Source: Verrucomicrobiia bacterium
GTDB lineage: Bacteria > Patescibacteriota > Saccharimonadia > Saccharimonadales > JAGQNK01
Length of the DNA: 64,000 bases
NCBI GenBank assembly: GCA_035489575.1
Contig: DATHJY010000011.1
Coordinates: 148,514 to 212,513 of the forward strand
Direction: 5' to 3'
The notes under the pieces are model-generated. The model did not search any database. It saw only the letters and a list, made by a program, of their open reading frames with translations, and was not told the origin of the DNA. Positions 1 through 64,000 of the stretch are shown piece by piece. The first letter of the stretch is position 1. Each line of letters begins with the position of its first letter. A program made the position numbers and the translations under genes.

Positions 1-3
1 AGC

Positions 4-153
4 ATGAATAAAAAGCTGATCTTAGTTATAGCTACAGTAATCGTACTGGTTTGCTCGGCAGCATTTTACTGGTATAAAACCCAGTCCCAAAAGAACTGTA
101 TCTATTACTATGACAAAGACGGCAAAAATGTACTGTACAAAGATTGTCCATGA
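4..153 (+). CDS. small hydrophobic peptide (49 aa), hypothetical
   Basis: ATG at 4 and TGA at 151-153. Translation MNKKLILVIATVIVLVCSAAFYWYK... has one TM-like segment. The stop overlaps the next ATG (ATGA at 150-153). Below the ORF-track size cutoff. Confidence 0.3.
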   Translation: MNKKLILVIATVIVLVCSAAFYWYKTQSQKNCIYYYDKDGKNVLYKDCP

Positions 154-602
154 AATACCGCAATCCAGTTATAGTCATTCTTCTCAGTATCATTACCCTG
201 GGAATTTACATCCTCTACTGGCTGTACGATACCCGAAAAGAGATGGTACAAAAAGGGATAAAACTGCCTGCCGTTTGGGTGTTGCTGGTGCCAATCCCGG
301 TAAGCATCGCCCACGTTTTGCTAACCTCTTTCGTTAGCCTCTTTCTGAATGAAGCTAGTGGCGCTTACCACTTGGTCAACCTTGTGCTATTTCCCATACT
401 TGCAACGCTTGTTGTGTGTAGCATAATCCCTTTGACTCTATGGTGGGTATGGAAGTATTGCGCGGGCGTGCAGGCAGCAACTAACGGCCATCTCACGCGT
501 GGCGCGGCATACAAAGTATTTTGTTTGCTGTTCCTGTTCGGTATCGGATTTTTGTGGCCCATGATCATACAGAATTACTTCAATTCTGAGCGACACACCT
601 AG
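150..602 (+). CDS. DUF4234-like multi-pass membrane protein
   Basis: ORF track 144..602. The N-terminus KYRNPVIVILLSIITLGIYILYWLYDTRKEM resembles the DUF4234 signature. ATG at 150 is preferred over TTG at 144. Confidence 0.6.
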   Translation: MKYRNPVIVILLSIITLGIYILYWLYDTRKEMVQKGIKLPAVWVLLVPIPVSIAHVLLTSFVSLFLNEASGAYHLVNLVLFPILATLVVCSIIPLTLWWVWKYCAGVQAATNGHLTRGAAYKVFCLLFLFGIGFLWPMIIQNYFNSERHT

Positions 603-607
603 AAAAA

Positions 608-1474
608 GTGACCGCCTCGGAAAAAATAAGGCAACTCGGATATAATGGCTTCATGTCAGTAGAAGTAGAAAGCCTGTGGAAGTATCCCGTAACCGGTGGA
701 CCCGGTATAGCGATTGCATCCACCGAGGTATACCCCGGTGGATTCTTGGGCGACAGAGCATTTATCGTTGCCGAACAACTAGCAGACGACAGTCTACAGC
801 GGCTGGGAAGCAAGCAGGCTCCCGATTTACTTGGAATTACCTATGATACAGATGGCCAAACAGCGTACCTGGATGGCAATCCGTTGCGTTTACCATCTCT
901 TGATTTTGACCTGGGCAGGCCAGCCCAAGCACACTGCAACGAGTTTGGGGACGATACCCCGGTATGGTTTACCAGCCCCGACCACGACGCGGCATTTAGT
1001 GATTATTTGGGCAGGCCGGTGCACCTCCTGCAAAAAACAACTGCCTGGCTGTTGGGCGAAGGCATACCACCATATCAGCGCGCCAATGCAGCACTTCATA
1101 TTATTTCTGCAGAATCGGTTGCTCAGATTGCTGAGGATTCGGGTGCGGAAGCAGCCGATGTTCGAAAGTTTAAGCCAGATATTGTGTTGTCTGGCATGCG
1201 TGCGCATGAAGAGCTGGACATGATAGGCAAGATGGCCCGGATTGGCAGCATCGCATCTGGCGCAACCCTGCAGATTGACCGAGGTACCCGCAGGTGCTTG
1301 GTTACGGCGCTGGACCCCACGAGCGGCGAAAATAAGGGAGACATAAGTCTGCGCGCCATGCCAAAAGTGGACTATCCAGACGGCAAACCAGGACGATCAG
1401 CCGGCGTGTATGCCCACACGGTTGATGCTCATGACAGGATTTCCGTCAAAGATATTTTTAGATTATTAGAATAA
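608..1474 (+). CDS. MOSC domain-containing protein
   Basis: 288-aa ORF. The N-terminal VESLWKYPVTGGPG beta-barrel motif and C-terminal PDIVLSG...RC region are typical of MOSC proteins. An alternative in-frame ATG lies at 653, directly after TATAAT (641-646). Confidence 0.7.
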   Translation: MTASEKIRQLGYNGFMSVEVESLWKYPVTGGPGIAIASTEVYPGGFLGDRAFIVAEQLADDSLQRLGSKQAPDLLGITYDTDGQTAYLDGNPLRLPSLDFDLGRPAQAHCNEFGDDTPVWFTSPDHDAAFSDYLGRPVHLLQKTTAWLLGEGIPPYQRANAALHIISAESVAQIAEDSGAEAADVRKFKPDIVLSGMRAHEELDMIGKMARIGSIASGATLQIDRGTRRCLVTALDPTSGENKGDISLRAMPKVDYPDGKPGRSAGVYAHTVDAHDRISVKDIFRLLE

Positions 1475-1800
1475 TGAAAGAAACCACCTCGCAACTCTGG
1501 GAAGTCTTGGTTTCCGCCAACGACAATGAGGGTAACGAGTTCCCGGTGGAACATCATCATGTGTGGGACGAGGGGGTGAGGGACATCACGGGCGGCCTGA
1601 CTATTATGCGCACCGCCAAAGGCCAGTGGCTAGATGCCGAAGGCAATCTGTTTGCAGAAAAAGTCATACCTGTCAGGGTGGCCTGCGGCGAGGCCGAGAT
1701 CAGGCAAATCATGGAACTGACCATACAGCACTATGGCCAACTGGCAGTTATGGCATCTCAGATCAGTGAGCGTGTCATCATACTAGAAGCTGACAGCTGA
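1474..1800 (+). CDS. hypothetical protein
   Basis: 108-aa ORF that starts immediately after the MOSC stop codon (TAATG junction). No motif recognised. Confidence 0.45.
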   Translation: MKETTSQLWEVLVSANDNEGNEFPVEHHHVWDEGVRDITGGLTIMRTAKGQWLDAEGNLFAEKVIPVRVACGEAEIRQIMELTIQHYGQLAVMASQISERVIILEADS

Positions 1801-1861
1801 AATCTGTAATGCCAAAGGTTCCGTTTCTCAAAAGGAACCATAACCGCTATACTGAGAATAA

Positions 1862-3325
1862 ATGTCAGAATCTCTGACCCCTACGCAAGAGCTTGATAGA
1901 CCAAGTGAAAAATGCGGCATTGTCGCAGTGTATGCGTTTGATCAGTACATGGATGTAGGCGAGGCTACCTACGATCTCTTGCTACCCCTTCAGCGGAGAG
2001 GCCAGGACGCCGCCGGAATCTTGGTCACGGGCGAAGAGACAGTTATGCGTGCCCATGATGGACGTATTCCTGACGTGTTTCCTGATAGAGCCACCCAGCT
2101 GGATAGGGATGCCCCTAACGCCCATATCGCCCTGGGTCATGCCCGGTATAGCACCTCGGGCGAGGGACTGATGCCCTACAAAGGATTCGCCTTTAATGGC
2201 AATATCGCCAATTTCAAGCAAGTAGCCGACAGGTATGGCCTTCCGCCAGAACAGCAAATTAACGACGGTCATGTCGTAGGCGAGCTCCTGAATCGACTCA
2301 CCCTTACCCACGAAGACGGTCTGTTAGGAGCTATCAAAGAACTGGCGCCCCAGCTAGAAGGCGGCTTTGCCATTGTAGCCACCGACGGAAACCAAGTTAT
2401 TGGCGTCCGCGACCGACACGGGTTGAAGCCTTTGACGATGGGTGCGTTCGACGACTATCCAGGAGGGGGGTTTGCGCTGGTATCCGAAGATGTATCACTC
2501 CAAAAGAACGGTCTGACCATCGTCGGTGACATTGAGCCAGGGGAAATTATAATCATAGACAGCCAGGGGCTACACAAGGACCGGCTGGAAGTTGAGGCAG
2601 AGAGAAAGCTGTGTATGTTCGAGCCCGTCTACTACATGAACGAAGATAGCAATTGGGAGGGCAGGCCGGTAAAAAACGTGCGTTACGAGCTGGGCCGTGA
2701 GCTGGCAAGAGAACACCCCGTAGAAACAGACCGAGCCGACGGCGCAGAAGTGGTTGTCGTGGGAGTTCCAGACTCCAGCCTGCCAGCAGCCGAAGGATTC
2801 GCTGATGAGCTAGGCGTGCGATGTGTGCAGGGGCTTATAAAAAATCCAGATTATAAAAAAGGCAGGACGTTTATTCTGCCCACGCAGGAAGAGCGCGTAC
2901 AGGCCGTCAGCGAAAAATTCCTGATAGATAAAGAGTCCGTGGAAGGCAAAGTCATCGTGCTCGAAGACGACTCCATAGTCCGCAGTACCACTGTTATGAA
3001 GCTGAGCGACATGTTGTTTGATGCTGGTGCCCTAGAAGTACATATCCGTATCAACTCACCACCCATTAAGTGGCCCTGCTTCTATGGGATCAATATGGGT
3101 CATGACGACGACCTGATTGCTTCGGATATGCTGCCGCGTGAAATGGCAGCTGTGTTCGGTGCAGATTCCGTAGCCTTCCAGAGCGAAGATAGAATGGCCA
3201 AAGCCCTGGGTGTCCCGTTGGGCAATCTATGCATGGGCTGCATACTTGGCAAATACCCCACCCCAGTCCCCCTCTCTGAGGCTAGACTCAACAAACAGCC
3301 CGCTTTACTCAATGTTATCAGATAG
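1862..3325 (+). CDS. purF: amidophosphoribosyltransferase
   Basis: Short propeptide, then catalytic CGIVAV. PRTase motif VVVVGVPDSSLPAAEGFA. KNPDYKKGRTFILPTQEER is typical of PurF. Confidence 0.9.
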   Translation: MSESLTPTQELDRPSEKCGIVAVYAFDQYMDVGEATYDLLLPLQRRGQDAAGILVTGEETVMRAHDGRIPDVFPDRATQLDRDAPNAHIALGHARYSTSGEGLMPYKGFAFNGNIANFKQVADRYGLPPEQQINDGHVVGELLNRLTLTHEDGLLGAIKELAPQLEGGFAIVATDGNQVIGVRDRHGLKPLTMGAFDDYPGGGFALVSEDVSLQKNGLTIVGDIEPGEIIIIDSQGLHKDRLEVEAERKLCMFEPVYYMNEDSNWEGRPVKNVRYELGRELAREHPVETDRADGAEVVVVGVPDSSLPAAEGFADELGVRCVQGLIKNPDYKKGRTFILPTQEERVQAVSEKFLIDKESVEGKVIVLEDDSIVRSTTVMKLSDMLFDAGALEVHIRINSPPIKWPCFYGINMGHDDDLIASDMLPREMAAVFGADSVAFQSEDRMAKALGVPLGNLCMGCILGKYPTPVPLSEARLNKQPALLNVIR

Positions 3326-3333
3326 CTTAATTT

Positions 3334-3362
3334 TTGACTTTACATGCTATTTATTCTATAAT
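3334..3362 (+). promoter_or_regulatory. sigma70-type promoter TTGACT-17-TATAAT
   Basis: -35 at 3334-3339, 17-nt spacer, -10 at 3357-3362, upstream of GC-rich paralog A. Confidence 0.55.
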
Positions 3363-3418
3363 TGTATCGGATTTTTACATCCTGTCCCTTAGTCGCTACA
3401 TCTAAGACTGGAGCTGCA

Positions 3419-3877
3419 ATGCGCGGCGCAAGCCCTTCCGAGGCCCAGCTGGACGCCCTGCCGAGTCAAGCCCGCCTGAAGCTGGCTATCATCTTCGGCG
3501 CAAGCCTGATTGCCTTCGGCCTTGTGCTGATTGGCATCATGGTCAAAGTCCACTTCTGGGACGAGTCCAACGCCTACACCTATCCCTATGAGAAGCCGCA
3601 GACCGGCATCGCCTGGTACATGTGGGTCGCTCCCCTGACCGCCGGTGTCGTGATCACCTGTCTTGCCTACGAGAGGTTCAGCTACCACTTTCGCCAGGTC
3701 ATGGACGGTGTGGTCGCTGGCTACTCCCACTGGACCAACTACCGCATCTGGACCACCTACTACTACGTGACCATCTACGGCCTCACCAGGGCCGGCGAGA
3801 TGCGCTACCACAGGTGGCAGGTCGAGCAAGAAACCTGGCGCAAGGCCTACGTGGGTCAACGCATGCGCATCGAGTAG
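3419..3877 (+). CDS. GC-rich two-TM membrane protein, paralog A (unknown family)
   Basis: In-frame ATG at 3419 preceded by GGAG. Shares the C-terminal block YG.TRAGEMR...W.(K/R)A with ORF 4095..4550. Codons are strongly GC3-biased, unlike neighbouring genes. Confidence 0.6.
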   Translation: MRGASPSEAQLDALPSQARLKLAIIFGASLIAFGLVLIGIMVKVHFWDESNAYTYPYEKPQTGIAWYMWVAPLTAGVVITCLAYERFSYHFRQVMDGVVAGYSHWTNYRIWTTYYYVTIYGLTRAGEMRYHRWQVEQETWRKAYVGQRMRIE

Positions 3878-3891
3878 CAACAAAGAGGACA

Positions 3892-3975
3892 GCCAGAAAG
3901 GCAGAAGAGGACTACTGTCCAACCTTTCTGGCTCAAGAGCCGTTTAGACATTTTATTTGCCTGCGGCTCTTTTTC
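3892..3975 (+). terminator. two tandem hairpins; the second is followed by a T-run
   Basis: GCCAGAAAGG (3892-3901) pairs with CCTTTCTGGC (3923-3932). AGAGCCG (3936-42) pairs with CGGCTCT (3964-70), followed by TTTTT. Confidence 0.55.
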
Positions 3976-4013
3976 ATTCCACGCTTAGTTCATGGGTAGA
4001 GCACTTCCATGTT

Positions 4014-4042
4014 ATTGCTCCATGATATAATTTGTTTTATAA
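4014..4042 (+). promoter_or_regulatory. sigma70-type promoter TTGCTC-17-TATAAT
   Basis: -35 at 4014-4019 and -10 at 4037-4042. The 5' UTR shares ...GGATTTTAC..CCTGTCC..TT with the copy upstream of 3419. Confidence 0.5.
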
Positions 4043-4094
4043 TAAATAGGGATTTTACCCTGTCCTTTTGACGTCTACACGCGATCGGAGCACA

Positions 4095-4550
4095 GTGACC
4101 GTTCCTACCACAACTCAACATGTACCAGGCAGGCCAGGCCTGGTTGCAACCATCATCCTGGGCGCTGCCATACTAACTCTCGGCATCGCTGCGTGGGTAT
4201 GGCTCCTCACCAGGATTGACTGGGAAGACTCCCCGTTCTCTTCCGAACCGAGCATCGAGCAGGAGGCGCCCGAGGAGTCACATACACCGTGGTACTACTG
4301 GGCTACGCCCTTGGTACCCCTTATGGCCGGCGTCATCATCATGGTGACGGGCTGCGACAGGTTCAGTTTCTACCACCGGCAAGTCTCCACTGGCCAGATA
4401 GTAAAACTCAATGTCAACTACCACTACAGCCTCCACTGGATCACCGTCTATGGGCCGACCCGAGCAGGTGAGATGCGTCACTACACTCACACCGTGGACT
4501 ACGGCACGTGGGAGCGAGCCAAGATAGGCTCACCGTTCCCGGTCACATAG
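4095..4550 (+). CDS. GC-rich two-TM membrane protein, paralog B
   Basis: GTG at 4095 with GGAG 4 nt upstream (track ORF starts at TTG 4068). Paralogous to 3419..3877 (TVYGPTRAGEMRHY vs TIYGLTRAGEMRYH). Confidence 0.6.
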   Translation: MTVPTTTQHVPGRPGLVATIILGAAILTLGIAAWVWLLTRIDWEDSPFSSEPSIEQEAPEESHTPWYYWATPLVPLMAGVIIMVTGCDRFSFYHRQVSTGQIVKLNVNYHYSLHWITVYGPTRAGEMRHYTHTVDYGTWERAKIGSPFPVT

Positions 4551-4567
4551 CCAGCCAGGAAAGGACA

Positions 4568-4646
4568 GCCGGAAAGGCAGAGGAGGGCAGACTTGTCCAA
4601 CCTTTCCGGCTAGAGCCGCATAACCATTTTGCTTATGCGGCTCTTT
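4568..4646 (+). terminator. duplicate of the 3892-3975 double hairpin
   Basis: GCCGGAAAGG/CCTTTCCGGC carries a compensatory A:T to G:C change relative to copy A. AGAGCCGCA/TGCGGCTCT is followed by TTT. Confidence 0.5.
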
Positions 4647-4652
4647 CACACA

Positions 4653-4681
4653 TTGCCATAAGGGGTCAGGGCTGGTATGAT
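4653..4681 (+). promoter_or_regulatory. promoter TTGCCA-17-TGgTATGAT (extended -10)
   Basis: -35 at 4653-58 and -10 at 4676-81, 15 nt upstream of tRNA-Thr. Confidence 0.55.
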
Positions 4682-4696
4682 AGGGCGGTTAAATGT

Positions 4697-4771
4697 GCCA
4701 TCTTAGCTCAGGGGTAGAGCACCATCATGGTAAGATGGGGGTCTCGGGTTCAAATCCCGAAGATGGCTCCA
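4697..4771 (+). tRNA. tRNA-Thr (anticodon GGU), CCA encoded
   Basis: Acceptor GCCATCT/AGATGGC. Anticodon stem CCATC/GATGG with loop ATGGTAA. T-arm GGGTTCAAATCCC. 3' TCCA. Confidence 0.9.
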
Positions 4772-4797
4772 CGTCAGAATTCATTCCAACCCGGCCT

Positions 4798-4883
4798 AAA
4801 TTTTGGCAATCAATGTGGCCAAAATTTGGCGGGGTCTCGTATGCTCCTTCCTCTTCCGATCCAAGAACCCTCTCTTGGATCGG
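4798..4883. repeat. two perfect hairpins between tRNA-Thr and rpmG
   Basis: AAATTTTGGC (4798-4807) pairs with GCCAAAATTT (4818-27). CCGATCCAAGA (4856-66) pairs with TCTTGGATCGG (4873-83). Neither is followed by a T-run. Confidence 0.6.
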
Positions 4884-4955
4884 GACAGCTGCACTGTTGA
4901 AATATCAGAGCATATCTGTTAAAATCAATAAATCGTTTTATAAAGGTAGGAACTA

Positions 4956-5159
4956 ATGGCTAAAAAAGGCGACAAGCGCAAGACAATTGGTTTGGTATCA
5001 GAGGAATCTGGCGGCCGCCACTATTACACGGTCAAAAATACCCAGAATACCCCCGATGGACTAAAGCTGCGCAAATATGATCCCAAGCTGCGCAAGCACG
5101 TACTGTACGTAGAGACCAAGAAAAACCTTGGCCGTAACGTCGTAAAAGGCAGAAAATAA
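4956..5159 (+). CDS. rpmG: 50S ribosomal protein L33 (Cys-less form, C-terminally extended)
   Basis: MAKKGDKRKTIGLV...YYTVKNTQNTPDGLKLRKYDPKLRKHVLYVETK matches the L33 pattern. No CxxC pairs. RBS AAGGTAGGA. Confidence 0.85.
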   Translation: MAKKGDKRKTIGLVSEESGGRHYYTVKNTQNTPDGLKLRKYDPKLRKHVLYVETKKNLGRNVVKGRK

Positions 5160-5196
5160 ATGAGGGAGCCGAGATAGGTTCCCTCATCGCGCCAAG

Positions 5197-5231
5197 AAAA
5201 AAGGTCTCCCAGTAAATGGAGAGACCTTTTT
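5197..5231. terminator. bidirectional intrinsic terminator
   Basis: A-run, GGTCTCCC...GGAGAGACC hairpin, then T-run. Lies after rpmG. Confidence 0.7.
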
Positions 5232-5297
5232 CTTGGGCTACTCCTTCCTGGCAACTGATAAAATCCAACCGGAATAAATCCGGATTGGATTTTGAAA

Positions 5298-7229
5298 TTA
5301 TATTTTATACAGATCTAAGATGGTGTTGACGAACTCGGCGTGGCTCCACACCAGGGGTGTTACGCCCAGAGGTGATCCATTTTCGGGGTCATACTGCTCG
5401 CTCATGACACCGCTAGGCTGCATGCGGTCCATAGCCCACTCCACGAGCGCCTCGGCCTCGTCTTCGCGGTCTGTCTGCATATAGAACTGCGCCAACCACA
5501 TAGTACAGACAATCCACGGATTGCCCGCAAATTGCTGTTTGGCCAAGAAATAGCCGTCGCCAGGATAACGGACAACACCGCCGAGTGGGCTGGTGTTGAA
5601 GAGCCGTGATTCTACAGCCTGGGCTGTCTTGGACATTCGTTCGTCGTCTAGTGCCAAACCGCCAAACATAAAGGGACCGTGCAAGCTAGAAGCGTCCAGG
5701 GTATCGTCATAAGACAAGTCACCGCTCTCCTCCAGCAAGAAACCCTTCCTAAAGTACCCATCCGGGTGATAAAACAGGTCAAAATTCTGCTGAATCTTAT
5801 CGCTGGCAGCTTTCCAGGGCTCTGTGTCGGCATGTTTACCGATGGCCTCTGCCAGACGCCAGGCAGCTTGCAGTCCAGCTATAACGGTCGAAGCCGTGTA
5901 GGTGCTGGTCGAAAACTTTTGTTCCCACAGATCATAACTAGCGTGCGGCAGGCCGGTCTGGTCGTCGATAAAGCCGATCAAAAACGAGGCAGCGGGGTAG
6001 ATAAACGTATCATAAAAATCATTTACAAACGCCTGGTCATGAGAAGCCTCAAAGTATTCGCCCATCATAAACAGCACAATAGCTGTCTCGTCCTCCTGGA
6101 TTGCCAATTCTTTGCTGCGCCCATGCACCATGGGGTGCCACGTGCTGCCAATAGCCCGATCTGGCTGGTATTTATGCATCAGATAGCCGTCTTTGTGCAC
6201 GGTGTCGCGGGCAAAGCCAAAAAAGTTGCGAGCCTCGGCATACGCCCCTAGCCGGATAAACGGCCACAGGGCGTAGGCGGCGTCACGCGGCCAGCAGTAA
6301 CAGTAGTAGTCACGGCCATAGTTGAAAATACTAGAATCGCCGCTAGCCAGCACCGATCCTCGCTGGTCGCAGTGAGCCTTGATGATCAGCAGGCTTTTCT
6401 GCACGGCCGTACGATGTGGTTCTGGAATCTGGGCAAGCTTGGGTTGCAGCACGTTGAACCACTCGGCCGAGCCTCTTTTGAGCGCAGCTAGTCGTTCGTC
6501 GATAGGATTATATTTGAGTTTGGCGTGGACCACCTGGGCGTCAGACTGGCTGGTATCGGCAACAATCCAGTAGTCTATCTTGAAAGTACCATTGGTAACC
6601 ACATGTTTCTGAAACCGTAGCACGCTGTCTACACCACCGTGTTCGACCAGGTTATCGCTCAGCTCGCCGTCTTCGGCGTCTTTGAAGGTGCCTGATTTTC
6701 CCTCTATGCCGTAATTGCCAACGGCAAACTGGTCAAATCCGCCATCGCCCTCCACTACCCCGGCAATCAGTAAGCAGCAACGGCCCTTGTAGTCCAGAAT
6801 GTAGTGATCGTCTGGAACATACACCGCCGTATCGGCCCGACCGGCCCGTGAAATCTGAAATACTTGGTGCATAAAAATACGGATATCGCGCTCTTCAGCG
6901 GCATGATTGGTCAGCTCTACACGGCGAATAAAGGCGTCAAACTCACTGTCGATAAAGTCGGTTAAGTGCAAGCTTATCTGTAAATTGTCCGAATGCATGG
7001 TGACACTGCTCACCAAGGCATCCGAATGAAAATCTACACTAATCTGCCACGATCCATCGTCTACCCAGCTAAACTGCCCATTTACCCATATGCCTATCTT
7101 ATGCTGCAAGCTGCGGGCGTTAGTGAGGTTTTCTAGGCCCACGTACGGATAGTAGAAGTCGTGCACCAGACCGTGTTCGTCCAGGCCCACAAACATGCGG
7201 CCGTTGCTCAGTACTACGGGGCGGCCCAC
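5298..7229 (-). CDS. glycoside hydrolase family 15 (glucoamylase/glucodextranase-like)
   Basis: 643 aa. Motifs YCYCWPRDAAYALWPF, DLWEQ and (alpha/alpha)6-type C-terminal motifs are typical of GH15. A hairpin at 5260-5293 lies downstream. Confidence 0.85.
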   Translation of the reverse strand: MGRPVVLSNGRMFVGLDEHGLVHDFYYPYVGLENLTNARSLQHKIGIWVNGQFSWVDDGSWQISVDFHSDALVSSVTMHSDNLQISLHLTDFIDSEFDAFIRRVELTNHAAEERDIRIFMHQVFQISRAGRADTAVYVPDDHYILDYKGRCCLLIAGVVEGDGGFDQFAVGNYGIEGKSGTFKDAEDGELSDNLVEHGGVDSVLRFQKHVVTNGTFKIDYWIVADTSQSDAQVVHAKLKYNPIDERLAALKRGSAEWFNVLQPKLAQIPEPHRTAVQKSLLIIKAHCDQRGSVLASGDSSIFNYGRDYYCYCWPRDAAYALWPFIRLGAYAEARNFFGFARDTVHKDGYLMHKYQPDRAIGSTWHPMVHGRSKELAIQEDETAIVLFMMGEYFEASHDQAFVNDFYDTFIYPAASFLIGFIDDQTGLPHASYDLWEQKFSTSTYTASTVIAGLQAAWRLAEAIGKHADTEPWKAASDKIQQNFDLFYHPDGYFRKGFLLEESGDLSYDDTLDASSLHGPFMFGGLALDDERMSKTAQAVESRLFNTSPLGGVVRYPGDGYFLAKQQFAGNPWIVCTMWLAQFYMQTDREDEAEALVEWAMDRMQPSGVMSEQYDPENGSPLGVTPLVWSHAEFVNTILDLYKI

Positions 7230-8440
7230 TAGACTTCTACCCCTTTTACAGCCAGGCGGTAGCGCAGATCATGGTAGGCGTTCATAAAGTTTGTAAAGGC
7301 CTCGTACGGGGTGGCGTAAGGGCTAAAGTAGGCGTGAATATCACCGTCGTTGAACCACTTGGTACACATATAGTAGAAGTGGTCAGAAGTCTGCAACTTG
7401 CGCCAGTCGTCTATCAGCTCCAGATCGCCGCTGTGGATAATGGGCTCTTGCAGATCGTACAGAGCCCGAATGGCCTGCTGTTGCATCTGATTGCCCAGCC
7501 AGGCCGACAGGTCTCTCTCTGTATCTGCCCAAGTGATAGTCTGAGGCACATCGATCTTGTCCTTGGGCTCATAGGCGTCAATGGCTTCAGATACGGTCAT
7601 AAAGGTGTTACCGTGAGATTTAAGCCATTCGTGCGGCAACTGTTTCAGAAAATTAAAGATACCGGTGTCCGCCCACTGATGCTCGCCAAAAGTTTCGTAG
7701 TCCATGAACAAGTTGAATACCTCGGCATCGCCGGTGTTGTTCATCCAGTGGCAGTACTTTTCGGTTGTCAGGGGCCACTCACTCCAGTCACGGTTGCCAA
7801 ACCGAAAGGCCAGGTCGTCACTGAGCTTGTAGTTTTTCATAAGCAGACGGATATGATTGGTATAGGTCGGCCGGTACACATAATTGGGGCTGCGCCAGTC
7901 CAGGACCGGGTCCCAGCCTTCGGTCAGAATACCCTTATAGCCAGCTTTGTCCGCCCAATACGCCAGGTCGTTATTATATGAAAATTCGGTGTTTCGGAAG
8001 ACCTTGGGTGTCTGTCCAAACAGATCCTGCACCTTGCGGCGATGCATATCCACCTGCATCTCGAACTCTGAGCGCGAATAGAAGAAAGCCAGGGAGTGAT
8101 GATAGGTCTCGGCCACAATCTCGGCACGCCCGGTGGCGAATAGATCCTTGAAACTCTGCATGGCCTCTGGATGCCATGCCTCCAACTGTTCAAGTATAGT
8201 CCCTGTTATGGACAAACTGATTCGAAACTCTGGATGCTCGTGCAACATCTGTAACAGCGTACGGTTCATGGGCAGGTACGACTTTTCCGCTACCTTGTGG
8301 ATGACCTTTTCGTTGCTTTCGCGCTCATCATAAGCTGCGTCAAAGTAATTGTGGTGCGCACCGGTGTCAAAAATAGTGTAATGTCGCACTCGATACGGCT
8401 GGTGAACATGCAGATACAGGACAATGGCTTTCTTGCTCAT
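7229..8440 (-). CDS. glycoside hydrolase family 57 (alpha-amylase/branching-type)
   Basis: The N-terminus VLYLHVHQPYR and WSEWP...ETFGEH are typical of GH57. Ends overlap both neighbours, consistent with an operon. Confidence 0.85.
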   Translation of the reverse strand: MSKKAIVLYLHVHQPYRVRHYTIFDTGAHHNYFDAAYDERESNEKVIHKVAEKSYLPMNRTLLQMLHEHPEFRISLSITGTILEQLEAWHPEAMQSFKDLFATGRAEIVAETYHHSLAFFYSRSEFEMQVDMHRRKVQDLFGQTPKVFRNTEFSYNNDLAYWADKAGYKGILTEGWDPVLDWRSPNYVYRPTYTNHIRLLMKNYKLSDDLAFRFGNRDWSEWPLTTEKYCHWMNNTGDAEVFNLFMDYETFGEHQWADTGIFNFLKQLPHEWLKSHGNTFMTVSEAIDAYEPKDKIDVPQTITWADTERDLSAWLGNQMQQQAIRALYDLQEPIIHSGDLELIDDWRKLQTSDHFYYMCTKWFNDGDIHAYFSPYATPYEAFTNFMNAYHDLRYRLAVKGVEV

Positions 8441-9666
8441 ACCGATCCTACCTCTGACAAAGCGTGCAGCTTATGATGATGGTGATACCAGTTAGTCAGG
8501 GCGTCAGCCGCACCCTCCCAGCTGAGACGCTGGTATTCGCGGGCAGCGTTAGCCTGCAGCTCGTCCCGCAGGACGTCTTCGCGCACCACTGACACAATCT
8601 GATTGGCCATTTCGTTAATATCCCAAAAGTCTACTTTGAGGCAGTTTTGGAACACTTCGGATATTCCCGACTGTTTACTGACCAGAGATGGCGTGCCGTA
8701 TATGGCTGCTTCGAAAGGGGTAAGTCCAAATGGCTCAGATACCGAGGGCAGGACAAACAGATCGCCGATAGCAAAGCTATCGCGCAAATTCTTGCCCCGC
8801 TGGAAATCTGTAAACAAGACATTTTTGCTGATCCCTAAGTCTGCTGCCAACTCTATGAGTTCCGTGTATTGCTCGCCCGAGCCAACTATCAGGAACAGCG
8901 TCTTTGGTGCGCGTTGGATAACCTCTTTGGCCGCCCTGAGCAGGTTGGGCAAGCCCTTTTGGATGGTCAGACGCCCTACGTTGACCACTACCCGATACCC
9001 TTGGGCCTTCATGGCTGACAGATAGCGATGAGCCGAGTTGTCGTCGAGGGATTGGTACCAGGCCGGATCTATGCTGTTATGCAAGACGTCTATCTTGTCA
9101 GCCGGGATATCATACTCGCGAACAATGGCATCCTTAGTCCACTGGCTGACCGCTATAACCCTATCGGCCAGCAGCATACCCAGAGACTCTATTTCGCGCA
9201 CCAAGGGATTACCGCCGCCCTCTTTGCCAGCCCGATCTGACTCTATAGAGTGGGCATGAACAATCAGCGGCTTGCCACTCTGTTGCTTGGTGCGCAAGGC
9301 TGCCCGAAAAGTCAGCCAGTCATGGGCATGGACAACATCAAAGTCCAGAGAGGGAACCAGTTGGCCCACGGCTGTCTCGTAAGCTTTCTGCTGATCAAAG
9401 ATGGTAAAAAGCTCTTCATGGCCATCTGTAAAAATATAGCGGTAGCTGTCGTAGGCAACACCACTACGCATAATGGCCTCTACTCCCTGAGGGTGAGCTG
9501 GCCGCACCTTCATGAAGTCGACTGCGCTAAAATCGGCAGTGTAGGGCAGAATAAATTCTATATCGACGGCTTTTTTTGAGAGAGACTGGCACAGCTGGTA
9601 GCACGCGACTCCAAGCCCACCACTGTTGTAAGGAGGCAATTCCCACCCCAACATGAGTACTTTCAT
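8437..9666 (-). CDS. GT4/GT5 glycosyltransferase, glycogen-synthase-like
   Basis: MKVLMLGWELPPYNSGGLGV N-terminus. C-terminal EPFGLTPFEAAIYGTP is the GT-B E-x7-E type motif. Confidence 0.8.
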   Translation of the reverse strand: MKVLMLGWELPPYNSGGLGVACYQLCQSLSKKAVDIEFILPYTADFSAVDFMKVRPAHPQGVEAIMRSGVAYDSYRYIFTDGHEELFTIFDQQKAYETAVGQLVPSLDFDVVHAHDWLTFRAALRTKQQSGKPLIVHAHSIESDRAGKEGGGNPLVREIESLGMLLADRVIAVSQWTKDAIVREYDIPADKIDVLHNSIDPAWYQSLDDNSAHRYLSAMKAQGYRVVVNVGRLTIQKGLPNLLRAAKEVIQRAPKTLFLIVGSGEQYTELIELAADLGISKNVLFTDFQRGKNLRDSFAIGDLFVLPSVSEPFGLTPFEAAIYGTPSLVSKQSGISEVFQNCLKVDFWDINEMANQIVSVVREDVLRDELQANAAREYQRLSWEGAADALTNWYHHHHKLHALSEVGSV

Positions 9667-9799
9667 GACCCTCTTTGCTCGTTTTTCCCTTTATTTAATT
9701 CTGATTATAGATACTTTAAGGGCCAAGCACAATCGTTTTTAGAGAGTTTCCACAAACCCCTAGTGGAGTAGCCATAAGGGGTATGTATACACAAAGTTA

Positions 9800-9828
9800 T
9801 TGACATAAGCACAATAATTTGTTATAGT
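9800..9828 (+). promoter_or_regulatory. near-consensus promoter TTGACA-17-TATAGT
   Basis: -35 at 9800-05 and -10 at 9823-28, upstream of the RBS GGAGG and ATG 9852. Confidence 0.65.
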
Positions 9829-9851
9829 ATGTGCATAAGTTTGGAGGAACT

Positions 9852-10553
9852 ATGAAAGTATTACCCTATATTGCTGGATTTGCAGTAGTCGCTACCTCTG
9901 TTGTAGCTATCAACACCGCTTCTGCCAGTGCTATCACTGCTAACAACACCTGTGACATCCCCAAGACGATGCCCGCAGGCGTTAAGCCAGGCGACAAAAT
10001 GGTTGTTTCTGGTAACAAAATCACTGCTACCTTTGAAGTAGTAGGCCAGAACTGTACCACCCCTGTTACACTTGCTGTCTGGAAGTCACCGACCCCTGAT
10101 ACTACACGTATTAACGAACAAGTCCTATTTGGCAGCAAAACATTGCCTGCCGTTGGACCTGGCACGCACACTATCACCATGACCCTGCCTGATGATTGTT
10201 ATTTCCAGGCCGACCTGTTGGTAGGTGATAAAGACAAAGCCCCTGATGGCACCCCTAACTATGCTTATCAGAACGGTCAAATCTTGGCCCAGCATCCGCT
10301 GCGCGACTTTAAGTTCGGTGGCAAAAAGAACTGCCTGGTTCCACCACAACCACCAAAGACCCCTGAGGAACCTAAGTTCCCCGAAGGCGGACAGAAACCA
10401 CAAGTCCAAGCCATACAGACAACCCCTATTGCAGCTACTACACCCGCCGTCCTACCTGAGACCGGTGCCGGTGCAGTTGCCGTTACCTTTGCCGGTGTTT
10501 CGACACTGGGTGGTGCAGTACATGCACTCATCCGTCGCTTCAAGCGCCAGTAA
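9852..10553 (+). CDS. LPXTG cell-wall-anchored surface protein
   Basis: Signal peptide, Pro-rich stalk, LPETG, a hydrophobic segment and an RRFKRQ tail. Start at ATG 9852 with GGAGG upstream (track ORF starts at 9831). Confidence 0.8.
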   Translation: MKVLPYIAGFAVVATSVVAINTASASAITANNTCDIPKTMPAGVKPGDKMVVSGNKITATFEVVGQNCTTPVTLAVWKSPTPDTTRINEQVLFGSKTLPAVGPGTHTITMTLPDDCYFQADLLVGDKDKAPDGTPNYAYQNGQILAQHPLRDFKFGGKKNCLVPPQPPKTPEEPKFPEGGQKPQVQAIQTTPIAATTPAVLPETGAGAVAVTFAGVSTLGGAVHALIRRFKRQ

Positions 10554-10573
10554 ACGGTCCTCCAACACACTTG

Positions 10574-10604
10574 CAACAGCCCCAACCCGGGGCTGTTGTT
10601 TTTT
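10574..10604 (+). terminator. intrinsic terminator
   Basis: CAACAGCCCC/GGGGCTGTTG 10-bp stem with a 5-nt loop, followed by TTTTTT. Confidence 0.8.
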
Positions 10605-10630
10605 GAGCGAGCTCAAGTACACTGTTTGTC

Positions 10631-11176
10631 ATGAAGAACGAAGAACTGATTGTACTCCTAGACGAGCAAGGCAAGCCCATCGGGACAGCTCCCAAGCTGG
10701 CCTCGCATCATGCCAACACCCCTCTGCATGCCGCCTTTTCGTGCTATGTCTTTAACGACAAGGACGAGTTTTTAGTAACCCAGAGAGCACTGTCTAAAAA
10801 GGTCTGGCCTGGCGTCTGGACCAATAGCGTCTGCGGTCATCCCGGACCAGACGAAACGCACCAAGCGGCAATTGAGCGGCGAGCCCATGACGAACTAGGC
10901 GCAACACTCACTGATATACAGGTTATTTTGCCAGACTATCGCTATAAAACACCGGCATTTAACGGCATCGTGGAAAACGAGATATGTCCTGTTTTTACTG
11001 CGCGGCTGAAAGGGGGACTTGCTCCCAACCCAGAGGAAGTAGAGGATTACAGCTGGCTTACCTGGGCTGACTATAAAGCAGACTTGCAATCCCATGGAGA
11101 AAAATATTCCTATTGGGCAAAGGACCAACTAAAGCAGCTCGCAGAAAAGCAGTTGCCACCTCGGCGTTTCTCTTAG
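10631..11176 (+). CDS. idi: isopentenyl-diphosphate delta-isomerase, type 1
   Basis: LVTQRALSKKVWPGVWTNSVCGHPGPDE...RRAHDELG closely follows the E. coli Idi core motif. Confidence 0.88.
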   Translation: MKNEELIVLLDEQGKPIGTAPKLASHHANTPLHAAFSCYVFNDKDEFLVTQRALSKKVWPGVWTNSVCGHPGPDETHQAAIERRAHDELGATLTDIQVILPDYRYKTPAFNGIVENEICPVFTARLKGGLAPNPEEVEDYSWLTWADYKADLQSHGEKYSYWAKDQLKQLAEKQLPPRRFS

Positions 11177-11673
11177 GAAGGCCTGTCAGGACGGCAAACA
11201 GCGGTGTCACTGTCAACAAACGCGCATTCTGCGCCTGCAGCGCCCGTGACAGATGCCACATCCCCATCGGGATCAATTCCAAGACAATTAAAGTCGGCAG
11301 CCCACTCACCGCCCGACAACACCATAAGCTGAGCAGCGACTTGAAGTTCGGTAGCAGTTGGGGGGCGTGGGAGTGAAAGTTGGCCACAATCCAATATAGT
11401 CATAGTGTCGACGCTAGTGTCGCGGGGAGTAACCGCGCCTTGCTCGGTTGGTTCGTTGGGGTTGCCAGCGATGAGCTGTCCTCCACCGTCGGCACAACCT
11501 TTTGCCGCTGGCGCTAGTGCTACGACACCCGCAAACACTATTGCACCGAAAACACGACGACCCCGCTTACGCGTAACGGTGTCTATGCCAGGCTCACCGG
11601 CGTAATCATGATCTCGGCGATAAATTGTCTGATGCAAGAACTTGAGATTTTGGACAGTATTGTGCCTTCGCAT
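11173..11673 (-). CDS. GC-rich hypothetical exported protein or lipoprotein-like
   Basis: Basic n-region and hydrophobic h-region (RKRGRRVFGAIVFAGVVALAPAAKGC). High-GC codons. TATAAT (plus 11683-88) lies downstream of the track start 11691, so ATG 11673 is preferred. Confidence 0.4.
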   Translation of the reverse strand: MRRHNTVQNLKFLHQTIYRRDHDYAGEPGIDTVTRKRGRRVFGAIVFAGVVALAPAAKGCADGGGQLIAGNPNEPTEQGAVTPRDTSVDTMTILDCGQLSLPRPPTATELQVAAQLMVLSGGEWAADFNCLGIDPDGDVASVTGAAGAECAFVDSDTAVCRPDRPS

Positions 11674-11715
11674 AATCGACAAATTATACATAAAAATAGC
11701 TTCTTTGTCATTAAC

Positions 11716-12168
11716 TCATGACCTGTCAAGCGAGCCGCTGGCCCCAGCCTTATAGTCTGCAATGATTTTGGCGTGGTCAAAAGCCAGGTTGTCTGGGATC
11801 TGGTCTAGCGGCACCCATTTGACTTCTTCTATATCATCGCCAGGCCTGGGATCGCCCTGGGTTTCCGCTACGTACGCGACATTGACGGCTTGCTGGGGAT
11901 GCCGGGCCGGGTCACTGTAGACGTTGATTATTCGCCAACTTGTTACTTTCAGCCCCGTTTCCTCAAAGACTTCCCTGACCAGGGCTTCCTCTAGCTTTTC
12001 GCCCCATTCTACATACCCGCCGATGGTAGCCCACTGGCCCTTGCAGGGCTCGGCCCCACGCTTGCCTAGCAAAATCTTTCCGTCACGCACTATGACCGCG
12101 TCTATTGAAAGGCCACGGTTTTTATATCGTCCGCACCGCGGACATGGTTGATCATCTGGTACCGACAT
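11716..12168 (-). CDS. Nudix hydrolase with N-terminal CPRCG zinc-ribbon motif
   Basis: Nudix box GYVEWGEKLEEALVREVFEETGL. Confidence 0.8.
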   Translation of the reverse strand: MSVPDDQPCPRCGRYKNRGLSIDAVIVRDGKILLGKRGAEPCKGQWATIGGYVEWGEKLEEALVREVFEETGLKVTSWRIINVYSDPARHPQQAVNVAYVAETQGDPRPGDDIEEVKWVPLDQIPDNLAFDHAKIIADYKAGASGSLDRS

Positions 12169-12215
12169 ATAAAAATCCTTTTACTGCCCCATTGTAACCT
12201 GTATATAATGCCGGC

Positions 12216-13439
12216 ATGAACAACGCGCGCGCTGCCAAGCACAACGCTCGGTTAGCGCTGAGCGCTCAATTTCTTAGCAATTTTGCGTTTATTTTGCCGA
12301 TTTGGTTGTTATACAGCGTAAACGAATTACACCTGAGTGCCGCTACCGCAACGGTAGTATTCATGTGCGTTTGGTTTACGGGTGGCATCCTAGAAATACC
12401 CACTGGTGCGCTGGCTGATCGGCTGGGCCGTAAGCGCGTATTTATCATAGGCAGCCTGTTGCTGTCTATCTACCCCGTAGCCTACGCACTGGAGCTACCA
12501 CTAATCTTACTTATCCCATGCTGCCTCTTGAGTGGGCTAGGCCAGGCGCTACAGTCTGGTGCGTTGCTGCCCTTGGTACACAAGAGCTACGAAGAGGCAA
12601 AGCTAGGGCAAAAAGCCTACACCGCCTTTATGAGCAATACTCAGATGGCCGGTTTCATCTCTAGGGCTCTGAGCGGGGCTAGCGGTGCCGCACTGTACAG
12701 TTTTCACCCCAAACTAGCGTTTTTTGCTATGTCAGTTGTAGCCATGTTCGGCGCCATATTAGGGTTGTTTTTGCATGATGAAAAAATTACCGAAAAAACA
12801 GCCACTAATCGTGAGCATATTAAGAAAACTATCGCTCTCATGCGACACAATGAAGTCATTCTGTCTCTACTGGTGTCATTTGTACTCTTCAGCCTAATAG
12901 GCGAGGTGATCTGGACAGGGTACCAGTTGTTTTACGAGAATGACGGCCAGAGCGCCTTTACTATTGGGGTGCTTTTCTCGATTGTTGCTGTCTGTTCGGC
13001 AGCAGGCGCCTATGCTATCCGACATCTGTTTGCCAAGCTACATCCACTGCGTCTGATCCAGATGTGGGGGATTGGCATGCTAGTGACAGCAATTCTATTA
13101 AACCAACCCCTTATATGGCTGCGCTTGGTTGCCATTGTCCCTATGGGGATTATGTCTGGAACAGTTATTGGCACCCTGAATAGCGCGGTGCAGCAGGTGG
13201 TAGCCAATCGCTACCACTCTACTGCGCTGTCTGTAGTGAACCTGTTATGGTACGGCACTTATGGCATTGGGTCTGTTTGTGTGGGCGTACTATTTACGAC
13301 TTTTGGCATAGCTACTACCAGAAGTATTTTGCTGGTGTGGGTGAGTGTTGTCAGTGTCGTTGTCCTGGTACGCGCCCGCACGCTCAGTAATCGTGCCAAG
13401 GCATATCGTATTCAGATGCCTGAACTAACCATAGAGTAG
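12216..13439 (+). CDS. MFS transporter
   Basis: About 12 hydrophobic segments. Loop motif GALADRLGRKRV between TM2 and TM3. Confidence 0.8.
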   Translation: MNNARAAKHNARLALSAQFLSNFAFILPIWLLYSVNELHLSAATATVVFMCVWFTGGILEIPTGALADRLGRKRVFIIGSLLLSIYPVAYALELPLILLIPCCLLSGLGQALQSGALLPLVHKSYEEAKLGQKAYTAFMSNTQMAGFISRALSGASGAALYSFHPKLAFFAMSVVAMFGAILGLFLHDEKITEKTATNREHIKKTIALMRHNEVILSLLVSFVLFSLIGEVIWTGYQLFYENDGQSAFTIGVLFSIVAVCSAAGAYAIRHLFAKLHPLRLIQMWGIGMLVTAILLNQPLIWLRLVAIVPMGIMSGTVIGTLNSAVQQVVANRYHSTALSVVNLLWYGTYGIGSVCVGVLFTTFGIATTRSILLVWVSVVSVVVLVRARTLSNRAKAYRIQMPELTIE

Positions 13440-13484
13440 GGCAGATTTCAAAAACTATTGCAATTTTTAATGATATAGTGTACG

Positions 13485-14171
13485 ATGTACACTATGCCAA
13501 TTTATGAACATCAGCGCCAAGAGTGGTCTGAACGCATCCAAACTGGAGCCGAAGGTCTGCCGCTTTACCAGGGTGGCCCTGGCGTAGACTATAGCAACGC
13601 CCCAAACCCCGTCGCTGTAAGCGTAACTATGCTTCACGACCCCACATGGGAGCGAAATGACCTGGGAATGTACACTCTCCGGCCAGAAACCGAAGCGCTC
13701 ATTGCACAGCGAGTGGGCGGCCATGAGCAATTTAGCGCCATAACCGGCTATGCTGATCGCCCCGACGTTCACGACCCTATCACCTTTGCCGCGCTTGAAG
13801 AGGTCGAGGAAGAAGCCAACATGACAGAAGAGGACCGCAGCAAACTAGATATCTATCTGGGGGTGCCGTTTGCTTTGCCACATAAGTATGAAGGCCCTCC
13901 AGACTCCAAAGAAGTTCAAGATTCAAAACTCGACCTGCTCGCACTGATAGGGGTATACACAGACCCGCTCAAACCAACCCTAAAGCCCAACAAGAGTGAA
14001 GTGGCCAGGTTCCAATGGGTAGCCCTGGGAGATATAAAACATACAGTAGATATTAATCCAGGCTACCGTGACCAAACCCTGCCGCACGCACTCGGTGCTT
14101 TGGCAGCATCACAAGAGGAATTGTCCAAAATACTGGGCGTGCAGCCCGGTCCCGACTGGCCAGCTCTTTAG
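13485..14171 (+). CDS. hypothetical protein
   Basis: 228-aa ORF with an acidic EEVEEEANMTEE segment. Only a degenerate Nudix-like pattern, so no functional call. Confidence 0.5.
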   Translation: MYTMPIYEHQRQEWSERIQTGAEGLPLYQGGPGVDYSNAPNPVAVSVTMLHDPTWERNDLGMYTLRPETEALIAQRVGGHEQFSAITGYADRPDVHDPITFAALEEVEEEANMTEEDRSKLDIYLGVPFALPHKYEGPPDSKEVQDSKLDLLALIGVYTDPLKPTLKPNKSEVARFQWVALGDIKHTVDINPGYRDQTLPHALGALAASQEELSKILGVQPGPDWPAL

Positions 14172-14191
14172 GCTTGAATTGCTCAACACGA

Positions 14192-14223
14192 AAGAAACGA
14201 CCCCGGACCAAGGGTCGTTTCTT
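14192..14223. terminator. bidirectional terminator between convergent genes
   Basis: AAGAAACGACCC/GGGTCGTTTCTT perfect 12-bp stem with an 8-nt loop. Confidence 0.7.
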
Positions 14224-14241
14224 GATTTGTTTGGTGGCGCT

Positions 14242-16563
14242 TTAGTCTTTGTTGTAGACGTTAATCTCGTTCATGGACCACCATGAGCCGGGATTGTCTT
14301 CGCTCAGTTCTGTCATGCGGATGTAACGTCCTACAATCCGTTGGTTGAACTGAATGGCGTAGAAGTCGGCGGACGCCACATAGTTGTCAGCTACGGTGGT
14401 AAAGTTCAGGTTATCGTCTGAGACTTCTACGCGTAACTTGTGTGGGCGATCGCCAGGCTGCGAGTAAGCACCCAGGTTATTCATAGACTTCAGCTCGCCA
14501 AGATCTACGGTCAGCCAGTGGCCATAAGTCATTGGGTTGCGAGTGGTCCAACGGGTGCTGTTATTGCTGTCCAAGATATGAGCCGGTACCTCGACATTGT
14601 CAGCATGCACACCGTACGCCTTCCAGGTTGCCTTGCCAGTGACGGGGTTAGGATCACGCGGTGTTTGAGCAAACTTGAACCAGTTTAGTTCTATCAGCTC
14701 ACCACCGCCGGCACCCTTGGCCACAATATACAACGTGTGGCTGCCTGTCGTAGGCGTCACTGTTCCTGTTACGACAGGGGTGGTCGTGGAATCGTTAGGG
14801 CTAAAGGGTACGGTACCCAGCAGTGGACCAGTAGCGCTGTCTTGTCGAAATTCTAGATTGCCACTGCTCAGAGTACGGTAACGGATCTGGAAGCTCAGAG
14901 GCACTGCTGTCAGAGAAACATTGTTAAAGCGAAGCTCTTCGTTGTTAGCCAAGTAGACTGCTTTGCCGGACTTACCAGCGTCGGTGATAGACACGATCTG
15001 CTGGTTGGCAGGGTTAGAGGACGAGTAGTCCTCGGCCTCGAAGTACTTGGTGTCTACGTCTTCGTTGTTGTTGACGGGCATGTCCCACGTAAAGGTTGCC
15101 GCTGCGCCAGCAGGCAAAGTGTAGTGAAAAGCTGCATTGCCTTCGCGGACTACAAGATCACGTGACTGTGTGCCCGAGTTAAGGGCAATCAACGCGCGCT
15201 TGCCGTTGGGATTCTTGAAGGCAACTGTTTCGATAGAACCTTCACCGCAAGTGGTAGAACTAACACGTGTCGCGCCAGAGTCTACAAACTTGCCGTAGTG
15301 GGACAAGACGTAGTATTCGTTGTTAAATGCGACAGTGCCGGCATTGGTAACGGTCATGATACCGCGACAATTCTGGCAGCCAGAGGTCGTGTTGGTCTTT
15401 GGGCCCGCGTTTTCGTCCAGCGCCAAGTTCCAGTAAAGGGAAGAGCGGGAGTAGTTGCGGGCAGGGTTGATGATCATGTTGCGCATACCCCACCTAAAGT
15501 CATCGTCCCATTGTTCTACGGGTGTGTTGCTGCCGGTACACTCAGTCACCTGAATGGACTTGCTTGGGTGGGCCTTTTGCACCAACAGCTGCTTGGTGGA
15601 TTCACCGTTATAGCAATGGAAGGCAGTGCCACTAACATACTGTGCAGCATTCGCATCAGATAGTATGGTCATTGGTGATGCTACGTCTGCCCAGTCTTCG
15701 TCGTGTGCCAAAAGTTTTGGCTTGGCCATGGTAGACGAGTTAACCAACGCACCCAGGTCATCTCGTATCAGCTTTGTCTGGTCAGGAGTAGAGAAGAACA
15801 TGGAGTAGTTGGTTGTGCCAGTTAGTGGCTCGTTCTGAGGCGTGAAGTTGGTTGGCCAGATGCCGTTGGCAGTGTAGCCGTTGATTGCCTTGACCAAGTA
15901 CGTTGCGTACGAACTATACAGCTCTGGTTTTAAGAACCCGAATGTCAGAGGATTCGGGAAGAACGGATTCTTCATCCAGGCCGGTGCCGTCCAGGGCGTA
16001 AAAGTTGTCTTTAGGTTAGGGTTGACCGTCTTTGCGTCTTGCAGACGTGGAATCATGTACTGCGAGTCGTGACTGATCGAGAAATTATTTTGCGGAGCAT
16101 CGCTACCGCCCGGTGGATTATCGTTGTAGGTATATTCGCCCAGAGAGAAGTCGGTCACGCCCCATGGCACGCGGACAATATCTATACCCGCGCCCACCGA
16201 CTTGCTAAAGAGCGCCGGGAAAACCAACCCCCGTTGCGCTGCAGTCAGCTTGGTAGAAAACAGATAAGCCGAGGACTCTGTCATGGTAGCACCCACGCCC
16301 TCCATGGTCTGGAAGGTTTTTGTTGGATCTACGCGTACAGACACCTCGTTTGCGGTGCTTGGTGAGTTAAGCGATATAGGCACATCCGCCTGGGGCTGCA
16401 CCAACTTGGACTGGTCTGGCAGGGTTAGGCTGACCTTGGCCACATAATTGGTTGGCTGCTCTGGTGTCGCGTGTGCCACCGCTGGCAACACGCCAGCACT
16501 CGCCACCGCAAGCAACACGGCAGCGCATAGACCTGCCGAGATTCTACGTAGTTTTCCCCTCAT
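14242..16563 (-). CDS. secreted glycoside hydrolase family 30 with C-terminal carbohydrate-binding modules
   Basis: Signal peptide. GH30-like core (FTPQNEPL, FHCYNG). Then a YFEAEDY CBM6/35-like module and a DSNNSTRWTT F5/8-type-C-like module. Confidence 0.75.
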   Translation of the reverse strand: MRGKLRRISAGLCAAVLLAVASAGVLPAVAHATPEQPTNYVAKVSLTLPDQSKLVQPQADVPISLNSPSTANEVSVRVDPTKTFQTMEGVGATMTESSAYLFSTKLTAAQRGLVFPALFSKSVGAGIDIVRVPWGVTDFSLGEYTYNDNPPGGSDAPQNNFSISHDSQYMIPRLQDAKTVNPNLKTTFTPWTAPAWMKNPFFPNPLTFGFLKPELYSSYATYLVKAINGYTANGIWPTNFTPQNEPLTGTTNYSMFFSTPDQTKLIRDDLGALVNSSTMAKPKLLAHDEDWADVASPMTILSDANAAQYVSGTAFHCYNGESTKQLLVQKAHPSKSIQVTECTGSNTPVEQWDDDFRWGMRNMIINPARNYSRSSLYWNLALDENAGPKTNTTSGCQNCRGIMTVTNAGTVAFNNEYYVLSHYGKFVDSGATRVSSTTCGEGSIETVAFKNPNGKRALIALNSGTQSRDLVVREGNAAFHYTLPAGAAATFTWDMPVNNNEDVDTKYFEAEDYSSSNPANQQIVSITDAGKSGKAVYLANNEELRFNNVSLTAVPLSFQIRYRTLSSGNLEFRQDSATGPLLGTVPFSPNDSTTTPVVTGTVTPTTGSHTLYIVAKGAGGGELIELNWFKFAQTPRDPNPVTGKATWKAYGVHADNVEVPAHILDSNNSTRWTTRNPMTYGHWLTVDLGELKSMNNLGAYSQPGDRPHKLRVEVSDDNLNFTTVADNYVASADFYAIQFNQRIVGRYIRMTELSEDNPGSWWSMNEINVYNKD

Positions 16564-16644
16564 TGATACCCCTAACTTTTAATGATTATTACAGAAGTAA
16601 GTATATGCGGTTTTGTTAAAGCTGTGAATCAGGCCCAAACAGAC

Positions 16645-16684
16645 AGAGCGCGCGTTCTGTTGCCAGAAAACGCGCGCTCTTTTA
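16645..16684. terminator. perfect 12-bp inverted repeat with T-run
   Basis: AGAGCGCGCGTT (16645-56) pairs with AACGCGCGCTCT (16669-80), then TTTT. Lies between ORF 16701..17111 and the GH30 gene. Confidence 0.55.
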
Positions 16685-16700
16685 TACACATGAGTAGGGA

Positions 16701-17111
16701 CTATATGCCCGACAGATTGAAAGTCTTACACCCACCAGTGTCTCGGCAAAGTGTCAACTCGGTCCGGATCAAAACAGTATTTGGAACGGTCGCCTGGTAC
16801 CACCCACCCGCACCAGCTGTGCAGCCACTCATCATACATGTAGCAGAGAATGTCTGAACGCCCCTAATACCGAATGCCGTCACTCGCGTGTGTTCATAGC
16901 AGAACCCGAATGCCGCAGGGTATGCCAAGCTAAACTTTGCATAGGCTGCCGTGTTAAAGTTGCCATGCATAAATCCAACCAGACAGTTCCCATATTGAAA
17001 CTCTTTATAGGTGTTGAGCGGTGGATTTGGGGTTGCACCAACGCGAGCCGGAACGGCCAACAGAACCGCCACCAACACACCCGTGCAAGATGCTATAAGT
17101 TTGCGCTTCAT
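16701..17111 (-). CDS. small secreted Cys-containing protein, hypothetical
   Basis: 136 aa with a signal peptide MKRKLIASCTGVLVAVLLAVPARVGA. No motif recognised. Confidence 0.5.
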   Translation of the reverse strand: MKRKLIASCTGVLVAVLLAVPARVGATPNPPLNTYKEFQYGNCLVGFMHGNFNTAAYAKFSLAYPAAFGFCYEHTRVTAFGIRGVQTFSATCMMSGCTAGAGGWYQATVPNTVLIRTELTLCRDTGGCKTFNLSGI

Positions 17112-17226
17112 ACTACTCTCCTTTTTAGTTAGCCATATGATAAAGCATAAGTACTATAGATTCCCACGATATTTCTCTCACAGCGCATTGGCAATGTGAA
17201 CAATCGGAATGAGGTATCATGACATC

Positions 17227-17595
17227 ATGAAATTATCACACGTCGCTTTTAGGGTACAGAATATAGACGAGGCAATTAGCCATTGGTCCAAGACGGGTTT
17301 TGCCCTAGAGAAACGCTTCAAAAAATCTGACCCAGAGGCCGAAGTAGCCTGGCTACTAGACGAGGCTGGCGGAGGCGTAGAGCTCTGGCAGTACACTGAC
17401 GAAACTCACCCCAAGTCAGCTCACCGAGCGCGGCATATGGCTTTTGTGTCCGAGGATATCCACCAGGATGCTCAGGCCCTGATTGCCGGCGGATTCAAGG
17501 AAACAACACCCTACACAGAAGGAAAGCTCTTCAATTACATGTTCCTGGAGGATGGCTTTGGCATGGCGTTTGAGCTGCTGGAAGAAAAACAGTAG
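17227..17595 (+). CDS. VOC/glyoxalase-family protein
   Basis: MKLSHVAFRVQNIDEAISHW is a typical glyoxalase-fold start. GAGG lies 13 nt upstream of ATG 17227 (track ORF starts at 17209). Confidence 0.7.
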   Translation: MKLSHVAFRVQNIDEAISHWSKTGFALEKRFKKSDPEAEVAWLLDEAGGGVELWQYTDETHPKSAHRARHMAFVSEDIHQDAQALIAGGFKETTPYTEGKLFNYMFLEDGFGMAFELLEEKQ

Positions 17596-17604
17596 ACTCG
17601 CTCC

Positions 17605-19116
17605 TTACTGACCTGTGTAGCTTGCCAACGCCACAGCTATTTTGTCTTCTACGGTTGTTTTTGGAGATGCGCCAGCATAGTTGGTTTCCATGATAGAAAA
17701 TACCAGCTTCTCGCCATTGGCGGCGATTACATAACCGGATAGGGCGCTGACATTATCCAGGCTTCCGGTTTTGGCGTGCACATTACCCTCGGCGGGCGTT
17801 CCGCGCATGCGGCTGGCCAGGGTGCCACCAACCAACGGATCAGCATTACCCGCGATAGGCAGGGCGTTGTACCACAGCGTAAATATCGGGCGGTTTTGGG
17901 CCGCTAGCAACAAGTTGGTTGTTTGCTGCGGAGTGGTGAGATTTACATTGCTGAGGCCTGACCCGTCCACAAACTTCACCTTGCTAGCATCAACCCCATA
18001 GGAAGTCTGAACAATATTGAGCATGGCTGCTATGCCAGCGCCCCAGCTACCCTGATTGGCGGTCTTCTGGCCCACAGACTTGGTTAGAATTTCGGCTATG
18101 CCGTTGTTGCTTAGCTTCATGAAGGGAACAAGGATCTCAGACAGTGGCCGTGAAGAGTGTTCGATAATAGCAGTGGCTGTAGACGGCAGGGCCGCACTGC
18201 CGACTCCTTCTTTGGTGATGGTAACGCCATGTCGCACCAACGCTGCCCGAAGTAAGGTTGCAGCATATTTGGCAGGGTCGCCTACAGTGGACACTTGGTT
18301 CACAGTGGTGGCATCTGCGGGTATGCTGCCCTTGACCATGATGATGTTCGTGCCCATCTGTCGTTCCACCGACACGGTGTTGGCCGAACCGGCAGGACCA
18401 GTGACTGCCGTGTTTGCAAATGTCACGTAGTCGGTCTTGGGGTCTGTGTTCACTCGAGCAGGCTTGCCCACGTTATTTGCCGGATCTATCTTTACAATTA
18501 GGGCCCCAATGTCCAGATTGTCATTGGCGGCAACCGTCAGGGCAGAGATCTCTGGCTGGTAGTAGTACGGATTGCTGTCCCATCCCCAGTTATAGCCCAG
18601 ACGCTGATTGTCAAAATAGGTATCGTCGGCAATAATCTGGCCCTTTATGGTGGTTATGCCCTTGGCAACAATTTGCTTGGCAAGTTCATTGTAGTCTTTG
18701 GCTTTGAGGGTTGGGTCACCACGGCCCTTCAGATATAAATCTCCTCGCAGCGTATCGCCCGTATTGTTCAGCGTGCCATTTGTGCCAATAGTTGTCTGGA
18801 AACGAAAGCCCTCGCCCAGCACTTCCAGGGCGGCAGTAGAGGAATACAGCTTGGTATTAGATGCCGGAATGAGCAAACTATTTTTATTGCGGCTATACAG
18901 TTCTGTGCCATCGCTCGCCTTGCGCACCAACACACCAGTCTGAGCACCATCGACAGTCGGGTCTGCCAAAATGGTGTCGATCGTAGTTTGTAGACTGGCC
19001 TGGGCATCCGCATGAGGATTCAAGACAAATGAACCTACCCCGAATGTCGCAATAAAGAGTAATGCGCTCAAGGACAAACTACCTTTTTTAAGTATCAAAT
19101 GCGTGCTTATTTTCAC
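17605..19116 (-). CDS. dacB: D-alanyl-D-alanine carboxypeptidase/endopeptidase (PBP4, peptidase S13)
   Basis: Signal peptide. SNTK active-site motif (PASNTKLYSSTAALEVLG). SNN and KTG motifs (HAKTGSLDNV). Confidence 0.85.
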   Translation of the reverse strand: MKISTHLILKKGSLSLSALLFIATFGVGSFVLNPHADAQASLQTTIDTILADPTVDGAQTGVLVRKASDGTELYSRNKNSLLIPASNTKLYSSTAALEVLGEGFRFQTTIGTNGTLNNTGDTLRGDLYLKGRGDPTLKAKDYNELAKQIVAKGITTIKGQIIADDTYFDNQRLGYNWGWDSNPYYYQPEISALTVAANDNLDIGALIVKIDPANNVGKPARVNTDPKTDYVTFANTAVTGPAGSANTVSVERQMGTNIIMVKGSIPADATTVNQVSTVGDPAKYAATLLRAALVRHGVTITKEGVGSAALPSTATAIIEHSSRPLSEILVPFMKLSNNGIAEILTKSVGQKTANQGSWGAGIAAMLNIVQTSYGVDASKVKFVDGSGLSNVNLTTPQQTTNLLLAAQNRPIFTLWYNALPIAGNADPLVGGTLASRMRGTPAEGNVHAKTGSLDNVSALSGYVIAANGEKLVFSIMETNYAGASPKTTVEDKIAVALASYTGQ

Positions 19117-19245
19117 TATGTACCTTTCGTGCTAATGCTATTTTGTCTGACTAGTATACTCAAGGTACCGAGGGTCAAACTGTTAGATAATTCACGGTAT
19201 TTATTTATTAAAAATTACTTATATATCTGAATTTCTACGTGCAGG

Positions 19246-19671
19246 TTATCGACCTACCTCAGCCGAGCGATTACCGTAGGCAGTATCCAGAATATAGTCA
19301 GCTATGAGTTCGACGTCTCGTCTGTATTTCTCATCAGCCTTCATGGCGATAGCTTTCAAAAAGAGCAGTTTTTCAATCGATACAACTAGGTAATCACCCT
19401 CTTCGGCGGCACCCGCCTTGAGATATTCATAGTCAAAGGTGCAGATAGTGTTCCATGTCTCAAATTCATATTCGATTATCCCCACGTCGCCGTACAGCTC
19501 TTTGATATGCTCCGGATATTGTATGGCCAGGCGTTTGTGGTCTTCTGCCGCAACAACAAAGTCTATGTCTTTACCTGCCTTGCGAATACCGTAGTATTCC
19601 ATGGCTTTGCCGCCAATAAGCAGCGGCTTGTGGTGGAAGTCAAATTGTAGTTTGGACAGGTCAATCTTCAT
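19246..19671 (-). CDS. nucleotidyltransferase-fold protein (minimal NTase-like)
   Basis: LIGGKAMEYYGIRKAGKDIDFVV fits the G[GS]-x(9-13)-DxD NTase motif. Overlaps the upstream Nudix gene by 11 nt. Confidence 0.5.
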   Translation of the reverse strand: MKIDLSKLQFDFHHKPLLIGGKAMEYYGIRKAGKDIDFVVAAEDHKRLAIQYPEHIKELYGDVGIIEYEFETWNTICTFDYEYLKAGAAEEGDYLVVSIEKLLFLKAIAMKADEKYRRDVELIADYILDTAYGNRSAEVGR

Positions 19672-20191
19672 GGGAGTCTCTGGTTGTTATTTGGTAGGCT
19701 TCCCAGCCCGCTTCTATCACGGCCTGGTCTAAGGGGTTGAGTGGGGGAAGTGCATCGAGATCAAAGCTGCCAGACTCTAGGATTTCCTGGCCAGTTGGTA
19801 CCTGAAGTCCTGCTTTGGTCGTGGCCCAATAGTAGACCATGTAACTAGTAGGGAACGGGTAGGTTCTGTCGGGTTGTTGGTGTGCTATTGGTTGCCGCGC
19901 GGTAACCTTGCAGACAGCAAAGAGACAATGGCTATCGATAACAAAGCCGCCCTCTTCACGCGCTTCTCTCTTGAGCGTTTCGGCCAGCGTCTCGTCGTCT
20001 TCCCGGTGACCACCCAGCACTCCCCAGCCACGCTCGCTACACGCCAGTACTACTCTATTGCCGATGATAGCCGCACACAGAGCTGCCGTACAGAGTTCTT
20101 CAGGTGGCAGCTCGGAAGTTTCATATAGCTCCCAGGCTATGCCATCGCCCCATTCGCCAGACTCGATAAGTTTTTGGTAGTGGTTAGTCAC
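19661..20191 (-). CDS. Nudix hydrolase
   Basis: Nudix box GHREDDETLAETLKREAREEGGF. Confidence 0.75.
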   Translation of the reverse strand: MTNHYQKLIESGEWGDGIAWELYETSELPPEELCTAALCAAIIGNRVVLACSERGWGVLGGHREDDETLAETLKREAREEGGFVIDSHCLFAVCKVTARQPIAHQQPDRTYPFPTSYMVYYWATTKAGLQVPTGQEILESGSFDLDALPPLNPLDQAVIEAGWEAYQITTRDSHED

Positions 20192-20286
20192 ACCAGAATA
20201 ATAGCAAGGAGTAGTAATTTCTCATTACGCTTATGTGTTGTATGATATACTCCAGATATCGTAAATAAAAAACAGGGGTAATAAGG

Positions 20287-20763
20287 GTGAAAAACGTCAA
20301 GAAACCCAAGAGCACGAAGTCAAACAAAAACCTCCCAGGAAAGTTTTCTCGGCTATTTAGCAATAAAAAAATAGTGGTGCTGGTCGTTTTTGTACTAGCT
20401 TTTTCGTTAGTCGGTTCATACAGACTCTATAGCACCAGTGCAGCTGGCCAGAAGACAGTAAACACCTGCCGAGACCGTAACATTACCCTACGACGCGGCT
20501 CCACGGGGCCATGCGTAGAGACCGTCCAAAAGCTGATGACAGCCTTCAAGAATTTTAATGATCCCTCTTGGCCCGTACTCAGGGTTGACGGTCAATACGG
20601 ACCCCAAACAGAAGCTACCGTTAGAAAATACCAAAAACTCTCAGGCATAGCAGCCGACGGCGTAGTGGGCCCTCAAACATGGAGAGCACTTGATCTCAGC
20701 TGCATCCACTACGACCGAGACTTTGGCAAATACTATTCCGGCTGCGACTACTTCAATGGCTAG
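20287..20763 (+). CDS. peptidoglycan-binding domain protein (PG_binding_1)
   Basis: N-terminal TM anchor. VDGQYGPQTEATVRKYQKLSGIAADGVVGPQTWRAL is a PG-binding repeat. Confidence 0.75.
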   Translation: MKNVKKPKSTKSNKNLPGKFSRLFSNKKIVVLVVFVLAFSLVGSYRLYSTSAAGQKTVNTCRDRNITLRRGSTGPCVETVQKLMTAFKNFNDPSWPVLRVDGQYGPQTEATVRKYQKLSGIAADGVVGPQTWRALDLSCIHYDRDFGKYYSGCDYFNG

Positions 20764-20797
20764 ATAGCCATGCTAACAGCCACAAGCAAGGACGGTC

Positions 20798-22225
20798 ATG
20801 GACGCGCCCAATAAGCACCAAACCGGCTGGAACAGACACGCGTATATTGTCGTAGCCCTTGGTATTATCTTGATCACTTTGTGGTCATGGATGATGAGAC
20901 TGCGTATCACCACCCTGACCGGATCGTTCTTTGTTGGATACTTGTTTGCGATGCTCGGGTTCATTACCATAGTCGCCCTCAGTGTGGCTGGTTTTTGGCT
21001 GACCATCCGCTATTTTATGGCAGAGTATGCCAGCAAGAAACGCATTTCGTACTGGTTTTTGGTAAGACTTTTTGTCGTGTGGGCAGCGGTCGAATATACG
21101 ATCTCTATACTGGTAGCCATAGTCTGGATGGGACGAGGTGGTAGCCTGGACACCGTCTTGCCATTTGGCTCGTTCACTCCCTTTCTGGCCTATACGCCAT
21201 TTGGGCTACTGGCCCGTTTTGTCGGTTTTTACGGCCTATCGGCAGCTTTTGTAGTGATTGCAACCACATTGGCTGGTAAAAAGCTACGACGGTTTGCTAT
21301 ACCACTCATACTGGGCGCCAGCATTCTGATAGCAATAAGTTGGCTGGCATACCGACAGCCAACTGGACCAAGCACCAAAGTGCAGATCATAAGCAACAAG
21401 CTCGAGGACTGGCCTGCCGAGGCATCGACAGACAGCCAAATAGTTTTGTATCCAGAATATGGCCTGGATTACGCATCTCCCCGGATCATCGACAGCTTGT
21501 TCAAGAACAATACTGCCACAGATGCCCTCTATATAGGCTCGTGGCATAACCAGACTTCAGGCGGTGCTCAAAACGAGCTAGTTTTTGGATCTCACAAAAA
21601 GGGCGTTTTTGCCAGCCGCCAAAAAGCCCGGCTGATTCCTGCCGGCGAATACATACCTTACGCAGCAGAATACATCCTAAAAGCTACACATTCCCGCACC
21701 ATGCTTGCCAACTTTAAAGTCCAACGCGAACTACAACCCGGCACGGTCAAGGCCGCACCGGTCAGTCTAGGTAATGGAATCGTTGTGGGCAGTGGCGTGT
21801 GCGCTAGTATCATAGCGCCCGAAGATTATCGTCATATGACAAAGAACGGTGCGACCCTCCTAACCAATTCTGCCTCGCTTGGCATATTCGACAGCCCGAT
21901 CTTCGATATCGAGCATGCCGGACTAGCAAAGTTTATGGCCACGGCCAACGCACGTCCCTTTGTGCAGTCATCCAGCAACGGCTATGCCTTTGGCCTAGAC
22001 CATAACGGCAGGACACAGACCAGGATCAAACCAGGGACCAGTACCGTAACCACCCGTACAAACGCAAAGAAAACCCCCTACACATACCTTGGTGAATGGG
22101 TAGCTTATGTAGGTCTGGGTGCTATGACGTATGGCGGGCTCAAAAAACTAAGAGCCATGAAGGCCCGTCGCTCAGCAGGCACTAGGCAGCCAGCGCCGCA
22201 AGGACCAAAGCCAAAGCAGCGGTAG
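20798..22225 (+). CDS. apolipoprotein N-acyltransferase-like (polytopic membrane domain plus CN-hydrolase domain)
   Basis: Multiple N-terminal TM segments. E-K-C triad context VLYPEYG, QKARLIPAGEYIPY and GVCASIIAPED resembles Lnt. Confidence 0.6.
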   Translation: MDAPNKHQTGWNRHAYIVVALGIILITLWSWMMRLRITTLTGSFFVGYLFAMLGFITIVALSVAGFWLTIRYFMAEYASKKRISYWFLVRLFVVWAAVEYTISILVAIVWMGRGGSLDTVLPFGSFTPFLAYTPFGLLARFVGFYGLSAAFVVIATTLAGKKLRRFAIPLILGASILIAISWLAYRQPTGPSTKVQIISNKLEDWPAEASTDSQIVLYPEYGLDYASPRIIDSLFKNNTATDALYIGSWHNQTSGGAQNELVFGSHKKGVFASRQKARLIPAGEYIPYAAEYILKATHSRTMLANFKVQRELQPGTVKAAPVSLGNGIVVGSGVCASIIAPEDYRHMTKNGATLLTNSASLGIFDSPIFDIEHAGLAKFMATANARPFVQSSSNGYAFGLDHNGRTQTRIKPGTSTVTTRTNAKKTPYTYLGEWVAYVGLGAMTYGGLKKLRAMKARRSAGTRQPAPQGPKPKQR

Positions 22226-22622
22226 ACGAAAGTGTCCGGACCGTATGCAGCCACACCCACCTAGAACTGGGACCCTGAAATTTCGTACGAATCTTTTCCG
22301 CTTTAGCCTCGGACAGCTGGGCAGTATCAACCTTCATGAGTTCTGCATTCAGCGGCAAATGGCCAGCTACTGTTACTGCGTTGCTGCCAACAATTTGCAC
22401 AATAGTGGCTGCTAGTAGCAGCCCAAAACCCGGCTCGCCGCGCGTCAAAAATACGCCCGTGGGCAGTAAGATAACCGGCCCAAGAAAACTCAGCATAAAG
22501 ACAGGATTCACAATAGTGCAATCAATAGCCTGAAACATTTCTATGTGTGCTTTTGGTTTTAGTTTGCGCAAGGCAGGGACCACATCCACGCTAAAATCAT
22601 AAAGTAATCCTGCGTGAAGCAC
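22182..22622 (-). CDS. DUF1772-like membrane protein
   Basis: GTG start with AGGAG 9 nt upstream. FSVDVVPAL...HLPLNAEL pattern. Converges on, and overlaps, the end of the Lnt-like gene. Confidence 0.5.
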   Translation of the reverse strand: MLHAGLLYDFSVDVVPALRKLKPKAHIEMFQAIDCTIVNPVFMLSFLGPVILLPTGVFLTRGEPGFGLLLAATIVQIVGSNAVTVAGHLPLNAELMKVDTAQLSEAKAEKIRTKFQGPSSRWVWLHTVRTLSSTAALALVLAALAA

Positions 22623-23068
22623 GGTCAGGACTCCTGCTGTTATAACTAGGAGAAGATCTCACGCTGCGCCTGCTAGCAAGTGGTGGCTACTCTGCAACAG
22701 TGCTGCAGTACCAAGAACTTGGTGCGTGGGATTACAAGGGCTATCTTGGCACCCGCTAGGTCACAACTGGCCCCCTGTTCAAGCTCCTGGCCATAGAAGC
22801 TTCTGGCAGGCGCCTCAATAAACTAGACGATTTGGTAGGCACCGAAGTCGAACTACCCTACATGACACCAGATACCGAAATGAGCATTGTTCACAGCTAC
22901 AGAATTCCGGTCGAAGGTCCCCAGTGGCGCGAGGTGGCCGGACAAAATGGAACCCTACGGGCTCAGACCGAAAAAATGCCGCTAGAACTCTCCCAAGTAT
23001 ATTTTGGCACCACACAAAAACACCCGCTGTTTTGACTAATATCTAGCCGCAACCGACAGCGACAAAGT

Positions 23069-24193
23069 CTAGTCAAGCTTGTGCAAAATGTTCTTTATGT
23101 CCGCTGCCTGAGCTGCCACGTCTTCTAGTCCGGCGTGGAAGCGTAGTACGGTTCCTTGGGGCGAGCTAGCGTGATCAGCTAGGTCTTGGGGCTGGAAAGG
23201 CAACACCAAGCTTTTGGTGCCACCCCAGGATTCACCAATAGAAAAAACCCGAAGACCGCTCAAAATATCCTGCAGCTCTTCATTGCTGTAGACGCGGTAT
23301 AGCTCAACAGCAAACAGCCCGTTGGATCCTTTTAGCTCGGTAGTAGCCGATGGCCCACCGCAAAAGATTCGCGCAACTGCCGGTGATTTTCGTACAATGC
23401 GTAACAGCCTAGCGGCACTACGGGCATGAGCAATAATACGCGTCGGAAGGGTTTCCAGCCCACGCTGGACAAGCATTGCAGAAAATGGCGACACGGTATA
23501 GCCGTGCACCCGATGGTCATAAGCAAGCTGCTTGTACAGCTGTTCGTCTCGGGTCGTCACCGACCCCATAAACACATCAGAGTACCCCGCGGCATATTTG
23601 GTCAGGCTTAGTATGCTGATATCAACACCCGTATCGAGCGGTTTGCAGAGCACACCAGACGCCCAGGTATTGTCAGCAGAAACTAACAAGCTATGCCCGC
23701 GGGCAATTGCCACCACACCCGCAATAGGTGTTGTCTCGAACGTTACAGAACACGGTGATTCTATATGAATAAGCTTGCTATGTGGCGTAATGAGACGCTG
23801 CAATGACTGGGGATCGAGCGGATCGTACATGTCATACGAAATATCGTAGCGCTCTTTGAGGTATCGGGCATATCGTTGCATCGGCCCGTACACGCCAGCT
23901 GGGAGCAACCAGTGATCACCCGATCGCAGCAAACCACCAAGTGCCGTCAAAGCCGTCATGCCGCTAGAATACAGGAGGCTACGGCTGCCATTTTCTAATT
24001 GCGACACGGCATCTTGCAAGGCATGGCAGGTTGGATTGCCCTGCAGGCCATAGCCATTATCAAGTCCGCGAGCGGTTTGTCCTGCAAGCTTCGGTGCGCC
24101 CTCGCCCGCCTGTACAAAATCCCCCAGGCTATCAAAGTGCAAGCTACTGCTCAAATGCACATGTCGAGTTATACCATTGTGTTGTCTGGACAT
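23069..24193 (-). CDS. Cys/Met-metabolism PLP-dependent lyase (cystathionine beta-lyase-like)
   Basis: PLP-lysine context ISILSLTKYAAGYSDVFMG. Overall length and motifs match the MetC/MetB family. Confidence 0.75.
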   Translation of the reverse strand: MSRQHNGITRHVHLSSSLHFDSLGDFVQAGEGAPKLAGQTARGLDNGYGLQGNPTCHALQDAVSQLENGSRSLLYSSGMTALTALGGLLRSGDHWLLPAGVYGPMQRYARYLKERYDISYDMYDPLDPQSLQRLITPHSKLIHIESPCSVTFETTPIAGVVAIARGHSLLVSADNTWASGVLCKPLDTGVDISILSLTKYAAGYSDVFMGSVTTRDEQLYKQLAYDHRVHGYTVSPFSAMLVQRGLETLPTRIIAHARSAARLLRIVRKSPAVARIFCGGPSATTELKGSNGLFAVELYRVYSNEELQDILSGLRVFSIGESWGGTKSLVLPFQPQDLADHASSPQGTVLRFHAGLEDVAAQAADIKNILHKLD

Positions 24194-24266
24194 CTTATAC
24201 CTCTCCTTTTCCCGTATCGTAAAAGCCTATTGTCACATACCCTCATGTGGGCACAAGATTCGAAAT

Positions 24267-25928
24267 TTATTGGCCGACTTGTACAACCTCGCCGCCTAGT
24301 TTAGAGACAAAGAAACTATCGTGAGAGATATAAATAATCGCCCCGTGATACTGCATGAGAGCGTTTTCGAGCTCCTCGATGCTTGGTAGGTCAAGGTGGT
24401 TGGTTGGTTCGTCGATAATAAGTATCTGAGGGTCACTGGCCAGCATTGCAATGAGCTGCAGGCGCGCCTTTTGGCCACCACTGAGTTTCATAACTGGCAT
24501 ATCACCATCGGCGGCGGGGTTGAACAAGTAGTCTCCCAGCAATTGCTTGATATGCTGTGGATTAATAGGCAAGTCTTTGTCTCGCAGTATTTGCTCGACC
24601 GCGCCTGATAGTGTCAGGGATAGATATTTCTGGCTTATCTCTTGTTCGTATAGTCCAATTCTCAGCTCTTTTGCCAGGTGTATTTTGCCAGCAAAGCACT
24701 GCGATAACAAAGGCGTTCCTTGGACTTGCGCCATAATAGCCTGGACCAGCGTAGTCTTGCCGGCACCATTGCGTCCGTGCAGCCGCAGCCGTTCGCCTTC
24801 ATGCAGCGAAAAGCTGATCCCGCTGAATAACGGCTGACTGTCATAGCCCAGGCTCAGGTCAGTGGCTTGAACCAAGAGTTTTTCGCCTTGGTCGGTTGCT
24901 TTTGCACGGGTGCGCACACGAATGTTTGTGGCCTTGTATTTATCATAGGTGTCAGCAAGTTTATGATGCATGCTTCCGGCCGATTCTTGATCGATCCAGA
25001 ATGACGGTTTATCTAGTGCGGACAGCTTCTCTAGTTCGTCCTTGGCTTTCTGTTCTTGCGATTTAAAGCGACGGATAGTGCCGGGTGTGCGTGATTTTTC
25101 TTTCATCCGGCGAAAGCGTATGACATCTTCCTTCAGGTTCTCTATGCGCTTTTGGGTCAGGTCATAGGTATTCACCTGCGCCGACATTTGGTTTTTGTTG
25201 GTCTTTAGATATTTATCGTAGTTGCCGTTAAAGGTATAACTTATGCCGTCACGGATTTCTATAATACGGTCCACGCTGCCTAACACATCGCGGTCATGGG
25301 TAATCACTACCACCGCTTCATTGGTGGCTCTGAGCCATTTGATAAATGACTCTTTGGCAATGTAGTCCATGTGGTTGGTTGGCTCATCGATAAGTGCCAG
25401 GTGACCCCGACTACGCTGTACCTTGATGAGTTCTATCATGCGCTTTTGGCCACCACTCAGTGATCCCAGCGGCTGGTGCATGTATGCTGGATCTATCTGA
25501 TACGCCTCAAAAGCTTGTTCGATTTCATTCTCTAGCTGGTAGTACCCAAGCTCAGAAAAACGATCCAGTGCGTTAGTGAATTCCTGTATCTTGCGCGGAA
25601 CACTGCCCATCGTGGCAGGATAGGTATCGATAATATGCACCAGCTGCCGATATTCAGGCAGGTCACCCTGAATATATTCCAAGACCGTTTTGTCTTCGAG
25701 GCCGTGGTGTTCCTGGCGGCTGCTAACAATAATAGAACCTTTACGCACTTGCACCTCGCCCTGGAAGTCCTTGTCTTCGCCAGAAAGAATATTGAACAAG
25801 GTAGACTTGCCGGTGCCATTGCGCCCGATCAGCCCAATTTTTTCTTTGTCTTGGATTTCAATAGCAACTCCTGTGTGCAGGAATTTGTTTCCAAAAGATT
25901 TTTCCGTAATAGTGGCAGATAGTAGCAT
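24267..25928 (-). CDS. ABC-F family ATPase (two ABC domains, no TM domain)
   Basis: Two Walker A motifs (GRNGTGKST, GRNGAGKTT), two LSGGQ signatures and a charged linker. Confidence 0.85.
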   Translation of the reverse strand: MLLSATITEKSFGNKFLHTGVAIEIQDKEKIGLIGRNGTGKSTLFNILSGEDKDFQGEVQVRKGSIIVSSRQEHHGLEDKTVLEYIQGDLPEYRQLVHIIDTYPATMGSVPRKIQEFTNALDRFSELGYYQLENEIEQAFEAYQIDPAYMHQPLGSLSGGQKRMIELIKVQRSRGHLALIDEPTNHMDYIAKESFIKWLRATNEAVVVITHDRDVLGSVDRIIEIRDGISYTFNGNYDKYLKTNKNQMSAQVNTYDLTQKRIENLKEDVIRFRRMKEKSRTPGTIRRFKSQEQKAKDELEKLSALDKPSFWIDQESAGSMHHKLADTYDKYKATNIRVRTRAKATDQGEKLLVQATDLSLGYDSQPLFSGISFSLHEGERLRLHGRNGAGKTTLVQAIMAQVQGTPLLSQCFAGKIHLAKELRIGLYEQEISQKYLSLTLSGAVEQILRDKDLPINPQHIKQLLGDYLFNPAADGDMPVMKLSGGQKARLQLIAMLASDPQILIIDEPTNHLDLPSIEELENALMQYHGAIIYISHDSFFVSKLGGEVVQVGQ

Positions 25929-26004
25929 GTTGTTCCTTGTCGGTGCTACTCAGTATAGCCTGGGTGACCCCTTGTCCGAAGAAATCGGCTCAAACTAAAT
26001 TCTG

Positions 26005-26283
26005 TTACTGACGCTTTTTTGTCTTTGAAGCAGACTGCTTCTGTTTCTCGGCCCGATCGCGTTTGTGTCTAAAATGACTCTCTGCTGTCCCCGCAAAGGT
26101 AGCTACGCCCCCGGCAAGCGTACCAACAATCACGTTACCCTGGAGCGTAGTGATCGTAGCTACGATCCCGCTTACAAGAGCAAGCGGAAGCAGAATCTTG
26201 CTAGCTAAAGGCACTGGTGATGCAAGCCACATAGCAAGCGGCATGAAAGCGATCAGAATAAATAAGCTGCCAACTGGAGACAT
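26005..26283 (-). CDS. small membrane protein, hypothetical
   Basis: 92 aa with two or three hydrophobic segments and a basic C-terminal tail. Confidence 0.4.
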   Translation of the reverse strand: MSPVGSLFILIAFMPLAMWLASPVPLASKILLPLALVSGIVATITTLQGNVIVGTLAGGVATFAGTAESHFRHKRDRAEKQKQSASKTKKRQ

Positions 26284-26327
26284 AGGCCTATTCTACTGCC
26301 AATCCTTCTGCAACTCGCGAGGATTTC

Positions 26328-27449
26328 TCACAACCGTAGAGTACGTACCATGGGAAGTTTGGTGGTGGCGTAGTGAGCCTCTAGCTCTTCAGGGGAGGGT
26401 ACTGCCACCGTAGGGCCATATTCACTTATGCACAAACGTGCCATGATGGTTGCCGTATTACCTACCTCGTGCCAAGGCTTCTTGGCAATAATATCCAGGA
26501 GCGTGCCGGCAACCACCGAGTCACCAGCACCAGTTGTATCTACTATTGGCAGCGCGTCCTCCCTCTGTGCTCCTGGCGGCTCCCACCATGGGGCCGCTAC
26601 GGCGTGAACAGTCAGGTCGTCCTCGTCACGCACATACGCTACGCTCATGTACAAGTTCTCATCCCGACCAATCGTCTCACCCGCTCCAAGGGTAATTACT
26701 GCCGACTTGCACCTTTGAAAGCGGCGCAAGTAGGCTAAAGCCGCTGCTTCGTAGTCCATTTCCATCAGCCCACTCACTTCATCTTTATTCACGAATAAAT
26801 AAGTAACTGGCTCAAAGAGGTCTTGATTTCGTTCCAGCAATGATACTTGACGACCGTCCGTATCGAGACCAAAAGTATAAAGTGCCCCGGGCGAAAAACT
26901 TACAGGAGCACCATTATCGCTTACTTTTTTCAGTGTATTTTGTAATATTTGAGTCTGCTTGTCCCTTAGGAAAGTTGCAGCGTGCACTAGGGTGTCCGGC
27001 CGCTGTGCGGTTAGCTCAGTAACTCTAGCCGCATCCTGTTCACCATACTGGTTAGTTGCACTGTTGGGAGTGATTGAGTTCAGAATAAACCGGCCACCCC
27101 CTTTGTACACAATTACTTCAGTAAGGGGAGTATCGGCCCCAGGAATAACGCGCACTAAACCATCAGTATAAACACCCCTACGTTCCAGCTCTTCAAGCAC
27201 ACAGAGACCGTTGGGGTTCTCCCCCGTAACGCAGTTCATACCCACAGACGCGTGCCGAGCCATGGCAACAAGGGTGTTGGTGGCCGAACCACCTACATGC
27301 CTGTCTGTGTGCTCAGCCACGAATGTATTGTCGCTATCAATCCCGTAGTCTTCCCCCACTGCAGTGATTCTATCTAGATTAAGAGCACCCACACCAACAG
27401 CGTCAAGAACCGGGCTCTCTCCTTCTAGAAAACTCATAACTAACTCCAA
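26328..27449 (-). CDS. PfkB-family carbohydrate kinase
   Basis: C-terminal DTTGAGDSVVAG motif and N-terminal GGSATN-type motif. Confidence 0.75.
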   Translation of the reverse strand: MELVMSFLEGESPVLDAVGVGALNLDRITAVGEDYGIDSDNTFVAEHTDRHVGGSATNTLVAMARHASVGMNCVTGENPNGLCVLEELERRGVYTDGLVRVIPGADTPLTEVIVYKGGGRFILNSITPNSATNQYGEQDAARVTELTAQRPDTLVHAATFLRDKQTQILQNTLKKVSDNGAPVSFSPGALYTFGLDTDGRQVSLLERNQDLFEPVTYLFVNKDEVSGLMEMDYEAAALAYLRRFQRCKSAVITLGAGETIGRDENLYMSVAYVRDEDDLTVHAVAAPWWEPPGAQREDALPIVDTTGAGDSVVAGTLLDIIAKKPWHEVGNTATIMARLCISEYGPTVAVPSPEELEAHYATTKLPMVRTLRL

Positions 27450-27706
27450 AAGTCATTTACTTATTGAACGATCAGTCCGCTAGTATACATACCTGAAATG
27501 TAAGAATAAGTAAGTATAAATATCTGCTTCTCCAGAGTGCCAAAAAACGAATTAGATAACAAAAATTCATGATGTGCTGTTGTTTGTACGGCCGCCTGAG
27601 AATAATATTTCTAGTGCGAGACGGTAGGGTTTGTGTTCCTCGATTGACCCATCCATGCTCAGGAAAATCTATTGATGTAATGCGTAAGTGAGGATAAAAT
27701 AAGAAA

Positions 27707-28489
27707 ATGAACAAGGAGTATCTAGATTTTGCCACGTCCCTGGCTCATCAAGCTGGTGATATTATGCTCGCACATTTTCAATTTGGCGTGAGCTACGAGA
27801 GAAAAGCCGACAAGACTCATTTAACCATTGCCGACACTGCCATCAACAAAATGGTAGTAGACAAAGTGGCTAGTACTTTTCCTGAGCATAGGGTACTTGG
27901 CGAGGAAGAAAGCAGCGTAGCTAATGACAGTGAGTTTGTATGGGTCTGCGATCCAATCGATGGAACAACTTCTTACGTGTTTGGGCTAGCTACAAATGTG
28001 TTTAGCCTCGTCTTAGTTCACAAAGGTATCCCTTTGCTTGGGGTAGTGTACGATCCTCATATGAAACGCCTCTTTACTGCCGAGAAAGGTCAGGGCGCTT
28101 ATATGAATGGCGAGCGTCTTAGGGTGAACAGCCTTACGGTCGAGGAGTCCGTCATTGGGTGCACGGGCAAAAGGTCCAAGACTGTAGACTCAGCTGGGCT
28201 TCATGCCGCTATTGAGCGCACAGCTCATAGAATGATGTTTCTGGGGTGTGTTGTTTATGAGGGCATGCTAACTGCCGCAGGACATATGGGCGGCCATGTT
28301 TACTCGGGCTCCAACCCCTATGACGGTGTAGCAAGTGCACTTTTTGTCAAAGAAGCTGGAGGCAAAGTGACCAACCTGCTTGGCGAGGACCAAAAGTACG
28401 ATCGTGAGATCAAAGGCATAGTAGCTACAAATGGAGTTGTTCACGACGATATCCTACGCTTAGTCCAAAAGAGTTTACTTCAAAAGTAA
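27707..28489 (+). CDS. inositol monophosphatase family protein
   Basis: GEE...WVCDPIDGTTSY metal-binding motifs. Confidence 0.85.
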   Translation: MNKEYLDFATSLAHQAGDIMLAHFQFGVSYERKADKTHLTIADTAINKMVVDKVASTFPEHRVLGEEESSVANDSEFVWVCDPIDGTTSYVFGLATNVFSLVLVHKGIPLLGVVYDPHMKRLFTAEKGQGAYMNGERLRVNSLTVEESVIGCTGKRSKTVDSAGLHAAIERTAHRMMFLGCVVYEGMLTAAGHMGGHVYSGSNPYDGVASALFVKEAGGKVTNLLGEDQKYDREIKGIVATNGVVHDDILRLVQKSLLQK

Positions 28490-28620
28490 AATAGACACTT
28501 TTTTGATACAGTGCCTATGAACTAATTCTTATTTCCGTCCGCAATATAAAAACCCCAGCTTTTGACTGGGCCTTTTTCTTTGGCAGGGGCTCCAGTTCGG
28601 TGATCGAACTCTCCTAGAGG

Positions 28621-29886
28621 ATGACAGCATACTTTAGCAAGGCAAATTACTCTGCGTGCATTGCTATGTCATGGCGGCTAACGTACGCTAGATCTAAGAT
28701 GAATTATGCACGCCGTCTCCGGCCGCTATTTATGGCGGAGTTTTGTATGGGTTTTATGTTTTATTGGCCCATCTTGTATCCCCTTATGAGTAGCAGGGGA
28801 CTCGACCTACATAAGATCGGTTTGTTTTTGATATTTTCGAACTGTATCACACTCCTGTTGGAGATACCCTCCGGGTTGCTAGCTGACAGATGGAGCCGCA
28901 AGGGTGTGGCACTGGCAAGCATCGGCTCATTGCTAATCGGGACACTTTTACTCTCACGCGCACAAGTCTTTCTGGACTTCTTGCTCAGCGCCGTGTTTGT
29001 CAGCGCTTATTTTGCGCTCAGTTCAGGCATGAAAGAAGCTATGATGTATGATCTGTTGCTTGAATATAACGAACGTCCGACATATGAGAAGCAGCTTGGA
29101 CGCTTGAAGGGTATTAGTGCCATTGGGAATATCGTGAGCTCGCTATGCGGGGGGCTCATTGCCGCAGCCACGAGCTTTGCTGTGCCTTTTTATATGACCG
29201 CCGTTAGCTGCGTGCTGGCAATTCCATTTTTGCTGCGCTTCAAGGAACCCCAATTGCACAAGGAGGTAGAGACATCGCGCCTTCTAAAGCACATTGCTGA
29301 TTTGTTTCGCTATCTTGGAAGCCACAAGGAAATGCGCTGGCTCGTTATTACAAGTGTGCTGGCTGGCATTGAATTTTCATTTATGAGCGAGCTGGACCAG
29401 TTCTGGCCGTTGGCACTAGGGTTAGCCTTGGCATGGTATGGGCCATTAAACGCATTATTGATGGTAGGGATCGGGCTAGCTGAGCCTATAGCGGCATGGA
29501 CAGCAAAGAATTATCGACGCAGCGCCATCATAGCCGCCGCATCGATTATTGCCGCTGTTGGGTTACTCATAGAAAATATTTGGATCGTTGCTTTTAGCGA
29601 GTTCCTATTGGTCGCCATGGCTACGTCTCTACGAGTTGTGCTGAGTGGACGGATCCAGGATGGGCTGCCATCATCGCATCGTTCGGGGGCTGAGTCGGCC
29701 GTGAGCACCATTGCGAGTCTGATTTTTATCGGTGTAACATTCATGTTTTCTCATTTGGCCAACACTTATTCCGTGTTTGTCGCGGCATGGATAGTGGTCG
29801 CCGTGGCAGTACTGACCGCTATTGGCATTTACTCGAGCCTGTACCTCCGCCAGTCCGCTACCGCTGCACCACCGCAAAATCAGTAA
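28621..29886 (+). CDS. MFS transporter
   Basis: Polytopic protein with the GLLADRWSRKG loop motif. The true start may be an internal Met. Confidence 0.7.
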   Translation: MTAYFSKANYSACIAMSWRLTYARSKMNYARRLRPLFMAEFCMGFMFYWPILYPLMSSRGLDLHKIGLFLIFSNCITLLLEIPSGLLADRWSRKGVALASIGSLLIGTLLLSRAQVFLDFLLSAVFVSAYFALSSGMKEAMMYDLLLEYNERPTYEKQLGRLKGISAIGNIVSSLCGGLIAAATSFAVPFYMTAVSCVLAIPFLLRFKEPQLHKEVETSRLLKHIADLFRYLGSHKEMRWLVITSVLAGIEFSFMSELDQFWPLALGLALAWYGPLNALLMVGIGLAEPIAAWTAKNYRRSAIIAAASIIAAVGLLIENIWIVAFSEFLLVAMATSLRVVLSGRIQDGLPSSHRSGAESAVSTIASLIFIGVTFMFSHLANTYSVFVAAWIVVAVAVLTAIGIYSSLYLRQSATAAPPQNQ

Positions 29887-30066
29887 TAGCTGACATACCA
29901 GCATACTTACCCAAACTTGCAACCTCCAGATGCCCCTGAAGGCTCTCATCAGGAGGAAGTTTTTGCCATACTTGAACAAATGGAGCCGCCAGTTACCCAG
30001 GCAGCCGAGCGATGACAGTGGGGAGGTGAAACTGATTTACGATTCGCTTTAAGATATACTTCCACT

Positions 30067-30906
30067 ATGTGGTTTATCTTTTCAGCACTTGCTGGCTTGT
30101 TGTATACGGGCGATGGTTTGCTCCGGCGCCACTTTCTACGCAAGCAAAAGGACGCATGGGCATTCTCCTTTTTCTATAGTCTTGTCGGAGCTATTGTCAG
30201 CTTTCCCCTCATGCTCGCATCGCCCGTTCTGCCGACCTCGATTGGCCCTTGGCTGGGCGCACTGCTGGTAGGCTTGCTCATAGTTGGCAATAATCTTCTG
30301 TTATTCAAAGCCGCCAACCATATCGAAGCATCAATAATCGGCACTCTGTTCAAATTAAAATACGTCTGGATATTCGCGCTCAGTATCCTACTTCTTGGTA
30401 ATGCTTTTGAGTGGACAAAACTCGGAGGCGTAATCCTGACTATGGCCGCGGGCATCATCATTATGCATCGGTTTAAGCGGCCGAAAGACAATACGGGCGT
30501 TTCTCTCGTATTGCTGGCTACATTGTTTAACGCCCTGCTTATCATCGCGTCCAAGTATCTACTGGACTATTTCAACGCACCAAGCCTAACCTTCTTTGCT
30601 ACCTTTTTGCCCGCTCTGCTATTGAATTTTATTCTCATGCCCAGGGCAAGATCGCGCATAGGAAGTATGTTTAAGGCAGACTGGAAGGTAGTTTTTGGGA
30701 TATGCGCCGTAGGGGCAGCAGCTAGCTTGGCACTCAATCAGGCGCTCTCTCTGCATGACGCAACGAGTGTCATTATCATTAGTGAGGTATTCTTGGTGCT
30801 CATTCTCGCGGGAGAGCACCTTGTACTGAAAGAGAAAGAACAGCTTTGGGTTAAACTTGGCAGTATCATGCTTGCGATAGCCGGCGCTGCAATGATCTTA
30901 CTCTAA
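30067..30906 (+). CDS. EamA/DMT-family transporter
   Basis: About ten hydrophobic segments in two EamA-like halves. Confidence 0.7.
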   Translation: MWFIFSALAGLLYTGDGLLRRHFLRKQKDAWAFSFFYSLVGAIVSFPLMLASPVLPTSIGPWLGALLVGLLIVGNNLLLFKAANHIEASIIGTLFKLKYVWIFALSILLLGNAFEWTKLGGVILTMAAGIIIMHRFKRPKDNTGVSLVLLATLFNALLIIASKYLLDYFNAPSLTFFATFLPALLLNFILMPRARSRIGSMFKADWKVVFGICAVGAAASLALNQALSLHDATSVIIISEVFLVLILAGEHLVLKEKEQLWVKLGSIMLAIAGAAMILL

Positions 30907-31030
30907 ACTGCCAAAAAGCCACAGCTGCAGAGCTTTCTTGGAGCAAGCTCCTGTGAGAGAACCTACGACTTTAGTATTTTGCAAAGCAAAATCCTAGTCG
31001 TAGAACCAAGACTTGCAGCAAAGCCAAGAC

Positions 31031-31052
31031 AAAACCCGGTCTTTCGACCGGG
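31031..31052 (-). terminator. terminator downstream of tRNA-Trp
   Basis: CCCGGTC/GACCGGG stem with loop TTTC, and a U-run on the minus strand (plus-strand AAAA 31031-34). Confidence 0.6.
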
Positions 31053-31060
31053 CCTTATCT

Positions 31061-31134
31061 TGGCAGGGGTGGCCGGACTCGAACCGGCAGCACGACTTTT
31101 GGAGAGTCGCCGCTTACCATTAACGAACACCCCT
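31061..31134 (-). tRNA. tRNA-Trp (anticodon CCA), CCA encoded
   Basis: Minus strand: acceptor AGGGGTG/CACCCCT, anticodon stem CGACT/AGTCG with loop CTCCAAA, T-arm CCGGTTCGAGTCCGG, 3' GCCA. Confidence 0.9.
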
Positions 31135-31801
31135 ACGTGCTCTTACCAAATTCACTATAAATCATTTTAAGCAATTTGCCGAGAGCGCTGTCTAGATACC
31201 TTATGCTGACGCACCCCGGATATCCAATGCGTGTGTTCTTGCCAGTGTTTGGTTTTAAGTAAGGTTTATGGAACTGGGATATGGGAATTTCTGTTACTTT
31301 GGACCAGAACCGCAGCTGTTTCTCCTGGTTATGATATTCATGCAAATGTATCAGGGCTCTGAACTTGTTCTCCTGAATGGGGAATCCCTCTCTAAGTAGT
31401 GATAGGAACTTCTGGATCATGGCTGGGTCAGAGTTAATAAACTGTATACCCCCTCTTACATCCTTTCCTCCTTCGCACCAGAACAGGACAGAGCAGAGTA
31501 ATTTCTTATGATCTAGGGATAAGGGTGCGTGCTCTACAATCTTGCGTGCACTCTCGCCTAGAAGATCGTCTCGCTCTTTATGTCTTTGTTTATTTAAAGC
31601 AGCGAGATGGGTAACCTTCGCTTGTTGGGCGACTCTGAGCCGCGCCTCGCTTCTATTCTTTTCGCCTTGGCTCAAATGCAAACCATGAGTCCATGAATAT
31701 GCAGTTGATTTGGCAATCTCCAACTCTCTAGCTATCTCTGCAAACAAAAAGCCCTCTCGTCTTAGTGCTATTGCTTGAGATTTTATATCTTTTGAACGCA
31801 T
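31133..31801 (-). CDS. HTH-domain protein with possible LAGLIDADG-like endonuclease core
   Basis: 222 aa. N-terminal FAEIARELEIAKSTAYSW is an HTH. LLCSVLFWCEGGKD...FINSDPAMIQKFLSLL resembles LAGLIDADG-type blocks (low certainty). The TAG stop overlaps the tRNA-Trp 5' end by 2 nt. Confidence 0.4.
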   Translation of the reverse strand: MRSKDIKSQAIALRREGFLFAEIARELEIAKSTAYSWTHGLHLSQGEKNRSEARLRVAQQAKVTHLAALNKQRHKERDDLLGESARKIVEHAPLSLDHKKLLCSVLFWCEGGKDVRGGIQFINSDPAMIQKFLSLLREGFPIQENKFRALIHLHEYHNQEKQLRFWSKVTEIPISQFHKPYLKPNTGKNTRIGYPGCVSIRYLDSALGKLLKMIYSEFGKST

Positions 31802-31927
31802 AAAATATAGTTACGTAACTTGTATACATTGTATATTAACACTCAATAACAGACCAGTCGGTTAGTACACTGCCTGGGGTAAAATTTCGCTTTGTAAAGC
31901 ATAAGCTTTTTTGTATGATGGATTTTC

Positions 31928-33070
31928 ATGCAAAACATTACATCACCCGAAGCACCAGCAGTACTCATGTTATATGGCCACCATGGCGAGCACCCGTGGG
32001 CCGAAGATATGTTTAGACGACCAGACCAGTTACAGGCTGGTTTTGCCGCCCAGGGCTTTCGGTTCGACATTGGGATGGCGCTAGACAAACCCACACCAGG
32101 CGACAAATTGCCGGAGCGGGTGCTGATTGCTCAGAATCCCCAGTATGATGAGTTTGGCGAAGTGCAAGACGCACACTTTCAGCCGGGCCGTATAGAAGAT
32201 TATCCGGTGGTGATCGACCATTGGGTCGCAAACTTTCAGGACTTGGTAAAGCAACCAGATGGCAGCCTGCTGCGCACGGCCTACGGTATTGGTCTGCCGC
32301 CAGAGCGGTTGTGGAACCATAAAAGCATTCAGGGCTTTGGAAACCGCAAGGATTTTATGGATGAAGTGCTGCGCAGCGAGGGCGTAGCCATCGATACCTG
32401 GAATGTCCTGGAACTTGAAAAGCTGGGTGAGGTGCACGGCGATACAAAGGTTATATATAAACCGGTGGACGGGTCGCGAAGCAAAGGCGTAGAGGTATTT
32501 CCTAGCCTAAGTGCCTTGCGCCAAGCCGTGCAGATGGGCAGGTTGGCAACCAGTGGACTTATCCAGCCGTATTTTCCTATTCATACACCCATAGAAGGAC
32601 TGGAGCCATCGGACGATGCGGGTGCCGAAACCATGAAGTACGCCAACGCACCAGACAGGGCTCACGAAATCCGCATGCATGTCCTGACTTCAACCACGGC
32701 TGATGGCGAGCTGCAAGTCGAAACCTATCCTTCCTTCGTATACACACTGCCAGATGTTGAATTTATGACGTCCGCCGGGTACGTTGCCCTCAACCCATCC
32801 TGCATCTCCGAGGGGTCATATATACATGACAAAACCGTAGCCCTAGCCAAAGCCCTAAGTGCTCGTGCCGGGGGCGATGGACCGCCTATACCGCAGTGGT
32901 ATGGAGCATTCGACTGGTTTGCCGCCGGAGATATCAATAATCCAGAACACGTAAAGGCTGTCGAAGGTAACTGCCGCGGACCAGGCTTGGATGTACAGGC
33001 GGTAGCTACCCGCGAGGCATTTGTGCGAGTTCTGGCAGGCAGCGGTTTACGCAATATGGGTGTGAGATAG
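31928..33070 (+). CDS. ATP-grasp-like protein, hypothetical
   Basis: KVIYKPVDGSRSKGVEVF, EIRMHV and C-terminal EGNCRGPG resemble ATP-grasp (RimK-type) motifs. Confidence 0.5.
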   Translation: MQNITSPEAPAVLMLYGHHGEHPWAEDMFRRPDQLQAGFAAQGFRFDIGMALDKPTPGDKLPERVLIAQNPQYDEFGEVQDAHFQPGRIEDYPVVIDHWVANFQDLVKQPDGSLLRTAYGIGLPPERLWNHKSIQGFGNRKDFMDEVLRSEGVAIDTWNVLELEKLGEVHGDTKVIYKPVDGSRSKGVEVFPSLSALRQAVQMGRLATSGLIQPYFPIHTPIEGLEPSDDAGAETMKYANAPDRAHEIRMHVLTSTTADGELQVETYPSFVYTLPDVEFMTSAGYVALNPSCISEGSYIHDKTVALAKALSARAGGDGPPIPQWYGAFDWFAAGDINNPEHVKAVEGNCRGPGLDVQAVATREAFVRVLAGSGLRNMGVR

Positions 33071-33132
33071 TTCACACACTAAACCCAGGCTTTGTCTTAC
33101 TATGAACATGATTAAGCAAAAGGGGTACGAGC

Positions 33133-34119
33133 ATGCACATTACACAAAACTTTCGTGACTATGGTAAACAGCTTTCTTTTATAGTCGCCACGTTACTTAT
33201 AGCGCTGGTGGTACCAGCTTCGGCCGCAGCTGCGCCAAATCCGTGGACGGGCAGGCGAGTTCTTAATATTGCTCACCAGGGTGGGGAGTTTGAGGCACCG
33301 TCTGATACACTGTTTGCTTTTAAAACTGCCGTAGACAAGGGCGCAGATGTTCTGGAACTGGATGTACATGCTACCGCCGACGGCGAGATCGTTGCCCTGC
33401 ACGATGCCACAGTAGACCGCACCACTAACGGCACCGGACGCGTAGACCAGCAAACGCTGGCGCAGCTAAAGGCACTAGACGCCGCCTACTGGTTTGCCAC
33501 CAACTGTGGCACCTGCCATGACCAACCGGCTGGCAACTATACCTACCGTGGATATGCTACGGGCACACCCATTCCACCAGAGCTAAGCGCCTACCAAGCC
33601 AACGACTTCCGTGTTCCTACCTTGCGTGAAGTCCTGCAAACTTTCCCGGACAAGCTGATCAATATCGAAATAAAAGCCACCACGCCAGACACTACACCGT
33701 ACGAAAATAAAGTAGCGGCCCTCATGAATGAGTTTGGTCGCAACACAGACACTATTGTCGTGTCATTCAACGACGCTTCTATGGCACTGTTCAAACTAAA
33801 TCAGACAGCAGTCAGCGCCGCTCCCGGCATTGTCACCACCGGCGTTTTCTGGGCCGCTACCCAGAGTATTCTGCCCGGCATACCGCTGCCTGGCTACCAC
33901 GCGCTGCAAGTACCCACCTCCTACCAGGGCCTCAATATTGTGTCGCAGCCGTTCATAACCAAGGCGCACAACAATAACTTGGCCGTACATGTCTGGACTA
34001 TCGAAGATCGAGCCCAAATGGAGCAGCTGATCGACCAAGGTGTCGATGGCATCATGACCAATCGCCCTACACTTCTAGAAGAAGTCCTGACAGAGAAGGG
34101 TGTCCGATACGAACCGTAA
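33133..34119 (+). CDS. glycerophosphodiester phosphodiesterase, secreted
   Basis: Signal peptide. HQGGEFEAPSDTLFAF...GADVLELDVHATADGEIVALHDATVDRTTNGTG is a GDPD motif. Confidence 0.85.
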   Translation: MHITQNFRDYGKQLSFIVATLLIALVVPASAAAAPNPWTGRRVLNIAHQGGEFEAPSDTLFAFKTAVDKGADVLELDVHATADGEIVALHDATVDRTTNGTGRVDQQTLAQLKALDAAYWFATNCGTCHDQPAGNYTYRGYATGTPIPPELSAYQANDFRVPTLREVLQTFPDKLINIEIKATTPDTTPYENKVAALMNEFGRNTDTIVVSFNDASMALFKLNQTAVSAAPGIVTTGVFWAATQSILPGIPLPGYHALQVPTSYQGLNIVSQPFITKAHNNNLAVHVWTIEDRAQMEQLIDQGVDGIMTNRPTLLEEVLTEKGVRYEP

Positions 34120-34169
34120 GTGGCTTAAGAACTCATACCTACGTACTAAATACGTACCTATGAATGCTT

Positions 34170-34228
34170 AAAAAAATTCATCGTAGTGGGCCGCCCTGGG
34201 TTGGGGTTGTGGGCGGCCCACTACGATG
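34170..34228 (-). terminator. strong intrinsic terminator, cassette copy 1
   Basis: CATCGTAGTGGGCCGCCC pairs with GGGCGGCCCACTACGATG (18 bp), followed on the minus strand by AATTTTTTT. Confidence 0.8.
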
Positions 34229-34244
34229 TTTGTGTTCAGGGGTC

Positions 34245-34577
34245 CTAGACGCGCGCGTCGGCGACGATCAGGTTGGCGGTGCCGGTCGTGACCAGCGTGT
34301 CGAGCTCCTTGAGAAGCTCCGTCACGAACCTGCGGCAGGTGGTGCGGGCCATCACGCGCTGCAAGATGACGATCGCGATAGATACCTTGCCCTCGACGGA
34401 TCCATTGTTCTCGACCCGAGCAGACTCGACACCGTCGACACGCTCCACCAGCGACTCCAGCACCTGGGCGGGCACCTGCGACAGGTCGAGCGCTCGGTGG
34501 GAGATGTAGTGGGTGGTACCACCCATGACGTCGTTGCAGTAGAAGTCTTCCGGCCTCAGTTCGATTTTCACGAGCAT
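34245..34577 (-). CDS. GC-rich small protein P1 (110 aa), unknown family
   Basis: Start ATG 34577 with GGAGG 5 nt upstream (track ORF extends to 34673). Paralogous to P2 and P3 (FVTELLKELDTL vs FVHWLVEELKTV vs FVCNLIQELQAL). Confidence 0.6.
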   Translation of the reverse strand: MLVKIELRPEDFYCNDVMGGTTHYISHRALDLSQVPAQVLESLVERVDGVESARVENNGSVEGKVSIAIVILQRVMARTTCRRFVTELLKELDTLVTTGTANLIVADARV

Positions 34578-34702
34578 ATGTATGCCTCCTGGCATGTCGT
34601 AGGGATATAGATGCAGGGTAGCAACCTTTCCTTGTGTGAAAGGCTCGTATCCTGCATATATATGCCTGAACAACTGAATGTGCTCTCATACTCTATGAGA
34701 AT
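34578..34702 (-). promoter_or_regulatory. structured 5' leader, copy 1
   Basis: 5'-terminal hairpin (34685-99), long irregular hairpin (34611-57) and SD-containing hairpin ATGCC-AGGA-GGCAT (34582-95). Homologous to 35512-35635. Confidence 0.5.
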
Positions 34703-34708
34703 TGATAT

Positions 34709-34737
34709 ATTATACTATAAAATTAAAAATAAAGCAA
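34709..34737 (-). promoter_or_regulatory. promoter TTGCTT-17-TATAAT (minus strand)
   Basis: Plus-strand AAGCAA at 34732-37 and ATTATA at 34709-14. Confidence 0.6.
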
Positions 34738-34766
34738 TATTTTCTCTGTAGATCATGTGTGCTTTT

Positions 34767-34824
34767 AAAAAATATCATCGTAGTGGGTGGCCCGGGTAGG
34801 GTTGTGGGCCAGCCCACTACGATG
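34767..34824 (-). terminator. strong intrinsic terminator, cassette copy 2
   Basis: CATCGTAGTGGGTGGCCC pairs with GGGCCAGCCCACTACGATG (one bulge), followed on the minus strand by ATATTTTTT. Near-duplicate of 34170-34228. Confidence 0.8.
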
Positions 34825-34833
34825 AAAGGGGTG

Positions 34834-35151
34834 TCAGGTGCTCTGGGGGTGGGGACAGGATTCGGCGACGTCGCCGTCGGCAGGAACTGTCTTCAGCTCC
34901 TCGACGAGCCAGTGCACGAAGCCCCGGGCATTGGACTCATAGAAGGGACCGGCTACCACCACGCTCAGAGACCTTCCATCGGCCACCACATGCGCAGAGA
35001 TGACGTAACTGATGCGGGCAATTACTCGTCCCAGTAGCACGGGTGATAGCTGGGCAAAATCAACCCCTCCATGTCGGACTGTGAAGGTCGTGACATCTAT
35101 GGACCACCGTCCGCTGCCGGTGACGCTGAAGTCTTCAACGTCCAATTGCAT
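34834..35151 (-). CDS. GC-rich small protein P2 (105 aa), unknown family
   Basis: ATG 35151 with AGGAGA 4 nt upstream (track ORF extends to 35226). Shares TFTVRHGGVDFAQLS and later blocks with P3. Confidence 0.6.
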   Translation of the reverse strand: MQLDVEDFSVTGSGRWSIDVTTFTVRHGGVDFAQLSPVLLGRVIARISYVISAHVVADGRSLSVVVAGPFYESNARGFVHWLVEELKTVPADGDVAESCPHPQST

Positions 35152-35179
35152 GCTGTCTCCTGATACTCGGATGCTGGGG

Positions 35180-35511
35180 CTACAGGGTGTTAGCCCTAGG
35201 GATGGGACTTGGCCTGGGTTGAGCAACGACGGCCTCGGATGTCGGAAGCGCCTGCAGCTCTTGGATGAGGTTGCACACGAAGCTGGACACGCGGGTTCTG
35301 CGCATGATCATGTCGGACACGACGACGACCACAGAGCGCCCATCTGGCCGCACATGTGCGGAGAGGACACCGTGGACCTCTGCCGCCCGTCCGACTGCAA
35401 CAGCCGACAGGCTGCCAAAGTCGGCCGACGGATGTCGGACAGTGAACATCTGACCATAACTACCAACCGAGGCACCCTCGTCGATGAGGAAGGCTCCGGG
35501 ATATAGTTACA
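35180..35511 (-). pseudogene. P3 paralog with TAA at codon 2 (pseudogene or start-stop uORF plus internal restart)
   Basis: The conserved SD GGAGGCA-n4-ATG (35511) is followed immediately by TAA. The same frame then continues for 108 codons homologous to P2. The first internal ATG is 35449. Confidence 0.4.
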
Positions 35512-35635
35512 TTTTGTGCCTCCAGGCACTCGGGAGTTGGGTATAGATGCGAGGTATCAACCCTCGAACAAGAGAGCTGGTATCTCGCATCATACAACCT
35601 GACACTAGTAAAGTACTTATCCCTTACGAGATAAG
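35512..35635 (-). promoter_or_regulatory. structured 5' leader, copy 2
   Basis: 5' hairpin (35615-34), long hairpin (35546-89) and SD hairpin GTGCC-TGGA-GGCAC (35515-28). Compensatory differences relative to copy 1. Confidence 0.5.
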
Positions 35636-35641
35636 TTACAG

Positions 35642-35669
35642 TACTATACCATTAAAATAGCGTAATTCA
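35642..35669 (-). promoter_or_regulatory. promoter TTGAAT-16-TGgTATAGT (minus strand)
   Basis: Plus-strand ATTCAA at 35664-69 and ACTATA at 35642-47, with an extended -10 TG. Confidence 0.55.
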
Positions 35670-35807
35670 ATGTCCTCGCACTCTAGATCCACACCTGTCT
35701 GCATTGCTTATCATATCCGTCTAATCTGTTATGGTTATCGCCGTAATCTGTGAAGCTGTTTGTATATAGAGGATAATTGTTATAATTTAGTAACTGATGG
35801 ATAGAAC

Positions 35808-35964
35808 TCACTTCCAGACCCTCTTTCGACTACAAAGTCTGCCTGGTGCACAAAACGCCTGTTTTGCTTCACGACGTATCAACGGATACGTCGCGTCGCA
35901 AGAACAGGCGTTTTGCACTACCAGGACAGCCTTTTCGACTACAAAAGGGGTCCAGAAGTGAGTT
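35808..35964. repeat. ~157-nt imperfect palindrome
   Basis: Nested arms: AACTCACTTCCAGACCC/GGGTCCAGAAGTGAGTT; 35838-63/35903-29; TTGC/GCAA; central CGACGTATC-aacg-GATACGTCG (35872-93). Confidence 0.7.
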
Positions 35965-36626
35965 CTGCTAAACTTTTCTTGAACAAACCCACCCTCATTT
36001 TGCTGTATGGCTTTCCCGGCGCCGGCAAGACCTTTTTTGCCAGGCAATTATGCGACGATATCAGCGCCGCACATGTACAGGGCGACCGCATTCGGTTTGA
36101 GCTGTTTGACCAGCCCCGTTATGACCGTCAAGAGAACGAAATCGTAAACCATCTCATGGAATACATGGCCGAAGAGTTCCTGAACGCTGGTATCAGCGTA
36201 GTGTATGACATGAACGCCTCACGCTTGTCACAGCGCCGAGCTCTGCGCGACCTAGCCCGTCGGGTTAAGGCGCAGCCCGTTCTTATATGGATGCAAGTAG
36301 ACGTCGAGAGCGCCTTTGCCCGCAGCAGCAAGCGTGACCGCCGCAAAGCAGACGACAAGTTTGCCATGCCGCTCGATCGCAGCACCTACGAATCCATCGC
36401 CGGACAGATGCAAAATCCAGAGATGACCGAGGACTTCATGGTTATCAGCGGCAAGCACACCTATCATACGCAGCGCAGCGCGGTTATGAAGAAGCTCTAC
36501 GACATCGGACTTGTCAGTCCCGACAACGCCAACACCAAGATGGTCAAGCCCGGCTTGGTCAACCTGGTGCCCAACCCTATGGGTGGCCGCGTTGATCAGT
36601 CCCGTCGAAATATTGTTATTAGATAG
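35913..36626 (+). CDS. P-loop kinase (AAA_33/zeta-toxin-like ATP-binding protein)
   Basis: Walker A LLYGFPGAGKTFFARQL. Start uncertain: TTG 35913 or GTG 35958, both inside the palindrome. Confidence 0.65.
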   Translation: MHYQDSLFDYKRGPEVSSAKLFLNKPTLILLYGFPGAGKTFFARQLCDDISAAHVQGDRIRFELFDQPRYDRQENEIVNHLMEYMAEEFLNAGISVVYDMNASRLSQRRALRDLARRVKAQPVLIWMQVDVESAFARSSKRDRRKADDKFAMPLDRSTYESIAGQMQNPEMTEDFMVISGKHTYHTQRSAVMKKLYDIGLVSPDNANTKMVKPGLVNLVPNPMGGRVDQSRRNIVIR

Positions 36627-36634
36627 GCAAAACT

Positions 36635-37342
36635 ATGGCAGTAAAAGTTGTGACCATACCAGATTTGGGGACGGTGCATTTATACAAACGTCGTGGCGTC
36701 CGCAGCTTGCGGCTGACCATTGCTCATGATGGAGCCATAAAAGTCAGCATGCCATATTGGCTGCCCTACGCCGCAGGGGCAGAGTTTGCTCGCAGCAAAC
36801 GAGCCTGGATACAGACCAAGCAGGTTGTCACCCAACCCCTGGTCCATGGTACCCGTATTGGCAAATCTCATCACCTGAGCTTTATTGCCGAAAGGGGCCG
36901 TACTACCATGGCCACTCGCATAACCACCACGGGCGAAATTCGGATCTATCACCCGCATACCGTGCAGTCCTCGCACCAGAGCGTCCAGGATGCCGCTGTC
37001 AAAGCCAGCGTCAGGGCCCTGAAGAAACAAGCCCAACGGCTGCTGCCAGGACGCCTGAGGTTTCTGGCCGGGCAACACGGCTTTCAGTACGGCACGGTCA
37101 AGATAAAGCGAATGACCAGCCGTTGGGGCAGCTGCACCGACCAGAAAGACATAGTGCTCAATTGCTACCTCATGCAACTCCCATGGCACCTCATAGACTA
37201 CGTGCTACTGCACGAACTGTTGCACACCCGCATTATGGCCCACGGCCAACCATTTTGGTCCGAGATGGAAGCATTTGTGCCTAACATACAGGCAGTTCGC
37301 AAAGAGATAAAGGCCTACCGCCCAATTTTGCAGACTAGCTAA
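36635..37342 (+). CDS. YgjP-like (DUF45/M48-type) metal-dependent hydrolase
   Basis: WGSCT...LIDYVLLHELLHTRIMAHG contains the HExxH motif typical of the family. Confidence 0.8.
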   Translation: MAVKVVTIPDLGTVHLYKRRGVRSLRLTIAHDGAIKVSMPYWLPYAAGAEFARSKRAWIQTKQVVTQPLVHGTRIGKSHHLSFIAERGRTTMATRITTTGEIRIYHPHTVQSSHQSVQDAAVKASVRALKKQAQRLLPGRLRFLAGQHGFQYGTVKIKRMTSRWGSCTDQKDIVLNCYLMQLPWHLIDYVLLHELLHTRIMAHGQPFWSEMEAFVPNIQAVRKEIKAYRPILQTS

Positions 37343-37383
37343 CAGCTCTAGGTGGTGGAAACCACAAGCTTTGTCTATACTGG

Positions 37384-38502
37384 GTGTTAATGGCCAGCAC
37401 CAAACATCCGCCAGTTGTCACTCCAAAAATTGCCGAGCTGGAGCGCGAGCGGCTTATAAGTCTCATCAACAGCATGGGCGACGGTGTTGTAGCCATAGAC
37501 GAAAACTTCAAGATCGTGGTTACCAACGGTGCGGCGCTAAACATACTGGACATCAACACCTCTCTGGCAAACCGCAAAGTCACAGACATCCTGCACCTGA
37601 TAGACAAGAACAACAAACCCATCAAGCTAGAAAAGCTCATAGCCGACACCAAGACGTCGCTGGCCTCACGCGACTGGAAACTAAAGTACGCCGACAACAA
37701 CGTCATCAATCTGTACACCAGCATAGCCCCGGTACGCCTGGGCTATGGCCAGAAGGGCATGAAGGGCTATGTCATACTGCTGCGTGATATCACGCGCGAA
37801 AAGTCGCTCGAAGAAGAGCGGGACGAGTTCATTAGCGTAGCCAGCCACGAGTTGCGCACACCGTTGGCTATTGCCGAAGGCAACATCAGCAATGCCGAAT
37901 TTATTTTTCACAAATCTGGCAGCGAAGACAAGGCTGTGTCTGACGCCCTGGCCCAAGCCCATACCCAGATAACTTTTCTGGCTGGTCTAGTAAACGACCT
38001 AGCCACCTTGTCCCGGGCCGAACGCGGCAACCTGACCCTGGATATCGAATCCATAAACGCCCACGAGGTGGTCAACGAAGTAGCCAAAGCCTATCAGCCA
38101 GAGGCCGCCGCTAAACAACTAGGGATAAAGACAGAGCTAGATCCATCGCTAGAACTCATCAAATCCGGCAAACTGTACGTGCGTGAAATTTTGCAAAACT
38201 TTGTCACCAACGCCATCAAATACACAGAGAAGGGGCATGTCACCATTGGCGCCCGAAAAGCTGCGGGCGGGGTAAAATTTTATGTAGCAGACACCGGCAT
38301 TGGCATCAGCAAGACCGACCAACAGAAAGTCTTCGAAAAATTCTTTCGTTCAGAAGATTACCGCACCCGCGTCAACAACGGCACCGGCCTAGGCCTGTAT
38401 GTCACCCAAAAACTGGCTAGCCTCCTCAAGGCAAAAATAGAGGTAGAGAGCGAACTAGACAAAGGCTCCACCTTCACTATTTTTATCCCCAATCTTCGAT
38501 GA
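37384..38502 (+). CDS. cytoplasmic PAS-domain sensor histidine kinase (orphan)
   Basis: H-box FISVASHELRTPL. N, G1 and G2 boxes (NAIKYT, DTGIGI, GTGLGL). No TM segment and no adjacent response regulator. Confidence 0.85.
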   Translation: MLMASTKHPPVVTPKIAELERERLISLINSMGDGVVAIDENFKIVVTNGAALNILDINTSLANRKVTDILHLIDKNNKPIKLEKLIADTKTSLASRDWKLKYADNNVINLYTSIAPVRLGYGQKGMKGYVILLRDITREKSLEEERDEFISVASHELRTPLAIAEGNISNAEFIFHKSGSEDKAVSDALAQAHTQITFLAGLVNDLATLSRAERGNLTLDIESINAHEVVNEVAKAYQPEAAAKQLGIKTELDPSLELIKSGKLYVREILQNFVTNAIKYTEKGHVTIGARKAAGGVKFYVADTGIGISKTDQQKVFEKFFRSEDYRTRVNNGTGLGLYVTQKLASLLKAKIEVESELDKGSTFTIFIPNLR

Positions 38503-38522
38503 ACAACAGTGCAGCTACAGGA

Positions 38523-38963
38523 TCAGCCAGCATCGCCAAAAATTACATCGACCAGCCTTGCCTTGTCATAAGAAGCGTTCATGTTTAGCTTCAAGAACTC
38601 ATTTTTAGTAAACCATCCCCATTTTGCAACATGGTCGGTTTTCTTAAGCAACTCCTCTGGCACTGATGCCCTGAAGAATAAGTTCATCCGCGGGACAGCA
38701 TTCACAACGTTTCCAATGTTGTAATGCACAATCTGAAAATCAGACGAAACCTCTTTAGCTGAGACACCAAGTTCTTCCTCTACTTCACGCATCAGAGATA
38801 TTTCAACCGCTTCGCCGTGGTCTACCCCACCGCCAGGCAGTGCCCACCACATATCCTGGGCCTCTTTAACCAAAAGTACTCTGTCGTTTTGAACTATTAA
38901 CACCCTTATCGCGACGCGGTACAAGCAATCATCGATATCGTTTAATCGTGGATCTATTTGCAT
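38523..38963 (-). CDS. Nudix hydrolase
   Basis: Nudix box GGVDHGEAVEISLMREVEEELGV. Confidence 0.8.
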   Translation of the reverse strand: MQIDPRLNDIDDCLYRVAIRVLIVQNDRVLLVKEAQDMWWALPGGGVDHGEAVEISLMREVEEELGVSAKEVSSDFQIVHYNIGNVVNAVPRMNLFFRASVPEELLKKTDHVAKWGWFTKNEFLKLNMNASYDKARLVDVIFGDAG

Positions 38964-39031
38964 GCTCTAAGCATACCTTATCTGATAACTCGCGGCTCCA
39001 TAGCTGCAGTACGTGCCAACATGTACCTTGC

Positions 39032-40519
39032 TTATTTTTGATCAAGAGGCGGCAGCTTTGGGTAGACGTGCATGACCGGGATGCAGATGTTACGACCTTT
39101 CCAATCTATAACCGAGAATTCGTAGCGATACATCGATATCAGGCCATAAGCCAGCTCCATGGCCGCAGCAACCGGAAAGTTCACGAGCGCTATCGGTACA
39201 TTCCCGGGGTTGCTCACATAGACAATCAGTACGTGGGTTGCTACTAGCAGCACACAGGCCGCAGCGGCCAGCGCCTGCGTCGCCCCAAATCCCCAGGCGA
39301 TACCCGACAGCACAACCACAAAAGGCCCATGCACCAAAAAGATCTGTATGCAGGTCAGGGCAAAGGCAACCTCTGGACGGCGCCGAATCTGCGGGTAGTG
39401 CATGCGAATAGCCGTGTCTTGCTGGTCGTTTGGGCTCTTTCTGGTCTGCACGTCTAGTTCGTCGTCGGCCCGCACAAAGCTATAGCCATCAGTCTTCAGC
39501 AGAGCACGGGCAAAGTATCCCTCGGGAATAATGGCGTGGCTTACTGCCCCAAATCCACCAAGCTTCTGGAGGGCCTTGCGCCGGATAACCCAGCACGTGC
39601 TCAAAACCGGCGGACGATTCACGTAGCGGCGTGGCAGCGCCAATTCCCACCAGTAGCGCATGGGCTGTACAAATGCCACCAGCGGGTTGCTATCCATACG
39701 ACGTGGCAACACGCTAACCATATCTTTTTTACGTTCTTGGGCAGTTGCTACCAACGCTTTTATGGTGTGCGGGCCCAGACGTACGTCGACCCCACAGAAT
39801 AAAATGAACTCGCCATTGGCCTCGCTAGCCAGCCGATCATACGCCTGATTCTTGGCCAGCCAACGGTCTTCCGGGGGACTTCCTTTGATAAACCGCACGC
39901 CGTCCTGGGCAAAGGATTTGATAACATCAGCTGTCTTGTCCTGAGAACAATCGTCCAGCACGAGTATCTCCAGCTTTGGATAGTCGCTGGCCACTACAGA
40001 TTTCAGACAAGCCTCTAGGTCAGCAGTTTCGTTGCGAGCCGGAATGGCCACCGTAACGGTTGGCATGTCGCGATCAGCCGTATGCGAAGAACGAGGTACG
40101 TGACGTGATTTTATGAGGTTGCGTATAGTCAGCAACAGAACGCCCGCAGCCCCCACCAACTGCACCGCAGCCAAGGGTCCCAAGACGTCCCTAAACGTAG
40201 CCGGCACGGTGCTTAGCAAGAGGACCGTCGCTACCTGCAAAAATCCCAGCACCAAGCCTGTCCGTCGAGTACTATGCAGCAGATAGCTTTGGTGCATCCG
40301 ACCTTGCGCGATTCGCAGTTGGTTAAACAAACGGAAGCTTGCAATCAGAACCACCACAAATGCCAGAACGGTTCCATACTCATAGAGAATACCCGCCGCT
40401 CCGAAAGCTGTGAGCATAATAGGCAACGCCACCCAAATGCGGCGGCCGCGCCACATAAAACGTCCCGTGTATAATACCCATTCCAGGGCAACACTTAGGA
40501 GAAGCAAAAGCGCGATCAT
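39032..40519 (-). CDS. membrane-embedded family 2 glycosyltransferase
   Basis: TM segments flank a GT2 core: VTVAIPARNE...LEILVLDDCSQDKT. Confidence 0.8.
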   Translation of the reverse strand: MIALLLLLSVALEWVLYTGRFMWRGRRIWVALPIMLTAFGAAGILYEYGTVLAFVVVLIASFRLFNQLRIAQGRMHQSYLLHSTRRTGLVLGFLQVATVLLLSTVPATFRDVLGPLAAVQLVGAAGVLLLTIRNLIKSRHVPRSSHTADRDMPTVTVAIPARNETADLEACLKSVVASDYPKLEILVLDDCSQDKTADVIKSFAQDGVRFIKGSPPEDRWLAKNQAYDRLASEANGEFILFCGVDVRLGPHTIKALVATAQERKKDMVSVLPRRMDSNPLVAFVQPMRYWWELALPRRYVNRPPVLSTCWVIRRKALQKLGGFGAVSHAIIPEGYFARALLKTDGYSFVRADDELDVQTRKSPNDQQDTAIRMHYPQIRRRPEVAFALTCIQIFLVHGPFVVVLSGIAWGFGATQALAAAACVLLVATHVLIVYVSNPGNVPIALVNFPVAAAMELAYGLISMYRYEFSVIDWKGRNICIPVMHVYPKLPPLDQK

Positions 40520-40656
40520 TTCCTACTGACTATAGCATCTCTTAATGGCAATCGCTTGGTATCCTTAGGGTTTGCCTTCCGTGAGTCATGTGATATGCTT
40601 GACATGTGCAAGAACTACCGTACGTGGTAGTTTTTTAAATTCAGGAGTATACCAGA

Positions 40657-41079
40657 GTGGCAGAAGCAAAGAAGAAGCGTCGCGTAGTCAAGCAAGTCGA
40701 GACCGTTCGCGAACAAGCAAATAAGGCTCAAGCAGCCCCAGCCAAAGAGCGACGTGCTCGCCGCACGGCATCAATCGCCGCCAAGCCCATTCGGGCAACT
40801 GGTCGAGTGGTCGCCAAAGGCGCCCGACCATTTAGTTTCCTACTAAAGCCCTTCAAGACCCGGCCCTTACGTTTTGTGGGACGTCTTTTGTATAAAATCC
40901 TCTTTATTGGATACTTCCGCAGCAGCTGGCAAGAAGTCCGCAAGGTAGAATGGCCCGGCAGTCGCGAAACCGTCAAACTGACCTTTGCGGTGTTTGTGTT
41001 TGCCATTACCTTTGGCCTGGTGGTAGCCCTGGTAGATTTTGGCCTGGATAAAGTCTTTAAACAATTACTATTGAGCTAG
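40657..41079 (+). CDS. secE: preprotein translocase subunit SecE (long basic N-terminus)
   Basis: GTG start with RBS CAGGAG. The C-terminal FRSSWQEVRKVEWPGSRETVKLTFAVFVFAITFGLVV is the SecE core TM. Confidence 0.8.
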   Translation: MAEAKKKRRVVKQVETVREQANKAQAAPAKERRARRTASIAAKPIRATGRVVAKGARPFSFLLKPFKTRPLRFVGRLLYKILFIGYFRSSWQEVRKVEWPGSRETVKLTFAVFVFAITFGLVVALVDFGLDKVFKQLLLS

Positions 41080-41097
41080 GGTGGACAAGGAGAGATT

Positions 41098-41640
41098 ATG
41101 ACGAAACGCTATGACGCCAGCAAACAATGGTACGCCATCCATACCTACAGCGGCTACGAAGAAAAGGTGGCTGAAAGTATCCGCCAACGCGCCGATTCTT
41201 TAGACATGAAAGACAAGATCTTTCAGGTATTAGTCCCCAAAGAAAAAATGATCGAAGTTAAAAACGGCAAACGCAAGGTTGTAGAAAAGCGTATTTTCCA
41301 GGGCTATGTTTTGGTTCAGATGAAGATGAGTGAAGACGCCTGGTATATTGTACGCAACACCCCTAGTGTTACTGGGTTTGTAGGCAGCGGCTCAGAACCA
41401 ACACCCGTTGGTAACGACGAGATGGAAAAGATCATGAAGCGCATGGGCCGCGAAGAGCCCAAGCACAAGATCGACTACCGCATTGGCGAAGTTGTGAGTA
41501 TTACCGACGGACCATTCAAGAGCTTTGATGGAACCATCAACGAGATTGACCCTGCCAAGGGCAAGCTAAAAGTCTTAGTTAACATGTTCGGCCGCGAAAC
41601 ACCGGTAGAGCTAGACAGTCTCCAGGTCAAACGCGTCTAA
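41098..41640 (+). CDS. nusG: transcription termination/antitermination factor NusG
   Basis: NGN motif KQWYAIHTYSGYEEKV and KOW motif GEVVSITDGPFKSFDGTI. Confidence 0.92.
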   Translation: MTKRYDASKQWYAIHTYSGYEEKVAESIRQRADSLDMKDKIFQVLVPKEKMIEVKNGKRKVVEKRIFQGYVLVQMKMSEDAWYIVRNTPSVTGFVGSGSEPTPVGNDEMEKIMKRMGREEPKHKIDYRIGEVVSITDGPFKSFDGTINEIDPAKGKLKVLVNMFGRETPVELDSLQVKRV

Positions 41641-41664
41641 GAGCCTGTTCCAGATCTCGCTTAC

Positions 41665-41910
41665 ATGGCTGACCTCACCCCCGAGGCCATAGCTACCGTA
41701 CCGTATCATGCACTAGAAAAAGGGCATGTGGTCTATTTGCAGCAACTTGATTTAGATGGACTTTCATCTGTTATTCGTGAGGCGCTTGCCCAGGACCCAC
41801 CCAAGACACACTCGTGGCGACTATTGGTGGCATGGGTATTGGAGCCTTCAGTGAAATCCCAAAAGTCCCGGGCAATGCCGGTGCCCCCTTACTCTTCGGT
41901 GCGCATCTGA
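41665..41910 (+). CDS. hypothetical protein
   Basis: 81-aa ORF with no RBS or motif recognised. Confidence 0.25.
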   Translation: MADLTPEAIATVPYHALEKGHVVYLQQLDLDGLSSVIREALAQDPPKTHSWRLLVAWVLEPSVKSQKSRAMPVPPYSSVRI

Positions 41911-41991
41911 TTGGGCAGCTCAGGCTGAACGAACGGCTCGGTCTTGAACCACCTTCGCCGGTGTAGAACTGTTGTGAGAATTCTTACATAG

Positions 41992-42020
41992 TTGCAAAAT
42001 TATAGTTATTTCTAAATACT
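41992..42020 (+). promoter_or_regulatory. promoter TTGCAA-17-AATACT, 7 nt before ATG
   Basis: -35 at 41992-97 and -10 at 42015-20, with ATG at 42028. An overlapping TATACT lies at 42020-25. Confidence 0.45.
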
Positions 42021-42027
42021 ATACTTA

Positions 42028-43227
42028 ATGACCATGCAAACTTATGTTGAGGGTGGCCAGGAAGTACTCGAACACTTTACTGCGCCCGCCGATGAAATCA
42101 AGGCGCCAGATACCGAATCGCCCGAGGAGCAATCAGCCGAAGAAGTAGGCTCGCTGACAGGCGACGAAGCTACCATGTCCTATGACGGACTGGCGTCGGC
42201 CACCACCCCAGAAGCTCCAGCCACGGACGACGCTGACATGAAAGCACGGATTGCCGCTCGCCGCGAAAGACGCCACCGTCGTATGCAAACAGGCCATCGC
42301 CAAGGTGGGGCCGATGCCCTAGGCGCATTCCTCAACGAAATCGGTACCGTCTCCCTCCTGACCGCAAATGATGAAAAGGAGCTGGCTCAAACCATAGAAG
42401 CCGGGCGTAAGGCCGAAAAACGGACAAACATGGCCCAAAAAGAGGGCCGCCCACCAGAAGACAAAGACCTAGCCACTATGACCGACGGTGCAGATGCAAA
42501 AAAACGTTTCATGGTGGCCAACCTGCGGCTGGTGGTTAGCATTGCCAAAAAATACCCCTTGCCGGCCAGCATGGAGTTACTGGATCTTATCCAAGAGGGT
42601 ATCCTCGGACTGGACCGTGCCGTGGACAAGTTTGACTGGCGCAAAGGGTTTAAGTTCTCTACCTATGCCACTTGGTGGATTCGCCAGGCAGTGGGCCGGG
42701 CACTTGACCAAAAAGGTAGCCTCGTCCGCATTCGTGGCGAGGCAGGCCCCAACCTCCGGCGGGCTCTCAGGGAAGGCGGCGAGGAAGCCCTAGATGGTGA
42801 ACTTCTGAGAGTCTACCGCATATCCAGCCCTTTTTCGCTGAATAGGCCGAGCGATCCGAATGAGAAAAAGCTAGAGTTTGGCGATATGCTTGCCTCGGAC
42901 GACAGCACCCCAGAAGACGTCGTGGTGCACGGCACCGGACTGTACCGTTCCATCGAAGAGACAAGCCATAAGATGACCGACGAACAACGTCAAGCTGTAG
43001 AAATGCGTTATATGGGGGACGACGAACCGCCCACCTTCGCCGAGATAGGCAAGGAACTGGGTGGCATCAGCGCAGAAGAGGCCAGAAAACTGACCGCCGC
43101 AGGCGTAGATGTATTGCGTGAACCTCTGGAAGTGCTCACCGAGTGGGCAAAGGCAGAAGCCCGGAAGAGAGAGCGCACCCAAGCACACAAGCGTAAGCGT
43201 GATGTACAAGCAGGCCAAGAATCTTAG
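42028..43227 (+). CDS. sigma-70 family RNA polymerase sigma factor, paralog 1
   Basis: Regions 1.2 and 2: FLNEIGTVSLLTANDEKELA, ANLRLVVSIAKKY, LLDLIQEGILGLDRAVDKFDWRKGFKFSTYATWWIRQAVGRAL. Region 4 is divergent. Confidence 0.85.
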   Translation: MTMQTYVEGGQEVLEHFTAPADEIKAPDTESPEEQSAEEVGSLTGDEATMSYDGLASATTPEAPATDDADMKARIAARRERRHRRMQTGHRQGGADALGAFLNEIGTVSLLTANDEKELAQTIEAGRKAEKRTNMAQKEGRPPEDKDLATMTDGADAKKRFMVANLRLVVSIAKKYPLPASMELLDLIQEGILGLDRAVDKFDWRKGFKFSTYATWWIRQAVGRALDQKGSLVRIRGEAGPNLRRALREGGEEALDGELLRVYRISSPFSLNRPSDPNEKKLEFGDMLASDDSTPEDVVVHGTGLYRSIEETSHKMTDEQRQAVEMRYMGDDEPPTFAEIGKELGGISAEEARKLTAAGVDVLREPLEVLTEWAKAEARKRERTQAHKRKRDVQAGQES

Positions 43228-43304
43228 CCTGTGCATAGAATTTCTCGCATTGCGGACTGGCCAGCCTCCGGGGATACGTGCGACAGCATGCCGAAGATAC
43301 TTAA

Positions 43305-43333
43305 TTGCAAAACTATACCACTTTTTAGATACT
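43305..43333 (+). promoter_or_regulatory. promoter TTGCAA-17-GATACT, 6 nt before ATG
   Basis: -35 at 43305-10 and -10 at 43328-33, with ATG at 43340. Confidence 0.45.
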
Positions 43334-43339
43334 AGCCTA

Positions 43340-44434
43340 ATGGAACTGCAAGCATGCGCAAAAACCGAACCGCTGGAATTCGCAGCCACAGAGGACACCG
43401 TTGAAGAAACGGTAGGTGAAATTGTCAGCGACGAAGCGCCCCTAGCACATAATGGGCTTGCACAAACCGTAATCCACCGCCAAATAGACACACCAGACGA
43501 CCGCGAGGCCGAGCGGGCCAGTCGCCAAGAAGCCGCTCGCCAAAGGCGGCAACACCGTCTGCGCAGCCCACGCAGGACGGGCCAAGACTCTATGAGCTGG
43601 TACCTAAGCGAGATTAGCGTGGTCCCACTGCTGACCAAGAAGAAAGAGATCGAACTAGCAAAAGCCATCGAAACGGGCCGTACAGCAACCGAGCTGATCG
43701 ACCAAGGACGTCGCTCTCGGAAACTTCACCAGACCGCGCAAGCAGGACAAGAAGCCAAGGATATCTTTATACGATCCAACCTGCGCCTGGTTGTCAGCGT
43801 TGCTAAAAAATACCGAGTACCACCGAGTATGGAATTACTAGATTTGATCCAAGAAGGCAATCTGGGGCTGGAGCATGCAGTTGATAAATTTGAGTGGCGC
43901 AAAGGATTCAAGTTCTCCACCTATGCTACCTGGTGGATCAAACAAGCAATCGGACGGGCGCTTGACCAAAAAGCCAACCTGATACGCCTGAAGGGCACTC
44001 TGCCAGGAGAACTACGCGGGGCGTTGGCAGCTCAGACACAAGGGTATGATGACACTACGGGCGAACAGCTCGAGGGTGAACTGGGCCTGGCCTATCGGGC
44101 CGCCACCCCCGCCTCTCTTAGCAATGGCAACGAAGATGAACCCGGGCTGGACAACCTGCTACCTTCGCCGCTCAAGGGACCCGAAGAGACCCTGATTGAC
44201 AACGCCGACAGAGCAACGCAGTATCAGTCCATCGAAGAGGCCGCTCACGCCATGAATCCTACACAACTAAGCGCAGTTAAACTGCGATATCTTGGGCCCG
44301 AAAAGCTCAGCTACCGAGCCGTTGGCGAGCAGTTAGGCGTGTCGCCCGAAGGAGCCAGACGCAATGTCATGAAAGGCCTGAAGATCATTCGTCAGGCACT
44401 AAAAGACCAAATCCAGGAGCCTGAGACTATTTAG
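43340..44434 (+). CDS. sigma-70 family sigma factor, paralog 2
   Basis: Start MELQACAKTE is chosen by homology to the paralog N-termini (MTMQTY, MTLQIY). SNLRLVVSVAKKY...STYATWWIKQAIGRAL. Confidence 0.85.
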   Translation: MELQACAKTEPLEFAATEDTVEETVGEIVSDEAPLAHNGLAQTVIHRQIDTPDDREAERASRQEAARQRRQHRLRSPRRTGQDSMSWYLSEISVVPLLTKKKEIELAKAIETGRTATELIDQGRRSRKLHQTAQAGQEAKDIFIRSNLRLVVSVAKKYRVPPSMELLDLIQEGNLGLEHAVDKFEWRKGFKFSTYATWWIKQAIGRALDQKANLIRLKGTLPGELRGALAAQTQGYDDTTGEQLEGELGLAYRAATPASLSNGNEDEPGLDNLLPSPLKGPEETLIDNADRATQYQSIEEAAHAMNPTQLSAVKLRYLGPEKLSYRAVGEQLGVSPEGARRNVMKGLKIIRQALKDQIQEPETI

Positions 44435-44460
44435 TCATAACGGCTAACATCTCATATACT
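44432..44460 (+). promoter_or_regulatory. promoter TAGTCA-17-TATACT, 6 nt before ATG
   Basis: -10 at 44455-60 with ATG at 44467. The -35 overlaps the paralog-2 stop codon. Confidence 0.4.
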
Positions 44461-44466
44461 TCTTTC

Positions 44467-45525
44467 ATGACACTGCAAATTTATGGCGAAGCTGCTAATT
44501 CCGGACTATCCCCTGAAGGTGAACCAGCAGGCTCACTGGCGGTAGAGGAATCCACGTTTGTCTATGAAGCCGCGCAAAGCGAACGGCTCCGGTCCGTCCG
44601 TGAAAGGCGGCACCTCCGTCTAGGCGGCTCCCGACCAGGGACGACAGATGCATTGAGCCAGTACCTATACGAAGTAGGAAGGTACGAACTCCTCACCAAA
44701 GAGGACGAGATACAGTTTTCTCAACAAATAGAAGCTGGCCGGGACGCCCTGCAACAAATCGAAAATGGCCAGGATGCCGTCGCCCATCGCCAAGCCGTAC
44801 GCCAGGGTCAAGATGCTCGTACCCAGTTCGTGCAAGGTAACCTGCGCCTAGTAGTCAGCATTGCCCTGAAGTATCCGATACCGCCCTCCATGGAACTCTT
44901 GGACCTCATCCAAGAGGGTAATATTGGGTTAGGGTACGCAATTGATAAGTTCGATTGGCAGTATGGGCTTAAATTTTCTACCTATGCCACGTTTGCGATC
45001 CGGCACGCCATTAGTCGTGGCATGGATCGCGCGGCAAACGTCGTACGTTTACCATCCGGCCTGCCAGCGCAGCTCCGAGAAGCCCTCCGGAATCAGACCA
45101 TGTGCCAGGGAGACCAGTCAGGCGACGACCTGCAGGGCGAAATGGGCAAGGCCTACCGAGCAGTCACTCCAACATCTCTAAATATGCCACTAGGCGAAGG
45201 GGACGACTCCGGCGAACTAGGCCAGATTATTCCGTCAGAAGGCCCCGGCACCGAAGAGCTGGCCGCCGCCAAGGTTCTTCAGCATGAAGTCCGCAAGCAC
45301 CTCGATAACGCCAGCCTCTCCCCCAAGCAAAAGTTAGCCATGCAACTGCGCTTTTTGGACCCGGATGACCCCGAGCCAACCTTTCAGGCTATCGGACAGC
45401 GTATGGGAGGCGTCACTGGCGAGGCCGCTAGAATGACCCTCGACCGCGCACTGGCCAGCTTTCAGCGCTATCTACGCAGCAATAATCTAGATGATAACCT
45501 ACTGGACAACAGAGGTGAGTTGTAG
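44467..45525 (+). CDS. sigma-70 family sigma factor, paralog 3 (most divergent)
   Basis: GNLRLVVSIALKY...LLDLIQEGNIGLGYAIDKFDWQYGLKFSTYATFAIRHAISRGM. Confidence 0.8.
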   Translation: MTLQIYGEAANSGLSPEGEPAGSLAVEESTFVYEAAQSERLRSVRERRHLRLGGSRPGTTDALSQYLYEVGRYELLTKEDEIQFSQQIEAGRDALQQIENGQDAVAHRQAVRQGQDARTQFVQGNLRLVVSIALKYPIPPSMELLDLIQEGNIGLGYAIDKFDWQYGLKFSTYATFAIRHAISRGMDRAANVVRLPSGLPAQLREALRNQTMCQGDQSGDDLQGEMGKAYRAVTPTSLNMPLGEGDDSGELGQIIPSEGPGTEELAAAKVLQHEVRKHLDNASLSPKQKLAMQLRFLDPDDPEPTFQAIGQRMGGVTGEAARMTLDRALASFQRYLRSNNLDDNLLDNRGEL

Positions 45526-45690
45526 TATAGTTGGTCCGTTACGCACTACAAACAAGGAGCACAGTAAAATAGGAATTTATTCATATTTTACGAGCATCCG
45601 CAGTTTGTATCGGTCCCGAAGGGACAGATACTAAAACGTAGGAGAACAGTCCAAGCTTCAATGGCACTGTTCGCAAAAGGAGAACTACTT

Positions 45691-46119
45691 ATGGCAAAAG
45701 CCATCAAAGCAAATCTAAAAATGAAAATTCGCGGCGGACAAGCCAGCGCAGCCCCACCCGTGGGTAGCACACTGGGTCAGTACGGCGTGAACATGATGGA
45801 TTTCATCAATCCCTTCAACGAAGGTACCAAAGACCGTCAGGGCCAAGACCTGACCGTCCATATTACTATTTTCGAAGACCGCACTATGGCCTGGCGCGTG
45901 GTCGGCACCCCAACCGACGATCTGATCCGCAAGGCATTAGGTGTCCAGAAAGGCTCTGGCCGACCCAACACCGAGAAGCTACCCAAGAAGCTGAGCGACG
46001 CTCAGCTAACCGAGATCGCCGAGACCAAAGCCGGCGACATGAACACCGACGATATCCCAGCCGTCAAAAAGATGGTAGCCGGCACTGCCCGCAGCATGGG
46101 CGTAGAAGTCGAAGGCTAG
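45691..46119 (+). CDS. rplK: 50S ribosomal protein L11
   Basis: MAKAIKANLKMKIRGGQASAAPPVGSTLGQYGVNMMDF. RBS AAAGGAG. Track ORF starts upstream at 45661. Confidence 0.92.
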   Translation: MAKAIKANLKMKIRGGQASAAPPVGSTLGQYGVNMMDFINPFNEGTKDRQGQDLTVHITIFEDRTMAWRVVGTPTDDLIRKALGVQKGSGRPNTEKLPKKLSDAQLTEIAETKAGDMNTDDIPAVKKMVAGTARSMGVEVEG

Positions 46120-46121
46120 AT

Positions 46122-46358
46122 ATGTCACCAGAAGCCGAACCAATGATCCATCCGCTAGACACAATGGAAGCAGCCGCTCAGGCTCTCCAGGACGCCCGAG
46201 ATCAGTTGAAAGAAGCAGGCGGCAACTTTAACAGAGCGCTACAGGCCGCACACCAAGTCTACGGCAGCCTAGATCCAGAGGACCGGCAAAATTTAGGACC
46301 AATAGCAGATGCAGTCATGCGTCAGAATAACAATGGCTATAGTCCCAACGACCGCTAA
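46122..46358 (+). CDS. hypothetical helical protein inserted between rplK and rplA
   Basis: 78-aa ORF that starts 2 nt after the rplK stop. GAAGG lies 8 nt upstream. Ala/Gln-rich. Confidence 0.4.
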   Translation: MSPEAEPMIHPLDTMEAAAQALQDARDQLKEAGGNFNRALQAAHQVYGSLDPEDRQNLGPIADAVMRQNNNGYSPNDR

Positions 46359-46417
46359 CGTTTAACTAACTTGTGGGAGGCAGATATGCCGCTGGCACCA
46401 CGAAAGGATAAGAATTT

Positions 46418-47437
46418 ATGGCAAAGAAAGCAGAACTACTAGAACAAGCCAAAGCACTTGGCTTGGAAGTAACCGATAAAAACACCATTGCAGAGCTAGA
46501 GACCGCAATCAAAGGCGCAGACACACCCCAAGAAGAGGTTGTTATCGCCGGCGAAGCAGCAGAAGCCGCAGTTGCACCCACAGAAGACGAAGAAAAAGCC
46601 ACCACCAAGGCTGGTAAGCGTAGTGTCAAAGGCGTCAAAGAAGCCGAAGAAAAGCAGGCGAAGCTAGAACGCCAACAGCATGCTGCCGAGGAAAAGGCAG
46701 AGGCCGACAAACCAAAGGTTCAGCAAAAGCCCGCTCGCAGCAAGCTCGAGCGCCGCAGCAAAACCTACCGCAAATTGGCCGAGCAGATCGAAAAAGGCAA
46801 AGCCTACAGCCTGACCGAAGGTCTGGATCTGGCTACAAAGACCAATCCTGTCAAGTTTGACGCAACCGTAGAGGTCCACATCCGCCTGGGCGTAGATCCT
46901 CGCCAGGCCGACCAGAACATTCGCGACACTCTGGTCCTGCCAGCCGGAACCGGCAAAGCCGTTCGCGTAGCCGTATACGCTGACGTTGACGATGTAGCCA
47001 AGGCCAAAAAAGCCGGCGCCGATATCGCCGCAGGCGACGAGTTTTTACAGCAGCTAGACAAGGGCACTATCGACTTTGACGTCCTGGTAGCCACCCCAGC
47101 TATGATGCCCAAGCTTGGTAAGTACGCTCGTATACTTGGTCCAAAAGGTCTCATGCCCAACCCAAAGAGTGGCACCGTTGCCGCTGACGTAGCCAAGGCC
47201 GTCACCGAGGCCAAAGCTGGCCGGGTAGAATACCGCGTAGACAGCACTGGTATTGTGCATGTTGGTATTGGCAAGGTAAGCTTTGGGGCTGACAAGCTGA
47301 CGCAGAATGCCCGCGCTTTGCTGACCAGCCTAAAGAACAACAAACCCACCAGCCTAAAGGGCACCTACATAAAGTCACTGTACGTGACCACCAGCATGGG
47401 TCCCAGCATCACCATCGAAACAACCGAAGCCAACTAG
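46418..47437 (+). CDS. rplA: 50S ribosomal protein L1 with ~105-aa N-terminal extension
   Basis: The canonical L1 core starts near [18 protein letters not shown]...[20 protein letters not shown]. No in-frame start lies near the core. Confidence 0.9.
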
Positions 47438-47459
47438 GCAGTAAAAGTTGTAGTAAAAA

Positions 47460-47487
47460 CAGCTTCGCGCAACGCGGAGCTGTTTTT
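47460..47487 (+). terminator. intrinsic terminator after rplA
   Basis: CAGCTTCGCG/CGCGGAGCTG 10-bp stem with one G-U pair and loop CAA, then TTTTT. Confidence 0.8.
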
Positions 47488-47505
47488 CTGTAGAATAGAT
47501 AGGTA

Positions 47506-48261
47506 ATGGTGGTAATTGGAATAACCGGGCCTATCGGTCACGGTAAAACAACATTTGCAGATGCCCTGGCCCAACACGAGCCCTCTTTTTGCCACCTAGA
47601 AGCCAACATGGCCATCATCGAAGTGGCCAACGCCCTGCACGAGGTGCTACCCGCAGATATAAGCCCTCACCAGATCGATTCCATAAATGCCTGGCTGCAG
47701 TCACTGCCGGATATTCTGCAACAAACAGTAGGTGTTACGTGCTCTTTTGAGCAGATCGCCCTCACGGCCCAAGCCGTGCAGAACCAGCCGGCAGAGTATC
47801 AAAAGCTCATGTTGCACATCGAGAACCTGCAGCGCAATCCAGTCCTCGCCCAACAGGACATAACCGCCGACAACAAAACAAGTTACCGCCCATTTTTGCA
47901 GTGGCTCGGCGGCTATCTGGTGGCAAAAGTAGACCCGGGCATTTGGTTCAACGAAGTTGTGAGGCGCCTCCAGCACAGCCAGCAAGCAGGCTGCAAGGTA
48001 TGTATTATTGGTGGCGTACGCTATCCTTCGGATGCCAAAATACTACGCACAGCCAATGCCAAGATCATAGAGCTGTACCGCCCCGGGCACCTCCAGACCG
48101 ACACTCTCGATCCCACCGAACGCGAACGCGACAGTATCCAGGCTGACAGCACGGTTATTAGCAACGGCAGTGTCGAAGATTTGCAACACTGTGCCGCACA
48201 GATATTGCAGGACATTCAGACTGACAAGCTCCAGCAAACCTATCAGACAAAGGCGACATAA
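47506..48261 (+). CDS. P-loop NTPase, dNMP-kinase-like
   Basis: Walker A IGITGPIGHGKTTFA. GGVRYPSDAKILR resembles the dNMP kinase GVRfpnE block. Confidence 0.5.
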   Translation: MVVIGITGPIGHGKTTFADALAQHEPSFCHLEANMAIIEVANALHEVLPADISPHQIDSINAWLQSLPDILQQTVGVTCSFEQIALTAQAVQNQPAEYQKLMLHIENLQRNPVLAQQDITADNKTSYRPFLQWLGGYLVAKVDPGIWFNEVVRRLQHSQQAGCKVCIIGGVRYPSDAKILRTANAKIIELYRPGHLQTDTLDPTERERDSIQADSTVISNGSVEDLQHCAAQILQDIQTDKLQQTYQTKAT

Positions 48262-48262
48262 C

Positions 48263-48706
48263 ATGGCACACTACCGGACCCGCAAAGAAACCATCAGTTA
48301 CAAAAAGTATCTGCATGAGCGCAAAAAACAGGGCAAGGACAGTGACTGTATTTTTTGCGAGGTCGTGCCGGGCTTTCCGCAGTTTGTGAAAGAACTCAAA
48401 CACTTCAAAATCATTCGCAATATTTTTATGTACTCCAGTTGGGACGGCCAGGCCGTTCGTGAACACTTGCTACTCGTACCTCACAAGCACGTGAACTCAC
48501 TGGCACACGTTTCTAAGGCTGCTGCTCTCGAGTACTTTGACACCATCACTGCTTACGAAGAAAAAGGCTACCACGTGTACGCCCGGGGATCTGGCACCTC
48601 CACCAAGACCATCATTCATCAGCATACTCATCTTATAAAGCCGGCCGGCAAGCATCATAAGCTGGTCATCTTCCTGGCCAAGCCGTACATGCGTATTGTC
48701 AGATAA
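48263..48706 (+). CDS. HIT-family protein
   Basis: ATG 48263, 1 nt after the upstream stop codon. Histidine triad HQHTHLI and CIFC motif. Confidence 0.7.
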   Translation: MAHYRTRKETISYKKYLHERKKQGKDSDCIFCEVVPGFPQFVKELKHFKIIRNIFMYSSWDGQAVREHLLLVPHKHVNSLAHVSKAAALEYFDTITAYEEKGYHVYARGSGTSTKTIIHQHTHLIKPAGKHHKLVIFLAKPYMRIVR

Positions 48707-48794
48707 GCCCCACCTGTAGTTGTATTATTGTACTAACGCTTGCATCACAGTTTTGACACCCCGTACAATACATACACATTAGAGGGAGTAATCA

Positions 48795-49496
48795 GTGGAC
48801 CTTGAAGGTACAGGGGTTTATAGCAACAGCCAAATAAAAGCCGCCATTTCAGACGGTCATATTGTATTTCACCCTTATATAGAGGACCACATTGCCGGCA
48901 GCAGCGTGGACGTGACCTTGGGCCACTGGTTTTATCGTACCGAGCGCAATGGCCACAGCGGCTTCTACAATCCGTTCGACGAAAGCGACGTCCGGCGTTA
49001 CTTTGACGGACCGTTCCATGCCGACACCCACGATTTTTGGGCGCAAGCCAATGGTCGCAAGCCCTTTGGTGGCATCCCGCCAGACCATCCCATTATTATT
49101 CTGCGGCCGGGCGAACGTATCCTGGCCCACACCCATGAATTCATCGGCATCAAAGCCCCTGGCACCAGCACCATGCAAGCCCGCAGCACGTGGGGCCGCA
49201 ATGGCGTGGCCGTCTGTCTGGACGCCGGGTGGGGGGACCCTGGCTATATCAACCGCTGGACCATGGAAATCTACAACATGAACCAGCACGAGAGCGTTGT
49301 GCTGCCGGTAGGCGAACGCATTGCCCAAATGGTCTTTTACCATACCGGCCCCGTGGACGGAGAATACAAAAACCTCAGCGGCAAATACCAGTCAAATGAC
49401 AGTGAAAACCTAGTAGACATCATTAACAATTGGCGCCCTGAGCAAATGCTGCCGCGAGCTTACAAAGACACCCGCCGCAAACCGAGGGAAGTGTAA
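48795..49496 (+). CDS. dcd: dCTP deaminase/dUTPase-superfamily protein
   Basis: GTG start with GGGAG upstream. SSVDVTLG, the trimeric dUTPase-fold motif GWGDPGY and the ERIAQMVF block. Confidence 0.75.
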   Translation: MDLEGTGVYSNSQIKAAISDGHIVFHPYIEDHIAGSSVDVTLGHWFYRTERNGHSGFYNPFDESDVRRYFDGPFHADTHDFWAQANGRKPFGGIPPDHPIIILRPGERILAHTHEFIGIKAPGTSTMQARSTWGRNGVAVCLDAGWGDPGYINRWTMEIYNMNQHESVVLPVGERIAQMVFYHTGPVDGEYKNLSGKYQSNDSENLVDIINNWRPEQMLPRAYKDTRRKPREV

Positions 49497-50311
49497 TGGG
49501 TGCAATTGACCAAGATCCATGGTTTTTGAGTGACAAGCTAGAAGGCAAATACCCCGTTGCATCGCCAGATGAGTTGGCCGATGAATGGCACGCCTACACA
49601 GAACGAGAAACGCACGCACTACAGGGTGTGTTAGGTGCCTACGCCAAACCTGTCGGGGAAGTATGTGCCGTCGCCTCTATCGATTTATGCGAAGTAACGC
49701 GTGACACAGCCGTAAGCCTTGGCGATTTGGTCGGCGAACCACTCGAACGCGGACAGTACTCAGAGGGCACCTGGTATTCTGTCGAAAACATGGGGTTAGA
49801 TTTTGAATACTCAGTCGTACTTGGTGGGCTCCAACACCTCATGAACAACGACCTCGTAGGAGCCATCCCAGGAATTGACGAGGTGAGCCACACCTTGCGT
49901 GGCTGGCGAGAGCAAGGCGTCTATATGGCGGCCAATACATCTACCTTGCCCGGCTGCGAACTTGCTACTATCCGTCATCACCTCGAAAAAGATCTGAAAG
50001 GATGCTTTGACGCCCTTCTTCTACCTCGCAACTACGACGGCAGAGGGAAAATGACCAAGGCGCAGGCTCTGGATGTGCTCGGCCAAGAAGCCGGGATAGA
50101 CATAGGGGCGCTGCCACTGGTACACATTGACGACGCTACCCACCATGTCCAGGGATTTATTGATCACTTCGGGGACCATCCGACAAGCGCATTCCTAATG
50201 CCAGCACACAACTACAACCAAGCACCCGTGGCAGAGATGCGCTGCGAAGATCCGCCTGAGGCATTCGCACGAGCACACGAATTCTTACAAAAACAAGGAG
50301 TACTGCAATGA
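49496..50311 (+). CDS. hypothetical protein, possibly HAD/NT5C-like nucleotidase fold
   Basis: Overlapping start and stop with both neighbours. IDLCEV aligns where DxDxV is expected, and HIDD occurs late in the sequence. Weak. Confidence 0.35.
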   Translation: MGAIDQDPWFLSDKLEGKYPVASPDELADEWHAYTERETHALQGVLGAYAKPVGEVCAVASIDLCEVTRDTAVSLGDLVGEPLERGQYSEGTWYSVENMGLDFEYSVVLGGLQHLMNNDLVGAIPGIDEVSHTLRGWREQGVYMAANTSTLPGCELATIRHHLEKDLKGCFDALLLPRNYDGRGKMTKAQALDVLGQEAGIDIGALPLVHIDDATHHVQGFIDHFGDHPTSAFLMPAHNYNQAPVAEMRCEDPPEAFARAHEFLQKQGVLQ

Positions 50312-52644
50312 GCGAAAAAGGTGTGTTTCTAGTCATCGAGGGCACTGACGGATCAGGCAAGGGTACCCAGTTTAAATTGCTAGAGGAACACTTACGCCAG
50401 CAGGGTCACGACGTGGTGACGTGTGATTTTCCACAGTACGATCAGCCCTCTAGCTTTTTTGTACGCGAATACCTAAACGGCAAGTACGGCACTGCGGACG
50501 AAGTAGGCCCCTATACCGGTTCGCTCTTTTACGCCCTAGACCGCTACCACGCTGCCTCCCAGATCCGGGAAGCTCTGGAAGCCGGCAAGGTAGTGCTAGC
50601 CAACCGCTTTACGGGCAGCAACATGGCCCACCAAGGCACCAAGTTCAACCACGCCGAAGAACGCCGGGGCTATTTTATCTGGTTGGACAACCTCGAGTTC
50701 CAGATGCTGGGCATCCCGCGCCCAGACAAGAGTTTCGTACTCCGGGTGCCAGCCGAGATCGCCCAAAAACTAGTAGACCAAAAAGAGCAGCGCAGCTACA
50801 CCGATAAAAAACGCGATATCCACGAGGCCGACCTAGGCCACCTGCAAAAAGCCGTCCAAGTCTACGATGACCTATGTCAGCTATTTCCCAAGGACTTCCA
50901 GCGGCTGGACTGTGTGCGAGGCGACACACTGCTTTCTATCGACCAAGTTCAAAATATGCTCCGCAAAACTATCCAGCCACTGCTACCAAAACCAGCTGGC
51001 AAGAAATCAGCTGCCACCACGGCAAAAGCCCCCAGTAGTATCAAGAAGCCAGACAACCCGTACGTCAAAAAGACCAGTCATGGCTGGGAAGTGACAGAGG
51101 CCGGCAAGCAGTTCCTAGAAGCAGCCATAACCAACGTAGACGGCGATGTCTATGCCTTCAAAGATAAGCTAAGCACGCTTACGGTGGCAGCAGCCATGGC
51201 CAGACTCAGTCGCCGCGGGGACGACATGCGTGTCACCATGCTGGACGAATTTGCTATGCACGAGGGCAAAGACGAAGGCCTGATCCACCGCGTAATTACC
51301 GCCTATGGGGACGACTCCGTCCAACAGCTAGTGGGCCAACACATCGTGGTAGAGAACGCTAGCAACCTACTGACCAAACAGCTCGAATGGGGACGCTTGG
51401 CGTCCTACCTAGAACAGTCCACCCGCTATATTTACTTTGACCAGAAAGATGCCAAAGGGCAATACAAATACTACACACCAGATCATATAGATGAGCTGAC
51501 CACGGCCAAATACACCGCCACCATGGATAGCATTTTTGACACCTACTCGTCCATGGCCCGCGATCTGACAAATTATTTGCAGATCCACTCATCTACCCCC
51601 AAAGAAGAGCAAGACGGTGCCTGGCGCGGGGCCATCCGGGCTCAAGCCTGCGATGCCATCCGGGCAACGCTGCCCGTAGCCACCAAGTCTACCGTGGGTA
51701 TTTTTGCCAGCGGCCAGGCGCTAGAGATGCTTATCATGCGTCTGCGGGCCAGCGAAAGCAAAGAAGCCCAAGCCGTTGGCGAGCAAGTTCTGCAAGAAGC
51801 CCGCAAAGTTATCCCAACCTTCCTGGAGCGAGCCGACAAGCCCGAACGTGGTGGTGCCACCACCGCCTACCTGTCTGACAACCGCAAAGCCATGAAGTCA
51901 GTGGCCAATCGATACCTACCAGACACCCACAGTAACGGCCACCAAGCCGTTACCCTGCACAGCGTCTGGCCCCGCAAAGAACTAGACCTGGTGCCACACA
52001 TGCTCTACGAATCGACGCAGCTGTCACTAGAAGAAATCACCAAAGAAGTAAACACCTGGCCCATAGACAGAAAGCTCGAAGTATTCAACACCTACATAGG
52101 AGAGCGCCTGAATCGCCGGCACCGTCCGGCCCGGGCATTGGAGCAGGCACACTACACCTGGGATCTGCTGTGTGACTACGGCATTTTCCGTGACCTGCAG
52201 CGCCACCGCATGGTGGACGACCTACAGTGGCAAGCGCTGACCCCCCGATACGGCTACGAAATACCCAAGCTGGTAGAAGACGCCGACCTGACCGAATCGT
52301 TCGAGAAGTGTTTTGACCTGTCTGCCAGGTTGTATTCCACACTCCAGGCCGCCGGCTATCTCTACGAAGCCCAGTATGCCACCTTGTTGGGACACCGCAT
52401 GCGCTGGAAGATTACCTATAATGCCCGCGAAGCATTTCACCTGCACGAACTGCGTACCAGCCCCCAGGGACACCCCGGCTACCGCAAACTCGTGCTCGAA
52501 ATGCACCAGAAACTGGCCGAGGTTCACCCCATGCTGGCCGAAGCCATGAAGTTTGTGAACCAAGGGGAAGACCCCGAGCTAACCCGTCTGGCAGCCGAAC
52601 GCTACACCCAGTTCAAGCTGCAGCAGATGCCGGAAAATATCTAA
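50308..52644 (+). CDS. fusion protein: thymidylate kinase plus large FAD-dependent thymidylate synthase (ThyX-like)
   Basis: N-terminal FLVIEGTDGSGKGTQ...DRYHAASQ...NMAHQG is Tmk-like. C-terminal ~560 aa carry FRDLQRHRM and NAREAFHLHELRTSPQGHPGYR, which are ThyX-type blocks. Confidence 0.75.
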   Translation: MSEKGVFLVIEGTDGSGKGTQFKLLEEHLRQQGHDVVTCDFPQYDQPSSFFVREYLNGKYGTADEVGPYTGSLFYALDRYHAASQIREALEAGKVVLANRFTGSNMAHQGTKFNHAEERRGYFIWLDNLEFQMLGIPRPDKSFVLRVPAEIAQKLVDQKEQRSYTDKKRDIHEADLGHLQKAVQVYDDLCQLFPKDFQRLDCVRGDTLLSIDQVQNMLRKTIQPLLPKPAGKKSAATTAKAPSSIKKPDNPYVKKTSHGWEVTEAGKQFLEAAITNVDGDVYAFKDKLSTLTVAAAMARLSRRGDDMRVTMLDEFAMHEGKDEGLIHRVITAYGDDSVQQLVGQHIVVENASNLLTKQLEWGRLASYLEQSTRYIYFDQKDAKGQYKYYTPDHIDELTTAKYTATMDSIFDTYSSMARDLTNYLQIHSSTPKEEQDGAWRGAIRAQACDAIRATLPVATKSTVGIFASGQALEMLIMRLRASESKEAQAVGEQVLQEARKVIPTFLERADKPERGGATTAYLSDNRKAMKSVANRYLPDTHSNGHQAVTLHSVWPRKELDLVPHMLYESTQLSLEEITKEVNTWPIDRKLEVFNTYIGERLNRRHRPARALEQAHYTWDLLCDYGIFRDLQRHRMVDDLQWQALTPRYGYEIPKLVEDADLTESFEKCFDLSARLYSTLQAAGYLYEAQYATLLGHRMRWKITYNAREAFHLHELRTSPQGHPGYRKLVLEMHQKLAEVHPMLAEAMKFVNQGEDPELTRLAAERYTQFKLQQMPENI

Positions 52645-52657
52645 TTATTTAACCTAA

Positions 52658-52686
52658 TTTACAAAAAAGCATAAATACAGTATAAA
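52658..52686 (+). promoter_or_regulatory. promoter TTTACA-17-TATAAA
   Basis: Upstream of GC-rich ORF 52756. A GTAGTCAC-cg-GTGACTAC hairpin lies in the 5' UTR. Confidence 0.45.
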
Positions 52687-52755
52687 TATACTCTTGTACG
52701 GTAGTCACCGTGACTACGAGTTTCATCGCCCTTTCCCAGCAAGGATGGTTTACCC

Positions 52756-53487
52756 ATGTCCCGAAAGCACCTACTGGCTGTAGTCCTCGGAGTGTTCGTG
52801 GGAGTGTTCGCGCTCCTCGCAGGGGCTGGACTCGCCGTCGTACTCCTGCCGTCCGACCCTGAGCCGTCGATCACCATCGAGTCCATCAACGGCCAGAGCA
52901 CGGCCAACGAAGACGCCAGACTGGACAAGCTGCAGGAGCACTGCTCCGGCGACTTAGGCCCTGACGGCATCGCCAGCAAGCTGGACACCGCACCCCTGAC
53001 GCTCAACGACGAGCTGGTCTACATGGTCTACGGCGACGAAGTCACCGCGCTCAACCCACAGGCACTCGTGCAGTGCGACTACGAGGCCCCCGTGGGTGAC
53101 AGCTACGTCTCGGTGTCGATCGACGCCACGTCGTTCGACGACGGCCAGGCGTACTGGGACAAAGTCATCAGCAACACCTGCGAGGGTGGCTGTGACGAGA
53201 ACGAGCCCAGCGACCACCCCAACAACGTGGACGACTCGTTCGTGGTGGATGGCAACCACGCCACCTTCATCAACGTCAAGCGTGAGCGAACGGACTTCGA
53301 CGGTCCGCAGTCACCCGTCGGCACGCTCATGGTGGTCAGCACCATCCAGGGAGACACCGAGTGCTCGGCCGTCTTCCGCACGGGAGACATCCAGCCCGAG
53401 AGCTTCACGCGGGTCACGGACACGCTCCGCGCGTTTGCAGATCAGGCCTGCGAGCTCGCCGCACAGTCGTCCACGGACGAGACCTGA
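52756..53487 (+). CDS. GC-rich membrane-anchored or secreted acidic protein, hypothetical
   Basis: N-terminal TM LLAVVLGVFVGVFALLAGAGLAVVLL. Strongly GC3-biased codons. GGCCGGGTGG/CCACCCGGCC hairpin downstream. Confidence 0.55.
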   Translation: MSRKHLLAVVLGVFVGVFALLAGAGLAVVLLPSDPEPSITIESINGQSTANEDARLDKLQEHCSGDLGPDGIASKLDTAPLTLNDELVYMVYGDEVTALNPQALVQCDYEAPVGDSYVSVSIDATSFDDGQAYWDKVISNTCEGGCDENEPSDHPNNVDDSFVVDGNHATFINVKRERTDFDGPQSPVGTLMVVSTIQGDTECSAVFRTGDIQPESFTRVTDTLRAFADQACELAAQSSTDET

Positions 53488-53678
53488 AGTTGGCTTGGCC
53501 GGGTGGGTGGACACTGTCCATATACCAAACCACCCGGCCATTCGGCCCTTATTCTGCCAAGAAACTACCGTACACTTTTCCAGAGCGCTGCATATATTTG
53601 CAGCTCTGTGGCAAAGTTATTCAAATAAATAGATACGACCTTCGTCTATGCCCGTTTGCAGCGCGGCCAACAGGGCAG

Positions 53679-53969
53679 TCATGCCCACGGGGCGCTCACG
53701 CGGGATTGCCGGTAGGTCAATCCGCCGCCGGGCCTGGCGCCGGTCCACTGACCTGGACGATTCAACTCGTTGTTGTTGCGCTCGCATAGCTTCTTCACAA
53801 CCGCCTCATCAGAGAAAAAGGCGCTGTCCATGTCTTCCAGCGACTCATAACCCATAATCTCCCACATGGGTCGCCTGTCGTTTGACGCAACCACGGGAAT
53901 GGTGGGTGCTACCTCAATACCCGGCGGTACAAGCAGTTCACACGTAGGGTCTCTTTCGATAAGGCTCAT
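53679..53969 (-). CDS. hypothetical protein
   Basis: 96-aa ORF with no motif. The 3' part is in GC-rich sequence and its extent is uncertain. Confidence 0.3.
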   Translation of the reverse strand: MSLIERDPTCELLVPPGIEVAPTIPVVASNDRRPMWEIMGYESLEDMDSAFFSDEAVVKKLCERNNNELNRPGQWTGARPGGGLTYRQSRVSAPWA

Positions 53970-54141
53970 AGTATTTTCTTTCTCTTATATCTTACTGTTT
54001 TTATGGGTAATGTGACAACTGGAGGATGGGGCTTGGAGTGATTGGTGGTGTCCTAAGACGGACAATGGCCGTGTGCGCCACTAGCCTGGGACGATCCCAA
54101 ACTCCCACCAACCGGCGTACTTCTACATGCAAACGTCCCGA

Positions 54142-54423
54142 CTAGGCCACCGCCAGGCGAGCTCTCTTGGGTGGCACGTACCGAATGCGCGTCCAGCCCG
54201 CTCGCGGATGGCCCTTGCGGTACTTGCGCAGCCTCAAGCGATCGACCTGCTTCATGGCTCTCAGGGCAACAGCGATTTGGTCAAGAGTGACACCCTTGAC
54301 GTCTATGTCATTGCGAAAGTTGGCGAGGTCTCCGTAAACCACCGAGCCTTTTCTCTTCATGAAGGTTTCAATAGCACGTTGGATGTACGCCTGCATTGCA
54401 TTGTCTTGTCGGGCCAAGGCCAT
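54142..54423 (-). CDS. hypothetical basic protein
   Basis: 93-aa ORF with a strong RBS (CTGGAGGA directly before the ATG). Basic C-terminus. Confidence 0.4.
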   Translation of the reverse strand: MALARQDNAMQAYIQRAIETFMKRKGSVVYGDLANFRNDIDVKGVTLDQIAVALRAMKQVDRLRLRKYRKGHPRAGWTRIRYVPPKRARLAVA

Positions 54424-54771
54424 TCCTCCAGTTGTCGTGTTCTAACTTACAAAGCCAGAACTGGTGCTATCCCCCCTAAGGGATCTATGGAAGTCAGTGC
54501 TCCCACCCAGTGAACTTGGTAGTGTAGACAAGTCCACTGGGCGGATTCGCTGACTGTTGCGAAAGTGTGGGTTAAAAAAACCGGATCCAGCCTTATGGTT
54601 GGATCCGGTAGAGTTTTGCTTTGTTGCTGTGTATTTCTATGCGGCGTTACCAGTTCCAACCATTTTGTTCCAAATGAGCACATAGCCAAACACTTGGCGT
54701 AGATTGTGCTTCATAGTGGTGGTTGAACTTTGGTAGGTCACGGTAAAAACTTTACGCTATAGCCCGATCAG

Positions 54772-54800
54772 TTGTCAAGCCTGGGTGCTTATGGTATGAT
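54772..54800 (+). promoter_or_regulatory. promoter TTGTCA-17-TGgTATGAT
   Basis: -35 at 54772-77 and extended -10 at 54792-800. ATG of the leader ORF is 10 nt downstream. Confidence 0.55.
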
Positions 54801-54810
54801 CCACCCCATT

Positions 54811-54891
54811 ATGCGTTTTAACCATGCTAACAGTTTGCTCCTCCTCAGCCTTAACGGGCTGTGCTTCAGCAGGGTTGAAGCCAAGGGTTAG
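54811..54891 (+). CDS. putative Leu-responsive leader peptide (26 aa)
   Basis: MRFNHANSLLLLSLNGLCFSRVEAKG. Four consecutive Leu codons at 54835-46 and two more downstream. Embedded in alternative hairpins. Confidence 0.5.
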   Translation: MRFNHANSLLLLSLNGLCFSRVEAKG

Positions 54892-54920
54892 CGCCCTCTT
54901 GCACAGTCCAAAACCAAAAA

Positions 54921-54944
54921 AGGCTTCAACCAGAAGTCTTTTTT
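54921..54944 (+). terminator. attenuator terminator
   Basis: AGGCTTC-aacca-GAAGTCT followed by TTTTT. The 5' arm can alternatively pair with TTGAAGCC at 54875-82. Confidence 0.6.
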
Positions 54945-54963
54945 AACTTTTTAGGAGAAAATT

Positions 54964-55200
54964 ATGGCCGCCGAAGGATTAACAGTAGAGCAGGGCGTAT
55001 TAAGAGACCCGAACATGGCAGATGCAGAGCACACTCGACGCGTTGCCACGCTCTCGGGGTACCCCAGCATGCAACAAAGAATAGCAGCAGCCTCTATGGA
55101 TAAGGTTGATACAGTGCCGGTAGACGAGGTAACGGATATTCCTGATCTTGCCCGGCGGATGGCGATTGCTAGTACTGTGACGGTCGATCACGTCCTGTAG
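54964..55200 (+). CDS. hypothetical small acidic protein
   Basis: 78-aa ORF with RBS TAGGAGAAA. Confidence 0.45.
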   Translation: MAAEGLTVEQGVLRDPNMADAEHTRRVATLSGYPSMQQRIAAASMDKVDTVPVDEVTDIPDLARRMAIASTVTVDHVL

Positions 55201-55205
55201 GGTCG

Positions 55206-55234
55206 TTGACAAAAAAACAGAAGGAGAGTAACTT
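55206..55234 (+). promoter_or_regulatory. promoter TTGACA-17-TAACTT, 7 nt before ATG
   Basis: -35 at 55206-11 and -10 at 55229-34, with leader ATG at 55242. Confidence 0.4.
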
Positions 55235-55241
55235 AAGCCTC

Positions 55242-55289
55242 ATGACACAGAGACAGCTCGTGATTGAGGTGGTGATTCTCCCCGGCTAG
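55242..55289 (+). CDS. putative branched-chain amino acid leader peptide (15 aa)
   Basis: MTQRQLVIEVVILPG. Seven of eight central codons are Leu, Val or Ile. Confidence 0.5.
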   Translation: MTQRQLVIEVVILPG

Positions 55290-55328
55290 CGGGTCTCTTG
55301 TGCATGCCTAAAGATTTTGACAAGAAAC

Positions 55329-55356
55329 ATCCCGCGAAACCCGCGGGATTTTTATT
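55329..55356 (+). terminator. attenuator terminator
   Basis: ATCCCGCG-aaacc-CGCGGGAT followed by TTTTTATT. GCGGG at 55289-93 can pair with CCCGC at 55331-35 as an antiterminator. Confidence 0.65.
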
Positions 55357-55376
55357 ACAAAGATAAGGAGTAAGAC

Positions 55377-55574
55377 ATGAGCGCAGAAACAGAACCAGGA
55401 ATACCAAACTATATGAATGGTGAGGTACTTGCACTGTCCGATACAGACACCCCGGCAACCGAACCGGAAATTGACACGGACACTCCCGTTCAACCGCACG
55501 CTGACGCCATCGATGACATTCGCAACGAGCGAAATTCCAACTACGGCTATGGCGGGGAGAACTTCGGTGTCTAA
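55377..55574 (+). CDS. hypothetical small acidic protein
   Basis: 65-aa ORF with a strong RBS (AAGGAG). Overlaps the ridA start. Confidence 0.4.
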   Translation: MSAETEPGIPNYMNGEVLALSDTDTPATEPEIDTDTPVQPHADAIDDIRNERNSNYGYGGENFGV

Positions 55575-55938
55575 GGTATTTGGCCCCTACAGCCCCATCA
55601 GACAGGCCGGAAGCCTGTACTACGTGTCTGGGCAAGTAGGCGTGGACCCAGACACCAACCAGTGCGGCCACACCATAGAGGAACAAACCGGACAGGTTAT
55701 GGCCAACATGCAGACAGTTCTAGCATCCGCAGGACTTGATATAAGTGACGTAGTCAAATGCACCATCTACCTCAAGGATATGAGCGACTTCGCAAAAATG
55801 AACGACGTCTACGCTGGCTTTTTTGAGCCGCCATTCCCAGCCCGCGGTACCGTAGCCGTAAAAGACCTGCCGCACGTCGGGGGCGAGGCAAATATTCTGG
55901 TAGAGATCGAAGCCATTGCTTATAAGGAATCAGCGTGA
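55549..55938 (+). CDS. ridA: RidA/YjgF-family reactive intermediate deaminase
   Basis: FGPYSPIRQAGSLYYVSGQVGVDP...PARGTVAVKDLP...VEIEAIA. Start is ATG 55549, or GTG 55567 which has GGGGAGA upstream. Confidence 0.8.
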   Translation: MAGRTSVSKVFGPYSPIRQAGSLYYVSGQVGVDPDTNQCGHTIEEQTGQVMANMQTVLASAGLDISDVVKCTIYLKDMSDFAKMNDVYAGFFEPPFPARGTVAVKDLPHVGGEANILVEIEAIAYKESA

Positions 55939-57650
55939 GCGAACTTGATGGTGCCCAAGCGCTGGTTAGTACCCTAGAGAAACATGGGGTCGAATATATC
56001 TTTGGCTATTCCGGCGGTGCCGCTATCCCTATTTTTGATGCCTTGATCACCACCAAGACCAAGATCAAACTGATCCTGACCCGTCACGAGCAAGGCGCTG
56101 CCCACATGGCTGACGGCTATGCTCGGGCCAGCGGCAAACCAGGCATCGTCCTAGTCACCAGCGGGCCAGGTGCCGGTAACACCGTCACTGGGCTCATGAC
56201 CGCCCAGATGGACAGCGTGCCTATTATCGTTATTTCGGGCCAGCAGATCAGATCCATGCTGGGCATGGATGCCTTCCAAGAGGCCGACATCTTTAATATG
56301 ACCATGCCAGTGGTCAAGCACAGCTACCTGATCCGCGAGACCAACGATATCCCCAGTATTGTGGACGAAGCCTTCCATATCGCTACCACTGGCCGGCCCG
56401 GCCCGGTGCTGATAGATATCCCTAAAGATGTCAGCAGTGGCGACTTTAGCGGGGAATTCGACAAGCCCATCGATTTGCCGGCCTACAAACAACCCGCCAC
56501 TATCGACCATAAGAAAATTCAGGCCATAGCCGACGCCTGGGCCAAGGCCAAAAATCCAGTCATTCTGGCGGGGCATGGCGTGTTGATTTCTGGTGCTCAC
56601 AAACAATTGACCAAATTAGCAGAGCAAATGGACACGCCCGTTACCACCACACTGCTAGGCAAGGGAGCCTTCCCTGAAACCCACCAGCTGTCGCTGGGCA
56701 TGCTGGGTATGCACGGCACCGCTTACGCCAACAAAGCCATGGTAGAGTGCGACTTTTTGCTAAACATTGGCTCGCGGTTCGACGACCGTATTGTTGGTGC
56801 GCCCGCTGCCTTCTGCAAAGACGCCTTTATTGCCCATGTCGATATTGACGCCAGCGAGATTGGCAAGATGATCCACCCCAACGCGGCCGTAGTGGCCGAC
56901 GCCAAGGCTGGCATAGAAGCACTCAGCAAAACTGTCAAGGCCCAAAAGCATAATGACTGGAACAAACACCTAGATGAATACCGCCAGAAATACCCCCTAA
57001 CCTACAGCGACAAAAACGGTCTGACCATGCAAAAGGTAATAGACGAAGTCTACAAATTTACCAAAGGCAAGGCTATCGCTGTAACAGACGTAGGACAGCA
57101 TCAGATGTGGGCCGCCCAATTCTACAAAACCGATGACCCGCACATGTGGCTCAGCTCTGGCGGTGCCGGCACCATGGGTTACGGCTTTCCTGGCGCCATT
57201 GGCGCCCAATTTGCTCGCCCCAACGACGATGTTATAGCTTTTGTGGGCGACGGTGGTTTTCAAATGACACTGTTTGAACTAGCTACCGCTTGCATCCATA
57301 AGTTGCCCCTCAAAATTTTTGTCCTGAACAATCACTATCTGGGCATGGTGCGTCAGTGGCAAGAGCTGTTCTTTGACAACCGCGAGAGCGGTGTAGATCT
57401 AGAGGGCAACCCCGACTTTGCCGCTCTGGCCGAGGCCTACGGTGCCAAAGGCGTCAACATAACGTCAGCAGATCAAATTGATGCCAAGCTCAAAGAGGCC
57501 TGGGCAGTCACCGACCGGCCAGTGGTTATCAACGTAGAAGTCATCAAGACTGATAACGTCTACCCCATGGTGCCTGCCGGTGCCCCACTAGAGAGCATGA
57601 TCGTTACCGCACCAACCACAAAACTAGCCAAACCCACAGGGAGTACTTAA
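55935..57650 (+). CDS. ilvB: acetolactate synthase large subunit
   Basis: GTGA overlap with the ridA stop. TPP motif GGAGTMGYGFPGAIGAQ...GDGGFQM...NN. Confidence 0.92.
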   Translation: MSELDGAQALVSTLEKHGVEYIFGYSGGAAIPIFDALITTKTKIKLILTRHEQGAAHMADGYARASGKPGIVLVTSGPGAGNTVTGLMTAQMDSVPIIVISGQQIRSMLGMDAFQEADIFNMTMPVVKHSYLIRETNDIPSIVDEAFHIATTGRPGPVLIDIPKDVSSGDFSGEFDKPIDLPAYKQPATIDHKKIQAIADAWAKAKNPVILAGHGVLISGAHKQLTKLAEQMDTPVTTTLLGKGAFPETHQLSLGMLGMHGTAYANKAMVECDFLLNIGSRFDDRIVGAPAAFCKDAFIAHVDIDASEIGKMIHPNAAVVADAKAGIEALSKTVKAQKHNDWNKHLDEYRQKYPLTYSDKNGLTMQKVIDEVYKFTKGKAIAVTDVGQHQMWAAQFYKTDDPHMWLSSGGAGTMGYGFPGAIGAQFARPNDDVIAFVGDGGFQMTLFELATACIHKLPLKIFVLNNHYLGMVRQWQELFFDNRESGVDLEGNPDFAALAEAYGAKGVNITSADQIDAKLKEAWAVTDRPVVINVEVIKTDNVYPMVPAGAPLESMIVTAPTTKLAKPTGST

Positions 57651-57656
57651 GATCTC

Positions 57657-57815
57657 ATGCAATGCAATTCACAAGATTCAAGACAGATGATTTTTGAGCG
57701 AAATCAACAAAATCGAGTAAGGGGTAATTGTCATTACACCGCACGAGATCTTGTTAGATTGCAGCCAAAAAGGGCTGTTTTGAAATTATGCAATTGCATT
57801 GTAGGAGGTCTTTGA
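57657..57815 (+). CDS. possible 52-aa basic Cys-containing ORF filling the ilvB-ilvN spacer
   Basis: ATG 57657 with GGGAG 13 nt upstream. TGA at 57813-15 overlaps the ilvN ATG (TGATG). Below the ORF-track cutoff. Confidence 0.25.
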   Translation: MQCNSQDSRQMIFERNQQNRVRGNCHYTARDLVRLQPKRAVLKLCNCIVGGL

Positions 57816-58069
57816 TGCAGCACGTTGACCACACCCTTGTCTTGACCGTTCGCAACCAGCCAGGCGTCTTGGTGCGCATTGCTCACGTCTTTGCCCGCCG
57901 GGGCTGCAACATTCGCTCGTTGCGCGTAGAACCTCACGCCGACGAGCAATGGTCTACCATGACCATCATAGTCCGTGACGTGCCACGCCTAGACCAGATG
58001 ATCCACCAACTGCAAAAGCTCATAGATGTCTCTACCGTCAAAGACCACACCGCCGTCCAAAAAAACTAA
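57815..58069 (+). CDS. ilvN: acetolactate synthase small subunit (short, ACT-only)
   Basis: RBS AGGAGG. HTLVLTVRNQPGVLVRIAHVFARRGCNIRSL is the ACT-domain signature. Confidence 0.75.
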   Translation: MQHVDHTLVLTVRNQPGVLVRIAHVFARRGCNIRSLRVEPHADEQWSTMTIIVRDVPRLDQMIHQLQKLIDVSTVKDHTAVQKN

Positions 58070-58770
58070 CGCCTGAACGTCGTCCCTATCTGGCCATTCA
58101 TGGCTTGTTCGATGGCATTGTCAGCCCGGCCGTGGGCTATCCACGTTTCAATGCCGGCAGCAGTGGTCAGAGCCGCGGCGTCAAATTTGGTCACCATACC
58201 ACCGGTCGCCCCGCTGCTGTTAGTGTCACCCGCCAGCTGTCTATAGGCATCTATATCGTCTATGGTCGAGATCACCGAGCTAGGGTCGCTCAAGTCTGAC
58301 AACACGCCGTGCACATCGGTGAGCATTCCAAATCGAGCCCGCACCCCCATGCCGCTGGCTTGCGTCGCAATAGCAGCCCCCACCAGGTCGTTACTGACGT
58401 ACCGGCTTTCTTTTGCGAGCCTGTCATCGTGAGCGTTGGTCACGGCAATGCGGCCAGCACGAGCGGCCGCAATAACATGACCACACCCGTTTTCTGAGTC
58501 CAGCTGGTGGTCTGTCAGCAAATAACCCTCCGTCTGGTGCTGGGTATTGGCATCCCATACCTCTAGCACACCCTCCCACCCAACATCTGGCAGCTGCTTA
58601 CGGGCGGCAGACGAAACCAAGATGACGCCACGCCCCGTCAGCCTGATCTTATCTATCTGTCTAGCTATACCCTCAACAGAGGTCTGGTCTAAACAGTCAT
58701 CTTCTACGATGGTGCTGGTGCCCACCTTGAGCACCAGCACTTCACTCATTTCTTTCATATATGTTTCCAA
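58066..58770 (-). CDS. proB: amino-acid kinase family protein, glutamate 5-kinase-like (no PUA domain)
   Basis: VLKVGTSTI, ILVSSAA, SNDLVGAAIA, MLTDVHGVLSD and GATGGMVTKFDAA follow ProB blocks. Confidence 0.65.
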   Translation of the reverse strand: METYMKEMSEVLVLKVGTSTIVEDDCLDQTSVEGIARQIDKIRLTGRGVILVSSAARKQLPDVGWEGVLEVWDANTQHQTEGYLLTDHQLDSENGCGHVIAAARAGRIAVTNAHDDRLAKESRYVSNDLVGAAIATQASGMGVRARFGMLTDVHGVLSDLSDPSSVISTIDDIDAYRQLAGDTNSSGATGGMVTKFDAAALTTAAGIETWIAHGRADNAIEQAMNGQIGTTFRR

Positions 58771-58795
58771 ATTACGCAGCAGAACGAGGGTGGGT

Positions 58796-58821
58796 ATAAA
58801 AATAACCCCTTGGTCGGGGCT
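58796..58821 (-). terminator. terminator-like hairpin in the proB-like 5' leader
   Basis: Minus strand AGCCCC-gaccaa-GGGGTT, then ATTTTTA. The G-U pair exists only in the minus-strand RNA. Confidence 0.4.
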
Positions 58822-58866
58822 GTTCTTTTGCTTGGTAATTCTTAAAAAATGTCGAAACCCCGACTG

Positions 58867-58932
58867 CTATAGAGGCAGCGGGCACGGGGGACTAAAGCCA
58901 ATGTTCCGACAGGAGTAATGCATATCTCCCAT
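58867..58932 (-). CDS. possible Pro-rich leader peptide (21 aa)
   Basis: MGDMHYSCRNIGFSPPCPLPL. The Pro codons CCC CCG form segment 1 of alternative pairings. Start could be the second ATG (58923). Confidence 0.3.
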   Translation of the reverse strand: MGDMHYSCRNIGFSPPCPLPL

Positions 58933-58993
58933 ACAATATACTAGCTTTAGCAGTTTGTCAAAATTACTAGCCGTGTCATGTCGCTTGCGGTAG

Positions 58994-59022
58994 TTGACAA
59001 GCAACCAAAAAAGAGGATGATA
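58994..59022 (+). promoter_or_regulatory. promoter TTGACA-17-ATGATA, 6 nt before ATG
   Basis: -35 at 58994-99 and -10 at 59017-22, with leader ATG at 59029. Confidence 0.4.
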
Positions 59023-59028
59023 GATACG

Positions 59029-59073
59029 ATGACTCACCGCACGATTATTGCTATCATTGCCAACCCGCTCTAG
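59029..59073 (+). CDS. putative Thr/Ile leader peptide (14 aa)
   Basis: MTHRTIIAIIANPL. Four Ile and two Thr codons, upstream of threonine dehydratase. Confidence 0.45.
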   Translation: MTHRTIIAIIANPL

Positions 59074-59105
59074 CGAGGTCGTCTGGTTTATTTACCAAGA
59101 ATCAC

Positions 59106-59127
59106 CGACCCCGCAGGGGGTTGTTTT
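59106..59127 (+). terminator. attenuator terminator
   Basis: CGACCCC-gcag-GGGGTTG followed by TTTT. GAGGTCG at 59075-81 can pair with CGACCCC as an antiterminator. Confidence 0.5.
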
Positions 59128-59143
59128 AATTTAAGGAGCCAGC

Positions 59144-59452
59144 ATGAGTGCACTCGAACAAGGAAACGCCTCAGACCCCACCGACCTGGTTGGCGGTGAA
59201 TATGTGGTGGGTTTTTTGGAGGACAAAGTCCAGGCCCTGGACGAAGCGCCTGATACATCAACAGAGGGAGTAACCCCACCACCATACGCAGACATACGCT
59301 GGCCCGAGGATAGACCAGCTCAACCTCCCGTACGACTCAGCCAAGAAGTAGTCGTGGTCATAAATGGCCAGCCAGTCATCCGTGAAGAGTTATATGCACG
59401 CACCTATTATGGTTCGTCGTCAGTTCCCCCAAGACAGGGGTTATCATCATGA
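59144..59452 (+). CDS. hypothetical acidic/Pro-rich protein
   Basis: 102-aa ORF with RBS AAGGAG. ATGA overlap with ilvA. Confidence 0.45.
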   Translation: MSALEQGNASDPTDLVGGEYVVGFLEDKVQALDEAPDTSTEGVTPPPYADIRWPEDRPAQPPVRLSQEVVVVINGQPVIREELYARTYYGSSSVPPRQGLSS

Positions 59453-60942
59453 AAGACCCTCTTAAGCAAACCCTCCTGGCACGTGTCTATGATGTTGCCA
59501 CAGAGTCGCCGCTGCAGCGGGCCACCAAACTCAGCACACAAGTAGGTGCCGATGTCTATTTGAAGCGCGAGGACTTACAGCCCGTGCACTCCTTCAAGCT
59601 GCGTGGAGCCTACAACAAAATAGCCAGCCTCAGCCCCGCCGAAAGAGCCAAGGGTGTTATTGCGGCCAGCGCCGGCAACCATGCCCAAGGCGTAGCTCTG
59701 AGTGCTCAGAAACTCGGTATCCGGGCTCTCATAGTCATGCCTACCACTACCCCCAGCATCAAGGTAGATGCCGTCAAAAGCTACGGCGCCCAGGTAGAGC
59801 TGGTTGGCGACAGCTATTCTGACGCCTACGATCACTGCATGCAGCGGGTCAAAGAAACCGGCATGACTTTTGTACATCCCTTTGACGATCCACTGGTCAT
59901 AGCCGGGCAGGGAACTATCGGTCGCGAGTTGCTAGAGCAACTGCCAGATATGACCCATGTCTTTGTTCCTGTCGGTGGCGGGGGGCTCATCGCCGGTGTC
60001 AGTCAGTTCATAAAAGGTATCCGCCCAGATGTAAAAATCATCGGTGTCGAGCCCGAAGACAGCAATGCCATGCAGCAGTCGTTACAGGCCGGCAAGGTAG
60101 TCACCCTGGACCACGTAGGGATCTTTGCCGATGGCGTAGCTGTTAAGAGCGTTGGCCAGCTCACTTTCCAGATCACCCAGAAATATGTAGACCAGGTCAT
60201 CACCGTCAGTACCGATCAAATGTGTGCTGCCATCAAATCACTATTCGAGGATACTCGCAGCATTGTCGAACCAGCCGGTGCCCTAGCCGCAGCTGGCGTG
60301 CAACACTACAAGCTACCAAAGGACGCCAAGGCCGTAGCTATCTGTTCTGGTGCCAACGTCTCCTTTGAGCGCTTGCAGCAAATTGCCGAACGTACCCTGA
60401 TAGGCTCCGGCAAAGAAGCGTTGTTTGCCGTCACCATGCCTGAACAAGCTGGTGCCCTACACACCTTTTGCCAACAGGTGCTGAATGGCCATAGCATCAC
60501 TGAGTTCAATTATCGGCTCAACAAGCGCGAAGGTGCCCATGTATTGGTTGGTGTATCTGTAGCCAACGAAGCAGACAAGCTTGCATTCATGAAAAAGATG
60601 CAGCAAGATGACTACGAGCACATAGACTTATCAGGCGACGATATCGCCAAAGAGCACGTCCGGCACATGGTAGGGGGACCAGCTGATCAGGCTAAGTCTG
60701 AGCGCTTGTATCAGATCGACTTTCCGGAGCGACCGGGTGCCCTGGGCGGCTTCCTGGCCGCCGTTGGAACAGCCTGGAACATCAGCGCCTTTCACTACCG
60801 CAATGCGGCCAGTGACACCGGCAACGTATTGATAGGCTTCGAAGTAGATAACCCCACAAAGCTAGAGGACAAACTGTCCCAAGCAGGCTACCAATGGCGA
60901 AGCGTAGACCACAGTCCTTCACTTAAAGTATTTATTGAGTAA
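59449..60942 (+). CDS. ilvA: biosynthetic threonine dehydratase (with C-terminal regulatory domains)
   Basis: PLP-lysine motif LQPVHSFKLRGAYNK, the GGGGL loop and two ACT-like C-terminal repeats. Confidence 0.92.
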   Translation: MKDPLKQTLLARVYDVATESPLQRATKLSTQVGADVYLKREDLQPVHSFKLRGAYNKIASLSPAERAKGVIAASAGNHAQGVALSAQKLGIRALIVMPTTTPSIKVDAVKSYGAQVELVGDSYSDAYDHCMQRVKETGMTFVHPFDDPLVIAGQGTIGRELLEQLPDMTHVFVPVGGGGLIAGVSQFIKGIRPDVKIIGVEPEDSNAMQQSLQAGKVVTLDHVGIFADGVAVKSVGQLTFQITQKYVDQVITVSTDQMCAAIKSLFEDTRSIVEPAGALAAAGVQHYKLPKDAKAVAICSGANVSFERLQQIAERTLIGSGKEALFAVTMPEQAGALHTFCQQVLNGHSITEFNYRLNKREGAHVLVGVSVANEADKLAFMKKMQQDDYEHIDLSGDDIAKEHVRHMVGGPADQAKSERLYQIDFPERPGALGGFLAAVGTAWNISAFHYRNAASDTGNVLIGFEVDNPTKLEDKLSQAGYQWRSVDHSPSLKVFIE

Positions 60943-61183
60943 CCAAGGAACTAGCATGGCAAACGGAAGAATGTTAGAGAGATCGCCCATTGCAGAGAAT
61001 CGCAGAGCAATGCAAGACAGAGGGGTCGACCTGAGACGAGTTGAAGCGATGGCACTACATGCAGACCTTCAACACCAAAAAGAGCTGGCGCCGCCCGTCG
61101 GCCGCACCGCTCTGGACGGGGCAAAGATTCAACTCCCCAAGGAAGAGGAAGAACAGCCTACCGAACCCATAGACATTGTGTGA
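60935..61183 (+). CDS. hypothetical protein
   Basis: 82-aa ORF overlapping the ilvA end. No motif recognised. Confidence 0.3.
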   Translation: MSNQGTSMANGRMLERSPIAENRRAMQDRGVDLRRVEAMALHADLQHQKELAPPVGRTALDGAKIQLPKEEEEQPTEPIDIV

Positions 61184-61277
61184 TGTACTACCTAGAAAGC
61201 CCCTGGAACAAAACAAGTTTTTATGAGATAATATACACTTTCCTGTCCATCGATTTCCTCTAGGAGGATACGGAGTC

Positions 61278-61964
61278 ATGACTGACCCCCAGGAAAGCAC
61301 CCACACCCAGCCGAGCTTCTACATCGAGAACCCGGCGGACGATGCCAAGGCCAACGAGATCGTCGTGGTCTTCAGCTTCCAGCTGTTCGGCACCGAAATC
61401 AGCGCCATCCGCGCCTACGCCAGGCAGTTCGAGGGCTTCGGCAGCATCCACGAGCAGGAGGGCAGCACCCAGCTGACCTTCAATCTGCTACCGCAGTTCA
61501 ACTACACGGAGCAGCGTGACATCGTCGTCAAGGCCATAATGGCCAGCGTCGAAGGGATCGAGAAGATCGAGGAGCCGAAGGTCAAGAGGTACTTCATGCC
61601 GCTACTCAAGCGCGCCGTGCCCGATGTGCTGGCTCCCGAGGTCGTCAGTGGCCCGTGCTATAAGGTGCACAAGGGCGCCTATGCCGCCGCTCATCGTGTG
61701 ATCAGCTTGAGTGTCCGCATCACCGATGATCAGCACGAGCAGGTCAGCCAGATGCTCGATCGATCACCGGCGACCCGCCGCATCGACCCCTTCACCACGC
61801 AGTTCGTGGTCTTCTACAACGACGATCACTTCGTCGATGCCGGCCTGGAAGCACTGATCCACGAGACGGTGAAGAGCGTCTTCGGTGACGACATGACACT
61901 CGTATCCAACGACGCCCTCTTCGAGTCCACCGCCGTTCCGGCGAAGGAGCAGCCCGAGCAATAG
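61278..61964 (+). CDS. GC-rich hypothetical protein
   Basis: 228 aa. RBS TAGGAGGA. Extended -10 TGaGATAAT upstream. Strongly GC3-biased codons unlike the flanking rpl and ilv genes. Confidence 0.55.
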   Translation: MTDPQESTHTQPSFYIENPADDAKANEIVVVFSFQLFGTEISAIRAYARQFEGFGSIHEQEGSTQLTFNLLPQFNYTEQRDIVVKAIMASVEGIEKIEEPKVKRYFMPLLKRAVPDVLAPEVVSGPCYKVHKGAYAAAHRVISLSVRITDDQHEQVSQMLDRSPATRRIDPFTTQFVVFYNDDHFVDAGLEALIHETVKSVFGDDMTLVSNDALFESTAVPAKEQPEQ

Positions 61965-61973
61965 GGGTGCACT

Positions 61974-62068
61974 AGTCAGTGTGGGTAGGCAGGTACGAGC
62001 GCATCAGGATGTTTTTGCGGAATTTCCGTAAACCACCCCGATCCTCGCACCTGCCGCCCACACTGACT
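61974..62068 (+). repeat. long imperfect inverted repeat after the GC-rich ORF
   Basis: AGTCAGTGTGGGTAGGCAGGTACGAG (61974-99) pairs with CTCGCACCTGCCGCCCACACTGACT (62044-68). The loop is ~44 nt. Confidence 0.6.
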
Positions 62069-62297
62069 CCCTACATACAATTGACTTTTATTAACAGATA
62101 CGGTAAGCTCTCTTAGTTACCAAAGACAGCGACGGGCAACAGCCTTGATAATGTCGCCGAGGTGCAAACAATTCGTTTTTTGTTTTGTGAGCACGCTTAG
62201 AAGCTTCTTGGTAACAGGAAGCTTCTTTGGTTTCTTAAGCAAGGATTTACCGGTCGAGAGTCTTTGCTCAAACTCATAACAATAGGGAGAAGCATTA

Positions 62298-62822
62298 ATG
62301 GCTTTAACCAAAGATAAGAAAAATGAAGTCATCGATGAAGTCAGCAAACTGCTGGCCGACTCAAAGATGACCGTCGTAGCTGCTTACCAGGGTACTCCTG
62401 TAAAGGCTATGCAAGCACTCCGCCGCGAAGGCAAAAGTACTGGCACTCAGATGAAAGTCGTCAAGAACCGTTTGGTCATCAAGGCCATCCAGGGAACTGA
62501 CAACCTCAAAGATGTCGATACCAGCGCCCTGAACGGAATGCTTCTATACGCCTTTAACAACGAGGACGAGGTAGCACCTGCCCAAACACTGGCAAACTTT
62601 GCCAAAACCCAACCAACGCTTGCGTTTGTTGGCGCTTTTTCTGCAGAAGGCAAGTTCCTGAGTGCAGAAGAAGTAACCGCACTGGCTACACTGCCCAGCA
62701 AGAACGAGCTTATTGCTCAGGTTGTTGCAACGCTTCTGTCACCAGTCAACGACATCGTAGGCGCACTTTCAGGCAACCTACACGCCTTGTTGGATGGCAT
62801 CGAGGCTAAAGCCTCGGCTTGA
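62298..62822 (+). CDS. rplJ: 50S ribosomal protein L10
   Basis: MALTKDKKNEVIDEVSKLLADSKMTVVAAYQG. Preceded by a ~190-nt structured leader that includes the AGAAGCTTC/GAAGCTTCT hairpin at 62199-226. Confidence 0.9.
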   Translation: MALTKDKKNEVIDEVSKLLADSKMTVVAAYQGTPVKAMQALRREGKSTGTQMKVVKNRLVIKAIQGTDNLKDVDTSALNGMLLYAFNNEDEVAPAQTLANFAKTQPTLAFVGAFSAEGKFLSAEEVTALATLPSKNELIAQVVATLLSPVNDIVGALSGNLHALLDGIEAKASA

Positions 62823-62834
62823 GTGTGCGTGCAC

Positions 62835-62943
62835 GTTTAGGCGGCACATCTTGGGCGCAGATCTTGCGTCTGAGTCCTCACCGTACCAAGGTACGCCTCG
62901 GACTCAAGCCTCGATCCGCATCCCAACCTGCACTCGCCTAAAC
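62835..62943 (+). repeat. ~109-nt imperfect hairpin in the rplJ-rplL spacer
   Basis: GTTTAGGCG...TTGGG...GCAGATC...TGAGTCC pairs with GGACTCA...GATCCGC...CCCAA...CGCCTAAAC. Apical CGTACC-aa-GGTACG. Confidence 0.6.
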
Positions 62944-62989
62944 ATCCACTTCACAGTGGTAAATTGACAAGAAAACTAAGGAGATATAC

Positions 62990-63370
62990 ATGGCAACTGA
63001 TCTAAAGAAATTCGCAAAGGAACTGACAGAACTTACTGTTCTTGAAGTTAACGAACTAAAGACTATCCTGAAGGATGAATACGGCATCGAGCCAGCAGCA
63101 GCCGCTGTAGCAGTAGCCGGTCCAGCAGCTGGCGGCGACGCTCCAGCAGAGGACGCAAAGTCTGAATACGACGTCGTCCTGAAGGACGCCGGTGCTCAGA
63201 AAGTAGCAGTCATCAAGGCCGTTAAGGATCTAACCGGTCTGGGTCTGGGCGAAGCCAAGGCTGTCGTAGACGGCGTCCCAAAGACTGTTTTGGAAAAGGC
63301 AAAGAAGGAAGACGCAGAAGCCGCCAAGAAAGCCTTGGAAGAAGCTGGCGCAACTGTCGAACTAGCCTAA
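62990..63370 (+). CDS. rplL: 50S ribosomal protein L7/L12
   Basis: Ala-rich hinge and C-terminal domain [25 protein letters not shown]...[10 protein letters not shown]. Confidence 0.92.
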
Positions 63371-63390
63371 GTTCGTCTCCATTCCAAAAA

Positions 63391-63414
63391 CCACTTCTTC
63401 GGAGGTGGTTTTTT
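63391..63414 (+). terminator. intrinsic terminator after rplL
   Basis: CCACTTC-ttcg-GAGGTGG followed by TTTTTT. Confidence 0.8.
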
Positions 63415-63494
63415 GGTTTGGCATTCAGTTTATTTCAGTAAGTAAAGTGTTATAATCCCGAAAAATAGTAGGCGCAGTATTGCGCAGGAATGGT

Positions 63495-64000
63495 ATGGAA
63501 ATATCCCCTGATATTGTTGTTTTGAGTGGCGGAAGTGGCGGTGCCAACCTGGCCCAGGGTCTTGTGGAAAACCTGGGACATAGAAGGCAGGCTATTATTG
63601 GCGCTACCTGGGACAACGGCGGTTCTACTGGTCTTCTAAGAGACCGCGCGCCCGAAGCTGTCGGCGATCTGCGCCGAATTATCGACGCCGTCGGTCAAGC
63701 CGACACCACCCACCTCAATACCCGTTTTTCTAGTCGCGATCTGTCAGAACTCGACGAGGCGGTAGCCCAGTTCGACCAGGTCGTCAGTGTGCCAGGCATG
63801 GCCGCCCGACAAGTGGGCCTGACCATAGACGCCGCCTACAGGGTAGGTCATGAGGTCAACAAAGCATCCCAAAGAGGTATAAGAGGGCACACACTGGGGA
63901 ACTTTATACTAGCGGGCCTCGCCCAAGAGCAGGGAATCTTAAGTGCCGTGAGAACCCTGAGCATTGCCGTACGCGCCCAAGCAGATATCTACCCAGCAGT
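63495..64000 (+). CDS. YvcK/CofD-like (UPF0052, gluconeogenesis-factor family) protein, 3' truncated by the window edge
   Basis: MEISPDIVVLSGGSGGANLAQGL...WDNGGSTGLLRD is typical of the family. Open to the end of the window, so absent from the ORF track. Confidence 0.7.
   Translation, partial: MEISPDIVVLSGGSGGANLAQGLVENLGHRRQAIIGATWDNGGSTGLLRDRAPEAVGDLRRIIDAVGQADTTHLNTRFSSRDLSELDEAVAQFDQVVSVPGMAARQVGLTIDAAYRVGHEVNKASQRGIRGHTLGNFILAGLAQEQGILSAVRTLSIAVRAQADIYPA

Follow-up and report, generated by a model that had tools for sequence, protein, structure and literature searches.

The enterobacterial ilvBN and ilvGMEDA operons are headed by leader peptides (ivbL and ilvL, respectively) with Leu/Val or Leu/Val/Ile codons, which are followed by an intrinsic terminator. 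Mycobacteria use leaderless polycysteine upstream ORFs (uORFs) as attenuators, in which the translation speed of a short ORF sets the expression of the downstream operon. For the ilvBNC operon of Corynebacterium glutamicum, the leader peptide IlvL (MTIIRLVVVTARRLP) and the ilvB-II RNA motif have been described (PMC11857589, PMC10272879), and multivalent attenuation of the enterobacterial branched-chain genes is cited in PMC10272879. Here, we analyze a leader element that precedes ridA, ilvB, and ilvN in the window, by which we mean the whole stretch of 64,000 nucleotides under study. We consider it highly likely that this element works as a leader-peptide attenuator, in which a ribosome controls the transcription of ridA-ilvB-ilvN according to the charging of Leu, Val, and Ile tRNAs, a function that a sequence-only reading of the same DNA had proposed and that conservation and alternative pairings now support.

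The element (55206-55356) is the second leader of the sequence-only reading, and all the coordinates assigned to it there agree with our direct reading of the sequence (Table 1). The ORF, ATG ACA CAG AGA CAG CTC GTG ATT GAG GTG GTG ATT CTC CCC GGC TAG, encodes MTQRQLVIEVVILPG, with Leu, Val, or Ile codons at seven of eight consecutive positions, and it is the sole short ORF of this composition (7/8 Leu/Ile/Val) before a strict terminator in the 64-kb window. Rarity of the regulatory codons was considered as a further clue and is uninformative: among Leu codons CUC is a minor one (14%), and GUG and AUU are ordinary. The hairpin at 55329-49, ATCCCGCG-AAACC-CGCGGGAT in DNA letters, is directly followed by TTTT-A-TT and was listed by the terminator scan with eight pairs, six of them G-C. 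The leader RNA folds more stably than its shuffles (z = -2.55). Three features of the element had been missed by the earlier reading, namely the leaderless layout, the ~13-bp anti-antiterminator, and the middle hairpin.

Table 1. Features of the second leader element and of the genes that follow it, in window coordinates.
Feature	Position	Strand	Remarks
Promoter P2: -35 TTGACA (55206-11), 17-nt spacer, -10-like TAACTT (55229-34)	55206-55234	+	Conserved layout
Leader ORF MTQRQLVIEVVILPG and TAG	55242-55289	+	15 codons; stop 55287-89; ATG 7 nt past the -10 hexamer
Region 1, 5' end of the ORF, AUGACACAGAGAC	55242-55254	+	Predicted 5' arm of the anti-antiterminator; partner 55293-55305
Regulatory codons CUC GUG AUU GAG GUG GUG AUU CUC (L V I E V V I L)	55257-55280	+	Sequence and conservation
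Small hairpin CCCG-GCUAG-CGGG, stop codon in the loop	55281-55293	+	CCCG 55281-84, CGGG 55290-93; helix 100% paired in the alignment
Region 2a, GCGGG, 3' side of the small hairpin	55289-55293	+	Direct reading
Region 2b, GUCUCUUGUGCAU	55293-55305	+	Predicted partners (folding): region 1, or ACAAGA 55320-25 via UCUUGU 55296-301
Antiterminator domain, GCGGG (55289-93):CCCGC (55331-35), with middle hairpin UCUUGU/ACAAGA inside	55289-55335	+	Minimum-energy folds
Intrinsic terminator AUCCCGCG-AAACC-CGCGGGAU, then U-run	55329-55356	+	Terminator scan and alignment
AAGGAG ribosome-binding site and 65-aa ORF	55365-70 (site), 55377-55574 (ORF)	+	Sequence and gene calls
ridA	55567-55938	+	Pfam Ribonuc_L-PSP and contig gene calls
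ilvB	55935-57650	+	Pfam TPP_enzyme_N/M/C and contig gene calls
ilvN	57816-58069	+	Pfam ACT_AHAS_ss and contig gene calls

The promoter had been drawn, from sequence reading, as TTGACA at 55206-11, 17 nt, TAACTT at 55229-34, and 7 nt to the ATG at 55242, and a layout of this kind (TTGACA, 17 nt, xAxxxT, 6-7 nt to ATG) recurs in nine of nine homologues. TTGACA, the 17-nt spacing, and A2 and T6 of the -10 hexamer do not vary among the eight aligned homologues, and L211, the ninth, is laid out alike. This geometry predicts a leaderless ORF, with the ATG at or beside the transcript start; a Shine-Dalgarno-like sequence is absent in L209 and L146.

Conservation is the decisive evidence that the element is real. 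Nine distinct homologues carry it, each directly 5' of ridA or of a short ORF that is followed by ridA, and the genes downstream are in all cases ridA with ilvBN and/or ilvA. Comparative alignment 5' of ridA/ilvB shows that promoter geometry, ORF, alternative pairings, and terminator are kept in the nine. The leader ORF stays in frame throughout at 14-19 codons, every length difference amounts to whole codons, and an in-frame stop at or just past GCGGG is conserved. The peptide core L-V-I-E-V-V-I-L is kept across the homologues as L-(V/A)-I-(E/V)-V-(V/I/N), and substitutions in the leader include amino-acid-preserving and synonymous ones (V to I, V to A, GAG to GAA, GTG to GTA). Between the window and L082, ~8 of ~100 leader positions differ from codon 6 to the T-run (our own count) while the flanking genes have a synonymous divergence (dS) of ~1 substitution per site, a comparison by which the leader appears to be under purifying selection.

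Eight of the homologues were found via protein homology of neighbouring genes and L146 via a DNA pattern only; the pattern required GCGGG and CCCGC, so L146 is not independent for those motifs. In metagenomes, the pattern TAGCGGGTCTC...CCCGC...GCGGG returned 119 stretches, nearly all of them chance matches in GC-rich DNA, among which were two new elements, L097 (= L209, later also reached via RidA) and L146, and two further copies of known leaders (L119 = L084 and L170 = L085). The covariance model R1 recovers all nine homologues and gave no match in 29 loci (L002-L030) that hold IlvB relatives from other phyla. Against GTDB genomes, the best IlvB relatives among the matches listed are 64% identical and belong to Spirochaetia, Verrucomicrobiota, and Kiritimatiellia. 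The regulatory codons show almost no synonymous change among close relatives, a pattern that RNA-level constraint alone would fit too.

Such a pattern raises the question of whether a ribosome takes part at all. A conditional terminator could instead be operated by a small-molecule riboswitch, a T-box-like tRNA sensor, or an RNA-binding protein, with the ORF incidental, and we regard this as very unlikely. It would account for the unusual conservation of the ORF nucleotides, synonymous sites included, among closer relatives, and there is precedent in the ppGpp riboswitches that precede and govern ilvB in some bacteria (PMC10272879). Against it, no Rfam riboswitch or T-box matches the element even at E <= 10, and the RNA is short (~110 nt), with no conserved multi-helix ligand pocket. 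The conserved ATG at the predicted start, the stop at or past GCGGG, the whole-codon changes, and the amino-acid-preserving substitutions count against it as well, and in every one of the cluster's three leaders (see below) the amino-acid bias matches its branch of the pathway.

Folding predicts three structures of the leader RNA, for the off state, the on state, and a ribosome that has reached the stop codon. The full-length minimum-energy fold contains the anti-antiterminator, a ~13-bp helix between codons 1-5 and a post-stop segment (55242-54 with 55293-55305). The off fold, computed from AUG to U-run and comprising this region 1:2 helix and the terminator, is the minimum-energy structure in seven of the eight homologues of the first folding set; L208 and L211 fold into the terminator without the 1:2 helix. 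The region 1:2 duplex beats shuffles in all nine homologues, and in L207, the most divergent, it reaches -13.5 kcal/mol with its own partner as against -2.4 to -6.9 with the partners of the others. L082 and L084 form this helix imperfectly, and L211 has a weak duplex. When the RNA is cut before the 3' arm of the terminator, GCGGG:CCCGC and the middle hairpin become the minimum-energy on fold in eight of nine homologues unmasked and in nine of nine with nt 1-33 of the same truncated RNA masked. With a mask for a ribosome on the stop codon, GCGGG is covered and the terminator alone is left to form.

The alignment bears on both the off and the on state. Off-state pairs are formed in 86.8% of cells (28-50% with slid partners), with two-sided changes at 6 pairs and in 13 cells (shuffles give 3.6 pairs, 17/500 reaching 6, and 5.1 cells, 0/500 reaching the observed count) and a covariation score of 0.188 versus 0.109, counts that lean towards the structure because they come from a model-guided alignment (A4), fitted to the model structure, of nine mutually related sequences. 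A MAFFT alignment (A1) was left out of the pair counts because the shorter L082 ORF and the arms of the terminator are wrongly placed in it. Three pairs are changed on both sides in the region 1 helix and three in the terminator stem, which is 95.8% paired. The two pairings proposed from sequence alone both hold up: CCCG:CGGG is paired throughout the alignment, and GCGGG:CCCGC is paired in 45/45 cells, with one compensatory change, G-C to A-U in L211. This outer helix is only 5 bp long, and with its one compensatory event the observed value is reached by 52 of 500 shuffles; the middle hairpin UCUUGU/ACAAGA receives modest support against shuffles (mean z -1.5, p < 0.05 in three of nine sequences). 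Terminator and antiterminator share CCCGC in all nine homologues. In silico, the antiterminator is mutually exclusive with the terminator, and its covariation is thin.

One might suppose that the hairpin merely terminates the upstream unit, which is a 78-aa ORF in the window and leuA in relatives, with a promoter that is a chance match and a 15-codon ORF that is untranslated or has no sensing role. Some facts lend themselves to this. The upstream gene has no terminator before the hairpin, so the hairpin would end read-through transcripts anyway; the consensus promoter scan did not list P2, whose TAACTT matches TATAAT at three of six positions and makes a weak -10; and a loose scan found terminator-like hairpins in the window no more often than chance (4 found versus 4.7 expected), so the hairpin by itself is not evidence. 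We nevertheless give hardly any credence to this alternative, since the spacer sequences vary among the nine homologues and the -35, the spacer length of 17 nt, and the distance to the ATG do not, and a conserved promoter 120 nt 5' of a terminator is sensible only if termination is conditional. The ORF also stays in frame through its whole-codon length changes with its Leu/Val/Ile content kept, and the conserved alternative pairings overlap the 5' arm of the terminator.

For the leader-peptide attenuator, we infer where transcription starts, that the ORF is translated, that ribosomes stall on it, and that termination is regulated. The proposed course of events is the following. P2 (55206-34) would start the transcript at the ATG (55242) or 1 nt before it, and a ribosome would load directly on the 5' AUG with no need of a Shine-Dalgarno sequence. 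When branched-chain amino acids are plentiful, the ribosome would pass the eight regulatory codons and reach the UAG, where it would cover GCGGG and the next segment (region 2); once the ribosome is gone, region 2 would be captured by region 1 (55242-54) and CCCG. Either way, the 5' arm of the terminator would be left free, the hairpin at 55329-49 would form, and transcription would stop at the U-run. A shortage of Leu, Val, or Ile would stall the ribosome at codons 6-11, where it covers region 1, leaving region 2 free to form GCGGG:CCCGC and UCUUGU:ACAAGA. The terminator would then be blocked, and RNA polymerase would read into the 65-aa ORF, ridA, ilvB, and ilvN. A switch of this kind probably allows synthesis of the branched-chain enzymes only when Leu, Val, and Ile run short.

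The 65-aa ORF that lies first past the terminator has a stop that overlaps the GTG start of ridA (55567), has one relative only in 5.8 billion proteins, and shows a dN/dS of 0.17 against L082. This overlap admits another model, in which the leader acts mainly on translation: the helix between 5' end and post-stop segment would control leaderless initiation, coupling would run via the 65-aa ORF into ridA, and the hairpin would be a constitutive partial terminator. The region 1:2 helix does sequester the 5' AUG in the fold, and the same concern has been voiced for hairpin H1 of C. glutamicum ilvBNC (PMC11857589). Yet L146, L207, and L211 keep the leader with no 65-aa ORF, ridA following the terminator directly, and the sharing of CCCGC by terminator and antiterminator in nine homologues is a hallmark of transcriptional switching, so we judge control mainly at translation to be most improbable. 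The small ORFs past the three terminators of the cluster were also compared as candidates for one protein family, which was rejected, the matches being close orthologues only. A protein search with the 228-aa ORF at 61278-61964 found no relative.

The wider arrangement modifies one part of the sequence-only reading, which had placed acetolactate synthase under two serial attenuators, together forming a multivalent control split into two units. Between the 78-aa ORF and the second promoter there is no terminator, and read-through transcripts from the first promoter would meet both attenuators. The proposal as a whole is only partly supported: a conserved promoter of its own drives the second leader, which itself carries Leu, Val, and Ile codons, and acetolactate synthase is not dependent on the first attenuator. 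In L082, L208, L211, and the P0011 contig (where synteny is conserved), leuA lies between the two leaders, and in the first three we read a Leu leader just upstream of leuA. Because leuA follows it in relatives, the Leu leader is most simply the attenuator of leuA. In the window, the 78-aa ORF occupies the place of leuA between the leaders, and leuA was not found anywhere in the 64 kb. As a candidate leuA remnant, the 78-aa ORF was rejected (no similarity by tblastn).

A third leader, rich in Ile, lies upstream of ilvA, and the bias of each leader matches its branch: Leu-rich before leuA (in relatives), Ile-rich before ilvA, and Leu/Val/Ile before acetolactate synthase. L206 and L210 offer a natural codon swap, in which the Leu-leader RNA scaffold carries Ile/Val/Leu codons upstream of ilvB. 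The Ile leader was tried as a member of the R1 family and rejected, with no R1 match at E <= 1, though its layout is alike. It is possible, and somewhat short of probable in our estimate, that at least three families of leaderless attenuators (Leu, Leu/Val/Ile, and Ile), each with its own promoter and with AUG as the transcript 5' end, organize the branched-chain genes in a Saccharibacteria-like lineage (candidate phyla radiation). Their scaffolds would be modular, as the Leu scaffold with Ile/Val/Leu codons before ilvB in L206/L210 suggests, and a fast-evolving small protein gene past each terminator would be translationally coupled to the first enzyme gene.

With this analysis, an intergenic element of an uncultivated lineage, in which gene regulation is essentially unstudied, gains a mechanistic annotation, and the R1 model could seed an Rfam entry. 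The three leaders in one 5-kb cluster with branch-matching bias, and the one scaffold with swapped codons in relatives, serve as natural controls. If the lineage is Saccharibacteria-like, these reduced-genome bacteria would keep part of branched-chain amino-acid synthesis, place it under fine control, and use leaderless translation coupled to transcription. Should the three-family reading be true and the taxonomy hold, ribosome-mediated attenuation would be described for the first time in the candidate phyla radiation, with the implication of tight transcription-translation coupling and leaderless initiation in that radiation. The mechanism is a textbook one with close analogues in Corynebacterium, and the gain is one of breadth, not of principle.

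Set against known RNA families, the element is a new sequence family whose probable mechanism is of a known kind; no Rfam family matches it. At gathering thresholds, Rfam 15 finds only tRNA and L10_leader in the whole window, and at E <= 10 the segment 54500-55700 gives no Leu, ilvB, or other leader family, the best hit being Trp_leader, below threshold. Membership in Trp_leader (RF00513) was rejected: the cmscan match reaches 26.5 bits where the gathering score is 41, and it derives almost wholly from the terminator hairpin.

The logic proposed here is nonetheless shared with several described systems. As in the four-region model of the E. coli trp leader, region 1 lies in the ORF, 1:2 would form the anti-antiterminator, 2:3 the antiterminator, and 3:4 the terminator, with region 2 blocked whenever a ribosome stands on the stop codon; the amino acids sensed differ, and the regulatory codons here lie downstream of region 1, not inside it. 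The enterobacterial ivbL and ilvL leaders have in common with this one the multivalent attenuation of branched-chain genes by a leader peptide, whereas they rely on a ribosome-binding site for translation and, with 32 codons, have about double the length of the 15-codon, predicted leaderless ORF described here, to which their sequences are unrelated. The mycobacterial polycysteine uORFs sense cysteine, by a reported mechanism that is not a classical intrinsic-terminator switch. The ilvB-OMG and Leptospira ilvB motifs also place short uORFs with branched-chain codons and then a terminator 5' of ilvB, but they are different sequence families from other phyla (PMC10272879), and they are absent from the cmscan matches at E <= 10.

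By layout and logic, the closest known system appears to be the leaderless uORF attenuator of C. glutamicum ilvBNC (PMC11857589, PMC10272879). Both loci have a uORF of 15 codons, many of them for Ile, Val, or Leu, and an anti-antiterminator/antiterminator/terminator logic with the first hairpin over the initiation region, and both are placed to control acetohydroxyacid synthase genes; in C. glutamicum, transcription begins on the start codon or 1 nt ahead of it and the mRNA lacks a ribosome-binding site, as is predicted here. The resemblance of the leader peptide to IlvL (MT..R.LV...LP) is a lead only, and the cmscan matches at E <= 10 include none called ilvB-II. The two loci differ in host, which is here an uncultivated and probably Saccharibacteria-like bacterium, in the first regulated genes, which are a small ORF and ridA instead of ilvB, and in the distance to the first gene, which is ~20 nt past the U-run here and roughly 150 nt upstream of ilvB in C. 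glutamicum. Unlike its C. glutamicum counterpart, the element in the window belongs to a larger cluster with two further leaders of the same style.

Direct reading of the sequence bears out the coordinates that the sequence-only reading had given for the promoter (P2), leader ORF, pairing segments, hairpin and AAGGAG motif of the element (Table). In a consensus scan of the window the hairpin is terminator-like, whereas P2 is not listed because its TAACTT agrees with the -10 consensus at three positions only. Terminator-like hairpins found in the window by a loose scan are not above chance (4 observed versus 4.7 expected), and the hairpin by itself is no proof of the element. The leader ORF is the sole short ORF of the window that lies 5' of a strict terminator and has seven of eight codons for Leu, Ile or Val, and the leader RNA folds more stably than its shuffles (z = -2.55). 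No Rfam family matches the element; the top match, Trp_leader (26.5 bits against a threshold of 41), is owed to the terminator.

Features of the acetolactate synthase region, in window positions
Feature	Position	Details
Promoter P1	54772-54800	TTGTCA-17-TATGAT
Leu-rich leader	54811-54891	MRFNHANSLLLLSLNGLCFSRVEAKG; ATG 54811, TAG 54889-91
Terminator of Leu leader	54916-44	
78-aa ORF	54964-55200	no Pfam match
Element under study	55206-55356	
P2, -35	55206-11	TTGACA, 17-nt spacer
P2, -10	55229-34	TAACTT, 7 nt to ATG
Leader ORF	55242-55289	MTQRQLVIEVVILPG; TAG 55287-89
Pairing segment	55281-84	CCCG
Pairing segment	55289-93	GCGGG
Pairing segment	55290-93	CGGG
Pairing segment	55331-35	CCCGC
Terminator hairpin	55329-49	ATCCCGCG-AAACC-CGCGGGAT, then T-run
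AAGGAG motif	55365-70	5' of ATG 55377
65-aa ORF	55377-55574	
ridA	55567-55938	dN/dS 0.02 versus L082
ilvB	55935-57650	dN/dS 0.03 versus L082
ilvB/ilvN spacer	57651-57815	165 nt
ilvN	57816-58069	
Kinase-like gene	58066-58770	minus strand; 234 aa (230 aa in source-contig call)
Third promoter	58994-59021	TTGACA 58994-99, 16 nt, GATGAT 59016-21, 7 nt to ATG
Ile-rich leader	59029-59073	MTHRTIIAIIANPL; ATG 59029, TAG 59071-73
Terminator of Ile leader	59106-23	CGACCCC-GCAG-GGGGUUG, then UUUU
102-aa ORF	59144-59452	
ilvA	59449-60942	dN/dS 0.04 versus L082

The 65-aa ORF has one relative only in 5.8 billion proteins, on a syntenic contig (L082) with 82-86% DNA identity to the window. Further loci (L084, L085, L207, L208, L209, L211) were reached via RidA relatives of 62-75% identity, and L146 came from one metagenome DNA-pattern scan, which also gave L097, identical to L209 in this region. 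Together they provide nine distinct versions of the element, all either immediately 5' of ridA or separated from it by a short ORF. The comparison of the region upstream of ridA/ilvB that the sequence-only reading had proposed finds the mini-ORF and hairpin set kept in nine versions. A covariance model of the four closest sequences retrieves all nine (29-136 bits) and has no match in 29 loci with IlvB relatives of other phyla.

The promoter is kept in all nine versions as TTGACA, a spacer of exactly 17 nt but varying sequence, and a hexamer whose second base is A and sixth base T (TAACTT, TATGGT, TAAGTT, CACCAT, CACTAT, TAGCTT, TAGTCT, TACGTT, TAATTT), followed after 6-7 nt by the leader ATG. 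A start 7 nt past the -10 hexamer places the first base of the ATG at +1 or +2, and the leader ORF is therefore predicted to be leaderless; L209 and L146 have no Shine-Dalgarno-like sequence before this ATG. The Leu and Ile leaders share the layout; the distance between hexamer and ATG is 6-10 nt in the former and 7 nt in the latter.

The leader peptides of the relatives (MIKKLVIEVVNLPG in L082, MTKRNLVIEVIILPG in L208, MTQRQLVIVVNILPD in L085, MTKSKLVIEVVILPD in L084, MTQRKLVIEVVILPD in L209, MAQRQLVIEVINFSA in L146, MTQALAIEVVIIPQEQRA in L207 and MAQRKLVVEVIILPAHTGL in L211) differ in length by whole codons, and substitutions are either branched-chain preserving (V to I, V to A) or synonymous (GAG to GAA, GTG to GTA, CTC to CTA/CTT). 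The terminator stem covaries (AUCCCGCG, AGCCCCGC, AGUCCCGC, AACCCCGC, GUCCCGUUC), with a U-run always next. Between the window and L082, dS is ~1 in ridA, ilvB and ilvA, while about 8 of ~100 leader positions differ from codon 6 to the U-run (manual count), which argues for strong purifying selection on the element. The regulatory codons common to both contain about nine synonymous sites, all unchanged, and part of the constraint acts at the level of nucleotides or codon choice. Among the closer relatives, the regulatory codons (55257-55283) show nearly no synonymous change at a flanking dS of ~1, a constancy that could reflect codon-specific sensing or an RNA constraint. Glu (GAG) interrupts the Leu/Val/Ile run midway and is conserved in 8/9 sequences.

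When RNAs that begin at the AUG and end with the U-run are folded, seven of the eight homologues folded share one minimum-energy structure, the off state. In it, the 5'-terminal 13-14 nt (the AUG and codons 2-5) form a helix with the post-stop segment (helix 1:2; in the window CAUG/ACAC/AGAGAC with GUCUCU/UGUG/CAUG), CCCG and CGGG pair on either side of the stop codon, and the terminator (3:4) forms. The full-length folds of L208 and L211 contain the terminator and lack helix 1:2. With the RNA cut immediately 5' of the 3' arm of the terminator, GCGGG and CCCGC form a helix around a middle hairpin, an on state found in eight of nine sequences unmasked and in all nine with nt 1-33 masked (-11 to -17 kcal/mol masked); masking the footprint of a ribosome terminating at the stop codon leaves the terminator alone. 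The middle-hairpin stems are unrelated among relatives (UCUUGU/ACAAGA, GGUU/AACC, UGGUUU/AAACUA, UCUG/CAGA, CUAGA/UCUAG, UAGUU/AACUA), with a modest gain over shuffles (mean z -1.5; negative in 9/9, p < 0.05 in 3/9).

Pairs of the off state were counted on a model-guided alignment of nine mutually related sequences, fitted to the model structure, in which 86.8% of cells are paired versus 28-50% after a shift of the partners by 1-3 columns. Changes on both sides affect 6 pairs (3.6 in shuffles; 17/500 reach 6) and 13 cells (5.1 in shuffles; 0/500), and the covariation score is 0.188 versus 0.109 ± 0.014 (0/500 as high). The terminator (95.8% paired) and helix 1:2 (71%) each contain three covarying pairs. 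The outer helix of the antiterminator is paired in 45/45 cells, L146 having been ascertained by a pattern containing GCGGG and CCCGC; its one compensatory change (ACGGG with CCCGU in L211) is a single event, not significant alone (52/500 shuffles). The 1:2 duplex beats shuffles in every sequence (fraction as good 0.003-0.10), and region 1 of L207, the most divergent, binds its own partner at -13.5 kcal/mol and those of others at -2.4 to -6.9.

From footprint sizes, we infer that stalling with one of codons 6-11 in the A site would place the ribosome over region 1 (nt 1-14) and let region 2 enter the antiterminator, that a ribosome at the stop codon would cover region 2, and that a leader untranslated or already vacated would fold into 1:2 plus 3:4. 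A ribosome held up at the last regulatory codons would sit on GCGGG, and such stalls are expected to be less effective.

The sequence-only reading had placed acetolactate synthase under two serial attenuators, with the amino-acid response split between them. The Leu leader has a large hairpin (GGGCUGUGC with GCACAGUCC) and a segment, GGUUGAAGCC, complementary to the terminator arm GGCUUCAACC; it has no match in Rfam and is kept in L082, L084, L085, L208, L209 and L211. In L082 (4260-5825), L208, L211 and a further syntenic contig (P0011), the two leader positions are separated by a leuA gene (411-523 aa, HMGL-like), and in the first three the Leu leader reads directly 5' of it, so that the Leu leader is most simply a leuA attenuator. 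The window, L084, L085 and L209 have a short unrelated ORF at this place; the window and L082 align up to the Leu terminator, with the break precisely at 54944, and again from codon 6 (55257) of the second leader onwards, and no leuA occurs anywhere in the 64-kb window. The second leader is served by a promoter of its own and appears multivalent by itself, because Leu, Val and Ile codons are all in it. What stands of the serial arrangement is that P1 read-through transcripts would also meet the second attenuator, since no terminator stops them 5' of P2. Such transcripts would have the leader AUG at an internal position, with poor support from a ribosome-binding site, and the second element may mostly terminate them.

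The Ile leader, kept in L082 and not matched by the covariance model of the element, is predicted to be a third attenuator of the same style, followed by the 102-aa ORF and ilvA. Each leader is biased towards amino acids that match the branch downstream: Leu for leuA, Ile for ilvA, and Leu/Val/Ile for acetolactate synthase. In two relatives whose operon starts at ilvB, L206 (803-975) and L210 (307-475), the leaders MRFSEIVDIAVIVLGLRGLCFTTVEATR and MSHRADILEVIILSLRGLCFTTVEAAR are built on the Leu-leader RNA scaffold (GLxGLCF..VEA, with GGUUGAAGCC opposite GGCUUCAACC) and carry IVDIAVIVL or ILEVIIL where the Leu leader has LLLL, apparently a natural codon swap on one scaffold. The bias-to-branch match and this swap may serve as internal controls for the function of the leaders.

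The acidic 65-aa and 102-aa ORFs each follow a terminator and a strong ribosome-binding site, and their stops overlap the starts of ridA and ilvA, respectively. With dN/dS versus L082 of 0.17 and 0.31 at a dS of ~1, they look like genuine yet fast-evolving genes; their counterparts in more distant relatives are unrelated or missing. The ilvB-ilvN spacer, replaced by 4 nt in L082, folds into a single long predicted hairpin (-60.6 kcal/mol), contains a terminator-like CAGCC-AAAAAG-GGCUG-UUUU and has ATGCAA and ATGCAG at its borders. The spacer resembles an insertion through which the ilvN start was rebuilt, and no second copy was found in the window or in the relative loci examined. The kinase-like gene (weak AA_kinase match) between ilvN and the Ile leader is missing in L082, where the Ile leader lies directly 3' of ilvN. 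A 228-aa ORF between ilvA and the L10 leader (61278-61964) has no relative but itself in 5.8 billion proteins, and Rfam places an L10_leader 5' of rplJ (62102-62238; 50.2 bits, gathering score 44). A 778-aa thymidylate kinase-ThyX (Thy1) fusion (50308-52644) has the same position in L082, L083/L084, L207, L209 and the P0011 contig.

The window comes from a metagenome contig with conflicting taxonomic labels: the MAG is a "Verrucomicrobiae bacterium" at NCBI, and the syntenic L084 is labelled Limnocylindria. Ribosomal protein L10 (62298-62822) shares 74% identity with its counterpart in a "Candidatus Saccharibacteria" MAG that was submitted independently and has the ilvA-rplJ synteny in common, and several RidA relatives carry the names Saccharibacteria, Saccharimonadales or Patescibacteria; we therefore treat the lineage as probably Saccharibacteria-like. 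The best GTDB relatives of IlvB among the matches listed (64% identical) are in Spirochaetia, Verrucomicrobiota and Kiritimatiellia, a hint of foreign origin.

We found no report of attenuators in this lineage in the literature. Attenuation of ilvB by uORFs is known in Enterobacteria and Corynebacterium and has been proposed for several RNA motifs (PMC10272879), and leaderless leader peptides are known in Corynebacterium (PMC11857589). In C. glutamicum ilvBNC, the transcript starts 1 nt 5' of the start codon of a 15-residue Ile/Val/Leu leader (PMC11857589), and the first hairpin, over the initiation region, is the anti-antiterminator (PMC11857589; ilvB-II motif, PMC10272879). The anatomy predicted here fits classical four-region attenuation in the same three-hairpin leaderless form, and the element is well supported in silico as a new sequence family of the known ilvB uORF-attenuator kind.

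Follow-up and report, generated by a model that had tools for sequence, protein, structure and literature searches.

The window, the whole 64,000-nt stretch of DNA analysed here, carries on its plus strand a small gene, orf102, which overlaps the threonine ammonia-lyase gene ilvA. Both are preceded by a short element in which a promoter, a leader ORF, several alternative RNA helices and a terminator-like hairpin follow one another closely. The features of the locus are as follows, with their state in L082, a related locus used for comparison throughout:

58994-58999, plus strand: -35 hexamer TTGACA, a perfect consensus match, identical in L082
59016-59021, plus strand: candidate -10 hexamer GATGAT, with 16 nt separating it from the -35 and 7 nt from the leader ATG, conserved in L082
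59029-59073, plus strand: leader ORF MTHRTIIAIIANPL and its TAG; the L082 counterpart is MTHRAIITIIANPL
59044-59058, plus strand: putative regulatory codons ATT ATT GCT ATC ATT (Ile-6, Ile-7, Ile-9, Ile-10), all four Ile codons identical in L082
59061-59068, plus strand: CAACCCGC, putative anti-antiterminator segment, invariant in L082, with GGGUUG (59118-59123) as predicted pairing partner
59073-59081, plus strand: GCGAGGUCG, putative 5' arm of the antiterminator, starting at the G of the stop codon, invariant in L082
59082-59100, plus strand: small apical hairpin UCUGGU-UUAUUU-ACCAAGA, predicted by folding; L082 has UCUG...CAGA instead
59106-59123, plus strand: putative terminator hairpin CGACCCC-GCAG-GGGGUUG, with stems identical in L082 and a GCAA loop there
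59124-59132, plus strand: U tract TTTTAATTT, identical in L082
59133-59138, plus strand: ribosome-binding site AAGGAG of orf102, 5 nt before its ATG at 59144; L082 has TAGGAG
59144-59452, plus strand: orf102, encoding a small protein, overlapping ilvA by ATGA and without Pfam or NCBIfam match
59449-60942, plus strand: ilvA, biosynthetic threonine ammonia-lyase with two C-terminal regulatory domains (Pfam PALP and two stretches of Thr_dehydrat_C)

The identity of ilvA is clear, with 703.6 bits against NCBIfam TIGR01124 (biosynthetic threonine ammonia-lyase) for a cut-off of 411. orf102 has only two homologues among 5.8 billion proteins, at 63% (L082) and 53% identity, and its C-terminal half, PPVRLSQEVVVVINGQPVTREELYARTYY, is conserved. 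The upstream neighbour gene in the window lies on the minus strand (58066-58770), and the hairpin is therefore located in the 5' leader of orf102-ilvA and not at the end of another gene. It stands between the promoter and the genes of this promoter, the distance from the U tract to the orf102 ATG being 16 nt. IlvA commits threonine to isoleucine only, whereas AHAS (IlvBN) serves Ile, Leu and Val; a leader rich in Ile only thus fits ilvA, and one rich in Ile, Leu and Val (ILV) fits ilvBN.

The leader ORF reads ATG ACT CAC CGC ACG ATT ATT GCT ATC ATT GCC AAC CCG CTC TAG, that is 14 codons with the stop at 59071-59073. Codons for the amino acid of the downstream pathway are clustered in it, with four Ile among codons 6-10, ahead of ilvA. 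At the Ile frequency of the window (5.3%), the probability of finding four Ile in 13 codons is 0.004, and that of finding them within five consecutive codons is 2.6e-4. A preliminary description of this DNA had delimited the same ORF, with its four Ile codons, and called it Thr/Ile-rich. Only the second half of this name is retained: the Ile codons are enriched and conserved, but Thr-5 is Ala in L082, and Thr codons were rejected as sensors for that reason. Longer leader frames, starting at ATG 59017 or 58978, were also rejected, because their extra residues differ in L082 (MIDT vs MIAR) and their upstream part falls inside ilvN in that locus.

The same description had correctly placed TTGACA at 58994-58999, as well as the ribosome-binding site, the ATG of orf102 and the ATGA overlap with ilvA at 59449, but its -10 hexamer, ATGATA with a 17-nt spacer and 6 nt to the ATG, is off by one. 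GATGAT, with a 16-nt spacer and 7 nt to the ATG, fits better; it matches TATAAT at 4/6 positions, including A2 and T6, vs 1/6 for ATGATA. With such a geometry, the first transcribed nucleotide would be the A of ATG 59029 or one no more than about 1 nt away, and a -10 hexamer ending 7 nt before the ATG implies that the leader mRNA would be leaderless. The leader ORF lacks a Shine-Dalgarno motif at normal spacing, GAGGA ending 11 nt before the ATG, so that its translation would depend on this leaderless start.

Between the leader ORF and orf102, the first structural gene, an intrinsic terminator can be recognized at the sequence level, as a hairpin followed by UUUUAAUUU. Its two arms (59106-59112 and 59117-59123) form seven pairs, among which five G-C and one G-U, with a predicted energy of -11.6 kcal/mol, and correspond to the hairpin and TTTT (59106-59127) already noticed in the preliminary description. 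This moderate stability and the shortness of the U tract (UUUU AA UUU) both count against an attenuator. When extended to 59114, the 5' arm of the terminator doubles as the 3' arm of the antiterminator: GCGAGGUCG can pair with 59106-59114 through GCG:CGC and GGUCG:CGACC. The pairing of GAGGTCG (59075-59081) with the CGACCCC segment, as initially proposed, is found at the same position and recovered in folding as part of this longer GCGAGGUCG:CGACC-CGC helix. The initial list of pairings is otherwise incomplete, as it missed that of CAACCC (59061-59066) with GGGUUG (59118-59123). It is because of this helix that the unconstrained minimum-energy fold is a single long hairpin ending at the U tract. 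Alternatively, CAACCCGC could engage in a local hairpin around the stop codon, in which ACCCGC would pair with GCG(A)GGU (-6.4 kcal/mol). For the 111-nt region as a whole, the predicted energy is -32.2 kcal/mol (z = -2.9), a stability reached by 2 of 200 shuffles.

To these alternative folds, ribosome-mask folding of the window sequence adds the position of a modelled ribosome. As long as the A site has not passed codon 7, the long hairpin is predicted with P = 0.85. At codons 8, 9 and 10, the base helix is lost and the antiterminator is predicted with P = 0.83, 0.82 and 0.48, being about even with the terminator on Ile-10. From codon 11 to the stop, the terminator is predicted with P = 0.81-0.98, the highest value corresponding to a ribosome at the stop codon, which covers GCGAGGUCG. 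When growing transcripts are folded with the ribosome occupying Ile-9 or Ile-10, the antiterminator appears once 59112 has emerged. In the model, a stall at Ile-6 or Ile-7 comes too early in the leader to uncover the antiterminator; it is only at the last two Ile codons that a stalled ribosome covers CAACCC yet frees GCGAGGUCG, and only these two would be expected to sense. The antiterminator thus excludes the terminator in the model, with a 5' arm covered at the stop and free at an Ile stall. This agrees, for Ile-9 and Ile-10 only, with the first proposal that a ribosome at the stop codon occludes the antiterminator segment and an Ile-stalled one does not. That proposal holds for these two states but left the ribosome-free one undescribed, for which the long hairpin, or the local ACCCGC/GCG(A)GGU hairpin together with the terminator, is predicted.

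The exclusion is weaker in L082: at equilibrium, placing the ribosome on Ile-9 or Ile-10 still leaves the terminator as the favoured fold (antiterminator P = 0.33 and 0.12, respectively), and antitermination in L082 would depend on kinetics. A clear antiterminator state was not reproduced either by equilibrium folding of the ILV leader of the same window, and equilibrium calculations are therefore taken as only indicative.

From what is directly seen, namely the sequence elements, their conservation and their predicted alternative folds, we infer a start site, the translation of the ORF, termination and a response to Ile that would together make the element a ribosome-mediated leader-peptide transcription attenuator, tying the expression of orf102-ilvA to charged tRNA-Ile. 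We give this reading a probability of about 0.75. The leader ORF would be translated as a leaderless mRNA from the TTGACA-16-GATGAT promoter. When Ile is plentiful, the ribosome would reach TAG (59071-59073) and cover both CAACCC and GCGAGGUCG; CGACCCC would then pair with GGGGUUG and RNA polymerase would terminate at the U tract (59124-59127). When Ile-tRNA is scarce, the ribosome would stall with Ile-9 or Ile-10 in its A site, covering CAACCC(GC) and leaving GCGAGGUCG free to pair with CGACC-CGC once the latter is made; GGGGUUG would be left without a partner, with readthrough into orf102-ilvA. Finally, if the ribosome is absent or stalled before codon 8, GGGUUG:CAACCC would close the long hairpin at the U tract or, alternatively, the local ACCCGC/GCG(A)GGU hairpin would sequester the antiterminator arm, with termination in both cases. 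Ile control of ilvA by leader-peptide attenuation, as put forward in the preliminary description, is supported by the folding, the position of the element, its conservation in L082 and the existence of parallel leaders. The mechanism is a textbook one, and the Ile leader would be a further case of ribosome-mediated transcription attenuation, not a new kind of regulation.

Conservation was assessed on two lineages, that of the window and L082, which share 93% of ilvA residues and only 63% of third codon positions (ilvA, ilvB), a synonymous divergence that looks saturated. Comparison of the two ilvA upstream regions shows that the L082 leader is identical at 89/99 positions, that is 90% vs 63% at neutral sites (binomial P = 2e-9). 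L082 keeps all four Ile codons, all stems, the ATG and stop of the ORF and both promoter hexamers, the second one again 7 nt from the ATG, and 1/14 third codon positions of the leader ORF differ, vs about 37% in ilvA and ilvB. The 10 differences consist of two amino-acid changes at non-Ile codons and of loop and apical-hairpin changes, 7 of them falling in the apical hairpin, the spacer after it or the terminator loop. Between these two sequences, compensatory changes are found at 0/20 pairs. The -35 is invariant despite different upstream contexts, the end of ilvN in L082 and a divergent kinase gene in the window, and the least conserved stretch of the element is the one that separates the -10 from the ATG, with differences at 3 of 7 nt.

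These data bear on the alternative that survives best, although it is improbable: the ORF would be a chance frame, and the hairpin and U tract a constitutive 5' UTR structure or an ordinary terminator (that of ilvBN in L082), without any amino-acid sensing. A hairpin followed by a T-run is indeed not significant alone, 14 being found in 9 kb vs 9.6 +/- 2.8 expected from shuffled sequence, and a scan of the whole window yields about a dozen combinations of a short ORF and a hairpin, most of them inside genes. Furthermore, in L082 ilvN is encoded on the same strand, about 100 nt upstream of the element. In the window, however, the upstream gene runs the other way and leaves no transcript for such a terminator to end, and the 16 nt between the U tract and orf102 are too little for a promoter. 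A chance frame is also at odds with 90% conservation that includes the ATG, the Ile codons and the stop, with the exact location at the stop codon of the segment complementary to the terminator arm, and with the presence in the window of three similarly built leaders with pathway-matched codon bias.

The very high nucleotide conservation, which extends to third codon positions, could also be that of a small-RNA gene or of a dual-function attenuator whose product or peptide would act in trans, like rnTrpL/peTrpL of Sinorhizobium meliloti, and the strong -35 and defined terminator of the element would suit such a gene. Trans-acting RNAs and peptides derived from attenuators are documented (PMC7968998, PMC7298713). 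We consider this a shade less probable still than a chance frame: the conserved stretches are all explained already by the alternative helices and the Ile codons, and the location directly before ilvA, together with parallel leaders before ilvBN and proB-like genes, favours action in cis. A role in trans would, moreover, supplement attenuation and not replace it.

The attenuator proposed here has a narrow distribution. In a set of 145 ilvA loci with 150 nt or more of upstream sequence, the combination of a short Ile-rich ORF and a terminator-like hairpin after it is limited to the window's own contigs and L082, plus one probable chance case. When the genome collection is scanned with ilvA, the closest species representative (L004, 77% identity) is without the Ile ORF; ridA is directly upstream of ilvA in this locus, with only a degenerate hairpin and TTTTAATTT. 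A metagenome scan with ilvA gives no match above 79% identity. In two other loci (L159 and L084), ilvN abuts ilvA without a leader. Finally, the ilvA protein matches that come next after L082 are P0006 (80%), P0007 (77%) and P0008 (77%, locus L163), and their gene maps show no room for a leader between ilvA and the upstream gene, which is ilvN, an overlapping 77-aa ORF or ridA. As relatives at 74-80% ilvA identity are without it, the element is young and dispensable, a point against the attenuator. The affinity of the window, which comes from an uncultured bacterium, is Saccharibacteria-like, according to synteny and to L10 and L12, which are 70% and 87% identical to those of L010 (UBA6224), and 83% and 87% to those of L007. 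The NCBI label of the source MAG is Verrucomicrobiae.

Three other leaders are found in the same window. An ILV-rich leader, MTQRQLVIEVVILPG, precedes ridA-ilvBN (55206-55349) and has orthologues in L082, L004 and L163; a Leu-run leader is located at 54811-54891, its L082 counterpart preceding an HMGL-like (leuA or cimA type) gene; and a Pro-rich leader precedes a proB-like kinase. All three combine a -35 with a -10 close to the ATG and with a terminator. Conserved counterparts of the ILV and Leu types exist in 4-9 related loci, in which the regulatory residues of the peptide are kept and the flanking residues vary.

The alternative helices exist whatever reads them, and a real terminator/antiterminator switch could in principle be set by an RNA-binding protein, by an uncharged tRNA (T-box-like) or by a metabolite (riboswitch); BCAA operons of Firmicutes use T-boxes and protein regulators. 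This we hold to be very unlikely here. A T-box has a leader of about 200-300 nt, a specifier loop and a conserved T-box sequence pairing with the tRNA acceptor end; it was rejected in our case, as the leader, about 100 nt from the presumed start to the U tract, is too short and gives no RF00230 match. At gathering thresholds, Rfam detects only two tRNAs and an L10 leader in the whole window. At E <= 10, no match is obtained on the Ile element when 54700-59200 is searched, nor to 58771-59160, and the known Rfam leader families (Trp, Thr, Leu, His, Phe) were rejected, being without covariance-model match. The reading frame itself, with its ATG, stop and Ile codons, is conserved, the regulatory residues of the ILV and Leu peptides are kept across loci with variable flanks, and in four different leaders the favoured amino acids are those of the downstream pathway, all of which argues for a ribosome as the reader.

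Promoter geometry is shared as well. TTGACA also precedes the ILV-type leaders and most Leu-type leaders, and a distance of 6-10 nt from the end of the -10 to the ATG is seen in 11 of 13 other leaders, vs 7 nt in the Ile leaders of the window and of L082, the latter with a 17-nt spacer. It is equally unlikely that the same attenuator operates with an ORF translated from a longer transcript via GAGGA (59013-59017), provided in L082 by ilvBN readthrough: GAGGATGATAG is fully conserved, GGAG-like motifs occur in ILV-type promoter spacers too and the L082 element follows ilvN on the same strand, but 11-15 nt separate the motif from the ATG, vs 5 nt for orf102, the window has no same-strand upstream gene, and the -10-to-ATG distance is fixed (at 6-7 nt in each of the six Ile and ILV leaders, and at 7-10 nt for most of the Leu type), in a layout also seen in several ordinary genes of the window, whose -10 adjoins the ATG.

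As for its origin, the Ile leader probably arose by copying and recoding of the ILV attenuator located before ridA-ilvBN in this genome. The two leaders align with a score of 54 vs 17 +/- 8, above all 1000 dinucleotide shuffles. They share the -35, the -10-to-ATG distance, an ATGAC start, a terminator with a U tract, then a ribosome-binding site and a small acidic ORF, as well as a core, CCCG-n-CTAGCG-GGTC-TCT, around the stop codon. They differ by their regulatory codons (LVIEVVIL in the ILV leader vs IIAII in the Ile leader), by their terminator stems, which are entirely distinct (AUCCCGCG/CGCGGGAU or AGCCCCGC/GCGGGGCU vs CGACCCC/GGGGUUG) and by their antiterminator arm (GCGGG vs GCGAGGUCG). 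The ILV leader is present in four species-level lineages vs two for the Ile type. Insertion of the copy between ilvN and orf102-ilvA would date from the ancestor shared by the window lineage and L082.

A broader and more tentative possibility, to which we give somewhat less than even odds, is that this BCAA-making, Saccharibacteria-like soil lineage runs leaderless Leu, ILV, Ile and Pro attenuators, the Ile one being a recent duplicate of the ILV one, in which the codons changed from LVIEVVIL to IIAII and the helices were remodelled in step, and whose insertion split ilvA off as an Ile-specific unit. If true, the candidate phyla radiation (Patescibacteria) may thereby gain its first case of ribosome-coupled attenuation, and the element would be a dated example of attenuator specificity evolving by duplication and recoding. 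Relatives with and without the element bracket its origin and, with the resemblance to the ILV leader, would document a rare case of recent duplication, recoding and uncoupling of a gene from its operon.

Auxotrophy and poor regulation are what is usually reported for the Saccharibacteria-like group, and a limited literature search found no earlier description of such attenuators in Saccharibacteria or the candidate phyla radiation. Leader-peptide attenuation, and hence tight transcription-translation coupling, would be extended to a Saccharibacteria-like lineage, and the leaders would indicate that orf102-ilvA, ridA-ilvBN and the proB-like gene are true biosynthetic units controlled by amino acids. 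For annotation, the ORFs of 14-26 codons and their terminators are missed by gene finders and Rfam.

Among the closest known counterparts are the leaders of ilvGMEDA (ilvL) and ilvBN (ivbL) of E. coli, which have 32 codons, mixed Ile, Val and Leu codons and a Shine-Dalgarno sequence, and control multi-enzyme operons, ilvA being part of ilvGMEDA. The Ile leader resembles them by its short, end-product-rich ORF, its mutually exclusive terminator and antiterminator, its intrinsic terminator before the first structural gene and its association with BCAA genes. It differs by its 14 codons, its Ile-only composition, its apparently leaderless start and its presumed control of only ilvA and a small ORF, and has no sequence or Rfam relationship with them. 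The predicted logic is that of the trp attenuator (RF00513), in which translation to the stop codon leads to termination, a stall at the regulatory codons to readthrough and lack of translation to termination. The amino acid and the taxon differ, and the Ile element is without Rfam match; the neighbouring ILV leader has a sub-threshold match to RF00513 Trp_leader (26.5 bits vs a gathering score of 41).

Two further systems can be compared by their layout. The ilvBNC attenuator of Corynebacterium glutamicum has three alternative hairpins, including an anti-antiterminator, and leaderless initiation has been discussed for it (PMC11857589). It is likewise a BCAA leader-peptide attenuator and its three hairpins match the three states predicted for the Ile leader, but it belongs to another phylum, controls ilvBNC and not ilvA, and contains mixed BCAA codons, homology being not expected. 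In Deinococcus deserti, 14 predicted leader peptides, enriched in the cognate residue, start at or one nt after the 5' end, as mapped by dRNA-seq, upstream of amino-acid biosynthesis and tRNA-synthetase genes (PMC4007540). This phylum is again different and the sequences are unrelated, and the start of the Ile leader is deduced from promoter geometry alone. The layout is nevertheless the same, 6-7 nt separating the -10 hexamer from the ATG.

Re-reading of the region 58200-59700 reproduces every coordinate given in the preliminary description for the leader ORF, GAGGTCG segment, hairpin, TTTT tract, AAGGAG and ATGA overlap ahead of ilvA, with a revised -10 box:

58994-99, plus strand: -35 box TTGACA
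59016-21, plus strand: -10 box GATGAT, from a consensus scan, after a 16-nt spacer
59029-59073, plus strand: leader ORF MTHRTIIAIIANPL (ATG ACT CAC CGC ACG ATT ATT GCT ATC ATT GCC AAC CCG CTC TAG)
59075-81, plus strand: GAGGTCG segment
59106-23, plus strand: hairpin CGACCCC-GCAG-GGGGTTG (7 pairs, 5 of them G-C), classed as terminator-like by the consensus scan
59124-27, plus strand: TTTT tract, directly 3' of the hairpin
59133-38, plus strand: AAGGAG, ahead of the orf102 ATG at 59144
59144-59452, plus strand: orf102, overlapping ilvA (ATGA) at 59449

The gene following orf102 is, as announced, a threonine dehydratase: its product carries Pfam PALP and two Thr_dehydrat_C stretches, and its TIGR01124 score (703.6 bits, cut-off 411) makes it a biosynthetic threonine ammonia-lyase. 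TTGACA-16-GATGAT agrees with the consensus at 10 of 12 positions; the -35 box thus stands as first described, whereas the ATGATA initially taken as the -10 box agrees with TATAAT at one position only. As GATGAT ends 7 nt before the leader ATG, the transcript would start at or adjoining the start codon, and initiation on the leader ORF would be leaderless, the start site being deduced from promoter geometry. The hairpin lies within the orf102-ilvA 5' leader, 16 nt ahead of the orf102 ATG, which leaves no space for a second promoter. It cannot terminate an upstream gene, since the 5' neighbour (58066-58770), a divergent amino-acid kinase best matching proB, is on the minus strand. By itself the hairpin proves nothing, because hairpin plus T-run sites turn up in the region no less often than by chance (14 observed, 9.6 +/- 2.8 expected).

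The comparison of ilvA upstream regions that had been proposed draws on L082, a 26.8-kb Logan contig carrying one of the only two orf102 homologues among 5.8 billion proteins searched. The C-terminal half of orf102, PPVRLSQEVVVVINGQPVTREELYARTYY, is conserved, and orf102 has no match among protein families. The order in L082 is leuA-like, small ORF, ridA, ilvB, ilvN, the element, orf105, ilvA, small ORF, rplJ and rplL. The kinase gene is missing from this locus, where the -35 box comes immediately after the ilvN stop codon. Silent sites are much diverged from those of the window, as shown by the 63% identity of ilvA and ilvB third codon positions (93% for the IlvA protein). Against such a background (63.5%), identity at 89 of the 99 positions spanning the leader ATG through the TTTT tract has a binomial probability of 2e-9, and in the leader ORF a single one of the 14 third codon positions differs. 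In the L082 peptide, MTHRAIITIIANPL, the four Ile codons are unaltered, and Thr and Ala are swapped at two non-Ile codons, which leaves no role for the Thr residues initially emphasised. The helix segments CAACCC, GCGAGGUCG, CGACCCCGC and GGGGUUG are invariant. The -35 box, GATGAT and the 7-nt distance to the ATG are also retained, the sequence of these 7 nt being the least conserved part of the element. The other differences fall in the apical hairpin, in the spacer 5' of the terminator and in its loop, which is GCAG in the window and GCAA in L082; with these two sequences, 0 of 20 pairs show a compensatory change.

The folding energy of the 111-nt region is -32.2 kcal/mol (z = -2.9), a value equalled by 2 of 200 shuffles. 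Its minimum-energy fold is a long imperfect hairpin, rather than the short terminator, topped by a small apical hairpin and made of the following helices:

59061-66 with 59118-23: CAACCC:GGGUUG
next helix: CU:AG
59073-75 with 59112-14: GCG:CGC
59077-81 with 59106-10: GGUCG:CGACC

The CAACCC:GGGUUG helix, absent from the preliminary description, carries the long hairpin up to the U tract; the antiterminator pairing described there does exist, but is two base pairs longer in this fold. Masked folding of the window sequence, with the 3' edge of the ribosome at A-site nucleotide +12, predicts the long hairpin when the A site is at codon 7 or earlier (P = 0.85). At codons 8, 9 and 10, the antiterminator is predicted with P = 0.83, 0.82 and 0.48, the base helix being lost and GGUUG and the U tract unpaired, and from codon 11 to the stop codon the short terminator is predicted (P = 0.81-0.98). 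When the growing transcript is folded with a ribosome on Ile codons 9 or 10 (Ile-9, Ile-10), the antiterminator appears once 59112 emerges. A local hairpin, ACCCGC-UCUA-GCG(A)GGU (-6.4 kcal/mol), can sequester the antiterminator arm without a ribosome. In L082, the antiterminator reaches P = 0.33 (Ile-9) and 0.12 (Ile-10); this equilibrium is more toward the terminator, and kinetics would thus have to settle the outcome there.

These predictions are in agreement with the logic originally opposing a ribosome at the stop codon to one stalled at Ile codons. Termination would follow either from a lack of leader translation or from complete translation to the stop codon, and a stall at Ile-9 or Ile-10 would allow the antiterminator to form, with readthrough into orf102-ilvA. 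Modelling supports isoleucine sensing by Ile-9 and Ile-10 only.

When the window and related loci (L handles) were scanned for short ATG ORFs followed within 70 nt by a hairpin plus T-run, three further elements emerged, of Ile/Leu/Val-rich (ILV), Leu/Ile-run and Pro types:

55206-55376, plus strand: ILV leader element overall, ahead of orf65 (55377-55574), ridA, ilvB and ilvN
55242-55289, plus strand: ILV leader MTQRQLVIEVVILPG, TAG at 55287-89, promoter TTGACA-17-TAACTT-7-ATG
55329-49, plus strand: ILV terminator ATCCCGCG-AAAC-CCGCGGGAT followed by T5
54772-54960, plus strand: Leu/Ile-run leader; family members at L082 422-547, L004 1485-1611, L163 130-258, L010 156-293, L019 224-364, L020 375-511 and L022 2280-2394
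58961-58800, minus strand: Pro leader element, MHYSCRNIGFSPPCPLPL, ATG at 58923, divergent promoter TTGACA-17-TATTGT

The ILV leader, which has a weak, sub-threshold match to Rfam Trp_leader (26.5 bits), has counterparts in L082 (MIKKLVIEVVNLPG), L004 and L083 (MTKSKLVIEVVILPD) and L163 (MIQRQLVIEVIVLPD), with different terminator stems. The Leu/Ile-run leaders match no Rfam family; they have 23-29 codons and an invariant ...GLCF[ST]MVEA... tail, whose DNA, GGTTGAAGCC, is the complement of the terminator arm GGCTTCAACC that lies 3' of it. LLLL runs are found in the window, L082, L004 and L163, IIIL runs 5' of ilvB in L010, L019 and L020, and IIL in L022. The window Leu leader precedes only a 78-aa ORF (54964-55200), and that of L082 a leuA-like gene. 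The Pro leader, with four Pro within its last seven residues, lies in front of the proB-like amino-acid kinase (58770-58066, minus strand). Two alternative hairpin plus T-run sites (58864-51 and 58821-04), with mutually complementary arms GTCGGGG and CCCCGAC, lie 3' of this leader, and the element could possibly be a proline attenuator. The amino-acid bias of each leader tracks its downstream pathway, which is hard to explain unless ribosomes read the leader ORFs. A small acidic ORF separates attenuator and biosynthetic genes three times: 59144-59452 (102 aa), 55377-55574 (65 aa) and 54964-55200 (78 aa).

In 13 of 15 leaders, the end of a -35/-10 pair is separated from the ATG by 6-10 nt, with 7 nt the commonest distance, and several ordinary window genes have the same layout. 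At starts 1862, 12216, 31928 and 44467, a good -10 box (TATACT, TATAAT, TATGAT) ends 6-8 nt before the ATG; this layout points to frequent leaderless mRNAs in the host organism.

All these results, from sequence conservation and predicted folds, point to an Ile-responsive leader-peptide transcription attenuator of orf102-ilvA, with a probability of about three in four. The mechanism first put forward is supported by conservation, folds and parallel leaders. The model is refined in its -10 register, predicted leaderless initiation, CAACCC:GGGUUG helix and Ile-9/Ile-10-only sensing.

The Ile and ILV leaders align with a score of 54 vs 17 +/- 8, beating all 1000 dinucleotide shuffles, and have in common a core CCCG-n-CTAGCG-GGTC-TCT around the stop codon, suggesting that the former is a recoded duplicate of the latter. 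The element is absent from L159 (79% ilvA identity) and L084 (74%), where ilvN abuts ilvA, from L163 (77%), where they overlap, and from the locus of protein P0006 (80%), where a 77-aa ORF overlaps both. It is also absent from L004 and L083 (both 77%) and from Saccharibacteria-labelled loci, where ridA is immediately 5' of ilvA. As these lower-identity relatives are devoid of it, the promoter-leader-terminator module is best read as having been inserted recently, in the ancestor shared by the window lineage and L082. A specificity control covered 145 ilvA loci having 150 nt or more of upstream sequence: apart from one case probably due to chance, an Ile-rich short ORF with a terminator-like hairpin behind it is confined to L082 and the contigs of the window itself. 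Some gammaproteobacterial MAGs have a conserved Ile-containing mini-ORF of another type, M.SIMIITC.PRK, about 50 nt 5' of ilvA (L143 2386-2450; also L068, L070, L073, L141, L144-L147 and L162); a hairpin CCGCGC...GCGCGG + TTTT overlaps its stop codon, and the mini-ORF is possibly an independent ilvA leader of Ile type.

Further 5' on the plus strand lie ridA, ilvB and ilvN, and 3' of ilvA two small ORFs of unassigned family, rplJ with an Rfam L10 leader, then rplL; ilv genes also adjoin rplJ-rplL in some of the closest ilvA loci. The closest species-representative loci are labelled Saccharibacteria, Saccharimonadia or "bacterium", with one Limnocylindria, and an identical IlvA protein is present on a few soil-metagenome contigs. 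L10 and L12 identities to the window are 70% and 87% in L010 (UBA6224), 83% and 87% in L007. From this synteny and these identities, we infer a Saccharibacteria-like host organism. The NCBI MAG labels Verrucomicrobiae (window source) and Limnocylindria (L004) look at odds with the synteny. A Spirochaeta and Alkalispirochaeta ilvA block is 65-70% identical to the window ilvA and, from comparison of L005-L021 with the window, stands nearer to the ilvA of the Saccharibacteria-like clade than most other bacteria do; this suggests horizontal transfer of the gene.

The rplK-rplA and rplJ-rplL pairs are normally side by side. In the window (45661-63370), about 15 kb separates them, containing a dNMP kinase, a dCTP deaminase, a Tmk-ThyX fusion (778 aa), unassigned ORFs and the entire ilv cluster. 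The window L1 (339 aa) has an N-terminal extension of ~110 residues common to many relatives. Sigma-70 domains are matched in three ORFs 5' of rplK-rplA (42028-43227, 43109-44434 and 44467-45525), the first two overlapping by ~120 nt in different reading frames.

The Ile element is a member of no Rfam family (whole window; surrounding region at relaxed threshold), and a full-text literature search found no paper tying Saccharibacteria to leader-peptide attenuation. The element would add a known attenuator mechanism to an unusual, Saccharibacteria-like lineage. In classical attenuation, termination results from no translation or full translation, and readthrough from a stall; the working logic of the enterobacterial ilv attenuators and of the trp attenuator is like that proposed here. 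The leaderless layout, predicted from sequence for the Ile element, is like that of the C. glutamicum ilvBNC attenuator (PMC11857589), and also resembles that of 14 predicted Deinococcus deserti leader peptides, likewise leaderless (PMC4007540).
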